From NCBI GenBank assembly GCA_028279745.1, contig JANQNC010000001.1, forward strand, positions 420,001 through 452,000: 32,000 nt of DNA. Direction: 5' to 3'. Source of the DNA: Candidatus Nanoarchaeia archaeon. Lineage in GTDB: Archaea > Nanobdellota > Nanobdellia > Woesearchaeales > JANQNC01. The translations under genes and the position numbers were made by a program. Positions 1-32,000 of this stretch are shown here, piece after piece. The notes beneath the pieces were generated by a model that searched no databases, was not told where the DNA came from, and saw only the letters and a program-made list of their open reading frames with translations. Every line of letters starts with the position of its first letter. Position 1 is the first letter of the stretch.

Positions 1-167
1 AGTGCATCCTTCTCAATAATCTGGTTATAGAAAACTTTCTTTTCCTCTTCAGACATATCTTCTCCAATCAAACTATCAAAACGAGAAGCTTTTTCTTCTA
101 CAGAAAGGTTTGTGCCAACTAATAGATCATACTGCCTAGCTTTCTCTTCTATACTCATATCTGCCAT
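1..167 (-). CDS. hypothetical protein, 5' part only (gene runs off the left edge)
   Basis: ATG at 167-165 (minus strand), frame open to position 1: MADMSIEEKARQYDLLVGTNLSVEEKASRFDSLIGEDMSEEEKKVFYNQIIEKDA... No family recognised. Confidence 0.4.
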   Translation of the reverse strand, partial: MADMSIEEKARQYDLLVGTNLSVEEKASRFDSLIGEDMSEEEKKVFYNQIIEKDA

Positions 168-334
168 CTTACACCAAACCTCAAAGAAATTGAGGGTAAT
201 AAATACCTCTTTTTAATTAAAATTTAAGATTACTAATATTTAAAGGTTACTCTAAAAATTTTCCGACTTTAATCTGTAAACAGTTATTAAGCAAAACTGC
301 CTATAAAGAGTATAGAAAAATTTAAATAAAATAA

Positions 335-354
335 ATGATACTAATTGATATCAT
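335..354. promoter_or_regulatory. inverted repeat ATGATA-N8-TATCAT just upstream of the toxin-like gene (possible TA operator)
   Basis: Arms at 335-340 and 349-354 are reverse complements. It lies between a TTTAAATA TATA-like box (321-328) and the ATG at 366. Function is inferred only. Confidence 0.25.
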
Positions 355-365
355 GGAGTCAATAA

Positions 366-569
366 ATGTTCGAGATAGAAATAAGCAAGCATGCTTTCCT
401 ACAGGCAATAAAAAGAGATATAACTCCAGACTTAGTTGAAAACACATTACAAACAGGAAAACAAACAAGATTCGGAAAAAACTACATAAGATTCACCAGC
501 AAAAAAATAAATTGTGTTGGGGAAATCAAAGGAATGAAAATAAAAATAATAACCATAACAAAAAAATGA
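366..569 (+). CDS. small DUF4258-like toxin candidate (type II TA, toxin-first order)
   Basis: 67 aa. The N-terminal EIEISKHAFLQAIKRDIT and the C-terminal beta-like KIKIITITKK match my memory of the DUF4258 family. Its TGA stop overlaps the next ATG (ATGA at 566-569). Confidence 0.55.
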   Translation: MFEIEISKHAFLQAIKRDITPDLVENTLQTGKQTRFGKNYIRFTSKKINCVGEIKGMKIKIITITKK

Positions 570-862
570 AAAAATGCAGCTGCAATAAAAAAATGAAAGA
601 GTTTGTAGGTAAAACTCCAGATGGAATAAAATACAAATACTTTAGATGCAACTCCTGTGGTGAAGAGATACTAGACATGAAACAGTTACATAAAGTTGCA
701 GAAGAATACAGAATAATGAAAAAATATCACGCAAAACTCTCAAAGTGGGGCCTAAGCGTGGGGTTAAGAATACCAAAGGACATACTAAAAAAACATAACC
801 TCAAACCAAACAAAGAAGTTACAATTATCGACGAAGAAAAAGGATTTAGGGTAATAAGCTAA
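566..862 (+). CDS. antitoxin candidate: YgiT/MqsA-type zinc ribbon fused to an AbrB/SpoVT (MazE-like) domain
   Basis: 98 aa from the internal ATG at 566 (the ORF-track start at 512 would overlap the toxin). C4-x-C6-x21-C28-x2-C31 zinc ribbon; C-terminal LSKWGLSVGLRIPKDILKKHNLKPNKEVTI is typical of AbrB/SpoVT swapped-hairpin DNA binders. Translationally coupled to 366-569. Confidence 0.55.
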   Translation: MKKCSCNKKMKEFVGKTPDGIKYKYFRCNSCGEEILDMKQLHKVAEEYRIMKKYHAKLSKWGLSVGLRIPKDILKKHNLKPNKEVTIIDEEKGFRVIS

Positions 863-1827
863 TATATCTCTTCAGAAATTTCTTTCCTTAAACTATCAAG
901 ATCAGAAACAACTTTTACAGACAACTTAAGTTTAGACAATCTATCATCAGCATCATCAATCAGATCAGTCTTACTCAAATAAACAACAACTGGCTTATCA
1001 AACTCCTTCAAAGAATTAAACAATTTCAACTGATCTTTCAAAGGATAAGACGCTTCTGTCAAGTCAAAAACATAGACAATAACATGCGCAACATACTTCA
1101 AAGCCAAGTAAGCTTGCTTCTCGATATCATTAAGTTTCTCAAAACGATTTAAGCTTCCAGGAGTATCTAAAAGCTGGATCTTCTCTTCATCAATAGAGGT
1201 GTAAGCCATATTAAGCTGTTTAGTTGTGAAAGCATAGTTGCTGATCTTAGCTTTACTTCCGCCAAGCTTATTCAACAAAGTTGATTTTCCAACATTAGGG
1301 AAGCCAAATAAAGCAACACTAAACAGTTTAGTCTTGATTGTAGGGAAAGACCTCATATCTCTCCTAGCCAATTCTAAAAATTCAAGATGAACCTTCAACC
1401 TCTTTAACAAAGAACTTATCCTGCCATAATAAGAACTTTTAAGTTTATTAACCTCATCTAAACTTTTAGCCAACTTGATCTTATAAGAATAGTCTTTATG
1501 AAAATCTGCAAGCTTAGTTATGCCCCAATTAACTGAAGACAAAGCTTTCCTAAAATCACCAATAGAAAAATAACACTTGATAAGATGCATGTAAAAGTCA
1601 TCAAGCTGATCAATCGAAGGAAAAGTCTTAATGATCCTATTAAAGACTTCCTTAAGAGATGACTTAATGGACTTTAGCTTTGTAAGTTCTATGTTTTTCT
1701 GAATATTAAGCCTGTCACCTTTCATCTTAGAAGACCTCAAAGAAGAAGCTTCTTTAGTGGCTCTACTAAAAGCTAAGTCTAAGTAAAATTTAGCGGTTTC
1801 AACCTTTGGAATCTCATTAAAGCCCAT
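859..1827 (-). CDS. NOG1-family GTP-binding protein (archaeal Nog1/COG1084 type)
   Basis: Walker A GFPNVGKST, DTPG and SKTD (NKxD-like) motifs, plus an N-terminal NOG1-type helical domain starting MGFNEIPKVETAKFYLDLAF. Start moved to ATG 1827 because TTTATAAAT (1850-1858) is centred 27 nt upstream of it. Confidence 0.85.
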   Translation of the reverse strand: MGFNEIPKVETAKFYLDLAFSRATKEASSLRSSKMKGDRLNIQKNIELTKLKSIKSSLKEVFNRIIKTFPSIDQLDDFYMHLIKCYFSIGDFRKALSSVNWGITKLADFHKDYSYKIKLAKSLDEVNKLKSSYYGRISSLLKRLKVHLEFLELARRDMRSFPTIKTKLFSVALFGFPNVGKSTLLNKLGGSKAKISNYAFTTKQLNMAYTSIDEEKIQLLDTPGSLNRFEKLNDIEKQAYLALKYVAHVIVYVFDLTEASYPLKDQLKLFNSLKEFDKPVVVYLSKTDLIDDADDRLSKLKLSVKVVSDLDSLRKEISEEIY

Positions 1828-1927
1828 AAAAAGAAGGTTCAGAAAGTGCTTTATAAATGTATATACAAAAACCAAGCAAACCTTTTTAAATGATGACTAA
1901 ATCCAAACAGAAGAGGTAATCAAAAAA

Positions 1928-2446
1928 ATGGTCGATTTTAAAGTTGTAATAGGACACAAGGACAAATCCTTCCAAAGGGAAGTTAAAGATGCAGACACAC
2001 TGCTAGGAATGAAAATAGGACAAAAAGTAAAAGGAGACTCGCTAGGTCTTGAAGGATACGAATTTGAGATAACAGGAGGAAGCGACAAATGCGGATTCCC
2101 AATGAGAAACGATCTTAACGGAGTAAAAAGAACCAAAATTTACTCATCAAAAAGTCAAGGGATAAAATCAAACAGAAAAGGAATAGTAAAAAGAAAATCA
2201 ATGGCAGGAAACACCATCTTTGATGGAACTGCACAGATCAATCTTAAAGTCTTAAAAGAAGGAAAAGAAAAACTAGGTGGAGAAGAAGCACCTAAAGAAG
2301 ACGGAGCAGAAGCTGAAGCCCCAAAAGAAGAAGCTAAAGCAGAAGAGACACCTAAAGAAGAAAAGAAAGAAGAAGCTCCGAAGGAAGACAAAAAAGAAGA
2401 CGCTTCTAAGGAAGAGAAAGAAGAAGCACCAGAAAAGAAAGAATAA
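1928..2446 (+). CDS. rps6e: 30S ribosomal protein S6e with a long K/E/A/P-rich C-terminal tail
   Basis: MVDFKVVIG...GYEFEITGGSDKCGFPMR is the S6e signature. GAGGT lies about 12 nt upstream of the ATG. Residues from about 117 to 172 are a low-complexity tail. Confidence 0.9.
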   Translation: MVDFKVVIGHKDKSFQREVKDADTLLGMKIGQKVKGDSLGLEGYEFEITGGSDKCGFPMRNDLNGVKRTKIYSSKSQGIKSNRKGIVKRKSMAGNTIFDGTAQINLKVLKEGKEKLGGEEAPKEDGAEAEAPKEEAKAEETPKEEKKEEAPKEDKKEDASKEEKEEAPEKKE

Positions 2447-2493
2447 AAATTTTCTTTTCAAACAATTACTTCTTCATTATTTAATTTACAAAA

Positions 2494-3744
2494 ATGCCTG
2501 CTAAAAAAAAAGATATAACTAAAGAACAGCCAGAGGTAAACATAGGACTAATAGGCCATGTAGACCACGGTAAAACTACTTTAACAGAAAGACTATCGGG
2601 CAAATGGACAGACGTGCATTCTGAAGAAGTTAAAAGAGGAATTACGATAAGATTAGGTTATGCAGACACAGTATTCTACAAGTGTTCAAAATGCAAAGGA
2701 AGTGAAGCTTATGGAACAACAGAAAAATGTGAAAAGTGCAAAGGCAAAAGTGTTCCTTTAAGAAAAGTAAGCTTTGTAGATGCACCAGGACACGAAACAC
2801 TGATGGCAACAATGCTCTCAGGAGCGACAATAATGGACGGAGCTCTATTGTTAGTGGCAGCAAACGAGGATTGTCCGCAACCACAAACACAAGAACATAT
2901 TATGGCACTACAAATGGCAGGCATAAAAAATGTGATCGTGCTTCAAAATAAAATTGATCTAGTATCAGAAGAGCAAGCAAAGAAAAACTACAAGCAAATA
3001 AAAGATTTCCTAAAAAACACAGACTACAAAGATGCAGAAATAATACCAATAAGCGCTATGCACAATCTTAACGTAGACATTTTAGTTGAAACCGTAGAGA
3101 AACAAATACCAACACCAAAAAGAGATCCTAAAAAAGATCCTTTGATGTTAGTAGCAAGAAGTTTTGACATCAATAAACCAGGAGCAACACCAGATAACCT
3201 AGTGGGAGGCATCCTAGGTGGAAGTCTGATACAAGGCATACTAAAATCAGGAGAAGAGATAGAGATAAGACCTGGACAAAAAATAGAAAGAGAAGGAAAG
3301 ATAACATACAAACCCATAAAAACAAAAATCAACGCACTAAAAACAGGCGGAAATGATGTTAAAGAAGTTCACCCAGGAGGCTCAATAGGCGTCATGACAA
3401 ACTTAGACCCTTCAGTCGTAGCATCAGATAAATTAACAGGCTCAGTAGTAGGACATACAGACAAACTACCACCCGTACTAATGGAAATAGAGATGGAAGT
3501 TCACCTACTAGAAAGAGTTGTAGGAGCAAAAGACAAACTAGTTGTAGATCCACTAAAAAAATTAGAACCATTAATGCTTAATGTAAACTCCGCAGCAACA
3601 GTAGGAGTGATAACAGAGCTAAGCAAGAAAAAAGTAAAATTAAAACTAAAACTTCCAGTTTGTGCAGACAAAGGAAGCAAAGTAACCATATCAAGAAATG
3701 TCGGAAACAGATGGCGGCTGATAGGATATGGACTAATACAATGA
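2494..3744 (+). CDS. eif2g: translation initiation factor aIF2 gamma subunit
   Basis: GHVDHGKTT (G1), DAPGHE (G3) and NKID (G4) motifs. A CSKC...CEKC zinc knuckle is inserted in the G domain. 416 aa, a typical aIF2-gamma length. Confidence 0.95.
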   Translation: MPAKKKDITKEQPEVNIGLIGHVDHGKTTLTERLSGKWTDVHSEEVKRGITIRLGYADTVFYKCSKCKGSEAYGTTEKCEKCKGKSVPLRKVSFVDAPGHETLMATMLSGATIMDGALLLVAANEDCPQPQTQEHIMALQMAGIKNVIVLQNKIDLVSEEQAKKNYKQIKDFLKNTDYKDAEIIPISAMHNLNVDILVETVEKQIPTPKRDPKKDPLMLVARSFDINKPGATPDNLVGGILGGSLIQGILKSGEEIEIRPGQKIEREGKITYKPIKTKINALKTGGNDVKEVHPGGSIGVMTNLDPSVVASDKLTGSVVGHTDKLPPVLMEIEMEVHLLERVVGAKDKLVVDPLKKLEPLMLNVNSAATVGVITELSKKKVKLKLKLPVCADKGSKVTISRNVGNRWRLIGYGLIQ

Positions 3745-4334
3745 TCTTTCTACAGATAGAAGTTAACGGTTATGACAGAAATTTCACCTATATAGTTGGA
3801 GATGAAGAAACAAAAGAAGCAATAGTTATCGATCCATCAGAAGACGAGGAAAAAGTAGAGAAAGAAGCAAAAGAAAAAGGTCTGACAATAAAATATGTAG
3901 TCAATACACACGGACATTCTGATCACACATCAGGAAACGAATACTTTCTTTCTAAAGGAGCAGAACTAGTTGATGAAAACTTCAAACTAGGTTCAATAGA
4001 CGTAAAGATGATAAGAACACCAGGACACACAGAAGATTCTAAATGTGTCCTAGTTGAGAACAAATTGTTAACAGGAGACACATTATTTGTAGGAAAAATA
4101 GGTGGTGTTTTCTATGAAGGTGGAGAAAAAGTGCAGTGGGAAACACTAGGTGCATTAATGAAACTAGATCCTGAAATAGAGGTGTGGCCAGGACATGATT
4201 ATGGCACTTCTAAAAGTTCTACTATCGGTAAAGAGAAAGAAACAAACCCATTCATACAATGTAAAACTTTTGAAGAATTTGTCTATCTAAAAACACACTG
4301 GGCAGAATACAAAAAAGCACATAACCTAAGTTAA
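3741..4334 (+). CDS. MBL-fold metallo-hydrolase (glyoxalase II-like)
   Basis: HGHSDH (HxHxDH) motif and downstream TPGHT and GH-D motifs. Start at ATG 3741 gives an ATGA overlap with the aIF2-gamma stop. 197 aa. Confidence 0.8.
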   Translation: MIFLQIEVNGYDRNFTYIVGDEETKEAIVIDPSEDEEKVEKEAKEKGLTIKYVVNTHGHSDHTSGNEYFLSKGAELVDENFKLGSIDVKMIRTPGHTEDSKCVLVENKLLTGDTLFVGKIGGVFYEGGEKVQWETLGALMKLDPEIEVWPGHDYGTSKSSTIGKEKETNPFIQCKTFEEFVYLKTHWAEYKKAHNLS

Positions 4335-4897
4335 CGATCAACAAACAGACTATGTTTATCTTTACCTTCTAACTCCAACATAACTCTTTTGATTATAGCT
4401 TTTTCAGGATCAGGCATCAAAGTAACTCTACTCTTAACATCAGCAAAGCTTTCAAACTCTTTCTCTTTTCTTTCTTCAATGATCTGCCACATATGCTTCT
4501 TACCAACTCCCGGCAATAATTCAATCTGATGCATTCTCATACTCAAAGGCTGAGACTTATTGAAGAAGTCAACAAACAAACTCTCATTTTTCTTAACAAT
4601 TTCAGCAACAACATGAGGCAGTTCAGCTTTTGCAGTATTGGTTAATTTTTCAAAAGGTAGCCTTCCATTAATGTGGTGGATGTCATCTCTCTTACCTTCA
4701 CCAATATAGACCTCTTTGTAAGGTTGCAAGAATACATCTTTTTTAGGAACTAATTCCAATAAAACAAACCTGTGAGTTCCAACTGCTTGAACTATTGGAG
4801 TTTTTCTATGAGAAGGTCTTTTGTCAAAAGGATAGCCATTAGGCAAGTAATCTAAAACTATTGCTACATCTTCCTTGTTCTCTTGCTCTTGTTCCAT
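4331..4897 (-). CDS. DUF655-family protein (OB-like N-terminus plus helix-hairpin-helix)
   Basis: VLDYLPNGYP near the N-terminus and the LLPGVGKKHMWQII HhH motif. It sits in the conserved archaeal L21e-RpoF-DUF655 neighbourhood. ATG at 4897; the ORF-track start at 4906 is a TTG. Confidence 0.75.
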   Translation of the reverse strand: MEQEQENKEDVAIVLDYLPNGYPFDKRPSHRKTPIVQAVGTHRFVLLELVPKKDVFLQPYKEVYIGEGKRDDIHHINGRLPFEKLTNTAKAELPHVVAEIVKKNESLFVDFFNKSQPLSMRMHQIELLPGVGKKHMWQIIEERKEKEFESFADVKSRVTLMPDPEKAIIKRVMLELEGKDKHSLFVDR

Positions 4898-4959
4898 TAC
4901 AACCAACCCCTAATAACTCTATTTAGCATATAGTGAGTATATAAACCTTTTGCAAAAAA

Positions 4960-5310
4960 TTACTTAGAAACAAACTTAGCTACTGCGTCAGCTATTTTCT
5001 TCATATTATCCTGGCTCACGTTTAATGTATAACCTTGGAAAAGAACCTTAACATCTTCTAAAGTAGTTGGAAGAATATCCACAACTTTTGTGACATGTTC
5101 AGGTTTAAGTCTTGGAATAGCTAGCTTCTCAATAATTGCTTTCAGTTCTGATGCTTTCGATGCTGACAAAGAAACTGCCTGGTTAAGATAATCCTCACAT
5201 TTACCTGCTCTAAAGTTTAATTCGCCATCTCTCTTCTTAATTTTAGAGAGTTCAGCCTTAACTTCAGCCATAGTCATTGGTTCTTCAGAAAGAACTTTAT
5301 CGTCTGACAT
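4960..5310 (-). CDS. rpoF: DNA-directed RNA polymerase subunit Rpo4/F
   Basis: 116 aa. The sequence (MTMAEVKAELSKIKKRDGELNFRAGKCEDYL...) and its position directly downstream of L21e fit archaeal RpoF. Confidence 0.8.
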   Translation of the reverse strand: MSDDKVLSEEPMTMAEVKAELSKIKKRDGELNFRAGKCEDYLNQAVSLSASKASELKAIIEKLAIPRLKPEHVTKVVDILPTTLEDVKVLFQGYTLNVSQDNMKKIADAVAKFVSK

Positions 5311-5312
5311 TT

Positions 5313-5606
5313 TTATAACCTCTTCAGGTGAACAGCGTGAACAAATAATGTTTTAGCCTTATCAAAATCTTTAATTTCAACTTCGTAAGATGTGTTACCT
5401 TTTCTGTTTTTTACCACTCCAACTTTACCATGGAATCTAGGTAAATACATACCTTTCTGGTATGAAGGATCTGCTTTTAATACAACTTTTTCTCCATCTT
5501 TGAATTCCTGCAAATATCTAGAAATAAATATCTTGCCTTTTTCAGAGATAGATCTCTTTAGCTTGTGTCTTGTTTTCCTTCTAAAACCACCAATTCTAGT
5601 TGTCAT
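5313..5606 (-). CDS. rpl21e: 50S ribosomal protein L21e
   Basis: MTTRIGGFRRKTRHKL...YQKGMYLPRFHGKVGVV is typical of L21e. TTTTATAAA (5629-5637) is centred 27 nt upstream of ATG 5606, implying a leaderless mRNA. The ORF-track start at 5612 is a TTG. Confidence 0.9.
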   Translation of the reverse strand: MTTRIGGFRRKTRHKLKRSISEKGKIFISRYLQEFKDGEKVVLKADPSYQKGMYLPRFHGKVGVVKNRKGNTSYEVEIKDFDKAKTLFVHAVHLKRL

Positions 5607-5774
5607 ATCCAATAGAATTTGCAGGGTATTTATAAAAGTTATTGTTTTTATATAAGAAAAGATTTATAAATAAAAGAGTTGATGGAAAGTATAAAAGAGT
5701 TTTGAGGTAAACACAACTTCAATAGTTGCTATAATCGCAGTTATTGTTATAGGTGTTGTAGCATTCAGAAAACG

Positions 5775-6452
5775 TTAATTTTTTCTTAATAATCTTATTT
5801 CTTCTTCTAACAAGTCTAATCTATCTTTAGGTATGACGCCTTCAATGACCCATACAACATCATCACGTAAAGAAGGAAGTTTAAATGATGAACCTGTAAT
5901 GAGATAATGTTTTGCATCAACATTCTCACCATACAAAGCATTAGTTAAACTTGAAACGTGAAATTCTTTAGTTCTGCCTCTAGCCAAATCAATTTGTTCT
6001 TGAATGTTAGATTGCGTTTCATCCAGATGATTAATATCGACACAGAAATCATGTTTGAACCCCAACATATCATTAAAACTCTGATAACCCACTTTATCTT
6101 TGTCAGAATTTTCCACAACTAAGTTTAGGCCTTCAGGAATATCTTCCAAATTTACGTAGTTATCTGCGTGTATGACAAAGTTCTGGATGTTAAGTAAAGA
6201 TTGAAGTTCTTTTAGCTTAGTGTAAAAGTCTTCTGATTCTTTGAATATTGGCAAATGAACTGTGACAAAATAGTTGTCAAGTTTGTCTTTAAACTTGACA
6301 AACTCCCCCTTTAGAATTTCTTCTTCAGAAAAGTGAAGCTCAACACCATCCAAATCAAGATCTTTAACCAGTTCAAGATAGTTAAGCTGAGAATCAACAC
6401 TAAACTCTTCATCCCAATAGTAAAAGTCTCCCAACGATACTGAAATTTTCAT
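5775..6452 (-). CDS. xylose-isomerase-like TIM-barrel protein (AP endonuclease 2 / sugar phosphate isomerase superfamily), function unknown
   Basis: A periodic beta-strand-end pattern (GVELHF, VTVHLP, FVIHAD, LVVEN, FCVDINH, EFHVS) resembles this fold. There is no closer match from memory. Confidence 0.4.
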   Translation of the reverse strand: MKISVSLGDFYYWDEEFSVDSQLNYLELVKDLDLDGVELHFSEEEILKGEFVKFKDKLDNYFVTVHLPIFKESEDFYTKLKELQSLLNIQNFVIHADNYVNLEDIPEGLNLVVENSDKDKVGYQSFNDMLGFKHDFCVDINHLDETQSNIQEQIDLARGRTKEFHVSSLTNALYGENVDAKHYLITGSSFKLPSLRDDVVWVIEGVIPKDRLDLLEEEIRLLRKN

Positions 6453-6496
6453 AATAAAAAATAAAACTAAGAATTATTTAAAGTTAATCATTATCA

Positions 6497-6838
6497 TCAG
6501 AAAAATGAATCAAACCCCATCGATTTTAAAACTGTCTTGATCTCAAGAATAACCTTCTTTTGATCTTTTTTAGAAGATACTTTAACAAACTTAATCAACA
6601 AGGCAGCAAGTTCATCTTCAGTTCCAAACTTCAAAACTCTACCATCAGTAACAAAATAAAACCTAAAACCAAGATACTTTAATTCTTTAATGACTACTTC
6701 AGCAACATGACCCACTGCTTTACCTTTATTTGGACTTGCTTCTAAAGATTTCATCAAAAGAAATATCTTTTCAGAACCCGACTTGAACCTTTTGAATATA
6801 TCTTCTTTAAGCGAGTTTGTTATTAAGACTTTGGCCAT
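6497..6838 (-). CDS. RelE/ParE-superfamily-like toxin candidate with a C-terminal extension
   Basis: 113 aa. SLEASPNKGKAVGHVAEVVIKELKYLGFRFYFVTDGRVL fits the L-x-x-P-x-x-G ... E-L-[KR]-x-x-x-[FY]-R-x-x-[YF] pattern of RelE/HigB-type toxins. It overlaps the upstream antitoxin-like gene by 16 nt. Confidence 0.4.
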   Translation of the reverse strand: MAKVLITNSLKEDIFKRFKSGSEKIFLLMKSLEASPNKGKAVGHVAEVVIKELKYLGFRFYFVTDGRVLKFGTEDELAALLIKFVKVSSKKDQKKVILEIKTVLKSMGFDSFF

Positions 6839-7029
6839 TTTTTCTTAGCTTGAGAGATCGCTTCATCGACAGTTATAGAATCAGATCCATCATAAAGAAA
6901 AGACATGAGCATAGTCTTTCTTGCAACCTCATACATCCGTCTTATAACCTCCTCATAAGACTCCCCAGCACGTCCAAGATTCCTTAATTTATCCTTCATA
7001 TCTTCAGATATGGCTATTGTAGTTGTCAT
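6823..7029 (-). CDS. putative antitoxin (archaeal VapB-like, DUF217/PF02697-type)
   Basis: 68 aa. MTTTIAISEDMKDKLRNLGRAGESYEEVIRRM matches the T-I-x-I-x-[DE]-x-x-x-x-x-L...ES[FY]-x-x-V-I-x-R-[LM] pattern I recall for this family. A TATA box lies about 26 nt upstream of the ATG. Confidence 0.55.
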   Translation of the reverse strand: MTTTIAISEDMKDKLRNLGRAGESYEEVIRRMYEVARKTMLMSFLYDGSDSITVDEAISQAKKKWPKS

Positions 7030-7134
7030 AAGTTCTATATATCCTATAATATATATAAACTTTTCGAAACAGTATAAAAACTAAACATTTAAATAATACA
7101 AAAAATGAATTTATACAAAAAGAGGTGAAATCTA

Positions 7135-7863
7135 GTGAAGATAGAGTTACACGAACATCCACAAAAACCAATAATAATAGAAGGTTTTCCAGGTGTTGGC
7201 TTGGTTGGAACAATAGCAACAGAATTCTTAATAGATCATCTTAATGCAAAACAAATCGGGAATATATGGAGTGACGAACTGCCTCCTTTAACAGCAATAC
7301 ACGATAACAAAGTCGTACAGCCATTAGGTGTTTTTTACGATGAGAAACACAACATAGTAATATTGCATGCAATCTCAGGAGTTCAGGGACTTGAATGGCA
7401 AGTGGCAGATGAACTGCTTACAATAGCAAAAGATCTTGAAGCTTATGAACTAATCTCATTAGAAAGTGTAGGCACAATGGTTCAACCACAAGAAGGACAA
7501 CCAGAACCAGAGTCAAAAAGTTTTTTCTACACAAACAAAGAAGACTCAGCAAAAAAGTTAGAAGAAAGCGGTGCAGAAAAACTAAAAGAAGGGATCATAA
7601 TGGGGGTTACTGGGGCTTTATTGTTGAAGGCAAAAGTAAGACACACCTGCATATTCGCAGAGACACACTCACAATTACCCGACTCAAAAGCAGCAGCAAA
7701 AATAATCGAATTACTAAATCATTATTTAGGTCTTAACATCGATGTGCAACCATTACTTGAGTCAGCACAGAAGTTTGAAGCTAAACTTAAAACTCTACTA
7801 GAACAAGGAATGCAAGCACAAAAAGAGAAAAAAGACAAAGATAAATTGAGTTATTTGGGTTAA
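7135..7863 (+). CDS. PAC2-family proteasome assembly chaperone
   Basis: PIIIEGFPGVGLVGTIATEFLIDHL N-terminal motif, 242 aa. GTG start with GAGGTGA 6 nt upstream. Confidence 0.8.
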   Translation: MKIELHEHPQKPIIIEGFPGVGLVGTIATEFLIDHLNAKQIGNIWSDELPPLTAIHDNKVVQPLGVFYDEKHNIVILHAISGVQGLEWQVADELLTIAKDLEAYELISLESVGTMVQPQEGQPEPESKSFFYTNKEDSAKKLEESGAEKLKEGIIMGVTGALLLKAKVRHTCIFAETHSQLPDSKAAAKIIELLNHYLGLNIDVQPLLESAQKFEAKLKTLLEQGMQAQKEKKDKDKLSYLG

Positions 7864-7949
7864 TTTCTAGTATTTTTTTTGAAAAGTGAGATTAAAGAAA
7901 AATCATCCTAATTTTTTTCTATACACAAAAATTTTCAATTTTTGGTAGC

Positions 7950-7972
7950 AAAAGAATTCTAAGAATTCTTTT
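7950..7972. repeat. perfect 11-1-11 palindrome AAAAGAATTCT-A-AGAATTCTTTT (function unknown)
   Basis: Read directly from the sequence: 7950-7960 is the reverse complement of 7962-7972. It lies in a 350-bp AT-rich intergenic region. Confidence 0.8.
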
Positions 7973-8040
7973 CTATATAGAAAATAATTCCATAAAACTT
8001 TTAATTTTTGATGAATATTTTTAATCATAATTGTAACTAA

Positions 8041-8146
8041 AACTTATAATCAAATATTAAATGTTTTAACTACCCTTATGCCAATAACTTTTAATCAAAT
8101 CTTAAAATTTATTGATAATCTTAATAACTGAAACTTATAAGCATAA
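8041..8146 (+). repeat. three 15-bp direct repeats AACTT(A/T)TAA(T/G)CA(A/T)A(T/A) at 45-46 bp spacing
   Basis: 8041-8055 aacttataatcaaat, 8086-8100 aacttttaatcaaat (14/15 identical) and 8132-8146 aacttataagcataa (12/15). They lie upstream of the 8221 gene. Confidence 0.65.
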
Positions 8147-8220
8147 GCTAAAATTTGTTAGATATTTAGACATATTACCGAAATATTTATATACTTATAC
8201 CTTATCACTTAATAGTGACA

Positions 8221-8493
8221 ATGAACTACGAAAGTGCGATTATAGGGCTGTCTATGGCTGCATTATCCTTAACACAAACGGGATGTGCGAAATCATACGT
8301 GCACGAGTCAAGAAGAGAACACAAACCGCTAACAGAACAAGAACAGATAGATCATATGGCAAAACAACTCGAAGACAGAATGAAAAAAATACACGAAGAC
8401 CAACTAAAAACCATACAAGGATTAGATATTTCAGACGAAGAAAAAAAGCGTCTCGAAAACAAATTAAAAGAAAATTATCAAAAAACAGAATAA
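8221..8493 (+). CDS. small putative lipoprotein (orphan)
   Basis: 90 aa. N-terminal hydrophobic segment ending in the lipobox-like LTQTG-C, followed by a charged helical E/K-rich region. ATG 8221 preferred over GTG 8215. Confidence 0.5.
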   Translation: MNYESAIIGLSMAALSLTQTGCAKSYVHESRREHKPLTEQEQIDHMAKQLEDRMKKIHEDQLKTIQGLDISDEEKKRLENKLKENYQKTE

Positions 8494-8502
8494 AAGGTTA
8501 AA

Positions 8503-8679
8503 ATGTTTCAAACAAAAGTAAAAAGATCATTCAGAAAAGCAAAAAACGAGTTTGAAGAGCTAAAAAGCTCAATAAACGAGTGGGTTCTATACTTAAGACA
8601 CGAGAATTTGCAGTTAAAACATAAAGTAGCAGAGCTGGAAGCTAAAATAAAACTAATCGAGTCAAGAGTACTTAACTAA
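8503..8679 (+). CDS. 58-aa coiled-coil protein (below the ORF-track size cutoff); paralog of the N-terminal module of the 16536-17207 protein
   Basis: ATG 8503 to TAA 8677-8679: MFQTKVKRSFRKAKNEFEELKSSINEWVLYLRHENLQLKHKVAELEAKIKLIESRVLN. It shares the EW[VI]xY[LF]xxxNx5[VL]AE[LI]ExK[IL] pattern with residues of about 27-52 of the 16536 ORF. Confidence 0.5.
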   Translation: MFQTKVKRSFRKAKNEFEELKSSINEWVLYLRHENLQLKHKVAELEAKIKLIESRVLN

Positions 8680-9068
8680 AACTTACTTCTAGGCCTAATA
8701 GGATTAAAACAATAAGGACATGAATCAGGCTTATGCATATCAACACTATATTTGAAAGCATAACCACACTTACTACACTTTATTTTACCAAAACCAACAT
8801 CCTTAAACCCAAACCCTTCCGATTTATCTTTCTGTTTTTGTCTATGAAGTCTTTCAATCAGTTCATCATCTTCGTCCCAACCAGGTGGTTTAGGGGGTTC
8901 TTCTTTCTCTTTTTCGTCAGCAACTTCTTTCCAAACTTCTTTTCTTTGGTTCTTTTCACGTACACAGTTAGGGCATACTGCCATCTGATAGTCTGGATCT
9001 ATAACAAACTCATCAGAAAACATTTCTTCTTCACACTTATTACATTTAACTTTGATTCTATCAGTCAT
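8676..9068 (-). CDS. double zinc-ribbon protein with an acidic linker (orphan)
   Basis: 130 aa from ATG 9068. CNKC...CPNC and CSKC...CPYC pairs are separated by an E/D/K-rich linker. A TATA box (9092-9101) is centred about 28 nt upstream. Confidence 0.6.
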   Translation of the reverse strand: MTDRIKVKCNKCEEEMFSDEFVIDPDYQMAVCPNCVREKNQRKEVWKEVADEKEKEEPPKPPGWDEDDELIERLHRQKQKDKSEGFGFKDVGFGKIKCSKCGYAFKYSVDMHKPDSCPYCFNPIRPRSKF

Positions 9069-9141
9069 AGTGTTCTTATTTTGCAGGAGATATATAAAAT
9101 TTGTCAGAAGGTTTATAAACAAAAAAGATTATGATGAAAAT

Positions 9142-10041
9142 ATGCAAAAAGAGGTAGATCACTTAACAAGAAACCTAATGGTACTTTCTTCACTACTATA
9201 CTTAATATCAATAAGTTTCATGTCAATAATAACAGAAACAGAGCTATCATTCACATTTATCGGGATGTTACCATTCTTAATGTACATAATATCCTTCTTC
9301 GCAATATACAACAAAGGATTAGTTAAAACATCAACAACATGGATAACCCCTTTAGTATTCCCGCTAATGTTCTACATAGTATGGAACACACAAACAATTG
9401 ATGTAGTAAGCAGAATGGAAGGTGGAGTTGTAGCAGTACTAAACATACTATTCTCATACGCATATAACGGCATAATCTTCCTATTCTTGAGAAAACACCA
9501 TTATGGAGAGTTAAGAAAAAGCAGACTAGCACACAAAGCAATGCACTACAAACAAAAAGCAGAAGCAAACCAAAACATAATAGAAGAGTTAAGAAATGAA
9601 CTAGACCACGTAAAAGAACAATCAAAAGTAAACTCAGACAACTTCTCAGTAAAACTAAGAGGTATAGAAGACAAGTGCAAAGCAATCAACTTCACAATAG
9701 GAAGAGTCTATTCAGACAAAAGAGGCGGAAGTAAAGACATAAGAGCCAAATTAAGAATACAAAAAGAACTATACAACCAATTCTCACAAATCACAGCAGA
9801 TATCAAAAAACACCACATAGACTACTTGTTGGACATATTGAGCAAGTTATACACGGAATTAACAGCACTAGAACTAAAAGAAAGACAAGTACTAGGGCAA
9901 AGAGTCTTAGATAAATACAAAGATGAACAAATCATAACAATATTAGCAATAAACGACAATGAACCCGTATTAGAATCATACACAGAAGCAAAAGAAGTAT
10001 GTGAAGGCCTGATTAAGTTCGTGAAAGGGGAAAATTATTAA
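9142..10041 (+). CDS. membrane protein (about 4 TM) with a C-terminal coiled-coil/cytoplasmic domain (orphan)
   Basis: 299 aa from ATG 9142. TTTATAAA (9112-9119) is centred 27 nt upstream. Hydrophobic segments in residues of about 10-125 are followed by a heptad-rich charged region. Confidence 0.6.
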   Translation: MQKEVDHLTRNLMVLSSLLYLISISFMSIITETELSFTFIGMLPFLMYIISFFAIYNKGLVKTSTTWITPLVFPLMFYIVWNTQTIDVVSRMEGGVVAVLNILFSYAYNGIIFLFLRKHHYGELRKSRLAHKAMHYKQKAEANQNIIEELRNELDHVKEQSKVNSDNFSVKLRGIEDKCKAINFTIGRVYSDKRGGSKDIRAKLRIQKELYNQFSQITADIKKHHIDYLLDILSKLYTELTALELKERQVLGQRVLDKYKDEQIITILAINDNEPVLESYTEAKEVCEGLIKFVKGENY

Positions 10042-10065
10042 TAAAACAACAAACTACCTTATTCT

Positions 10066-10851
10066 ATGAAAGAAAAAATAAAAGAGCTATGCCAACAAAT
10101 AGAGAAAGAGAAGAATGTAAAAATTCTATTTGCAATAGAAAATGGCAGCAGAGCTTGGAGAATGGACAGTAAAGACTCTGATTATGATGTAAGATTCGTA
10201 TTTGTAAGAGATGTAAAAGAATACATACAGATAAACCAACCAGGAGATGTAATAGAAGCATCATTTGATGAAAATGGCAACAAATGCGCAGCAGAAGGCG
10301 CAATAGTAGATATGGTAGGCTTTGACATATTCAAATATGCAAGAATGCTAACTTCTTCAAACCCAACAACAATAGAATGGCTAACAAGCGACATAGTATA
10401 CTACGGGGAACAGAACAAAGTATTCAAAGAGTTTGCAATAAAGAACTTCAGCAAGATATCCCTATATTTCCATTACAAATCAATGGGAAGAAACAATTAC
10501 CTAAAATACCTAAAATCAGGCAATCTGGTTACATACAAGAAATATCTTTATGCATACAGAGGTTTGATCAATGCAAAATGGGTTGTACACAAAGGAACCG
10601 TGCCACCAATCAAGTTTGTTGATGCAATAAAAGGAATGGAAAGCATAATTCCAGAAAACATCATGAATAAGCTAAATGAAATAATAAAACTAAAAGCAGA
10701 AGGCAAAGAAAAAGACATAATCCAAAACATCGTAAGTATGGACAACTACTTTGAAGAATTCTTGAAAAATGACGATGAAGCACCAAAAGAGAAGACTTAT
10801 GCAACATTCAATGAACTAAATGATGAGATCAGAAGGATAATACTCAAATAA
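10066..10851 (+). CDS. predicted nucleotidyltransferase, RlaP/YcgL type (PF10127-like)
   Basis: LFAIENGSRAWRMDSKDSDYDVRFVFV matches the G-S-R-A-x-G...SD-x-D-x-R-x-V motif of this pol-beta-superfamily group. 261 aa. Confidence 0.7.
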   Translation: MKEKIKELCQQIEKEKNVKILFAIENGSRAWRMDSKDSDYDVRFVFVRDVKEYIQINQPGDVIEASFDENGNKCAAEGAIVDMVGFDIFKYARMLTSSNPTTIEWLTSDIVYYGEQNKVFKEFAIKNFSKISLYFHYKSMGRNNYLKYLKSGNLVTYKKYLYAYRGLINAKWVVHKGTVPPIKFVDAIKGMESIIPENIMNKLNEIIKLKAEGKEKDIIQNIVSMDNYFEEFLKNDDEAPKEKTYATFNELNDEIRRIILK

Positions 10852-10926
10852 CCAACGTCATCTAATGTTTCTTAAACGAACATTCAGAAATCTTTATATA
10901 TAATAACTACAAGTTCTAGGTGTAAA

Positions 10927-11466
10927 ATGGTAACAATGACAAATTTAACAGAAAATGACATAAAAAACATGGCACAAGAAGCAAAACCATACCTAAGAAT
11001 AAGACTTCCTGACCAGTTTGAGGAATATGTTAAACTACTAAACAACCCAAACCCAACAGAAAAGGATCAAAGAATATCATTATTTCTAAAAGCAAGAATG
11101 ATGACCTGGTCAATTGAGTCAAGACAAGCTTTAGCAGATTCATACGCAATAAACTACCAACTCGCAGCAGAAGAAAGCCAAGAAGACCAAATGTTAGAAA
11201 ATGCAAGAAAGTATGAACTGGCAGACCTTCTTATCAAAACAAACCAACAAGAACACCAAGAAAGAGAAAAACTTGCTGAAAAACTAGTTCAGAACGAATT
11301 ACACTTCAGCCAAGAACAAAACTTGGAAGAAAGCGTATTAATCGAGAATCTTTTTACCAATCACCCAAATGTTGAAAGAAAATACGCAAAAGAGTACATC
11401 ACCACAGTAAATAGGCAATATGTACCAAAAGACAGAAGAACATTTCAAATGGTTGCAAACCAGTAA
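10927..11466 (+). CDS. hypothetical helical protein (orphan)
   Basis: 179 aa, Q/E-rich with clean coding periodicity. Its stop lies 1 nt before the next ATG, suggesting an operon with the tandem-STAS gene. Confidence 0.55.
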   Translation: MVTMTNLTENDIKNMAQEAKPYLRIRLPDQFEEYVKLLNNPNPTEKDQRISLFLKARMMTWSIESRQALADSYAINYQLAAEESQEDQMLENARKYELADLLIKTNQQEHQEREKLAEKLVQNELHFSQEQNLEESVLIENLFTNHPNVERKYAKEYITTVNRQYVPKDRRTFQMVANQ

Positions 11467-11467
11467 A

Positions 11468-12106
11468 ATGTACAAAAAACTAGAAATAAGCCAACAAGAG
11501 ATAAATGAAGGTAGTAAAAGTAACCACCTTCATGATAAAATAAACCAGGCAATGCAAGAAACAGACCATCTACTTATAGACTTACAGAACACAGACTATC
11601 TAGCAAGCTGGGGACTTGGGATGTTATTAACTGCACAAAAAGGCATGAAAGACAAACAAGGAAGTCTTGGAATAGTGAATTTATCAAAAAGAGGAAGAGA
11701 TCTACTTAAAGAAGCCAACCAAGAAGGAATGCTGCCATTATATGACTGCGAACAAGAATATAAAAACAGTCTAAACCAAAACGATAAAAAAATAAATTAT
11801 AATATAACAAAAGTAGAAGAAATCGAAACATCAGCAGAAGAAAAGCTACTAGAACGCCTAGAGACAAAAGTTAAAGACTCAGAAAATCTAATTATAGATC
11901 TAATAGACACAAAATACATATCAAGCGCAATATTCAGCGTATTAACACGTATAAACTACCAAATGAAAGAGAAAAAAGGCAGGATGGGAATAATAAATCC
12001 TCCCTCAACAACAGAAGAAATAATAAAAGACCTTAATCTTTACCCTTCACTAGAAATATACGAAAGCGAACAAGAATTTAGAGAATATCTAGAAACAAAA
12101 CAATAA
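11468..12106 (+). CDS. tandem STAS-domain (SpoIIAA/anti-sigma-antagonist-like) protein
   Basis: 212 aa from ATG 11468. Two internal repeats: HLLIDLQNTDYLASWGLGMLL...GSLGIVNLSKRGRDLL...LPLYDCEQEY and NLIIDLIDTKYISSAIFSVLT...GRMGIINPPSTTEEII...LEIYESEQEF. Both fit the [LIV]D[LM]xxVx[FY][IM]DSxG[LI]xxL...GxLxLxN...[IL][YF] STAS pattern. Confidence 0.5.
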   Translation: MYKKLEISQQEINEGSKSNHLHDKINQAMQETDHLLIDLQNTDYLASWGLGMLLTAQKGMKDKQGSLGIVNLSKRGRDLLKEANQEGMLPLYDCEQEYKNSLNQNDKKINYNITKVEEIETSAEEKLLERLETKVKDSENLIIDLIDTKYISSAIFSVLTRINYQMKEKKGRMGIINPPSTTEEIIKDLNLYPSLEIYESEQEFREYLETKQ

Positions 12107-12125
12107 ATAAAACCAGAGGTGGACT

Positions 12126-12938
12126 ATGAAAAAGCTTGAAACAGAACTAAAATTAAGAGCGTTCAGCCAAAAAACAATACAAGCCTACATATACCACAAC
12201 ACAGAATTCTTAAAATTCATAGAAAAAGACGAAGAAAAAATAACCGAAGATGACATAAAACTATACTTAGCACATGTAATGACAGAAAAAGAATACAAAC
12301 CTGCTTCTACCAATCTTTGCCTAAGTGCATTGAAGTTCTACTATCAAGAAATACTAGGTAAAAACATATTTGCAAAGATAAAAGCTCCAAAACTAGAAAA
12401 AAAGTTGCCAACAGTATTAACAAAAGACGAGATGAGCAAACTAATATCTGCAGCAACAAACCCAAAACACAGATTGTTAGTAGAGTTGATGTATAGTAGC
12501 GGATTGCGGGTTTCAGAAGTTGTAAACATGAAAATAGACGACTTAGACCTTAACGAAAGAATGGGAAAAGTAATAGCAGGAAAAGGAAAAAAAGACAGAC
12601 ACATAATACTCTCAGAAGCACTATGCGAGCATTTAGAGGATTATCTAGTTGAGAGAGATGACAACAATCCTTACGTGTTTAATATACGAGAAACACACAT
12701 AACAGTAAGACAAGCACAAAGAGTAGTCAAAAGTTTAGCTTTGAAAGCAGGAATAAAGAAAAGAGTGTTTTGTCATGCGTTAAGAAGCTCATTTGCAACA
12801 CACCTATTGGAAAGTGGAACAGACATACGTATAATACAAGAATTGTTGGGACATAGTAATTTGCAAACTACTGAAAGATACACAAAAGTAAGCACAGAGC
12901 AATTAAAGAAAGTAAAAAGTCCTTTGGATGATATGTGA
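12126..12938 (+). CDS. xerA: tyrosine recombinase, XerA/XerC-like
   Basis: N-terminal SAM-like core-binding domain (LRAFSQKTIQAYIYHNTEFLKF) and catalytic residues in GLRVSEV (R), HALRSSFATHLL (HxxR) and LGHSNLQTTERYTKV (H, Y). GAGGTGG lies 5 nt upstream of the ATG. Confidence 0.85.
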   Translation: MKKLETELKLRAFSQKTIQAYIYHNTEFLKFIEKDEEKITEDDIKLYLAHVMTEKEYKPASTNLCLSALKFYYQEILGKNIFAKIKAPKLEKKLPTVLTKDEMSKLISAATNPKHRLLVELMYSSGLRVSEVVNMKIDDLDLNERMGKVIAGKGKKDRHIILSEALCEHLEDYLVERDDNNPYVFNIRETHITVRQAQRVVKSLALKAGIKKRVFCHALRSSFATHLLESGTDIRIIQELLGHSNLQTTERYTKVSTEQLKKVKSPLDDM

Positions 12939-14336
12939 TCATTTCTTGAGTTTAGTTATTAGGACGATTAAAGCAATCTCTATCCAGAATATAAAAAGAA
13001 TTTCTACAATAGCTAAATGATGTTGAACCAAAGAATGAACTAAAGTTGCTGAAATTGAACAGATCAAACCAATCATTAACGCATTGAAACCTTGCTTTTT
13101 GATGAATGAGAAGGTTGTTTTGTATATCCTAGCAAGAAGCCAGATGAATGCAGCCAATGCAAATATTCCTGTCTCTGCAGCGATAATCAAGAAATAGTTA
13201 TAGACATAATGCTGATATCCTACTTGGTTTATTGCCATATATGAACCAAGACCCCCACCAAATAAAGGGTTCTGCCTGAATAAGTCTAACCCAAGATTCC
13301 AATAATGAACTCTACCACTAGCAAAATTAGAGTCTAACTTCTCATCAAATATTTGGAAAGCATTTCTGCAAAACACGTTATGAGTGCATGAACGAGTATC
13401 CTTAATAGAGAACAAAAAAACAGAAGATAGCACAACCAAAACTAAGATTATTGTTGCAATTATCTTATGATGTTTAGCAAAAGAAAACTCCTTTTTGAAA
13501 GATAAGATTATCAATAAAAGAATGCCTGCAAAAACACCAACAAGGGCGCCAGCAGATATCGACAAGATAAGTGCTATGGATGAGAAAATTGCCATAAAGA
13601 TGTAAAACCAATGCTTCTTTTCCTTATTAAAGAACGCGAGAGAGAACGCTAAAGGAACTATTAGAGTCAAATAACCCCCAAATTCATTAGAATCATAAAA
13701 GTCTGCAGAAGCCGCATAATGACTTTTCACAACCTGAAAAACAGCAAAAGAACATACAAAAAAAGCAGACAAAAGCAATAAGAAAACAATATTATTAATT
13801 TGTTTTTTTGTTTTAATCGTGTTAACGATTAAGTAGAAAAATGCAATAACCTCCACAATGTTAAACAACAGATACATGAAAAAATAAGGATCCCAAGGCT
13901 GGATGACAAGGATGTGGTTAAGCCTAGAGAAAAAAGTTCCAAACGAAGGATTAATTTTTGTGAAGAATAATAATGAGGACAACAAAATTAGCAACAGATA
14001 AGCAATTATGGGCTTATCTAAAGGTGTTTTTATGAATAATTTTTCTTTATTGGTTGCCTTTTTTATGACGAAAGCGAGGAACACAGATAAGAAAATGAGT
14101 TCTATAATTGAGAAAGGAAATGGGCCAAATCTCTCACCAAACCTTACAAGTAATGGAGCCAAAAAAACAACAAGATAAACCCCATATTCTGGCTTGAATA
14201 GAGTAATCGTGAATGATAAAAGTATGAACATTAGCGTTATCGGATAACTTAAGAAAGGAAGAATGAAAAAACCACAAAGTAAGATTAGAAAAACAATTAT
14301 CAAAGAATAAATCAACGAATTATTTCTCTCAGCCAT
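12939..14336 (-). CDS. O-antigen ligase-like (Wzy_C domain) polytopic membrane protein, paralog 1
   Basis: About 11-12 TM segments. Loop motif GGGLGSYMAIN...YQHYVYNYFLIIAAETGIFALAAF resembles the Wzy_C signature. Start moved to ATG 14336 (MAERNNSL) because the ORF-track start at 14396 is a TTG. Confidence 0.7.
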   Translation of the reverse strand: MAERNNSLIYSLIIVFLILLCGFFILPFLSYPITLMFILLSFTITLFKPEYGVYLVVFLAPLLVRFGERFGPFPFSIIELIFLSVFLAFVIKKATNKEKLFIKTPLDKPIIAYLLLILLSSLLFFTKINPSFGTFFSRLNHILVIQPWDPYFFMYLLFNIVEVIAFFYLIVNTIKTKKQINNIVFLLLLSAFFVCSFAVFQVVKSHYAASADFYDSNEFGGYLTLIVPLAFSLAFFNKEKKHWFYIFMAIFSSIALILSISAGALVGVFAGILLLIILSFKKEFSFAKHHKIIATIILVLVVLSSVFLFSIKDTRSCTHNVFCRNAFQIFDEKLDSNFASGRVHYWNLGLDLFRQNPLFGGGLGSYMAINQVGYQHYVYNYFLIIAAETGIFALAAFIWLLARIYKTTFSFIKKQGFNALMIGLICSISATLVHSLVQHHLAIVEILFIFWIEIALIVLITKLKK

Positions 14337-14360
14337 CCTAGAGATAAAATGTATGAAAGG

Positions 14361-14370
14361 ATTTATAAAT
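14361..14370. promoter_or_regulatory. palindromic TATA box ATTTATAAAT shared by divergent genes
   Basis: The sequence is self-complementary. Its centre lies about 29-30 nt from each divergent start codon, ATG 14336 (minus) and ATG 14396 (plus). This is close to the TATA-to-ATG spacing seen at other leaderless genes in the window. Confidence 0.45.
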
Positions 14371-14395
14371 ATTCTTATCAGATAAAAGAGAAACA

Positions 14396-15799
14396 ATGAA
14401 AGAGAAAGGCAACAAAACCGCGAATATTCTGCTTGTAATACCTATAATAATCATCGCACTTGCAATACTAAGAACACCTTTGCCAGTCATCATATCATGC
14501 ATACTTTTACTTGCTTTCTACTTGAAACACCCACACCAAGCAATACTAATATACGCATTAATCTTAGTGCCTTCAAAAGTACTTAACTATTATTTTGGAG
14601 GAGGGTATGTTTCGATGCCAAAAACACTATTTTTACCTCTACTAATCGGATGGATAGTTATGCTCACAAAAGGAAAAAAAATCAAAAAAACAAGGTTAGA
14701 TCTGCCAATTTTGGTGTTTGGCGCACTGACCTTAATCTCGGGTTTAATCACGTTTTTCATAACCCCAAAAAGCACGACAGCATTTAGTTATCTTCTTCAA
14801 AGCTTTACAAACTTAGTGCCAATAACATCGCCTTACGCATTCATATTCTACACCACCAACACTTTGATAGGACTGCTTGCTTTCTTTTTCATAACAAACC
14901 ACATAGAAGACATCAAACAAATAAAAAACATAATGTTTGCATTTCTCATTTCAGGCATACCTTTAGCAATACACGCAATAATAGAGGCAATAATCACACC
15001 TTCCAGGACTGGCGTGAAAACAATATTTTTCGACCCAAATTTTTTCATATCATATCTAAGCTTTCCAATGGTATTCTCAATAGGTATGTTATTTATAGCA
15101 AGTAGATGGAGAGCAAAATTATCTTATCTAGCTGCCGCATTGCTGTTTAGTGCTGTCTGGGTTTTATCAAAATCAACAGCAGGCTGGGGAGGGATGATAG
15201 TTGCATTAGCAATCTTCTTTTTCGTGCTAAGCAAGAATAAGATAGTAAAGTGGAGATACCCAATAATAATCACAATACTTATCATCATTTCGACCTTGTT
15301 CTTATCAACACAATACTCCGGAGAGCTATTAAAAGAAACCCCTTTATCTAACATACAAACAGAAGTATACTGGACTGTTCATTCTGATGATATAAACGAG
15401 CTTACAAGCGAAAGAGTAGAACGGTTCTGGGCACATGGCTGGGAACTGATTAAAGAAAAACCGTTGATTGGACATGGGTTTGGAAGAACATTCAAAATGC
15501 ACTGGGGCACTCTGTCCCCCCTACACAACCACTACATACAGTTAGCAGCAGATGCAGGAATCTTTTATCTTCTTGCGTTCATATGGATTGTTGTGATGAT
15601 CTATGTTGAAGGGGTGAGAAGGCTAAAAACATACCCTGTGCTGACTGTAACATTGATAGCAGCAATAACAACAACAATACTGCATCTAGTGGCACAAACG
15701 CTCTTTATACTGAATGAGATAAACCTATTATTCTGGATAGTTTTGGGATTATTGGTTGCGATACCTTCAAAAATCCAAAATAAAAAATCTAAGAAATGA
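14396..15799 (+). CDS. O-antigen ligase-like (Wzy_C domain) polytopic membrane protein, paralog 2
   Basis: 467 aa with about 12 TM segments. Motif GHGFGRTFK...LHNHYIQLAADAGIFYLLAF is Wzy_C-like. Confidence 0.7.
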   Translation: MKEKGNKTANILLVIPIIIIALAILRTPLPVIISCILLLAFYLKHPHQAILIYALILVPSKVLNYYFGGGYVSMPKTLFLPLLIGWIVMLTKGKKIKKTRLDLPILVFGALTLISGLITFFITPKSTTAFSYLLQSFTNLVPITSPYAFIFYTTNTLIGLLAFFFITNHIEDIKQIKNIMFAFLISGIPLAIHAIIEAIITPSRTGVKTIFFDPNFFISYLSFPMVFSIGMLFIASRWRAKLSYLAAALLFSAVWVLSKSTAGWGGMIVALAIFFFVLSKNKIVKWRYPIIITILIIISTLFLSTQYSGELLKETPLSNIQTEVYWTVHSDDINELTSERVERFWAHGWELIKEKPLIGHGFGRTFKMHWGTLSPLHNHYIQLAADAGIFYLLAFIWIVVMIYVEGVRRLKTYPVLTVTLIAAITTTILHLVAQTLFILNEINLLFWIVLGLLVAIPSKIQNKKSKK

Positions 15800-15860
15800 T
15801 AATAAGTTTTAATCATTATTATGATTATAAAATTTAATCAAAAAATAAAAGTTTTGTTTA

Positions 15861-16394
15861 CTATTTTTTTATGATGGACTGGTCAAAACAATCTAGAGTT
15901 ACTGTTCTAGATATGCCAAGAACATTAGATTTAGCTTGCAGTTCCTTAAACGCAGGATCTAAGGTGAAGAAGGCTTTTCCGTTTACATCATTTCTCCTGC
16001 TGTGCTTCTTTATAGGAATAGACTTAGTTATTAGATTATTAAGATAATATCTAACATAAGACTCACTTCTACCGATCCTTTCACACAGATCAGAGTAGCT
16101 CAAGGCCCTGTCTGCAGTATAGAACACCATAAACAACTCCTTCTCCTGCTCAGAAAGATTGATCTTTTTTGGTCGGGGGTTTAAGTTTTTACCTTCAAAT
16201 TTGGCAGCAAAGGCAAGAACAGCATCTAACTTTTTCTCAACAGAACTCAGTCTTTCATCAAGTTCCATAAGGTAAGAGTAGTTATTTTCAATCTCGTTAG
16301 AAGAGTCATTAATCGAGCTCAAATGATCCTCAAGCTCTTCTTTTATGGAGCCCAGCTCCAGTTTCAACTCGGATTTATCACTGTCTTTTTTCAC
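15861..16394 (-). CDS. coiled-coil plus winged-helix/HTH DNA-binding protein (orphan)
   Basis: 177 aa. N-terminal heptad region (LKLELGSIKEELEDHLSSINDSSNEIENNY...VEKKLDAVL) and C-terminal LSEQEKELFMVFYTADRALSYSDLCERIGRSESYVRYYLNNL HTH. GTG start with GGGGGTG 9 nt upstream; the start is uncertain. Confidence 0.6.
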   Translation of the reverse strand: MKKDSDKSELKLELGSIKEELEDHLSSINDSSNEIENNYSYLMELDERLSSVEKKLDAVLAFAAKFEGKNLNPRPKKINLSEQEKELFMVFYTADRALSYSDLCERIGRSESYVRYYLNNLITKSIPIKKHSRRNDVNGKAFFTLDPAFKELQAKSNVLGISRTVTLDCFDQSIIKK

Positions 16395-16535
16395 TATCTA
16401 TGCACCCCCGTACGTATTATGAATGAGGTGGTTTATAAAGATATTTGTTGTAGAAAATCTATATTTTGAAGTTATGTATTCAGTGATGTGGAAAATAAAT
16501 CCAACGTAAGGTTTATATAGTACTTTGGCTTATAA

Positions 16536-17207
16536 ATGACTATGGGGTGGATATTTGGCAGTGAAAAGATAGACTCACTTAAGGAGTCATTGAATAAAAA
16601 TATTTCTAAATTCACAGAATGGATCAGTTATTTTCAGCAAAAAAACAAAGAACAAGATAATAGATTGGCTGAAATAGAAAGAAAGTTATCAGAAAGACAA
16701 GATCCGGATCAGATCCAGTATGTATTTTCACGAATAAATGATCTAGAAGGTTCAAGATTTGGCGGTGAGGAAAGGTCTAGGCTGAATTATGTCTACCAAA
16801 AGATACATGAGCTTGAACAGAAAGGAGACTCAAGGGAGCATATAAGTGTTTTGAGCAATAACCAGATGCATATACTGAATAAGATAAGGGAGTTGGAGGC
16901 TAAGCTAGAAAACAGCGAGAGAAGACCTGTTCAGCAGAATGTTTCAGTGAGAAGTGCGCATGAAAAGATAGTCAAAAAAGTAGTCCAAAAATCCAAAGAT
17001 TATATCAAAAATTCAGTGTTAAATTTAATCAAAAAATACGAGAACATAACAGGCTCACAATTAAAGGAAATAATAGTGGAAGAACAAGGGCTATGTTCAA
17101 AGTCATCTTTCTACAGAATTCTTGATGAGATAGAACAAGAAGAAAAGATAAAATCAGAAAGAAATGGAAGAGAAAAAGTGTACAAATTAGTGCATGTTTT
17201 GAAGTGA
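16536..17207 (+). CDS. coiled-coil plus winged-helix DNA-binding protein (orphan)
   Basis: 223 aa. Long N-terminal coiled coil and a C-terminal MarR/ArsR-like wHTH (VLNLIKKYENITGSQLKEIIVEEQGLCSKSSFYRILDEIEQEEKIKSERNGREKVYKL). TTTATATA at 16512-16519 suggests a leaderless start at the second ATG (16542). Confidence 0.65.
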   Translation: MTMGWIFGSEKIDSLKESLNKNISKFTEWISYFQQKNKEQDNRLAEIERKLSERQDPDQIQYVFSRINDLEGSRFGGEERSRLNYVYQKIHELEQKGDSREHISVLSNNQMHILNKIRELEAKLENSERRPVQQNVSVRSAHEKIVKKVVQKSKDYIKNSVLNLIKKYENITGSQLKEIIVEEQGLCSKSSFYRILDEIEQEEKIKSERNGREKVYKLVHVLK

Positions 17208-17255
17208 TTCTTTAGTTTTTTAGTGAAGTTTTTTTACAATTAATTGTTAATTTAG

Positions 17256-17285
17256 GCAAAATTTTATTCTAAAATTTTGCTTTTT
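17256..17285 (+). terminator. hairpin (11-bp stem, 3-nt loop) followed by T5
   Basis: GCAAAATTTTA-TTC-TAAAATTTTGC (17256-17280) followed by TTTTT (17281-17285). T6/T7 runs and the 12-bp palindrome ACAATTAATTGT (17236-17247) precede it. It lies downstream of the 16536-17207 gene. Confidence 0.45.
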
Positions 17286-17299
17286 GATGGATGGTTGTT

Positions 17300-17570
17300 T
17301 TTCTATTGGGAAAGTCCCAAAAATGCGTTTTATCGACGGTGGGACTGTTTGGGACAATCCCTGGGACAATGGTTAATATAGGCCGCAAATATACCGATAG
17401 TCTTGGGACAGTCCCAGTTTAGTCTTGGGACAGTCCCAGAAAAATAAGGCGTTAGTATATCAGCAAGCGTAAAACAAAAGAATAACAGATTTAATTGTCC
17501 CAGAATAGTCTTGGGACAGTCCTGGGACAGTCCCAGAATAGGTGTTTGAGACAATTGAAATGGGACTACT
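17300..17570. repeat. cluster of GGGAC/GTCCC half-sites including three perfect 13-bp dyads TGGGAC-A-GTCCCA
   Basis: Perfect dyads at 17404-17416, 17426-17438 and 17523-17535; near-perfect at 17512-17523; variant TGGGAAAGTCCCA at 17307-17319. The 20-mer TAGTCTTGGGACAGTCCCAG occurs in tandem (17398-17417 and 17420-17439), with a 17-nt copy at 17506-17522. Extra half-sites at 17341, 17351, 17363, 17497 and 17562. Confidence 0.9.
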
Positions 17571-17588
17571 GGCGTAAAAAACACGGTG

Positions 17589-17990
17589 AAAACCGGGTTA
17601 AAATTTAGCCAAAAATCGATGAAAAAAATAGGCCTAAAAATGGCAAAAAAAGTAGGGGTTTTGATGGCATAAAATCTGGCAAAAAAATTAACCAAAAAAT
17701 AGTCTAAAAATATGCCCTTTATAAAGGAAAATGGGCAAAAATGAGCAAAAAAGGAGGCTAAAATGGCCTTCTTTTAGCAAAAGTGAGAGTTAATTTTGGG
17801 CAAAAACACACAAAAATCAAAGATTTTTGGTCCACTTGGCGTGGATGGCCAAAATTTGGCAAAAAGTGAGGGTTATTTTAGGGAATGATTTGGGGCAGAT
17901 GCGAAAAATGGCCAAAATTGGACAAAATACAACAAAAAGTGAGAGTAGAAATAGGCATAAATTTGGAAAAAATCTAAAATATCGAAAAAT
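17589..17990. repeat. helically phased A-tracts (intrinsically curved DNA candidate)
   Basis: A4-A7 tracts start at 17589, 17600, 17611, 17622, 17636, 17645, 17671, 17681, 17694, 17706, 17728, 17737, 17747 and 17760. That is 171 bp over about 16 helical steps, or about 10.7 bp per step. Phasing continues at 17904/17914/17924/17934 and 17967/17976/17985. Many tracts are preceded by GGC or GCC. Confidence 0.75.
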
Positions 17991-18216
17991 ATTAGATTTA
18001 ATGAAATCAGCATATATTGGAAAAACGAAAAGTGAGAGTTGTGTAAAAGGTTTAATCAAACCCCCAAATTGAAAATTGAGAGCAAATATATGAAAAATAA
18101 GAGAAAGTCCAAAAATGAGGGGGTTATGGCAGTTTAAAGGTAAATAGTGAGACTAGACCAGTTAATAGATGTAGTTGGAGAGCCAAATAGGTGCCAAAAA
18201 TACGAAAAGTGAGAAT
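17779..18216 (+). repeat. seven same-orientation copies of a 12-nt motif AAAAGTGAGAGT (iteron-like)
   Basis: 17779-17790, 17935-17946 and 18028-18039 are exact. 17862-17873 (..GGGT) and 18205-18216 (..GAAT) each differ by one base. Degenerate copies at 18072-18083 (AAAATTGAGAGC) and 18142-18153 (AAATAGTGAGAC). Spacing varies from 42 to 93 bp. Confidence 0.85.
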
Positions 18217-18222
18217 TAAGCC

Positions 18223-19146
18223 CTATTTCATAGGCTCAGAACCAACCACAAAGAACTGTTTACCGTCAAAAACCCAGCTTACCTTCTGTTTACCGTCGAG
18301 AACCTTCTCGACACGTTTAGAAATTCTTGCAACTTCATCAGTAAAACGCTCTTCCATCACCTGCAGTTTCATTTTATCGTCGGAAAGAGTCTTGTTAATT
18401 GTTTTTCCTGTTTCTTTATCTCTTGTGAACATCAAAGTCTTTTCGCCGATATTGGATTGTTTTAATTCGTTTGAGTCTTTATCAACAATATAAACGTCTG
18501 GAGAATTTTTTTCTAAGCCTTCTAATGATCCGAAAACAGCTTCAATTACCACTTCATCAGCGTCGGAAGAAGGGTTTTTTGTGTAAGCAATGCCAGAGAA
18601 TTCAGCATCAACACTTTGCTGAACAACTATCGGTAATGAGATATTTTTCCAATCATAGTTATTCTTCTTCAAGTATAGAATATTTTTTGCTGTGAATATA
18701 GAAGAGTAACAAGCCTTGACATGTTTGATTAATTCTTCAGCACCTTTAACATCTGTAAAGAATTCTTGGAGTAATGCAGTTAGTGCTTCGTCTTCTACAG
18801 CAGGACTGATCTTTACAGAGACCAAAGGAGAATCTTTTTCTGAAAGGTTATCAGCAGATAAAGTGTCGTAAGCATCTTCTATCTCGTCGTTGCTGAAGTT
18901 TTTCTCCATGATCAATAGTTGAATCTTTCTAGCTGCAAATTTGATCTCATCAGGGTTTTCTGTGTCTACACCTTCCATTATACTATCAATACCCAGATTA
19001 TGAACGAATGAGAAATATGTCTTTGAAGGAATAACAAAACCAATAGGCACATTAAGTGCTGTCTTGAAAATCTTGCTAAGAGTTAGAGCGTTGGTTCCAA
19101 CTTCACTTTTGTCTGTGTCTTTAATGTTATTTAGCCAGTATATCAT
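18223..19146 (-). CDS. stand-alone PPDK_N-like (PEP/pyruvate-utilising enzyme ATP-grasp) domain protein, motifs divergent
   Basis: 307 aa from ATG 19146. VGTNALTLSKIFKTALNVPIGFVIPSKTY and PIVVQQSVDAEFSGIAYTKNP...EAVFGSLEGL align to the VGGKxxNL...VPxGF and VVQxMVxxxxSGVxFTxxP...GLGExxV motifs of the PEP synthase/PPDK N-terminal domain. No swivel-His or PEP-binding domain follows. Confidence 0.65.
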   Translation of the reverse strand: MIYWLNNIKDTDKSEVGTNALTLSKIFKTALNVPIGFVIPSKTYFSFVHNLGIDSIMEGVDTENPDEIKFAARKIQLLIMEKNFSNDEIEDAYDTLSADNLSEKDSPLVSVKISPAVEDEALTALLQEFFTDVKGAEELIKHVKACYSSIFTAKNILYLKKNNYDWKNISLPIVVQQSVDAEFSGIAYTKNPSSDADEVVIEAVFGSLEGLEKNSPDVYIVDKDSNELKQSNIGEKTLMFTRDKETGKTINKTLSDDKMKLQVMEERFTDEVARISKRVEKVLDGKQKVSWVFDGKQFFVVGSEPMK

Positions 19147-19147
19147 C

Positions 19148-19663
19148 TTAAGCACCGAATATTAAAGAAAATATCCCTCTACCAGTTAATGTAATTATCG
19201 TTACTAAGATTCCCGCAATAGTAACACCTATCGTATTTGCTATTACGAACTTCTTGAAATCTAAACCTATCAAATGAGATCCTAAAGCTCCAGAGTAAGA
19301 ACCTGAGCCCGGAAGCGGGACGCTGATGAATAAAGCCACACCCAGAAGTCCGAATCTGTCAACAAACTTAGTAATCTTCTTTTGAGTTCTCCTGACAAAG
19401 AATTGGTAGATGTTATCAATGAATTTTATCTTTGTGACTACACCTACAAATTTGTTTAAGAGTATGAATATAACTGGGCCAAGAATTGCATTAGCAATTA
19501 CACATGTGAAGAAAACTAACATCCAATGCATGCCAAAGCCAGAAGCCTCAATTCCAAATGGAAGGTTAACACTTCCTGCCAGAATCCCCAAAGGAATACT
19601 AAACCTTAGCTCAACAAAAGGAATGCAAGTGACTAACGCAAGAATGATTATTTCTTTAAGCAT
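19148..19663 (-). CDS. small membrane protein, COG2426/small multidrug export-like (PF06695-like)
   Basis: 171 aa with 4-5 TM segments. The N-terminal IPFVELRFSIPLGILAG motif resembles the P-x-x-E-L-R-x-x-I-P signature. Its stop lies 1 nt before the downstream ATG. Confidence 0.6.
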   Translation of the reverse strand: MLKEIIILALVTCIPFVELRFSIPLGILAGSVNLPFGIEASGFGMHWMLVFFTCVIANAILGPVIFILLNKFVGVVTKIKFIDNIYQFFVRRTQKKITKFVDRFGLLGVALFISVPLPGSGSYSGALGSHLIGLDFKKFVIANTIGVTIAGILVTIITLTGRGIFSLIFGA

Positions 19664-20853
19664 TTTGCACCCCTAACTCTCAATCTAACTTCTTCATGGG
19701 CTAAAACATCCTCAAAGAACTGTTTTGCTTTAATGAACTTTCTATCTATGTAAACTACTAGCCTATCCTCTTCAACATTGATCTTCTCATACTTTGAAAG
19801 GAATTTATGCATATTACTGCCTTGAACCCAAGCTAAAGGACCATAATGTTTTCTCTTTTTTGGGAGTACATCTTCATATAGTTCAAAGTATAAGAAGTTG
19901 AAACTCCAACCTGATGAAAAGATTCTAAAATCATTCAGCCTTAACTGCTTCTTAATATAGTTAAAAGCTTTCAATAATTTACTGCCTGAAATATCAGTTT
20001 TACCCTCGAGAGGAAGCACCTCAACAATGTATAGTTTAGTGCCTCTGTTTTTGGAGTTTTTGGATAGCTCTTTTACAGTAGTTTCATGGTGCCTAAAAAA
20101 TTTAGTATCCGGGTTCAAAACGTATCTATTTGCAGCCAAAATTATATTAGAAAATGATTCTGTTGATACAGAAGCAGATGCGTTTCTATCAGGCTGAACA
20201 GGGTCTATAACAATCAAAGGAGACTGTCTTTTAGCGCTGCTTAGTGTCTTATTAGCATGGTTTAAGTCTTTATAGTGTTGTTCTGGGTCTACGAAAACCT
20301 TAGGTTTCCATAAAGAAATTGCTTTGATTAGGTTATCAAAACCACCATAGTTTATGGTTAAAAGCTCTAGTATATATCCCGAGAAACCCATAACATGACT
20401 TTCTGCTCCGTAAACACCCGCTGATTTGAAGAATAACTTAGCAAGTCTTATGTCGTCATGCATATTCTTTATGTGTTTGTTTACCCAATTTACATGTAAT
20501 GGTGAAACATCTGTTATGTTAACCGCATCTTCTGCTTTCTCTATCTTTAGAACCGGGACAATTTCAAACTGGCCAATATGGAAATAATCTCTTGAGCCGT
20601 GGACTAGTTCAGGTTTGAATTTGCTCAATGTCTTTTCTAATAGTTTTGATAAGTTCTTGTCTTTGTACTTTTGGTCAAAAATAACGAAGATGTCAATATC
20701 TGGGTCATTAAGATAGTCACCTTTAGCATAAGAACCTCCAGCCATGACTTCAGCATCAATTTCAAATCTTTTGAGTTCTGTTTCTAACTGTTTAATGAAC
20801 TTCTCCACGCCTTCTGGTTCGGCTATTTCTTCGTAAACGTCTTTAAGTTTCAT
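19648..20853 (-). CDS. cca: class I (archaeal) CCA-adding tRNA nucleotidyltransferase
   Basis: GGSYAKGDYLNDPDIDIFVIF pol-beta motif near the N-terminus. The 401-aa length and overall sequence are typical of archaeal CCA enzymes. The 3' end overlaps the next gene by 16 nt. Confidence 0.8.
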   Translation of the reverse strand: MKLKDVYEEIAEPEGVEKFIKQLETELKRFEIDAEVMAGGSYAKGDYLNDPDIDIFVIFDQKYKDKNLSKLLEKTLSKFKPELVHGSRDYFHIGQFEIVPVLKIEKAEDAVNITDVSPLHVNWVNKHIKNMHDDIRLAKLFFKSAGVYGAESHVMGFSGYILELLTINYGGFDNLIKAISLWKPKVFVDPEQHYKDLNHANKTLSSAKRQSPLIVIDPVQPDRNASASVSTESFSNIILAANRYVLNPDTKFFRHHETTVKELSKNSKNRGTKLYIVEVLPLEGKTDISGSKLLKAFNYIKKQLRLNDFRIFSSGWSFNFLYFELYEDVLPKKRKHYGPLAWVQGSNMHKFLSKYEKINVEEDRLVVYIDRKFIKAKQFFEDVLAHEEVRLRVRGAKCLKK

Positions 20854-21029
20854 AATCTGAGAATTGTGGTAGTATGTTTAAAAAGGTTTCTTTATTGTTG
20901 GTGAAGGCAGGATAAGTTGTGTGTGAGTGAAATGCAGTAAATTAAGAAAAACAATTATTAACCATTATATGCAACTCTTCTTATCGTTGCTTTAAAGAAA
21001 AATGAAAAGAAAAAAAGAAAGAAGAAAAA

Positions 21030-21527
21030 CTATTTCTTCTTAGTTAAGAAAATTCCTACAACTGCAACAACTGCAACTAAGATAACCACCGCAGATACAC
21101 CAGATGTTTCTGGAACCGCAGAAGGTTCTTCCTGTGGGCCTGCGAAGAACTCGTGATTCAAGTCATAAACAGTAACAGTTGCACAAGGAGAACCGCCGCA
21201 CAAACAGTCTGATGCCTGCACTTCGCCACCATTCATCGCGAAACTAGGACAGTCTTCATTACTCCCTAAATCGTCTGCGCAAGGCCCGTTAGTGGAATAC
21301 CCTGGGATATCCTCGTCACATGCACCAGCATTAGGATCCTGCACGTTAAATTGCCAAGTGTTATCATGACAAAATGGCGCGTCCAAAGTCCATCCAGTTG
21401 AAGCAAATGCAGTAAAAATACCTGCACAGTTTGCATCAGTACAGTCTGCAACAGTTGTATCACATACTGCACTTGCAATTCCAACAGCAAACAATGCCAT
21501 CAGACAAAATATTAATACTTTTTTCAT
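21030..21527 (-). CDS. secreted cysteine-rich protein with an LPXTG-like C-terminal sorting or anchor signal
   Basis: Signal peptide MKKVLIFCLMALFAVGIASA and 10 Cys in an ectodomain of about 110 aa. The C-terminus is VPETSG, then a hydrophobic segment of about 20 aa (VSAVVILVAVVAVVGIFL), then TKKK. The gene is visibly more GC-rich than its neighbours. Confidence 0.7.
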   Translation of the reverse strand: MKKVLIFCLMALFAVGIASAVCDTTVADCTDANCAGIFTAFASTGWTLDAPFCHDNTWQFNVQDPNAGACDEDIPGYSTNGPCADDLGSNEDCPSFAMNGGEVQASDCLCGGSPCATVTVYDLNHEFFAGPQEEPSAVPETSGVSAVVILVAVVAVVGIFLTKKK

Positions 21528-21549
21528 TTTATATCACCTCGAAGAGGCC

Positions 21550-21565
21550 CGGAAATTTATTTCCG
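21550..21565. promoter_or_regulatory. palindrome CGGAAAT-TT-ATTTCCG between divergent genes
   Basis: 7-bp arms at 21550-21556 and 21559-21565, 23-38 nt upstream of the minus-strand ATG at 21527. A related palindrome lies at 24228-24246. Confidence 0.3.
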
Positions 21566-21710
21566 ATGTCCTCCAATATTTTTAACACATAAAAATGTGA
21601 TAAGTGTAATTCTGGAAATTTCAGTATTTAAACTTTACTAAAAAAAAACATCCGATAACATCAAAAGATTAATAAACAAAACAAACTAAAAATAAAGAAA
21701 AGAGGTAACT

Positions 21711-22901
21711 ATGGCTGACATACTAACAATACTAACAATAATAGGAGTTCTATTACTGATCGGGATATTAATATCAATAGTGTCTGCAAAGATAAAAGTG
21801 CCAAGCATATTATTACTACTTCTTGTTGGAGTGTTTGCAGGTAACATATTATACAAAGGACAACCAATAATTGATCTGCCACCATTATTCCTAACAGGGA
21901 TAGGAATACTAGCCTTAATCATGATAGTATTTGATTCATGTGCTAAGCTAAACATAAAAGAGATGGAAAAGTATTCAGTGCCAGCACTGAAATTAGCAAT
22001 GACCTTCTTAGTACTTAATGCGATCTTCCTATCAATAGCAACATTCTTTATCTATGGCACAACAGTACAGTTCGCAATATTGTTTGCTGTGCTAATGTCT
22101 GGGACAGCACCAGATGTAGTATTGAGCATGTTAAGCACAACAAAAAACAAAGTTGTAGAAATACTAGAGATGGAAGCAATCATAAATACTCCTCTCACAG
22201 TTCTGTTGCCATTCATGATACTAGAATTTGGAGAGATAGTTAATGTAAAATTCTTATTCACCAAGACAGTAGAGCAGATCACACCCTTCCTAACCCAGAT
22301 AATTGTAGGGATAGGGGCAGGAATGCTAATAGGCATAGTATTATTTGAGGTAATGAAAAACAAATACTCAGAAAAATTAAGTCCACTAGCAATAATAACC
22401 GCAGCACTAGTAACTTATGTACTTGCTGAGAACTTATCAGGAAATGGGGTTGTAGCAGTAACAACACTAGGATTCTTCTTTGGAACACTACAAGTAAAAA
22501 GAAAAATTTCCTTACTTGGATTTGAATCAGTATTTTCAAACTCACTAAGAATACTAGTATTCATTTTACTAGGAACAATAATACAGATACCTTTAACATT
22601 TGATTTCTTCATAAAGTCTCTTTCAATATTCTTAATATTCTTAGTAATCAGATTTATCACAATAATGATAACATTTGGAGAATATGAACTAAAAGAAAGA
22701 ATCTTCATGACATTAAGCGTATCAAAAGGGATAGCTGTAGCAGTTGTTACATTCTTCCTGATAACATACAACCTAGAAGGGATGAGGGAGATACTGAATT
22801 TAGCATTAATGTTTATTCTATACAGCATACTGGTTTCTTCAATAACAGCATGGTTCTCGAAACATTTAATAAAAGAAAATATCAAACCTGAAAAAATATG
22901 A
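21711..22901 (+). CDS. cation:proton antiporter (Na+/H+ exchanger family, CPA1/NhaP-like)
   Basis: 396 aa, about 11-12 TM segments, no soluble domain. SGTAPDVV resembles the (S/A)TDP(V/A) motif of NhaP-type exchangers (from memory). GAGGTAA lies 5 nt upstream of the ATG. Confidence 0.7.
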   Translation: MADILTILTIIGVLLLIGILISIVSAKIKVPSILLLLLVGVFAGNILYKGQPIIDLPPLFLTGIGILALIMIVFDSCAKLNIKEMEKYSVPALKLAMTFLVLNAIFLSIATFFIYGTTVQFAILFAVLMSGTAPDVVLSMLSTTKNKVVEILEMEAIINTPLTVLLPFMILEFGEIVNVKFLFTKTVEQITPFLTQIIVGIGAGMLIGIVLFEVMKNKYSEKLSPLAIITAALVTYVLAENLSGNGVVAVTTLGFFFGTLQVKRKISLLGFESVFSNSLRILVFILLGTIIQIPLTFDFFIKSLSIFLIFLVIRFITIMITFGEYELKERIFMTLSVSKGIAVAVVTFFLITYNLEGMREILNLALMFILYSILVSSITAWFSKHLIKENIKPEKI

Positions 22902-23671
22902 TAAAAATAGGACCTGCAGGATCAGGCTTGGGAAATGAAGAAGGGATAAAAGAGGTAGCTAGCAAAGGATTAGATGCAGTTGAGATAGAATTTGTTTATG
23001 GTGTTAGGATGTCATTAGACGCAGCAAAAAAACTGGGAGAGGCAGCTAAAGAGAACAAGATCCATCTTAGTATACACGCACCTTATTATATCAATCTGGC
23101 ATCAAAAGAAAAAGAAAAGATTGGAGCAAGTAGAACAAGAATATTACAAAGTTGTGCAAGAGGAGATCTATTCTTTTGGGATAAAAAAGTGCCAATAGTA
23201 TTCCATGCAGGGTTTTTCATGGGAAGAGATAAAGAAGAAGTATATCAAATCATCAAAGAGCAGATTCTAAAATTACAAGAAGAGATCAAGAAAAAAAAGT
23301 GGAATGTGATATTGTGTCCAGAAGTTACAGGCAAAAAAACACAGTTTGGAAGTCTAGATGAGTTACTAAGATTAATGAAAGAGACCAAGTGCGGGATATG
23401 TGTGGATTTCTCACACCTTAAAGCAAGAGAAAGTGGAAATATAGATTATGAAGAAGTCATGAAAAAACTAAAAAAGGTAAAACATGTGCATGCACACTTT
23501 TCAGGAATTGAGTACGGAGAGAAAGGAGAGATAAGACACCTGATGACAGAAACAAAAGACATCAAAGAATTAATCGGATTGTTGAAAAAATACAAAATTG
23601 ACGTTACAATAATCAATGAAAGCCCAGACCCAATGGGAGATAGTCTAAAGACAAAGAAAATATTGGGATAA
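22898..23671 (+). CDS. endonuclease IV-like TIM-barrel protein (AP endonuclease family 2)
   Basis: HAPYYINLAS, VFHAG, CPEVTG, CVDFSHL and HAHFSGIEY follow the metal-ligand strand-end pattern of Nfo-like enzymes. ATGA overlap with the antiporter stop. Confidence 0.6.
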   Translation: MIKIGPAGSGLGNEEGIKEVASKGLDAVEIEFVYGVRMSLDAAKKLGEAAKENKIHLSIHAPYYINLASKEKEKIGASRTRILQSCARGDLFFWDKKVPIVFHAGFFMGRDKEEVYQIIKEQILKLQEEIKKKKWNVILCPEVTGKKTQFGSLDELLRLMKETKCGICVDFSHLKARESGNIDYEEVMKKLKKVKHVHAHFSGIEYGEKGEIRHLMTETKDIKELIGLLKKYKIDVTIINESPDPMGDSLKTKKILG

Positions 23672-23838
23672 ATAAAATTCTTTAGAAAAAATAACGATAT
23701 ATGTTATTTATCAAAAACATATGTTTGTATTTTTTAAAGCAGATTTGTATCAAACTAACAATATTTGCGTTTTTGGTATAGATATTAGCGGAATATGCCC
23801 GCTAAGCTTTATAAACAAAACAATAACTCTAACCTCAG

Positions 23839-24237
23839 ATGGAACAAGTTATACTAGACACAAACTTTCTGATGATCCCTTTCCAGTTCAAGGTAGACAT
23901 ATTTCAAGAGTTAGAGAGAATAATGGAAACACCTTACGAAGTATGCATACTAGACAAAACAATTGATGAACTAGACAACATAATAGACAAACAGAAGGGA
24001 AAACACAGAGATATGGCTAAAATGGCCAAAAAACTAGTGGAAAACAAGAATATATGTATATTAAAAACAGATAAGCTTAAAAATGTTGACCAAATCCTGC
24101 TAGAAAAAGCCGAGAAAAATAGCTTTATAACTGCCACACAAGATATAGAGCTCAAACAAAGGCTAAAACAGAAAAAAATCAAGATCATAGTATTGAGACA
24201 GAAAAAATATCTAAAAATAGAGGCAGGCGGAAAATGA
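23839..24237 (+). CDS. PIN-domain protein (Fcf1/Utp24-like, COG1412 type)
   Basis: ILDTNFLM N-terminal acidic PIN motif and FITATQDIELKQRL C-terminal motif. Conserved archaeal position next to rpoE/spt4/S24e/S27ae. TTTATAAA (23808-23815) is centred 27 nt upstream of the ATG. Confidence 0.75.
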   Translation: MEQVILDTNFLMIPFQFKVDIFQELERIMETPYEVCILDKTIDELDNIIDKQKGKHRDMAKMAKKLVENKNICILKTDKLKNVDQILLEKAEKNSFITATQDIELKQRLKQKKIKIIVLRQKKYLKIEAGGK

Positions 24238-24246
24238 AATTTTCCG
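24228..24246 (+). other. inverted repeat CGGAAAAT-GAA-ATTTTCCG spanning the PIN gene stop codon (hairpin or protein site)
   Basis: 8-bp arms at 24228-24235 and 24239-24246. The TGA stop (24235-24237) sits at the arm-loop junction. No T-run follows directly. Confidence 0.3.
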
Positions 24247-24271
24247 GACCTCTGAACGAGGCATAAAAAAA

Positions 24272-24832
24272 ATGTTCTACCGAACCGAAATAAAAGACCA
24301 CATAAGAGTTCCGCCAGAAGACTTCGACGCAGAACTAGAAGAAGCAGTAGTAAAAAATATCAAGAAGAAGTATGACGGATACATCGACAAAGACATAGGA
24401 ATAGTTATTGACGTTCCAGGGGTAAAAGAAGTGGGTGAAGGCATAATTATACCCGGCGATGGAGCAAGCTACTACAATACTACATTCGAACTAATGGTAT
24501 TTAAGCCAGAACTACAAGAAGTGGTTGTGGGAAAGATAAAAGACATTGCAGAATTTGGTGCATTTATAGGACTAGGACCAATAGAAGGAATGATCCACGT
24601 TTCACAAACAATGGACGACTTTGTGAGTTTTGCAAAAGACAAAGTTTTAGCAGGAAAAGACTCCAGAAGAACATTAAAAGTTGGAGACAACTGCAGAGCA
24701 AGAATAATCGCAGTGAGTTACAAAGACATAAACAATCCAAAGTTAGGACTTACAATGAGACAGCCTAAGTTAGGCAAACTGGAATGGTTAAAAGAGGACG
24801 GTGAGAAAAAACCGGCAGCTAAGAAAAAATAA
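24272..24832 (+). CDS. rpoE: DNA-directed RNA polymerase subunit Rpo7/E'
   Basis: MFYRTEIKDHIRVPPEDF...S1-like domain VVVGKIKDIAEFGAFIGLGPIEGMIHVSQ. 186 aa. Confidence 0.9.
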   Translation: MFYRTEIKDHIRVPPEDFDAELEEAVVKNIKKKYDGYIDKDIGIVIDVPGVKEVGEGIIIPGDGASYYNTTFELMVFKPELQEVVVGKIKDIAEFGAFIGLGPIEGMIHVSQTMDDFVSFAKDKVLAGKDSRRTLKVGDNCRARIIAVSYKDINNPKLGLTMRQPKLGKLEWLKEDGEKKPAAKKK

Positions 24833-24842
24833 GGTGTAGACG

Positions 24843-25028
24843 ATGAAAAAAAGAGCATGCAAATCATGTAAAGCATTCACAGACAAAGATACTTGCCCAG
24901 TATGCAACGGGAAAAAGTTTGCAACAACATGGCAAGGAAGAATCACAATCCTAGACGAAGAAAAAAGCGACATCGCAAAAAAGATAGGAATGGAGAAAAA
25001 AGGAGAATACGCAATAAAGGTAAGATAA
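24843..25028 (+). CDS. spt4: transcription elongation factor Spt4 (RpoE'')
   Basis: 61 aa. CKSC...CPVC zinc ribbon followed by TTWQGRITILD. Conserved position after Rpo7. Confidence 0.85.
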   Translation: MKKRACKSCKAFTDKDTCPVCNGKKFATTWQGRITILDEEKSDIAKKIGMEKKGEYAIKVR

Positions 25029-25029
25029 A

Positions 25030-25419
25030 ATGAGCATAGAGATACAATCACAAGAAAAAAAACCACTATTACTACGAGAAGAGATAAAAGCAGCAGCAAC
25101 ATTCAAAGGAGCAACACCATCAAGACAAGACGTAAAAAAAGAAATCGCTTCTAAACTAAAAAAAGACGAAAAACTAGTAGTTGTAAAAAACATAATCACA
25201 AAATACGGAGAAGAAAAAGCAGAAATCATCGCTCACGTATATGAAAATGAAAAAGATCTGCAAGAAATAGAACAAGAAAGCACAATCAAAAGAAACACAC
25301 CTAAAAAAGCAGAAGGTGAAGAAGCTGCAGCTGAAGCACCAGCAGAGGAAAAAGCTGAGGAGAAACCAGCAGAGGAAGCTAAAGAAGAAGCACCTGCTGA
25401 AGAAAAGAAAGAAGAATAA
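25030..25419 (+). CDS. rps24e: 30S ribosomal protein S24e with an A/E/K/P-rich C-terminal tail
   Basis: KKPLLLREEIKAAATFKGATPSRQDVKKEIA...AHVYENEKDLQEIE...IKRN fits S24e. Residues of about 91-129 are a low-complexity tail. Confidence 0.9.
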   Translation: MSIEIQSQEKKPLLLREEIKAAATFKGATPSRQDVKKEIASKLKKDEKLVVVKNIITKYGEEKAEIIAHVYENEKDLQEIEQESTIKRNTPKKAEGEEAAAEAPAEEKAEEKPAEEAKEEAPAEEKKEE

Positions 25420-25434
25420 TCAAGGTAATCAAAA

Positions 25435-25632
25435 ATGGGAGATAAAAAAGAAGTAAAAAACAAAAGACCAACAGTGATCTGGGAAAAATACAAAGTAGAA
25501 GGCGACAAGGTCGAACGAAATAACAAATACTGCCCTAAATGCGGTGATGGATACTTAATGGCAGAACACAAAGACAGAGTTTACTGTGGGAAGTGCCATT
25601 ACACCGAGATGAAAGGGAAAGATAAAGAATAA
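25435..25632 (+). CDS. rps27ae: 30S ribosomal protein S27ae
   Basis: 65 aa. CPKCGDG...CGKC zinc ribbon and the conserved S24e-S27ae order. Confidence 0.9.
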   Translation: MGDKKEVKNKRPTVIWEKYKVEGDKVERNNKYCPKCGDGYLMAEHKDRVYCGKCHYTEMKGKDKE

Positions 25633-25689
25633 TTCTTTCATTTTTATTTTTGTTAGAAATCAAAAACTAATTTTAACTCAATCTAGAAA

Positions 25690-26565
25690 TTATTTCTTAC
25701 CTTGCAATGCAATTAAATCTGCAGTTGTAAGTTTCTTGCCTGTTTTAAGTTTCTCTTCAGCTTCTTTGCCTTTCTCGGCAATCAGCTCAGACTCTTTTTT
25801 CTTTTTCTTCTTGACTTTTTCAGCCTTAATCTCACCAAGCTCTTTACCGAACTCGTTAGCTTCAGTCAATTTCTCTTTTAACTTATCGTTAAGCTTGTTG
25901 AACTCTTCCTTAAACTTAAAGAACTTCTTATAAGCTTCATCCTCTTTTAGTTTCAGCTCATCAACTTCTTTTGACAATGAAAGAACAAGTTCGTGCTGCT
26001 CTTGACTTTCAGTAGCCTCAGTCTGGATGTTTTTGTGTACAGAATCTGCCTTATTCTTAGCTTCCCTTATCTTCTTGTTAAGTTCGCTAATCTTCTCCCA
26101 AACATCACTAACCTTCTTAACCTCGTTATACTGCTTCTTCAAATCTTTAATCTGCTTCATGAGCTTCTTTTCAGCCTCAAGCTTCAAAGCTTCAGTCTCC
26201 ATCCGGGTCTCTAATTTCTCAATATCTTCCTTAAGCCGTTCAGGATTTCCTTTAATCTTATACTTACTGATTATCTTTTCTTTCTCATCCTTAAGAGTTT
26301 TAACTTCATTCAAAAGAGCGTTAACTTCTTTGTTATATTTATCTCTCTCCCCCTTCTCAGTCTTAACCTTGCTGGTGGATTTGTCTCTCTTCTTCTTAGA
26401 ACTCTTAACATCAGAGATAATAGAAACTATCTTCTTCTTGAAATCTTCCTTCTTCTTAAACCAAGCTTCTTTCTGGTCATTAACCTGATTAAGCTCTTTC
26501 TTAAGATCAGAAATCTCAGTTCTCAGTTCGTCAAACTTCTTACGAAGCTGTTGGTTATCTGGCAT
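25690..26565 (-). CDS. long coiled-coil protein (archaeal COG1340-like)
   Basis: 291 aa from ATG 26565 (the ORF-track start at 26577 is a GTG). Almost entirely heptad-rich K/E sequence. Family assignment is from memory of archaeal coiled-coil proteins and is tentative. Confidence 0.55.
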   Translation of the reverse strand: MPDNQQLRKKFDELRTEISDLKKELNQVNDQKEAWFKKKEDFKKKIVSIISDVKSSKKKRDKSTSKVKTEKGERDKYNKEVNALLNEVKTLKDEKEKIISKYKIKGNPERLKEDIEKLETRMETEALKLEAEKKLMKQIKDLKKQYNEVKKVSDVWEKISELNKKIREAKNKADSVHKNIQTEATESQEQHELVLSLSKEVDELKLKEDEAYKKFFKFKEEFNKLNDKLKEKLTEANEFGKELGEIKAEKVKKKKKKESELIAEKGKEAEEKLKTGKKLTTADLIALQGKK

Positions 26566-26644
26566 TTGTCCACTCACGTTTTAAATTTAAAAAAGTTAAA
26601 AATTGAGATTCTTACGAACCCCCTTCTAAAGTCAAAAGTTGATT

Positions 26645-26962
26645 TTATCCGAACAGACTGCCTAAACCAGCAGCAGCTTCTTCTTCAGATTTTTTCTCTT
26701 CTTCTTCCTTTTTCTCTTCTTTAGCTTCTCCACCTTCAGCAGGCGCAGCACCAGCAGCAGCTGCAGGCGCAGCGGCAGCAACAGGTACAGCAGCAGATTC
26801 GATAGCTTTCTCGATGTCAACACCGTCTAGAGCAGCTACTAAAGCCTTAACTCTTGTGTCGTCCACCTGAACGCCAGCAGCTTCTAAAACTTTCTTAACA
26901 GAAGCTTCATCTACTTTACCTCCAGCTTTGTGGATTAGCATTGCTGCATACACATATTCCAT
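26645..26962 (-). CDS. rpl12: 50S ribosomal stalk protein P1 (L12)
   Basis: [17 protein letters not shown]..., an Ala/Pro hinge, an acidic tail and the terminal GLGSLFG. GGAGG lies 8 nt upstream of ATG 26962, favouring it over ATG 26977. Confidence 0.9.
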
Positions 26963-26990
26963 TTTGCTTTCCTCCATAATTAATTATTAT

Positions 26991-28049
26991 CTATTGATTC
27001 TCCTTTTCCTCATGCTTTGTCTCACGAGGTTCATCAGCACCACCTGCTTCAGGCTGAGTTAGAGGTGCTGTGCTTTCTTCTTTCTTTTCTTCTTTTGGTT
27101 GTTCTTCGGACTTTTCTTCTGAAGGTTCTTCCTTTTTCTCTTCTTCCTTAGGCTCTTCTTTCTTATCTTCCTCTTTAGCTTCTTCTTTAGGAACCTCATC
27201 AGTTATGTTAGCTGTTGACTTAAGTGAAAGCATCTGTCTTTCTGCTTTAGTCAATAACTCTTCAGCAACAACATCTGCCATGATGTTTTGTTCTAAAGCC
27301 AAAGCCTTTGAATCTGTAAACGCTTTCTTTATCAACAACTCAGTGTTGTCTGCAGTTGGATAAGCTGCTTCAAACGCGAGGTTGAAAGCCCATCTTGAAG
27401 CTTGTGAAATGTTGTCAAGGTATTCTTGTTCATCTATTGCAAGAACTTTCTTATCGAATAAAGTGCCGTCAGCATAAACGTGAGTCAGATTAAGACCAAT
27501 CTCCATCGGCTCAATACCTAATCTTAGTAAGATTGAAGATAAGTTTTCATCAATAACATCGCCTTCTTTAGCAACAGTTGCGTCCTCTTTAATCGCAACT
27601 TTACCATCCTCAATTCCTGCTTTAAGTCCAACATTTCCTAGTTCTGAAATGATCGGACCAGGTGCGAACTGTGTAGGTCCTGCTTGAACAACAATATCTT
27701 TAGGTGCAACACTTCCTGCCTTAGCAGGCGCACTACTTTTGCTCTTATCTAAAGTCTTGTAAAGCGTAAAAGGGTTATCTGATGTAAATAATAAAGCAGG
27801 CATTCCTGCTAATTTTTCTTTTAACTCTTCAATCCCTGGTTTATCTTTAACCTGTTCAAAAGCCAGTCTGAACAATCTTTTTCTGCCCATAACTATAGTA
27901 ACAGTTTCTCTTAAAGACCCTCTCATCTTTGCCAATTGAGCTGCAGGCAAAGAAGTCATATCTAAAAGACCGACAACTTTAGCTTCAGAAATAAGCTTTG
28001 CATATTTCTTAACTGCATCCTTTTTCCAGTCAGCAACGTGAGCAGTCAT
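26991..28049 (-). CDS. rpl10: 50S ribosomal stalk protein P0 (L10)
   Basis: The N-terminal L10 domain (VADWKKDAVKKYAKLISEAKVVGLLDMTSLPAAQLAKMR) and position between L1 and P1 fit P0. The C-terminal K/E-rich tail lacks the GLGxLFG-type end. Confidence 0.9.
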   Translation of the reverse strand: MTAHVADWKKDAVKKYAKLISEAKVVGLLDMTSLPAAQLAKMRGSLRETVTIVMGRKRLFRLAFEQVKDKPGIEELKEKLAGMPALLFTSDNPFTLYKTLDKSKSSAPAKAGSVAPKDIVVQAGPTQFAPGPIISELGNVGLKAGIEDGKVAIKEDATVAKEGDVIDENLSSILLRLGIEPMEIGLNLTHVYADGTLFDKKVLAIDEQEYLDNISQASRWAFNLAFEAAYPTADNTELLIKKAFTDSKALALEQNIMADVVAEELLTKAERQMLSLKSTANITDEVPKEEAKEEDKKEEPKEEEKKEEPSEEKSEEQPKEEKKEESTAPLTQPEAGGADEPRETKHEEKENQ

Positions 28050-28702
28050 GGTTTCACCTCGATAGGTTTTCCCATGGAAGTCTTAATGTAAACCAGATTA
28101 AGGTTATTTTTCTCGTTAGGTAAATCGTGAATCAGTGCATTGTATAATGTAAGAATGTTTTCTGCAATCTCCTCATCAGGCATATCTTCTGTGCCAACTC
28201 TCATCTGAGCCATCTGCTGTGTTCTTACAACCATCCTGACAGTTTTTTGTAATCTCTCTATAAGAGGTTTTAAGTTTGCTTTAGGAGGTACAACACAACC
28301 TGCCTTAGGGTTTGGCATCTTATTCCTAGGACCTAGGATTCTACCAAATGATTGAGCGATCTTTGGCATTATATTTGCTTGAGCAACAAAGAAATCATAC
28401 TCATCAGCTAATTTCTTAACTTTTTTCTTATCTTTAGCATAATCTGCAAAACTGTCAGAGTCAACTACAAAATCCGCATTTTCAGTAGCGTTCGCTTTCA
28501 ACTCAGGGCCAACTAAAGCACAAACCTTAGTCTTCTTTCCTCTATTGAAAGGAAGATTAATGAATAAGTCAACCTGATCACTAGGCTTTTTTAGATTAAG
28601 ACCTTTCAGTGCAAATATTACATCAAATGATTGTGAGAACTTACGCTTCTTAGAAGCTTCCCTTACTTTCTTAATTTCTTCGATTAGTTGTTTTATATCC
28701 AA
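28046..28702 (-). CDS. rpl1: 50S ribosomal protein L1
   Basis: GPRNKMPNPKAGCVVPP and the overall L1 pattern. TTG start with AAGGTGG 6 nt upstream. 4-nt overlap with the P0 start. Confidence 0.9.
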   Translation of the reverse strand: MDIKQLIEEIKKVREASKKRKFSQSFDVIFALKGLNLKKPSDQVDLFINLPFNRGKKTKVCALVGPELKANATENADFVVDSDSFADYAKDKKKVKKLADEYDFFVAQANIMPKIAQSFGRILGPRNKMPNPKAGCVVPPKANLKPLIERLQKTVRMVVRTQQMAQMRVGTEDMPDEEIAENILTLYNALIHDLPNEKNNLNLVYIKTSMGKPIEVKP

Positions 28703-28801
28703 TTAAACCACCTTCTTCCCTTCTATCTCCAGGATAGTCTTTGGGAAAAGTATATGTAAGAAGTCGGCAGGGAGTATTTAAAGGTTATGGTTTTTTGTAT
28801 A

Positions 28802-29470
28802 TCACCTTAAAGACATATCAGAATAAGCATATTTTTGAGGAAGTTCACCAAATTCACAATATTCACAAGTAGGATCCAGGAAAATCCAGTCATCGTTAAC
28901 TTTGTATCTGTTATTTGCATCAGGAAGCCAAGCTTGAACCATGACATGTCTTGGAAAGAAAACAAATCTAGTCTTTATGCCGACGGACTGCAATAGGTTT
29001 GCCAATAAGATTGAATGACCATCACAATCATCCCCGCCAGAGTAAAGCATTTCAGAAGATGACATCAAATACTCCCCACTTTCACCCACATAGTTAAAAT
29101 TGTCTCTCACAAAATAAAATAACGCTTTTGAATGACATATCTTATCACTATCACAAGCAATCGTTACAACTTTATTTGCGACTTGTTTAACAACCGGCTC
29201 TTCAGGATGAAGATTAGCAAAATAACTGGATGAATTGTATGTGACTACTTCAAACTCTGCAGGCAATACTTCATCTAAACTTGGAATCTCTTTCGGACTG
29301 GGATCAAACTTTAGATGGTAGAATGGGAATATGAATATCAAGACCATTAAAGCTAGCGCAATCGCTAGGATGACTTTAATTGGACCTTTGTATTTCGATT
29401 CTTCCTCTGGAACCAGTTCATCTTCGTCCAGTTCGGGGATGTGATGTACATGATGTTTTTCTTTTTTCAT
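28802..29470 (-). CDS. membrane-anchored transglutaminase-like cysteine protease domain protein
   Basis: N-terminal TM segment (VILAIALALMVLIFIFPFY). Cys-His-Asp core in GGDDCDGHSILLANLLQSVGIKTRFV, RHVMVQAW and FLDPT. Confidence 0.75.
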   Translation of the reverse strand: MKKEKHHVHHIPELDEDELVPEEESKYKGPIKVILAIALALMVLIFIFPFYHLKFDPSPKEIPSLDEVLPAEFEVVTYNSSSYFANLHPEEPVVKQVANKVVTIACDSDKICHSKALFYFVRDNFNYVGESGEYLMSSSEMLYSGGDDCDGHSILLANLLQSVGIKTRFVFFPRHVMVQAWLPDANNRYKVNDDWIFLDPTCEYCEFGELPQKYAYSDMSLR

Positions 29471-29623
29471 TTTTTCATAAAGTGCGAATTTATGAGCACC
29501 TATATTTGCAGTTAGTTCTGTTTTTGCTTTTTATGCTTGTGTTCTTGGGTTAGTTAATGTTGGTTTTGTTTATTCTTCCTTAAATACATATGCTAGTGGT
29601 GCTCCTCTTGTTACACCTTTTTG

Positions 29624-30115
29624 CTACCTTCTTTTAACATTCTTAAACATATGAACAAAAACTTCTTGAGGCACTTCTATTCCAGCCTCAACAAAATACT
29701 TAGCATACTTGTAACCATCTTCCGCACTTGATGCAGTAAATCTTGAAATCCTCTGTAAAGTAGCTTTTGATAAAAAACCATCATTAAAACCTAAAGCAAC
29801 CTCTTTCTTACCCTTCAAAAAAGAGAAAGTCTTTGCATTAGCAACAACCTCTTTCTTTTTCCACAACTTTTCTTCCTTGACAAAACCATGATTATGTAAT
29901 TCCCACTCAGTTAAATGCTGGAGCAGTTCTTTATTTGTAACTCGTTTACCTTCTAACCCAGAAAATTTCATGAAATCAATGTTTTTGGTCTTCTTAAAAG
30001 GAAAAACTCTACCAATATACTTAACAGTTGTTTGGGATGTTTTGCCATCAACCCATTTATTTTTAACAAAATAGGCATAAACATTATTATTAACTTTTTT
30101 AGTACGGATAAACAT
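29624..30115 (-). CDS. hypothetical protein (orphan)
   Basis: 163 aa. The N-terminus MFIRTKKVNNNVYAYFVKNKWVDGKTSQTTVKYIGRV resembles a beta-hairpin motif seen at the N-termini of IS1634-type transposases and various orphan proteins (from memory). No catalytic domain is present. Confidence 0.5.
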   Translation of the reverse strand: MFIRTKKVNNNVYAYFVKNKWVDGKTSQTTVKYIGRVFPFKKTKNIDFMKFSGLEGKRVTNKELLQHLTEWELHNHGFVKEEKLWKKKEVVANAKTFSFLKGKKEVALGFNDGFLSKATLQRISRFTASSAEDGYKYAKYFVEAGIEVPQEVFVHMFKNVKRR

Positions 30116-30154
30116 GTTATACTAAAAAATAAAGAAAGACCATTATAAAACTTT

Positions 30155-31774
30155 TTATTTAATACACGATCTGACAAACTCTTTGAATAAAGGTGCAGGA
30201 TGCAATAAAGAAGATTTTAGTTCTGGATGTGCTTGAGTAGCAACAAAATACTTGTGCTTAGGAAGCTCGATAAACTCCGCTAATGTTTTGCTCTTATCCA
30301 TTCCACTAATAACCAAACCTTCTTTCTTTAAAACTTCATGGAATTGAGGATTGACCTCATACCTATGTCTATGACGTTCAGAAACAACCTTCTCCTTGTA
30401 AATCTTATTCACCTTACTATCTGGAGTGATATAAGCAGTATACGCACCAAGCCTCATAGTGCCACCTTTATCAGTAATACTTTTCTGCTCCTCTAAGATA
30501 TCAACAACAGGGAAAGGAGTCTTTGGATTAATCTCAGTGGAATTAGCCTCTTCTAGATTACATTTGTGTCTAGCAAATTCAATAACTGCAAGCTGTAACC
30601 CATAACATAATCCTAAGAAAGGAATATTGTTTTCTCTAGCATACTTAATAACTTTAATCTTGCCTTCAGTTCCTCTGCTGCCAAAACCACCAGGCACAAT
30701 AATACCATCAACACCCTCCATCTTCACTTGAACATCTTGCTCATCAAAAATATCAGTAGTTTCTAACCATTTTAGATCAACTTTACAGTTAAGGTGAGCT
30801 TCACAATGCAAGATAGACTCAATTATGCTAGCATAAGAATCCTGCAGTGCAGTATACTTACCACAGATAGCAACAGTAACTTTCTTCTTACCTTTCTTAC
30901 TCAATAGCTGATCTGTTAACTTTTCCCATTTCTTAGTATCTGGTTTTAAATTAATCTTGAATCTTTTTTCAATAGAACTTATTATGCCTTCCTTCTTGAA
31001 AACTAAAGGAATTGCGTAAACGGAAGGGACATCTACACCAGAAATAACTGCTTCTTTGTTAACGTTACAGAATCTAGCAATCTTTTCTTTAAGATGAGGT
31101 TCAATATACTCTGCGCATCTACCGATAATAACATGAGGCCTAATACCTCGCTCATTAATTTCCTTAACACTCATCTGAGTAGGTTTGGATTTTTGTTCAT
31201 TGACACCAGAAGGTATAGGGATGTAGGTTAAATGTGCAAAAAGAACACGATCATTTGTCAGTTCTTGTCTTAATTGTTTAACTGCCTCAAGATAAAGCTC
31301 GTTCTCAATGTCTCCGACAGTTCCCCCTATCTCAATAAGAACTATGTCTGCCTTTTCTTTTTTAGCAACATCATAAAATCTTCTTTTAATCTCATCAGTC
31401 ACATGAGGAATAAGTTGTACAGTCTTACCAAGATAATCTCCTCTTCTTTCTTTCTCAAGAACTTCTCGGTATACTTTACCCATGGTGATGTTCCATTCAA
31501 ACTTGGTTGTAATGTTCAAAAATCTTTCATAATGGCCAAAGTCCATATCAACTTCACCACCATCATCTAAAACAAACACTTCACCATGCTCAATAGGGTT
31601 CATAGTGCCAGGATCAACATTAAGGTAACCATCACACTTGATAGCAACAACTTTATACTGTGATGCTAAAAGGTTTCCGATGCTTGCGGCTGCAACACCC
31701 TTACCTAATCCAGAGAGAACTCCACCTGTAACAACAATAAATTTTGGAAAATTGGATTTTTTCAAAAGCTGCAT
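30155..31774 (-). CDS. pyrG: CTP synthase
   Basis: KFIVVTGGVLSGLGKG N-terminus and a C-terminal glutamine amidotransferase domain with GLCYGLQ and the HRHRYEVN motif. 539 aa. TATATAAAA (31796-31804) is centred 26 nt upstream of the ATG. Confidence 0.95.
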   Translation of the reverse strand: MQLLKKSNFPKFIVVTGGVLSGLGKGVAAASIGNLLASQYKVVAIKCDGYLNVDPGTMNPIEHGEVFVLDDGGEVDMDFGHYERFLNITTKFEWNITMGKVYREVLEKERRGDYLGKTVQLIPHVTDEIKRRFYDVAKKEKADIVLIEIGGTVGDIENELYLEAVKQLRQELTNDRVLFAHLTYIPIPSGVNEQKSKPTQMSVKEINERGIRPHVIIGRCAEYIEPHLKEKIARFCNVNKEAVISGVDVPSVYAIPLVFKKEGIISSIEKRFKINLKPDTKKWEKLTDQLLSKKGKKKVTVAICGKYTALQDSYASIIESILHCEAHLNCKVDLKWLETTDIFDEQDVQVKMEGVDGIIVPGGFGSRGTEGKIKVIKYARENNIPFLGLCYGLQLAVIEFARHKCNLEEANSTEINPKTPFPVVDILEEQKSITDKGGTMRLGAYTAYITPDSKVNKIYKEKVVSERHRHRYEVNPQFHEVLKKEGLVISGMDKSKTLAEFIELPKHKYFVATQAHPELKSSLLHPAPLFKEFVRSCIK

Positions 31775-31837
31775 CCTAAGAATGAATCTAGGAGGTATAT
31801 AAAATTTTACTGTCTGTCATAGTGATAAAAATCAGAA

Positions 31838-32000
31838 TTATTTGATTGCCTTTACAGCACCAGAACCTAAAGAATCAATTTTCTTACTTAATCTTTGAGC
31901 TGCTTTTTTCAAAACATCTTTTGCAGATTTACCTGTTGTCTCAAGAACAATTCTAGGAACCCCAACCAAAGGGTGGTCTATCCTGTAAGCTGCTGCCTTA
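31838..32000 (-). CDS. rpoL: DNA-directed RNA polymerase subunit Rpo11/L, C-terminal part (gene runs off the right edge)
   Basis: My minus-strand translation gives ...KAAAYRIDHPLVGVPRIVLETTGKSAKDVLKKAAQRLSKKIDSLGSGAVKAIK*. The A-x-Y-R-I-x-H-P-L...I-x-x-x-T motif matches RpoL. Confidence 0.6.
   Translation of the reverse strand, partial: KAAAYRIDHPLVGVPRIVLETTGKSAKDVLKKAAQRLSKKIDSLGSGAVKAIK

Follow-up and report, generated by a model that had tools for sequence, protein, structure and literature searches.

What does about 1 kb of DNA without a credible gene do in the genome of a Candidatus Nanoarchaeia archaeon, where it lies directly 3' of a gene for a winged-helix protein (hereafter GENE)? 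DPANN genomes are tiny and tightly packed, and their DNA transactions are almost uncharacterised by experiment. In the 32,000-nucleotide stretch analysed here (the window), the largest gap between credible ORFs spans 17208-18222 (1,015 bp), the next real gaps being about 300 bp or less, and the ORFs within it are of low complexity only, in agreement with the original prediction of a gene-free kilobase. The accompanying figure of more than 90% coding sequence was roughly right, with ATG-start ORFs only giving 82% and a higher value reached when GTG and TTG starts are added. We found no conserved ORF inside the element in 69 related regions; of the 31 small ORFs they contain, 28 occur once only, and the remaining three are Rpo11 genes caught by mis-bounding of the region. 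The base composition of the gene-free region is coding-strand-like. Near its left end, a hairpin (GCAAAATTTTA/TAAAATTTTGC, 17256..17285, + strand) with 11-nt, 100% complementary arms (17256-17266 and 17270-17280) is followed by TTTTT, as had been predicted, and is likely the terminator of GENE.

Repeat modules in the window

The stretch holds a TGGGAC/GTCCCA cluster, phased A-tracts and same-strand AAAAGTGAGAGT boxes. The iteron module (17307..17568) contains nine TGGGA[AC] sites on the + strand and five on the - strand, with an imperfect dyad at 17307-17319 and three perfect 13-bp dyads at 17404-17416, 17426-17438 and 17523-17535, and a 22-bp unit is duplicated at 17398-17439 with 100% identity between the copies. 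The dense GGGAC/GTCCC cluster and its three perfect dyads, both foreseen, stand out clearly: TGGGACAGTCCCA with up to 2 mismatches matches 11 times in the window versus 0.19 expected (10 of these in 17307-17535), and 13 of the window's 22 GGGAC sites fall in 17314-17566. A degenerate copy of the dyad box described below, TTTATCGACGGTGGG at 17328..17342, has 4 mismatches to the consensus and was missed by a scan allowing up to 3.

The phased A-tract module (17576..17780, + strand) consists of degenerate GGC-AAAAA-type units of about 11-12 bp, with weaker phasing to about 17990. The predicted phasing is real, with none of 500 dinucleotide shuffles giving as strong a spectral peak for the 16 A-runs in 17589-17780, although the period is 11.4 bp rather than 10.7 bp. 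Over 17570-17990 the peak lies at 12.0 bp (again 0/500 shuffles), a tandem-repeat search (TRF) of the module returned a period of 10-11, and the family-wide peak lies at 10.5-11.75 bp.

The K-box module (17779..18217) carries AAAAGTGAGAGTT-type boxes, all on the + strand. Perfect copies start at 17779, 17935 and 18028, copies with 1 mismatch at 17862 and 18205, and two weak copies with 2 mismatches at 18072 and 18143; start-to-start spacings are 44-93 bp. These are the seven same-strand repeats of the original prediction, and their significance comes from conservation in other genomes and not from the count in the window, where 11 boxes with up to 2 mismatches compare with 7.7 expected (not significant by itself). 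A CRISPR array, with 24-40-nt repeats, regular spacing and hypervariable spacers, was considered and rejected, given the 13-nt repeat core and the 44-93-bp spacing; alignment shows that the inter-repeat spacers are conserved between related genomes.

Conservation and linkage to one gene family

Comparison across genomes points to a seemingly undescribed DNA element, which about 80 Woesearchaeota-type genomes carry beside one and the same winged-helix gene. The repeats recur beside GENE homologues of 30-62% protein identity in about 80 species-level genomes, and in about 70 of these species-level genomes the three motif classes keep their order and orientation at a neighbour protein identity of 30-40%. 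In 81/83 loci, no more than 500 bp separates the densest GGGA[AC] window from the GENE match (chance approximately 0.18 per locus), and the median enrichment is 12-fold. A triple-iteron pattern occurs exclusively beside GENE in 1.2 Mb of the loci, once per locus, and a pattern-first metagenome scan yielded five further cases. K-boxes come after the iterons in 51/69 loci, the non-coding element ranges from 0.3 to 2.4 kb in length across genomes, and GENE, iterons and K-boxes stay together through rearrangements. In L088-L093, GENE, iterons and K-boxes are all absent from the same position, with PARTNER (the second winged-helix gene), the rRNA-methyltransferase gene (MTase) and Xer still there. 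The proposed search of related genomes for repeats and synteny has thus found the repeats conserved beside GENE homologues and absent without GENE, and the proposal that repeats and adjacent winged-helix gene form one protein-DNA system is strongly borne out by this comparative test.

These data also bear on whether the stretch is a functionless low-complexity region arisen by chance, or a decaying pseudogene. Its coding-strand-like composition and the unremarkable K-box count at up to 2 mismatches would fit; against this, about 70 species-level genomes show the motif classes again, their order and orientation unchanged, and there is no conserved internal ORF. The conservation data effectively refute this explanation, the probability of which we regard as practically nil. 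The best explanation is that the stretch is a copy of a conserved cis-element, specific to Woesearchaeota/Nanoarchaeota-type DPANN archaea, that has here been rearranged.

As judged by sequence comparison, the element has four components: 5-22 TGGGA(A/C)T iterons, a dyad box TTTATCGACGATAAA, helically phased A-tracts and same-strand AAAAGTGAGAGTT K-boxes. The family-wide iteron logo is T-GGGA-[AC]-T-[AG], i.e., TGGGAMT[AG], with same-strand spacings of 11 bp (233 cases), 10 bp (59), 12 bp (28), 22 bp (46) and 33 bp (22). The family-wide iteron unit, as read from these spacings, is a direct repeat at 11 bp, one per helical turn; dyad symmetry, earlier taken as the basic unit, turns out to be lineage-specific. 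Inverted iterons make up 27% of sites in the 30 bp nearest GENE versus 0-14% elsewhere, with an inverted site among the three GENE-proximal iterons in 35/58 loci, and the 15-bp dyad box interrupts the iteron arrays, being present in 34 of 69.

With respect to the K-boxes, AAAGTGAG is found in 51/69 regions (147 copies versus 7.4 expected) in the same orientation as the iterons, with a median spacing of 83 bp. Family-wide, A/T content rises and falls with a period of about 10.5 bp over 5 turns or more, in fixed phase with the K-box; this is a hallmark of DNA shape, not of RNA. The K-boxes are not obviously tandem promoters, since position -27 from the K-box G, where a TATA box would fall, is an A/T trough; K-boxes other than the last do not precede an ORF.

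The winged-helix proteins

GENE (16536..17207, + strand) encodes a 223-aa protein with long, coiled-coil-like N-terminal helices and a C-terminal winged helix, modelled by AF2 with pLDDT above 90 over residues 150-220, and PARTNER (15861..16394, - strand) encodes a 177-aa protein with a single long helix (4-67) and a MarR/Lrs14-like wHTH (82-145). The AlphaFold models thereby agree with the expected N-terminal helices and C-terminal wHTH in both proteins, and the predicted folds resemble the wHTHs of transcription factors. The two genes had been called orphans, but each belongs to a conserved family, that of GENE comprising at least 231 protein clusters; between GENE and PARTNER we detected no paralogy. 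We found no sequence family for the GENE protein in Pfam, NCBIfam, PHROG or PDB, and Foldseek returned generic wHTH matches only, with the TubR structure 6aht at rank 36. Throughout the family, the recognition-helix segment LCSKSSFYR does not vary.

PARTNER adjoins GENE in 70/82 loci and is usually co-transcribed downstream of it; in this window the two are divergent. Both proteins had been proposed as partners of the repeats, a proposal that does not hold for PARTNER, which persists without repeats, with only GENE tracking them. From co-occurrence only, we infer that the GENE protein binds the iterons.

Gene order and proposed control of the neighbouring operons

In most of the 69 loci the order is XerA/dif (Xer/c11), PARTNER and GENE (both leftward), iterons, K-boxes, then the rRNA-methyltransferase and Rpo11 genes (both rightward). 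In 58 canonical loci the array directly borders the start of GENE, which would place the sites at GENE's own promoter, as in an autoregulated operator; inverted iterons there appear to adjoin TATA-like boxes that lie 30-60 nt from this start. The array has TATA-like elements on its flanks, with AAAGGTTTAAATAGTAG in L033/L075/L077. On the other side, the last K-box lies 11-25 nt upstream of the MTase ATG in 29/56 loci and supplies the GTG start in L046/L048/L050/L059, and of 44 AAGTGAG sites close to a start codon, all but two (42) belong to these MTase genes.

The element most likely builds a large protein-DNA complex that would control the neighbouring genes. Among the roles proposed originally, a regulatory system best fits the ancestral layout, because the array sits between divergent operons and its last K-box lies so close before a start codon. 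More specifically, it is quite possible, although we hold this tentatively, that the protein polymerises on the iterons and, together with bent K-box DNA, forms an operator/architectural complex between the two divergent operons. The invariant wHTH of the GENE protein would contact the iterons head to tail along one DNA face and would bind as a dimer at the inverted sites beside its own promoter, with the coiled coil providing dimerisation or bridging, and the intrinsically bent K-box DNA might be wrapped into the same complex. The outcome would be a positioned nucleoprotein assembly, 0.3-1 kb long, that in the ancestral layout would fill the entire space between the GENE-PARTNER and rRNA-methyltransferase-Rpo11 operons. 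This filling, along with the K-box near the start codon, makes operon control the most likely function, the primary role then being autoregulated, co-operative control of both divergent operons. Speaking against this reading, 5-22 iterons and up to 11 K-boxes go far beyond the needs of an ordinary operator.

The window departs from this layout. GENE is flipped, the methyltransferase side has been lost by inversion, and the element is now bounded on either side by the 3' end of a gene, with no co-oriented gene after the K-boxes. The array is 3' of GENE and not at its promoter (the L002 array is likewise outside the promoter), and the divergent promoter region of PARTNER and GENE (16395..16535) contains no iteron, dyad box or K-box. 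A purely promoter-bound role is strained by the sharpness of the repeats here (perfect dyads, the 22-bp duplication and three perfect 12-mers), which would fit such a role only if the inversion is recent.

The K-box position next to a start codon also invites an explanation at the RNA level, in which the A-rich/K-box part acts as a long 5' leader of the methyltransferase-Rpo11 operon, or as a free-standing ncRNA in this window, with the K-boxes as repeated RNA motifs. The top strand is rich in purines, as coding strands are (A 41, G 21, T 27, C 11%; both the AT and the GC skew of the window are positive), a BRE/TATA-like element at the array edge points into the region in one clade, and the last K-box, abutting the start codon, partly overlaps a GAGG(T) Shine-Dalgarno-like word. 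We nevertheless consider an RNA role very improbable: RNAalifold on four related regions gave -3.5 kcal/mol over 324 columns with essentially no covariation, no Rfam family matched even at E up to 5, the generic Shine-Dalgarno of these genomes is GGAGGTG and not the K-box, and the A/T periodicity is at the helical period and locked to the K-box.

An unlikely role as a replication origin

Could the stretch instead be an iteron-type replication origin, with GENE as a non-Orc initiator on direct repeats? Under such a scheme the GENE promoter would carry an inverted-repeat operator, an A/T-rich unwinding region would adjoin the iterons and the K-boxes might be sites for host factors, e.g., Orc1/Cdc6, resembling Sulfolobus oriC3-WhiP or iteron plasmids. 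The layout matches, with direct iterons, inverted sites at the promoter, an A/T-rich tract, extra boxes and the binder gene adjacent; L033/L075/L077 have a 100-250-bp tract after the array that is over 80% A/T by eye, and 12 loci have a RecJ/Cdc45-like DHH gene no more than about 5 kb away. Origins in archaea pair a replicator with an initiator, and one of them uses a winged-helix protein (PMC4010727).

The prediction of an origin was, however, not sustained, and we consider the stretch unlikely to be one, the iteron-type version being improbable as well. A heuristic screen for Orc1/Cdc6-like Walker-A ORFs (300-520 aa) within 10 kb in 83 loci found none, its sole hit looking RFC-like from the N-terminal sequence. 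Scans of window ORFs, including a Pfam scan that found no MCM, primase or Rep gene, confirm the earlier remark that Orc1/Cdc6, Rep, ParA and MCM genes are missing nearby. The third-codon GC and AT skew component assigned to the top strand, pooled over 69 loci, is positive to the left (+0.046 to +0.063) as well as to the right (+0.079 to +0.10; each approximately 3.5-6 s.e.) and so does not change sign, with the reservation that the flanks are 10 kb and expression may confound. As judged by repeat orientation and base composition, the layout of inverted ORB/mini-ORB repeats on either side of an AT-rich element was not found: the K-boxes are all on one strand, as are most iterons, and, unlike inverted ORBs, they do not enclose a DUE, and the window shows no marked AT dip (minimum GC 0.22-0.28 versus 0.34 on average). 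An iteron-plasmid replicon is contradicted by the single wHTH, by 7-8-bp sites at 11-bp spacing that are unlike the 17-22-bp plasmid iterons, by the housekeeping synteny and by the absence of plasmid or viral relatives. The fixed spacing between K-box and start codon would be left unexplained.

XerA, dif and a possible role in chromosome architecture

A XerA tyrosine recombinase is encoded at 12126..12938 (+ strand; Pfam; NF040815, 259.6 bits with a cutoff of 220; PDB 4a8e, 4.5e-51). The best 28-bp XerA-type dyad of the window, a candidate dif ACGTCATCTAA-TGTTTC-TTAAACGAACA (11-6-11) at 10855..10882, scores 19.0 versus 10.4 for the second best and lies upstream of the operon ending in xerA; it belongs to the conserved neighbourhood and not to the repeat element, and no such dyad is found inside 17208-18222. 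The dif of T. kodakarensis (PMC11840125) served as comparison for the candidate sites. XerA is a conserved neighbour in 42/82 loci, and about 25 loci have XerA together with a dif-like 11-6-11 site at a distance of 1.3-2.3 kb from GENE (5.7 kb in the window). Within 10 kb, xer/dif is absent in about half of the lineages.

A recombinase arm-site region had been among the predicted roles. The recombinase is a 270-aa XerA with its own dif-like core elsewhere, which does not support this role, and a lambda-Int-type arm-site region, which calls for a recombinase with an N-terminal arm-binding domain and for arm sites around a core site, was rejected, as XerA has SAM-like and catalytic domains only; the repeats are 4.4 kb from XerA, with two to four genes in between.

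It is possible, if somewhat unlikely, that the element is a chromosome-level cis-site, i.e., a centromere/SMC-organising centre by dif or a non-Orc origin, with the GENE protein as a dedicated, lineage-specific binder; operon control in the canonical layout would then be a by-product, as with plasmid parC/ParR. A narrower version, which we rate as rather unlikely, takes it as a chromosome-architecture or segregation element, perhaps centromere-like or a roadblock to SMC near dif, whose effects on nearby operons are secondary, as in parC/ParR or tubC/TubR. Segregation would be in line with 11-12-bp arrays upstream of the binder's own operon, which is the ParR/parC and TubR/tubC layout, with TubR among the fold matches of the GENE protein, with the single element per locus and its linkage to GENE through rearrangements, and with the retention of the element in the window, where there is no promoter to serve. 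The dif-like site and XerA near GENE in about 25 loci and in the window point the same way, as does the T. kodakarensis dif region, at which Smc-ScpAB is stalled and to which the wHTH filament protein TrmBL2 binds (PMC11840125).

However, the dif proximity may be plain synteny, because about half of the lineages have no xer/dif in reach, and L088-L093 lack the element at the site, a surprising absence if it were an essential centromere and had not moved elsewhere. The segregation reading also leaves the fixed distance from K-box to start codon unexplained, and no ParA, SegA, TubZ or ParM-like NTPase gene is linked. In type II/III partition systems, an iteron centromere lies upstream of the binder's operon, as it does in the 58 canonical loci (not in this window), and the operon includes a cytomotive NTPase; here the partner is a MarR/Lrs14-like wHTH of about 170-177 aa, and no NTPase is found among the conserved neighbour families. 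A plasmid or viral partition site, as suggested earlier, is not supported either: neither relatives in viral contigs or plasmids nor an NTPase gene were found.

Significance and comparison with known systems

The analysis yields an element and an unannotated protein family conserved together (at least 231 protein clusters, about 80 species-level genomes), and a concrete candidate protein-DNA pair consisting of an 8-bp iteron, a 15-bp dyad box, a 13-bp K-box and a protein with an invariant recognition helix; candidate dif sites are now located for the lineage. If the element is a control region, it would be among the most elaborate archaeal operators known, governing an RNA-polymerase subunit/rRNA-methyltransferase operon. 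Should it turn out to act at the level of the chromosome, near dif, it would bear on how ParB-less archaea organise or segregate their chromosomes or load SMC, and would be the first such system defined for any DPANN organism.

Among known systems, OmpR/PhoB-type operators (pho boxes, direct-repeat units of Streptomyces PhoP) are similar in that winged helices bind head to tail on 11-bp direct repeats, with extended arrays and co-operative promoter control. The system described here differs from them in having an N-terminal coiled coil in place of a receiver domain, much longer arrays, an archaeal transcription context and, as far as seen, a single locus instead of a regulon. In iteron-type replicons (pPS10 RepA, RK2, P1), Rep proteins have tandem WH domains; with these and oriC3-WhiP the element shares direct repeats, an operator of inverted repeats where the neighbouring winged-helix gene has its promoter, and an A/T-rich, intrinsically bent flank with additional boxes. 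The iterons of those replicons are spaced at 22 bp and their initiators have two WH domains, whereas here there is a single wHTH, replication genes are not linked, and the constant placement of a K-box relative to the start codon suggests a role in gene expression.

parC/ParR of plasmid R1 and tubC/TubR of pBtoxis-type plasmids are iteron centromeres with binding proteins, in which binding is co-operative along one DNA face, the array doubles as operator and TubR is a wHTH dimer. The shared features are short direct repeats at 11-12-bp spacing immediately upstream of the binder's operon; unlike these plasmid systems, the present one is chromosomal and lineage-wide in archaea, has no ParM/TubZ/ParA partner, adds a K-box/A-tract module, and involves a protein with a long coiled coil and no sequence similarity to ParR or TubR. 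The dif boundary of T. kodakarensis, 1.9 kb of intergenic DNA surrounding dif that is rich in AT and A-tracts, binds TrmBL2 and stalls Smc-ScpAB (PMC11840125), is likewise a long gene-free A-tract-rich region near dif/XerA, and the GENE protein is proposed here to be, like TrmBL2, a filament-forming winged-helix protein acting through DNA shape. TrmBL2 acts genome-wide with little sequence specificity, whereas binding here would be sequence-specific to one array; in T. kodakarensis dif lies inside the region, and here it lies 2-6 kb outside the element where a dif is nearby at all, with the binder gene adjacent.

Repeat locus in the window

The gene-free stretch at 17208-18222 is the window's largest gap between credible ORFs, and the predicted hairpin and T5 run are present after the upstream gene, which encodes a 223-aa coiled-coil/winged helix-turn-helix (wHTH) protein (16536-17207, plus strand; hereafter the coiled-coil gene). 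The GGGAC cluster was likewise recovered, with 13 of the 22 GGGAC sites in the window lying within 253 bp, and the dyad TGGGACAGTCCCA exceeds expectation about 50-fold in the window, all of its matches except one falling inside 17307-17535. A degenerate copy of a distinct near-palindromic box of the TTTATCGACGATAAA type, here called the dyad box, is found at 17328-17342. Phasing of the A-tracts is real in 17589-17780, where 0 of 500 dinucleotide shuffles reached the observed peak, with a period of 11.4 bp and not the 10.7 bp originally proposed. All seven same-strand AAAAGTGAGAGT-like boxes (K-boxes, also written AAAAGTGAGAGTT and sitting within the phased A-tracts) were found where expected; three match perfectly, and the other four carry either a single mismatch (two boxes) or two mismatches (two boxes). 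Directly adjoining the last K-box is a gene (18223-19155; 310 aa) with a PPDK_N (ATP-grasp) domain only, the related family elsewhere being about 609 aa long. This arrangement would fit either an inversion breakpoint or a PEP-synthase-like gene that has been split.

Conservation of iterons, dyad box, and K-boxes

Related loci, numbered with an L, were taken from 80 species-representative genomes and a few metagenome contigs, with counts made over 83 loci, and for each locus the densest 300-bp cluster of GGGA[AC]/[GT]TCCC was located in about 20 kb. The original prediction that the repeats are linked to the upstream wHTH gene is borne out, since the densest cluster lies at most 500 bp from the coiled-coil gene in 81 of 83 loci (chance expectation, about 0.18 per locus; median enrichment, 12-fold). 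The logo over 750 sites reads T-GGGA-[A/C]-T-[A/G], there are 5 to 22 copies per locus, and same-strand spacing centers on 11 bp (233 cases), with fewer cases at 10 bp (59) and 12 bp (28) and multiples at 22 bp (46) and 33 bp (22), indicating that the family-wide unit is an iteron repeated directly, once per helical turn. The proposed dyad symmetry therefore holds only in part: the TGGGAC-A-GTCCCA dyads are real as a variant common to the window and its closest relative, L002, whereas elsewhere the sites are direct repeats, with inverted sites mainly in the 30 bp nearest the promoter of the coiled-coil gene. The dyad box interrupts the iteron arrays in 34 of 69 loci.

K-boxes of the form AAAAGTGAG(A)GTT are present in 51 of the 69 regions, with 147 copies where 7.4 are expected, always in iteron orientation and on the side facing away from the coiled-coil gene, with a median spacing of 83 bp. 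We observe an A/T oscillation of about 10.5 bp per cycle that is phase-locked to the K-box over at least 5 turns upstream (peaks at -2, -12, -23, -33, -44, and -54, with troughs in between), and in 43 other loci the regions lying downstream of the arrays show A-tract phasing of 10.5 to 11.75 bp. This recurrence of iterons, K-boxes, and A-tract phasing indicates that the three modules are of ancient origin and have kept their order and orientation. Chance or decay as the source of the repeat locus is hardly credible.

That the A-rich/K-box part acts at the RNA level is improbable, given that no conserved RNA structure and no Rfam family were found: RNAalifold over four related K regions gave no structure, and the repeat region showed no Rfam match at gathering or permissive thresholds. 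Scans for tRNA and tmRNA gave no match. No conserved ORF was found inside the repeat regions, and K-boxes as starts of small ORFs were ruled out in the window and across loci.

A metagenome scan that started from the pattern of three phased iterons returned 80 loci, of which 5 were true extra cases and 75 were unrelated simple repeats. One unrelated metagenome contig (L094, 9870-9960; GC, 39%) carries an 11-bp-phased GGGAAT array and no homologue of the coiled-coil gene; most of the other pattern matches are simple GGGAAT/GTCCCA satellites.

The two winged-helix proteins and their host

AlphaFold models agree with the architecture predicted for both upstream proteins, a long N-terminal helix and a C-terminal winged helix. 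The description of the coiled-coil gene and of the divergent 177-aa wHTH gene (15861-16394, minus strand; hereafter the partner gene) as orphans is not upheld, as both belong to families with homologues; no paralogy between the two is detectable. Homologues of the coiled-coil protein number in the hundreds, all about 200 to 310 aa and without fused domains, and form 231 clusters (50% identity) at an E value of 1e-30 or better, with an extremely conserved C-terminal wHTH and an invariant recognition-helix LCSKSSFYR. Its fold matches are generic wHTH only (Hop2 WH, cullin WHB, PadR/LmrR, and TubR), and searches against Pfam, NCBIfam, PHROGs, and PDB sequences gave only sub-threshold wHTH or coiled-coil noise, with neither the family nor the motifs represented in these collections. 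The partner protein resembles MarR/MepR and the Lrs14-type AbfR2.

The host DNA is AT-rich (about 34% GC) and belongs to a DPANN archaeon of the Woesearchaeota type. The window encodes eIF2-gamma, L10P, CCA-adding enzyme, NOG1, Rpb4/Rpb7, and S6e/S24e, homologues of its genes carry Woesearchaeota or Nanoarchaeota annotation, and a Logan contig from run SRR20820740 holds exact matches to its proteins.

Gene order and rearrangement

Gene order was derived from all-against-all ORF clustering of the 83 loci and oriented maps. The usual order is XerA (or a 167-aa protein), the leftward partner and coiled-coil genes, iterons, K-boxes, and then, rightward, an rRNA methyltransferase gene of RsmD-like or RsmE-like type, Rpo11, AMMECR1, and, further on, L1, L10, and L12, with the partner gene co-oriented downstream of the coiled-coil gene in 70 of 82 loci. 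An inversion limited to the coiled-coil gene is seen in the window and in L002, L003, L010, and L011. The window lacks the methyltransferase side, and L1/L10/L12 and a 170-aa family lie at 25690-30115 on the opposite strand; together with the PPDK_N-only gene at the K module, this indicates that a large inversion broke the junction between K-boxes and methyltransferase.

The closest relatives of the partner gene (L088-L093) show a leftward methyltransferase gene, a rightward partner gene, and Xer, with a spacer of 150 to 200 bp, and the coiled-coil gene, iterons, and K-boxes are all missing at this position. The coiled-coil gene, iterons, and K-boxes therefore behave as a unit, of which the partner gene is independent. 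A tie between TTTATCGACGATAAA and the partner gene is doubtful: the box is in the partner promoter of L088/L089, and L090-L093 are without a match at up to 3 mismatches.

Between xerA and the partner gene, the window (12939-15799) carries a tandem pair of divergently oriented genes for Wzy_C (O-antigen-ligase-like) membrane proteins, which are missing at this position in other loci. A RecJ/Cdc45-like DHH-DHHA1 protein (472 aa) recurs in 12 loci (L017 and 11 others), about 5 kb away on the methyltransferase side.

A possible operator

What we observe is a conserved cis-element of three to four motifs that is strictly linked to one wHTH gene and usually lies between two divergent operons. In loci with the usual gene order, the array occupies the interval that separates two divergent core promoters, with TATA-like boxes at both edges, and the last K-box lies 11 to 25 nt before the first methyltransferase ATG in 29 of 56 loci (11 to 18 nt in 22 of these). 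In L046, L048, L050, and L059, the last K-box supplies the GTG that is the in-frame start of an RsmE-type methyltransferase (AAAA-GTG-AGA-GTT-CG = MRVR; MRVRLY...), so that cis-motif and first codons overlap. A role of the K-box as a general Shine-Dalgarno sequence was rejected, the generic motif being GGAGGTG and 42 of the 44 start-proximal AAGTGAG sites among 874 genes being at these methyltransferases. A transcription start at the K-box with a canonical TATA at -27 is disfavored because that position falls in an A/T trough. The helical phasing around the K-boxes is a DNA-shape signal.

We tentatively favor the possibility that the element serves the operons of the coiled-coil and partner genes and of methyltransferase and Rpo11, either as an autoregulated operator of elaborate build or as an architectural region that controls them. 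The coiled-coil protein would bind the iterons head to tail, and the inverted sites closest to the promoter as a dimer; it might polymerize and bridge via its coiled coil and, with the bent K-box DNA, could build a positioned nucleoprotein complex. The main point against an operator is that the element in the window lies between two gene 3' ends and yet has kept perfect repeats.

In the 20 nt that precede start codons in L008-L087 and the window, AGTGCCTAAC-like words (GTGCC, TGCCT, GCCTA, and CTAAC) are 6- to 8-fold enriched at -20 to -4 in many unrelated families. The same word is also found in both orientations within K regions, and the motif may serve as a promoter or 5'-end element peculiar to the lineage.

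An iteron-type replication origin as an unlikely alternative

Direct iterons combined with an inverted operator recall iteron replicons, and in one clade the array is followed by a tract of 100 to 250 bp, judged by eye to exceed 80% A/T, as an origin might show; the window itself is missing a strong AT dip. No Orc1/Cdc6-like ORF is present within 10 kb in any locus, MCM, Rep, primase, and ParA genes are all absent from the window, and no relatives of the coiled-coil gene were found in viral contigs or plasmids. Skew in GC and AT at third codon positions was separated into a gene-strand and a top-strand component. The top-strand component has a positive sign to the left (+0.046 to +0.063) and to the right (+0.079 to +0.10) of the locus, each value being about 3.5 to 6 standard errors; for the variable neighbor genes alone it is +0.045 ± 0.028 left and +0.086 ± 0.024 right. 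These values come from short flanks and non-independent genomes, with possible confounding by expression level. A sign change would be expected at an origin or terminus. Taken together, these results make the candidate origin of the original prediction unlikely.

Relation to dif and to known systems

A palindrome search revealed sites of the 11-6-11 layout of dif, the Xer recombination site, beside xer, with the consensus AGTTCGTATAA-N6-TTATACGAACT; several carry the spacer TGTACC, as does Thermococcus kodakarensis dif (TTTTGATATAATGTACCTTATATGACAA). With a weight matrix built from them, one intergenic site stands out near xer in each of about 25 loci, in most cases 1.3 to 2.3 kb from the start of the coiled-coil gene. 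The best site in the window, the candidate dif ACGTCATCTAA-TGTTTC-TTAAACGAACA at 10855-10882, is located just upstream of the operon 10927-12938, which ends in XerA (12126-12938; NF040815, 259.6 bits; PDB 4a8e, 4.5e-51). A dif within the repeat region was ruled out. In this host lineage, dif appears not to have been defined so far. Intergenic palindromes of the form AAAACTTTTAAT-N5-7-TTAAAAGTTTT also recur, at 8039-8067 and 8084-8112 in the window and at +1.1 to +1.4 kb from the coiled-coil gene in many loci, and are candidates for bidirectional terminators or promoter elements.

A doubtful but serious alternative to the operator is a chromosomal site near dif with a centromere-like or SMC-related role. 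The long intergenic region that surrounds dif in T. kodakarensis is rich in A-tracts, is occupied by the wHTH filament protein TrmBL2, and brings Smc-ScpAB to a stall (PMC11840125). Against a near-dif role, about half of the lineages are without xer/dif within 10 kb, and the association of element and dif may be one of synteny only.

The searchable literature on the motifs, the family of the coiled-coil protein, DPANN origins, or iterons yielded nothing relevant. The components, a wHTH protein, iterons, and phased A-tracts, are of known kinds; what is new is their particular combination, its lineage-wide conservation, and its position beside XerA/dif. For a chromosome-level role of the element, the closest published analogue is the dif/TrmBL2 region of T. 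kodakarensis (PMC11840125).

Follow-up and report, generated by a model that had tools for sequence, protein, structure and literature searches.

The window (the whole stretch of 32,000 nucleotides that was analysed) contains a gene-free gap of 1,015 bp at 17208-18222, bounded on each side by the stop codon of one of two convergent genes, on a chromosome of the Woesearchaeota type (DPANN). The same gap without called genes was present in the identical Logan contig L001, and a tRNA search of the element found none. The neighboring genes encode a 223-aa winged-helix (wHTH) protein, a second wHTH protein, a 169-aa HTH protein, a XerA-like recombinase and PAC2. The features of the gap and the genes discussed below are listed in Table 1.

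Table 1. Positions of the repeat modules in the gene-free gap and of neighboring genes in the window
Feature	Position	Strand	Basis or remark
XerA-like tyrosine recombinase gene	12126-12938		Pfam; 4 kb away
Second coiled-coil and wHTH gene, 177 aa (partner)	15861..16394	-	Pfam HTH_24, weak
Gene of the 223-aa protein, N-terminal coiled coil and C-terminal winged helix	16536..17207	+	ORF, Pfam, AF2
Whole conserved non-coding element (iteron module, A-rich spacer, box module)	17208..18222	+	ORF list, translations
Perfect 11-bp inverted repeat, 3-nt loop, then TTTTT	17256..17285	+	Repeat search, sequence
Variant dyad TGGGAAAGTCCCA	17307..17319	.	Pattern search, 1 mismatch
GTTTTATCGACGG box within the iteron module	17327..17339	+	Position kept in L002 (alignment)
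Three direct TGGGAC half-sites, spacings 10 and 12 bp	17340..17367	+	Sequence
Tandem 22-mers TAGTCTTGGGACAGTCCCAG(TT) with two perfect palindromes	17398..17439	.	Pattern search, TRF
GTCCCA half-site (17497), then iteron pair TGGGACAGTCC and TGGGACAGTCCCA (17512-17535), third perfect palindrome	17497..17541	.	
Final solitary TGGGAC half-site	17561..17566	+	Off the 10.75-bp register
A-rich spacer, GGCAAAAA/GCCAAAAA repeats and phased A-tracts	17570..17778	+	Sequence, TRF periods 10-11 bp
Box module, unidirectional AAAAGTGAGnGTT boxes	17779..18217	+	Sequence, repeat searches
Good AAAAGTGAGnGTT boxes	17779-17791, 17862-17874, 17935-17947, 18028-18040, 18205-18217	+	
Weaker AAAAGTGAGnGTT box variants	~18072, ~18111, ~18143	+	

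Pfam gave only weak winged-helix matches (TBPIP/Hop2 and PadR) for the 223-aa protein. In its AF2 model, residues 150-220 had pLDDT values above 90 and were preceded by long helices, the predicted protein consisting of a coiled coil and a single C-terminal winged helix. A fold search returned generic winged helices only (Hop2 WH, cullin WHB, MarR/PadR/Fur and TubR), and a sequence search of solved structures yielded nothing beyond coiled-coil noise. Neither NCBIfam nor Pfam held a family for this protein, its 177-aa partner or two conserved neighbors. Homologues of the 223-aa protein numbered 234, and the named ones belonged to Woesearchaeota or Nanoarchaeota; the HTH region was better conserved in the 223-aa protein than in its 177-aa partner. 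No partition NTPase gene (ParA, ParM or TubZ) was found near the element by the Pfam scan of the window or in the synteny of the related loci. The hairpin that follows the 223-aa gene is probably its terminator; in an alignment with the related locus L002, the 17256-17280 hairpin was not conserved.

Repeat modules of the gap

Three perfect copies of the palindrome TGGGACAGTCCCA were read at 17404-17416, 17426-17438 and 17523-17535, the positions given in the original prediction, and the pattern search agreed, with seven dyad matches in the 32 kb at no more than two mismatches each (0.32 expected). None of 100 shuffled sequences reached seven matches. Six of the seven lay within 17307-17535, and the seventh was solitary at 22100 with two mismatches. 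The variant proposed at 17307-17319 was found as a copy with one mismatch (TGGGAAAGTCCCA); copies with two mismatches were located at 17350-17362 and 17512-17524. The latter had been described as near-perfect and as ending at 17523; the copy is present, but it extends to 17524, carries two mismatches and overlaps the next palindrome, 17512-17535 being a head-to-tail 11-mer duplication, TGGGACAGTCC followed by TGGGACAGTCC(CA). The array (17307-17566) comprised three perfect palindromes, three variants and five half-sites, and the isolated half-sites, of which at least five had been noted, were TGGGAC at 17340, 17350, 17362 and 17561 and GTCCCA at 17497. The predicted tandem 20-mer was recovered as TAGTCTTGGGACAGTCCCAG starting at 17398 and 17420 (TRF, 17398-17439: period 22, 1.9 copies, identity 100%), and the recurring 12-mer as GTCCCAGAATAG starting at 17497 and 17530; TRF also reported a period of 11 with 2.5 copies at 17507-17533. 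As anticipated, the cluster was local rather than dispersed: 17300-17570 held 8 of the 10 TGGGAC and 5 of the 6 GTCCCA in the window, the rest of which contained only two TGGGAC and one GTCCCA.

The suggestion that the dyads face the same side of the helix could be extended to nearly the whole array. By arithmetic on the positions, seven of the eight starts of TGGGAC (offsets of 33, 43, 55, 97, 119, 205 and 216 counted from 17307) fitted a grid of ~10.75 bp, as did the TGGGAA in the variant dyad at 17307; only the eighth TGGGAC, at 17561 (offset 254), was out of register. The array as originally described is the first module only of an element of ~1 kb, the AAAAGTGAGnGTT boxes at 17779-18217 having been missed. 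In the spacer between the two modules, the A-tract periodicity peaked at 10.5 bp. R was 0.25 for the window, 0.11 for all elements and 0.04 or less for flanking DNA.

The box motif, which can also be written AAAAGTGAG, was derived as a logo from 313 copies. Each element carried 5-12 AAAAGTGAGnGTT boxes spaced at multiples of ~10.6 bp (quantised at 10.6-10.7 bp); phasing at 10.7 bp reached R=0.39 (bootstrap interval 0.28-0.47), higher than the null maximum of 0.23 in 2000 trials. Because the boxes are helically phased, a function at the DNA level is argued for rather than one at the RNA level. Were the element to encode a long, purine-rich non-coding RNA in which AAAAGUGAGAGUU motifs recur, serving as a protein or RNA sponge and with the dyads as promoter operators, this would account for the strict single-strand orientation of the boxes inside elements (253 sense vs 0 antisense), the purine-rich sense strand (A 0.37, G 0.24) and the TATA-like sequences between the dyad sub-clusters; T-runs also looked scarce on the sense and frequent on the antisense strand (by eye, uncounted). 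We consider such an RNA very unlikely, as spacing quantised at the DNA helical repeat is not predicted by RNA function, the sequence between boxes was not conserved (window vs L002 alignment), and Rfam gave nothing at the gathering threshold for the whole window nor at E<=1 for 17100-18350.

Conservation in related DPANN species

The comparison set consisted of 66 related loci from at least 65 related DPANN archaeal species, and the GTDB representative loci did not include the source genome, their best match to the window having 39% identity. Across the set, the conserved unit was an 11-bp head-to-tail iteron, TGGGAC(T/A)GTCY, occurring about once per helical turn, with a median of 11 half-sites per array within ~300 bp. 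Direct half-site spacings of 11, 22, 33 and 44 bp were represented by 204, 132, 83 and 56 pairs, respectively. The palindromic arrangement accounted for 27 cases in 21 of the 66 loci; perfect palindromes were present in only about one third of the species, and in the window several units are completed to 13-bp palindromes. Since the lineage-wide unit is a direct iteron, a symmetric dimer seated on the palindrome, as first envisaged, is at best a local elaboration.

The neighboring winged-helix gene had also been proposed as the source of the binding protein, and this tie held: at least three half-sites were found within 400 bp of the wHTH gene in 65 of the 66 loci, and the recognition helix SKSSFYR(I/L)L (wider motif QGLCSKSSFYR.L) was invariant across the loci. 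Helix and motif were both invariant, which leaves no co-variation between them. From the linkage and the helix we infer that the 223-aa protein is the candidate iteron-binding protein. The 177-aa partner gene adjoined the first wHTH gene in 54 of the 66 loci (synteny cluster 1).

L002, L004 and L194 showed the three-part architecture as well, and it held statistically across the 66 loci. When the window was aligned with L002 (62% protein identity), the iteron positions were conserved and the spacers had diverged; the GTCTTGGGACAGTCCTGGGA block of 17497..17541 had the same letters in both. The GTTTTATCGACGG box was seen in L013, L041, L048 and L194 and formed a full palindrome, TTATCG-N-CGATAA, in some relatives; its core TTATCG[AT]CG, with both strands counted, was 8.6-fold enriched and present in 29 of the 66 loci. 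A metagenome scan with a 20-mer common to the window and L002 gave three matches (L194, L195 and L196), one of which (L194) is a genuine Woesearchaeal locus of the majority type. L195, a bacterial contig of high GC content in which a TGGGAC/GTCCCA cluster adjoins a tRNA gene, was rejected as unrelated.

The elements contained 94 iteron pairs and the 889 kb of flanking DNA only 4 (282-fold enrichment), and in about 60 of 65 loci both motif classes were concentrated in the 1.3 kb beside the wHTH gene. These counts run against a dispersed MITE-like repeat, which had been named as the finding that would overturn the prediction, and the dispersed-repeat reading is effectively refuted for the sampled DNA. 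A mobile repeat, or the remnant of an integrated virus or plasmid, was suggested by the XerA-like tyrosine recombinase gene 4 kb off and by 109 IMG/VR viral contigs of all GC contents with 11-bp-period TGGGAC repeats (TGGGAC-N5 three times). Such an origin is scarcely credible: the motifs were almost absent from the flanks and the remaining window, the element stood in the same housekeeping synteny in 66 species, and none of the 109 viral contigs encoded the wHTH family. By our own estimate the number of contigs fits random sampling of many 11-bp tandem repeats, and their iterons were judged unrelated. A Xer/dif site was likewise rejected. The dif site has two inverted 11-nt arms and a 6-nt spacer (PMC8371274), a geometry shared neither by the dyads (6-nt arms with a 1-nt centre) nor by the 17256-17280 hairpin with its 3-nt loop.

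In 59 of the 66 loci the element made up the intergenic DNA that separates the wHTH gene from a divergent gene. The latter was a methyltransferase in 39, and the boxes pointed in the sense orientation of its operon. In this majority arrangement, the array contains the TATA box of the wHTH gene. The wHTH gene was inverted in seven loci while the iterons stayed put, and the window belongs to an inverted lineage, so that here the array is 3' of the gene. The region of the window's own wHTH promoter contained TATA boxes and no iterons. The inversion was common to L007, L008, L017 and L023, where the iterons likewise persist 3' of the inverted gene; it is probably old, because the wHTH proteins of these relatives are only ~31-39% identical to that of the window. 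The window may have lost its methyltransferase flank only recently.

Regulation, replication or chromosome organisation

The dyad cluster forms the gene-proximal iteron module of a cis-element of ~1 kb, which is conserved throughout the lineage and occupies a single locus in Woesearchaeota chromosomes. We regard it as likely that this element serves the linked wHTH protein as a conserved platform for binding at the DNA level. A platform for protein assembly is the favored reading, and the winged-helix protein encoded alongside is probably its binder. What the platform does is graded much lower. We rank a centromere-like or chromosome-organising site first, a long-range regulatory hub second and a replication origin third.

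Binding-site clusters beside transcription-factor genes are mostly regulatory. Long-range transcriptional control, with the iterons as autoregulatory wHTH operators and the boxes controlling the divergent methyltransferase operon, would agree with the position of the element between the wHTH and the divergent gene, with the sense orientation of the boxes and with the TATA box embedded in the arrays of relatives; the element of this genome would then be a recently uncoupled, still-bound relic. In most relatives the element doubles as an ordinary promoter region for divergent genes, with the wHTH gene to one side and the methyltransferase operon to the other, and regulation by itself could account for much of the conservation. 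We still find this account unlikely. The inversion is probably old, as noted above, and the iterons were retained 3' of the gene in all four relatives named. Neither flanking gene of the window can be transcribed from the element, and its three palindromes and five boxes are perfect; with the gene inverted, both flanking genes converging and the sites still perfect, a role beyond the neighboring promoters is implied. Autoregulation cannot be the sole role because the array is maintained despite the inverted gene. Finally, 1 kb with 5-12 phased unidirectional boxes would be exceptional as a control region in genomes described as ~93% coding (bioRxiv 10.64898/2026.05.13.725050).

The element may instead be a chromosomal origin, either the main one far from orc1 or part of a second, captured replicator-initiator pair like Sulfolobus oriC3/WhiP, which we judge rather improbable. 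On this view, the iterons and boxes would act as sites for an initiator or accessory factors, and DNA would unwind at the AT-rich spacer. Consistent with an origin, the intergenic region is conserved, ~1 kb long and laden with repeats, adjoins a winged-helix gene and apparently occurs once in each genome, and the window mixes direct and inverted half-sites at a 22-bp period as iteron replicons do. Extremely AT-rich stretches of 150-200 bp separated boxes and iterons in L194, L004 and L016. However, the lowest 100-bp GC in the spacer had a median of 0.26 and ranged from 0.08 to 0.49, and a universal AT-rich unwinding element was rejected, such a stretch being present in some relatives and not all. 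The origin of Nanobdellota has merely been assumed to lie at orc1 and was never mapped. The 208 complete Nanobdellota genomes were rotated to orc1, and Orc1 is single-copy and encoded elsewhere in these genomes (bioRxiv 10.64898/2026.05.13.725050).

The initiator and its sites speak against an origin. No Cdc6/AAA+ initiator was found among the Pfam-scanned ORFs of the window, and no Orc1-like ORF (300-520 aa, N-terminal Walker A motif) within 10 kb in the 66 loci. The ORB or mini-ORB elements to which the original prediction had looked were not matched either, the ORB core TTCC...GAA being absent. The boxes have a single orientation and are not inverted around an unwinding element, and a protein with one winged helix and a coiled coil has neither a Rep nor an Orc fold. 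Strand composition pointed the same way. The majority gene orientation was the same on both sides of the element (left 43/53 loci, right 35/53 loci). A crude comparison of GC skew left and right in 37 loci, which is confounded by gene strand, gave no sign flip. In a regression of top-strand GC3 skew that included gene strand and covered 10 kb on either side of each locus, an extent at which a small effect may escape notice, the side effect was 0.00 +/- 0.015-0.025, with a borderline intercept.

A centromere-like site that organises or segregates the chromosome is our best single guess for the role, held tentatively and by analogy with the systems compared below. No centromere of such form is known from an archaeal chromosome, and the lack of a partition NTPase gene nearby weakens this reading. 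Taken more broadly, the element may quite possibly be an unrecognised chromosome-maintenance locus of Woesearchaeota and Nanobdellota, either an origin (true or second) far from orc1 that a non-Orc winged-helix/coiled-coil protein would serve or the first chromosomal centromere of DPANN; we place this slightly below an even chance. Under the favored platform reading, the linked wHTH protein would read TGGGAC once per turn on a single face of the DNA, and its coiled coil would mediate cooperative polymerisation, in which the paralogue-like 177-aa neighbor may take part. A bent or wrapped nucleoprotein complex might thus be nucleated and spread over the phased boxes. In the centromere version, a dedicated pair of coiled-coil winged-helix proteins would build a phased nucleoprotein complex of ~1 kb. 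In most relatives the wHTH gene would also be autoregulated by the array, because the array brackets its TATA box.

Neither the element nor the protein family appears to have been described before. A literature search yielded nothing on Woesearchaeota or DPANN origins, ORBs or the TGGGAC motif, and we found no report of an experimentally defined origin, centromere or other chromosomal cis-element in DPANN. DPANN genomes are tiny and densely coding, and a three-part, phased non-coding element of 1 kb has been kept in at least 65 species. Together with a protein whose DNA-reading helix is invariant, it provides a testable handle on chromosome organisation, segregation or replication. For a protein family that has no assignment in Pfam, NCBIfam or PDB, it also offers a precise candidate target in DNA, TGGGAC spaced at 11 bp. 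Should the element prove regulatory, it would still be more elaborate than is usual for control regions in archaea.

Likeness to known systems

The element resembles ORB/mini-ORB regions in its 13-bp dyads with 5+1+5 geometry, its ~1-kb intergenic position, its several repeat classes and the adjacent gene for a winged-helix-containing protein. The mini-ORB core is TTCC...GAA, e.g., TTCCAGTGGAACT (PMC1904270). By contrast, the dyads described here are of the GGGAC/GTCCC type, ORBs inverted about an unwinding element were absent, and neither skew nor gene orientation switched. Iteron replicons (RepA/RepE/pi, with iterons of 17-22 bp) share the 11/22-bp direct repeats beside a winged-helix gene, and the helical phasing of such repeats, by which these replicons are recognised, was found here; as in Rep autorepression operators, the half-site also occurs inverted, with an AT-rich segment alongside. 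Unlike the 223-aa protein, Rep proteins have two winged-helix domains (Pfam Rep_3), and no Rep match was obtained in Pfam, NCBIfam or PDB. The element also differs from iteron replicons in that polarity does not switch and the boxes are irregularly spaced over 500-800 bp.

In plasmid R1, ParR binds parC, about ten 11-bp direct iterons, one per turn, which flank the promoter of the gene of the binding protein. Binding is cooperative and on one face, forms a helical nucleoprotein filament and is autoregulating. The 11-bp direct arrays and, in relatives, the embedded TATA box of the wHTH gene are parC-like. The geometry of type II/III centromeres (11-12-bp direct iterons) was observed, and cooperative binding is predicted from it. 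An array over the promoter of the binding-protein gene was found in the majority of relatives and is absent in the window, where the gene is inverted. ParR, however, is a ribbon-helix-helix protein with the actin-like NTPase ParM in its operon, whereas the protein described here combines a coiled coil and a winged helix without an NTPase. Unlike parC, the element is chromosomal, includes a second module of phased boxes and, in this genome, does not overlap the wHTH promoter.

In the type III system TubR/tubC, a winged-helix protein assembles on tandem iterons of ~12 bp into a bent filament. TubR was among the fold matches of the 223-aa protein (6aht, rank 37, E 0.043), but the match is weak and generic, and Hop2, cullin WHB, MarR, PadR and Fur scored as well or better. 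The present system further differs in having no TubZ homologue and in the ~130-aa N-terminal coiled coil of its protein. RacA, from the kinetochore-like RacA/ram system of Bacillus subtilis, is a winged-helix and coiled-coil protein that binds ram sites, GC-rich palindromes in AT-rich DNA, and serves chromosome anchoring, not transcription. Here the differences are that ram sites are scattered over hundreds of kilobases, that the domain order is reversed and that no homology was detected. The centromere-like role of our best guess would have its analogues in ParR/parC or TubR/tubC for DNA architecture and in RacA for protein design.

The element and its setting in the window

The cluster at 17300-17570 is likely one part, the iteron module, of a helically phased element of about 1 kb that is conserved at a single locus in Woesearchaeota, and most probably the putative landing pad of the linked coiled-coil/winged-helix (wHTH) protein. 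Pfam scans of the window genes identified a DPANN-type archaeal chromosome with a GC content near 34%, encoding aIF2-gamma, S6e, L21e, Rpb4, Rpb7, L1/L10/P1, an archaeal CCA-adding enzyme and a XerA-like recombinase; Orc1/Cdc6 was absent among these genes. No gene was called in the gap holding the array on an identical Logan contig, arguing against a coding sequence, and Rfam and tRNA searches gave no match there. Coding repeats would not be expected either, because the spacing steps are about 10.6 bp, not a multiple of three.

Features of the element and its neighbourhood (window coordinates)
Feature	Position	Strand	Remarks
Lys/Glu-rich low-complexity tandem repeats	2146-2443; 27073-27190		15-27 bp units; 3' ends of S6e and L10, respectively
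Wzy_C paralogues	12939-14396; 14396-15799	-; +	starts abut at 14396
wHTH promoter region	16395-16535		TATA boxes present, iterons absent
Coiled-coil/winged-helix gene, 223 aa	16536-17207	+	one flank of gap
Gap holding the array	17208-18222		1,015 bp, between stop codons of two convergent genes
Perfect 11-bp inverted repeat GCAAAATTTTA-TTC-TAAAATTTTGC, then T5	17256-17285		about 50 nt past wHTH stop codon
Variant dyad TGGGAAAGTCCCA	start 17307
Lone TGGGAC half-sites	17340, 17362, 17561
Dyad copies with two mismatches	starts 17350, 17512
Perfect 22-bp tandem (TRF)	17398-17439
Perfect palindrome TGGGACAGTCCCA	starts 17404, 17426, 17523
Lone GTCCCA half-site	17497
11-bp tandem (TRF)	17507-17533
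A-rich GGCAAAAA spacer	17570-17778
Second repeat AAAAGTGAGAGTT, good copies	17779, 17862, 17935, 18028, 18205		weaker variants besides
AAAAGTGAGnGTT boxes	17779-18217		all in one direction
PPDK_N-domain gene	18223-19155	-	other flank of gap
Cys-rich protein gene, 165 aa	21030-21527		GC 0.44

The three palindromes, the variant dyad and the half-sites of the original prediction were all present in the sequence. In a pattern search of the 32-kb window allowing up to two mismatches, the dyad matched seven times against 0.32 expected, a count reached in 0 of 100 shuffles, and six of the seven matches fell in the cluster. The array was local as claimed, with 8 of 10 TGGGAC and 5 of 6 GTCCCA of the window inside 17300-17570, and TRF recovered the proposed 22-bp period as a perfect tandem. 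The near-perfect copy and the third palindrome, taken together, are in fact two head-to-tail 11-mers, TGGGACAGTCC followed directly by TGGGACAGTCC(CA). Arithmetic on the positions placed seven of the eight TGGGAC starts and the TGGGAA of the variant dyad on a grid of approximately 10.75 bp, in agreement with the suggested helical phasing; the TGGGAC at 17561 was off this grid.

The second half of the gap was A-rich on the + strand. The AAAAGTGAGnGTT boxes that follow the spacer had escaped the original prediction; we treat them as belonging to the same element as the iterons, and their conservation and helical phasing extended to 66 related loci. The inverted repeat behind the wHTH gene looks like a terminator hairpin and was not kept in L002, a related contig.

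Conservation and anatomy of the element in relatives

Homologues of the 223-aa protein numbered 234, and nearly all that carry names belong to Woesearchaeota or Nanoarchaeota; the copy in the window is on a 1.30-Mb contig. The L002 homologue is 62% identical, and this contig carries the same dyads and the same A-rich/GTGAGAG region downstream of the gene. In its alignment with the window, the iterons and the GTTTTATCGACGG box kept their positions, whereas the spacers had diverged. In L004 (38% identity) the arrangement is mirrored and lies upstream of the gene. Scanning GTDB representative genomes added 80 loci, all from DPANN MAGs, and family-level statistics were taken from 66 analysable loci.

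Both motif classes were concentrated in the 1.3 kb adjoining the wHTH gene. Iteron pairs (GGGAC-N6-GGGAC/A) occurred 94 times inside the elements and 4 times in 889 kb outside (282-fold enrichment). At least three half-sites lay within 400 bp of the wHTH gene in 65 of 66 loci, upholding the link between array and gene. In the DNA sampled, the motifs were thus essentially limited to this locus, and a dispersed repeat or MITE was rejected.

The conserved unit was an 11-bp head-to-tail repeat, T-GGGAC-(T/A)-(G/A)-T-C-Y, with direct spacings of 11, 22, 33 and 44 bp in 204, 132, 83 and 56 pairs. The dyad, taken for the basic unit in the original prediction, gave way to this direct iteron: the palindromic arrangement was found in only 27 cases (21 of 66 loci), and the perfect 13-bp dyads of the window lineage arise because the 11-bp unit is itself nearly palindromic. 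The iteron module occupied the first 300 bp or so beside the gene (half-sites: median 11, the majority on the box-sense strand). Next came a spacer with a median of 275 bp, whose AT content somewhat exceeded that of the locus and was very high in some, though not all, species. It was followed by 5-12 boxes with the logo AAAAGTGAG-n-G-T-T. Distances between consecutive boxes were quantised (42, 52, 63, 73, 84, 94 bp and onward) with a best period of 10.6-10.7 bp (R = 0.39; bootstrap interval over loci 0.28-0.47; maximum of 2000 jittered nulls 0.23). A-tracts had a 10.5-bp component too, for which R was 0.25 in the window and did not exceed 0.04 in flanking DNA. The entire kilobase is arranged on one helix face, pointing to a DNA-level nucleoprotein complex and arguing against an RNA-level role of the oriented boxes. 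A non-coding RNA gene, a mobile-element remnant and all remaining roles are together unlikely.

In L003, another related contig, the second wHTH gene is followed by a 1.1-kb gap at 1452-2568 that is very AT-rich and contains repeats of the TTTTGATAAAAA type and two GAAAGTGAGAG boxes inverted relative to each other. The iterons precede the first, and both genes therefore appear to lie between the element's two modules.

The AF2 model of the 223-aa protein showed long helices followed by a confident C-terminal winged helix (residues ~150-220, pLDDT >90). Its top structural matches were the Hop2 winged helix (2mh2), the cullin WHB domain, MarR, PadR, Fur and TubR, and the predicted fold is a generic winged helix. 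Across the family the C-terminal stretch QGLCSKSSFYR.L is invariant, and its helix SKSSFYR(I/L)L was unchanged down to the most divergent members. No sequence relatives were found in PDB, Pfam or NCBIfam.

Synteny and promoter overlap

On one side of the element lie the wHTH gene, a second coiled-coil wHTH gene (54 of 66 loci), the XerA-like recombinase gene, PAC2 and, in some loci only, a 169-aa HTH gene. On the other are a small methyltransferase, a 169-aa unknown protein, UPP synthase, AMMECR1 and L1/L10/P1. This conserved housekeeping synteny speaks against a virus or plasmid remnant, and it held no replication or partition NTPase genes. A dif site was rejected for its wrong geometry.

The wHTH gene and the methyltransferase side diverge from each other in 59 loci, and there the element forms the intergenic region between them. 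Among relatives inspected by eye, the wHTH TATA box lies inside the array, which suggests that the array may autoregulate the gene. In seven loci, including the window, the wHTH gene alone is inverted in place and the iterons are now 3' of it; in the window the other flank was replaced too, so that both neighbours converge on the element. Despite both rearrangements, the window element keeps three perfect palindromes, the exact 22-bp tandem and five good boxes. With converging neighbours and an iteron-free wHTH promoter, control of an adjacent promoter is therefore not the whole function here. A long-range regulatory hub is a possible role, though an improbable one.

About 7.5 kb of other genes (18223-25600) separates the window element from the L1/L10/P1 block, where relatives have the methyltransferase and the 169-aa unknown gene first, indicating a lineage-specific rearrangement. 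These genes encode PPDK_N, a small multidrug exporter, the CCA-adding enzyme, a Cys-rich secreted protein, a Na/H exchanger, an AP-endonuclease-2/xylose-isomerase-like TIM-barrel protein (Pfam AP_endonuc_2), a PIN protein, Rpb7 and S24e. The Cys-rich protein has a signal peptide and a C-terminal anchor, without a Pfam family, in a locally GC-rich stretch (surroundings ~0.34). Unlike in most relatives, two divergent, back-to-back genes for Wzy_C (O-antigen-ligase-like) membrane proteins interrupt the neighbourhood from the XerA-like gene to the wHTH pair.

TGGGAC(A) at exactly 11-bp spacing was also seen in 109 IMG/VR contigs (L085-L193; GC 27% to 74%); in several low-GC phages three copies of TGGGACAAA immediately precede a TATAAT-like box, and a high-GC bacterial contig has a similar cluster next to a tRNA gene (L195:1570-1640). 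A viral link was rejected since none of the 109 contigs encodes the woesearchaeal wHTH family; neither does L195. The viral repeats may be convergent or a widespread phage iteron type.

Replication origin and likely role

The element's size, its several classes of repeat, the winged-helix gene linked to it and the AT-rich stretch of some species would suit a replication origin, and Nanobdellota origins are merely assumed to lie at the single-copy orc1. However, the comparison with ORB/mini-ORB elements proposed in the original prediction gave no match to that core, and orc1 was never nearby: within 10 kb, none of the 66 loci had a 300-520 aa ORF carrying an N-terminal Walker A motif. Further, AAAGTGAG occurred 253 times in one orientation inside the elements and 0 times in the other. 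When the top-strand GC3 skew of flanking ORFs was regressed on gene strand and element side, no polarity switch was found at the element; the effect of side came to 0.00 +/- 0.015-0.025, where a weak effect could escape with only +/-10 kb per locus, and a borderline intercept of about -0.07 +/- 0.035 had the same sign on both sides. The majority of coding sequence pointed the same way across the element (left, 43 of 53 loci; right, 35 of 53). An origin is rather unlikely.

Coding-strand GC3 skew was about +0.13 to +0.22 in ORFs opposite the wHTH strand (majority arrangement, array upstream of the wHTH gene) versus -0.09 to +0.05 on the wHTH strand. The difference was present on both sides of the element (53-66 loci); of borderline significance (z about -2), it hints at a replication-type strand asymmetry that crosses the locus without a break.

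No prior description of the element or protein family was found in Pfam, NCBIfam, Rfam, PDB or the searchable literature. Among the roles considered, a centromere-like or chromosome-organising site ranked first, followed by the regulatory hub and then the origin; even this first choice is tentative and would rest on analogy. In kind, the element is classed with iteron arrays that have a predicted cognate winged-helix protein, which are already known. Its DNA architecture resembles that of ParR/parC, and the design of the wHTH protein is like that of RacA.
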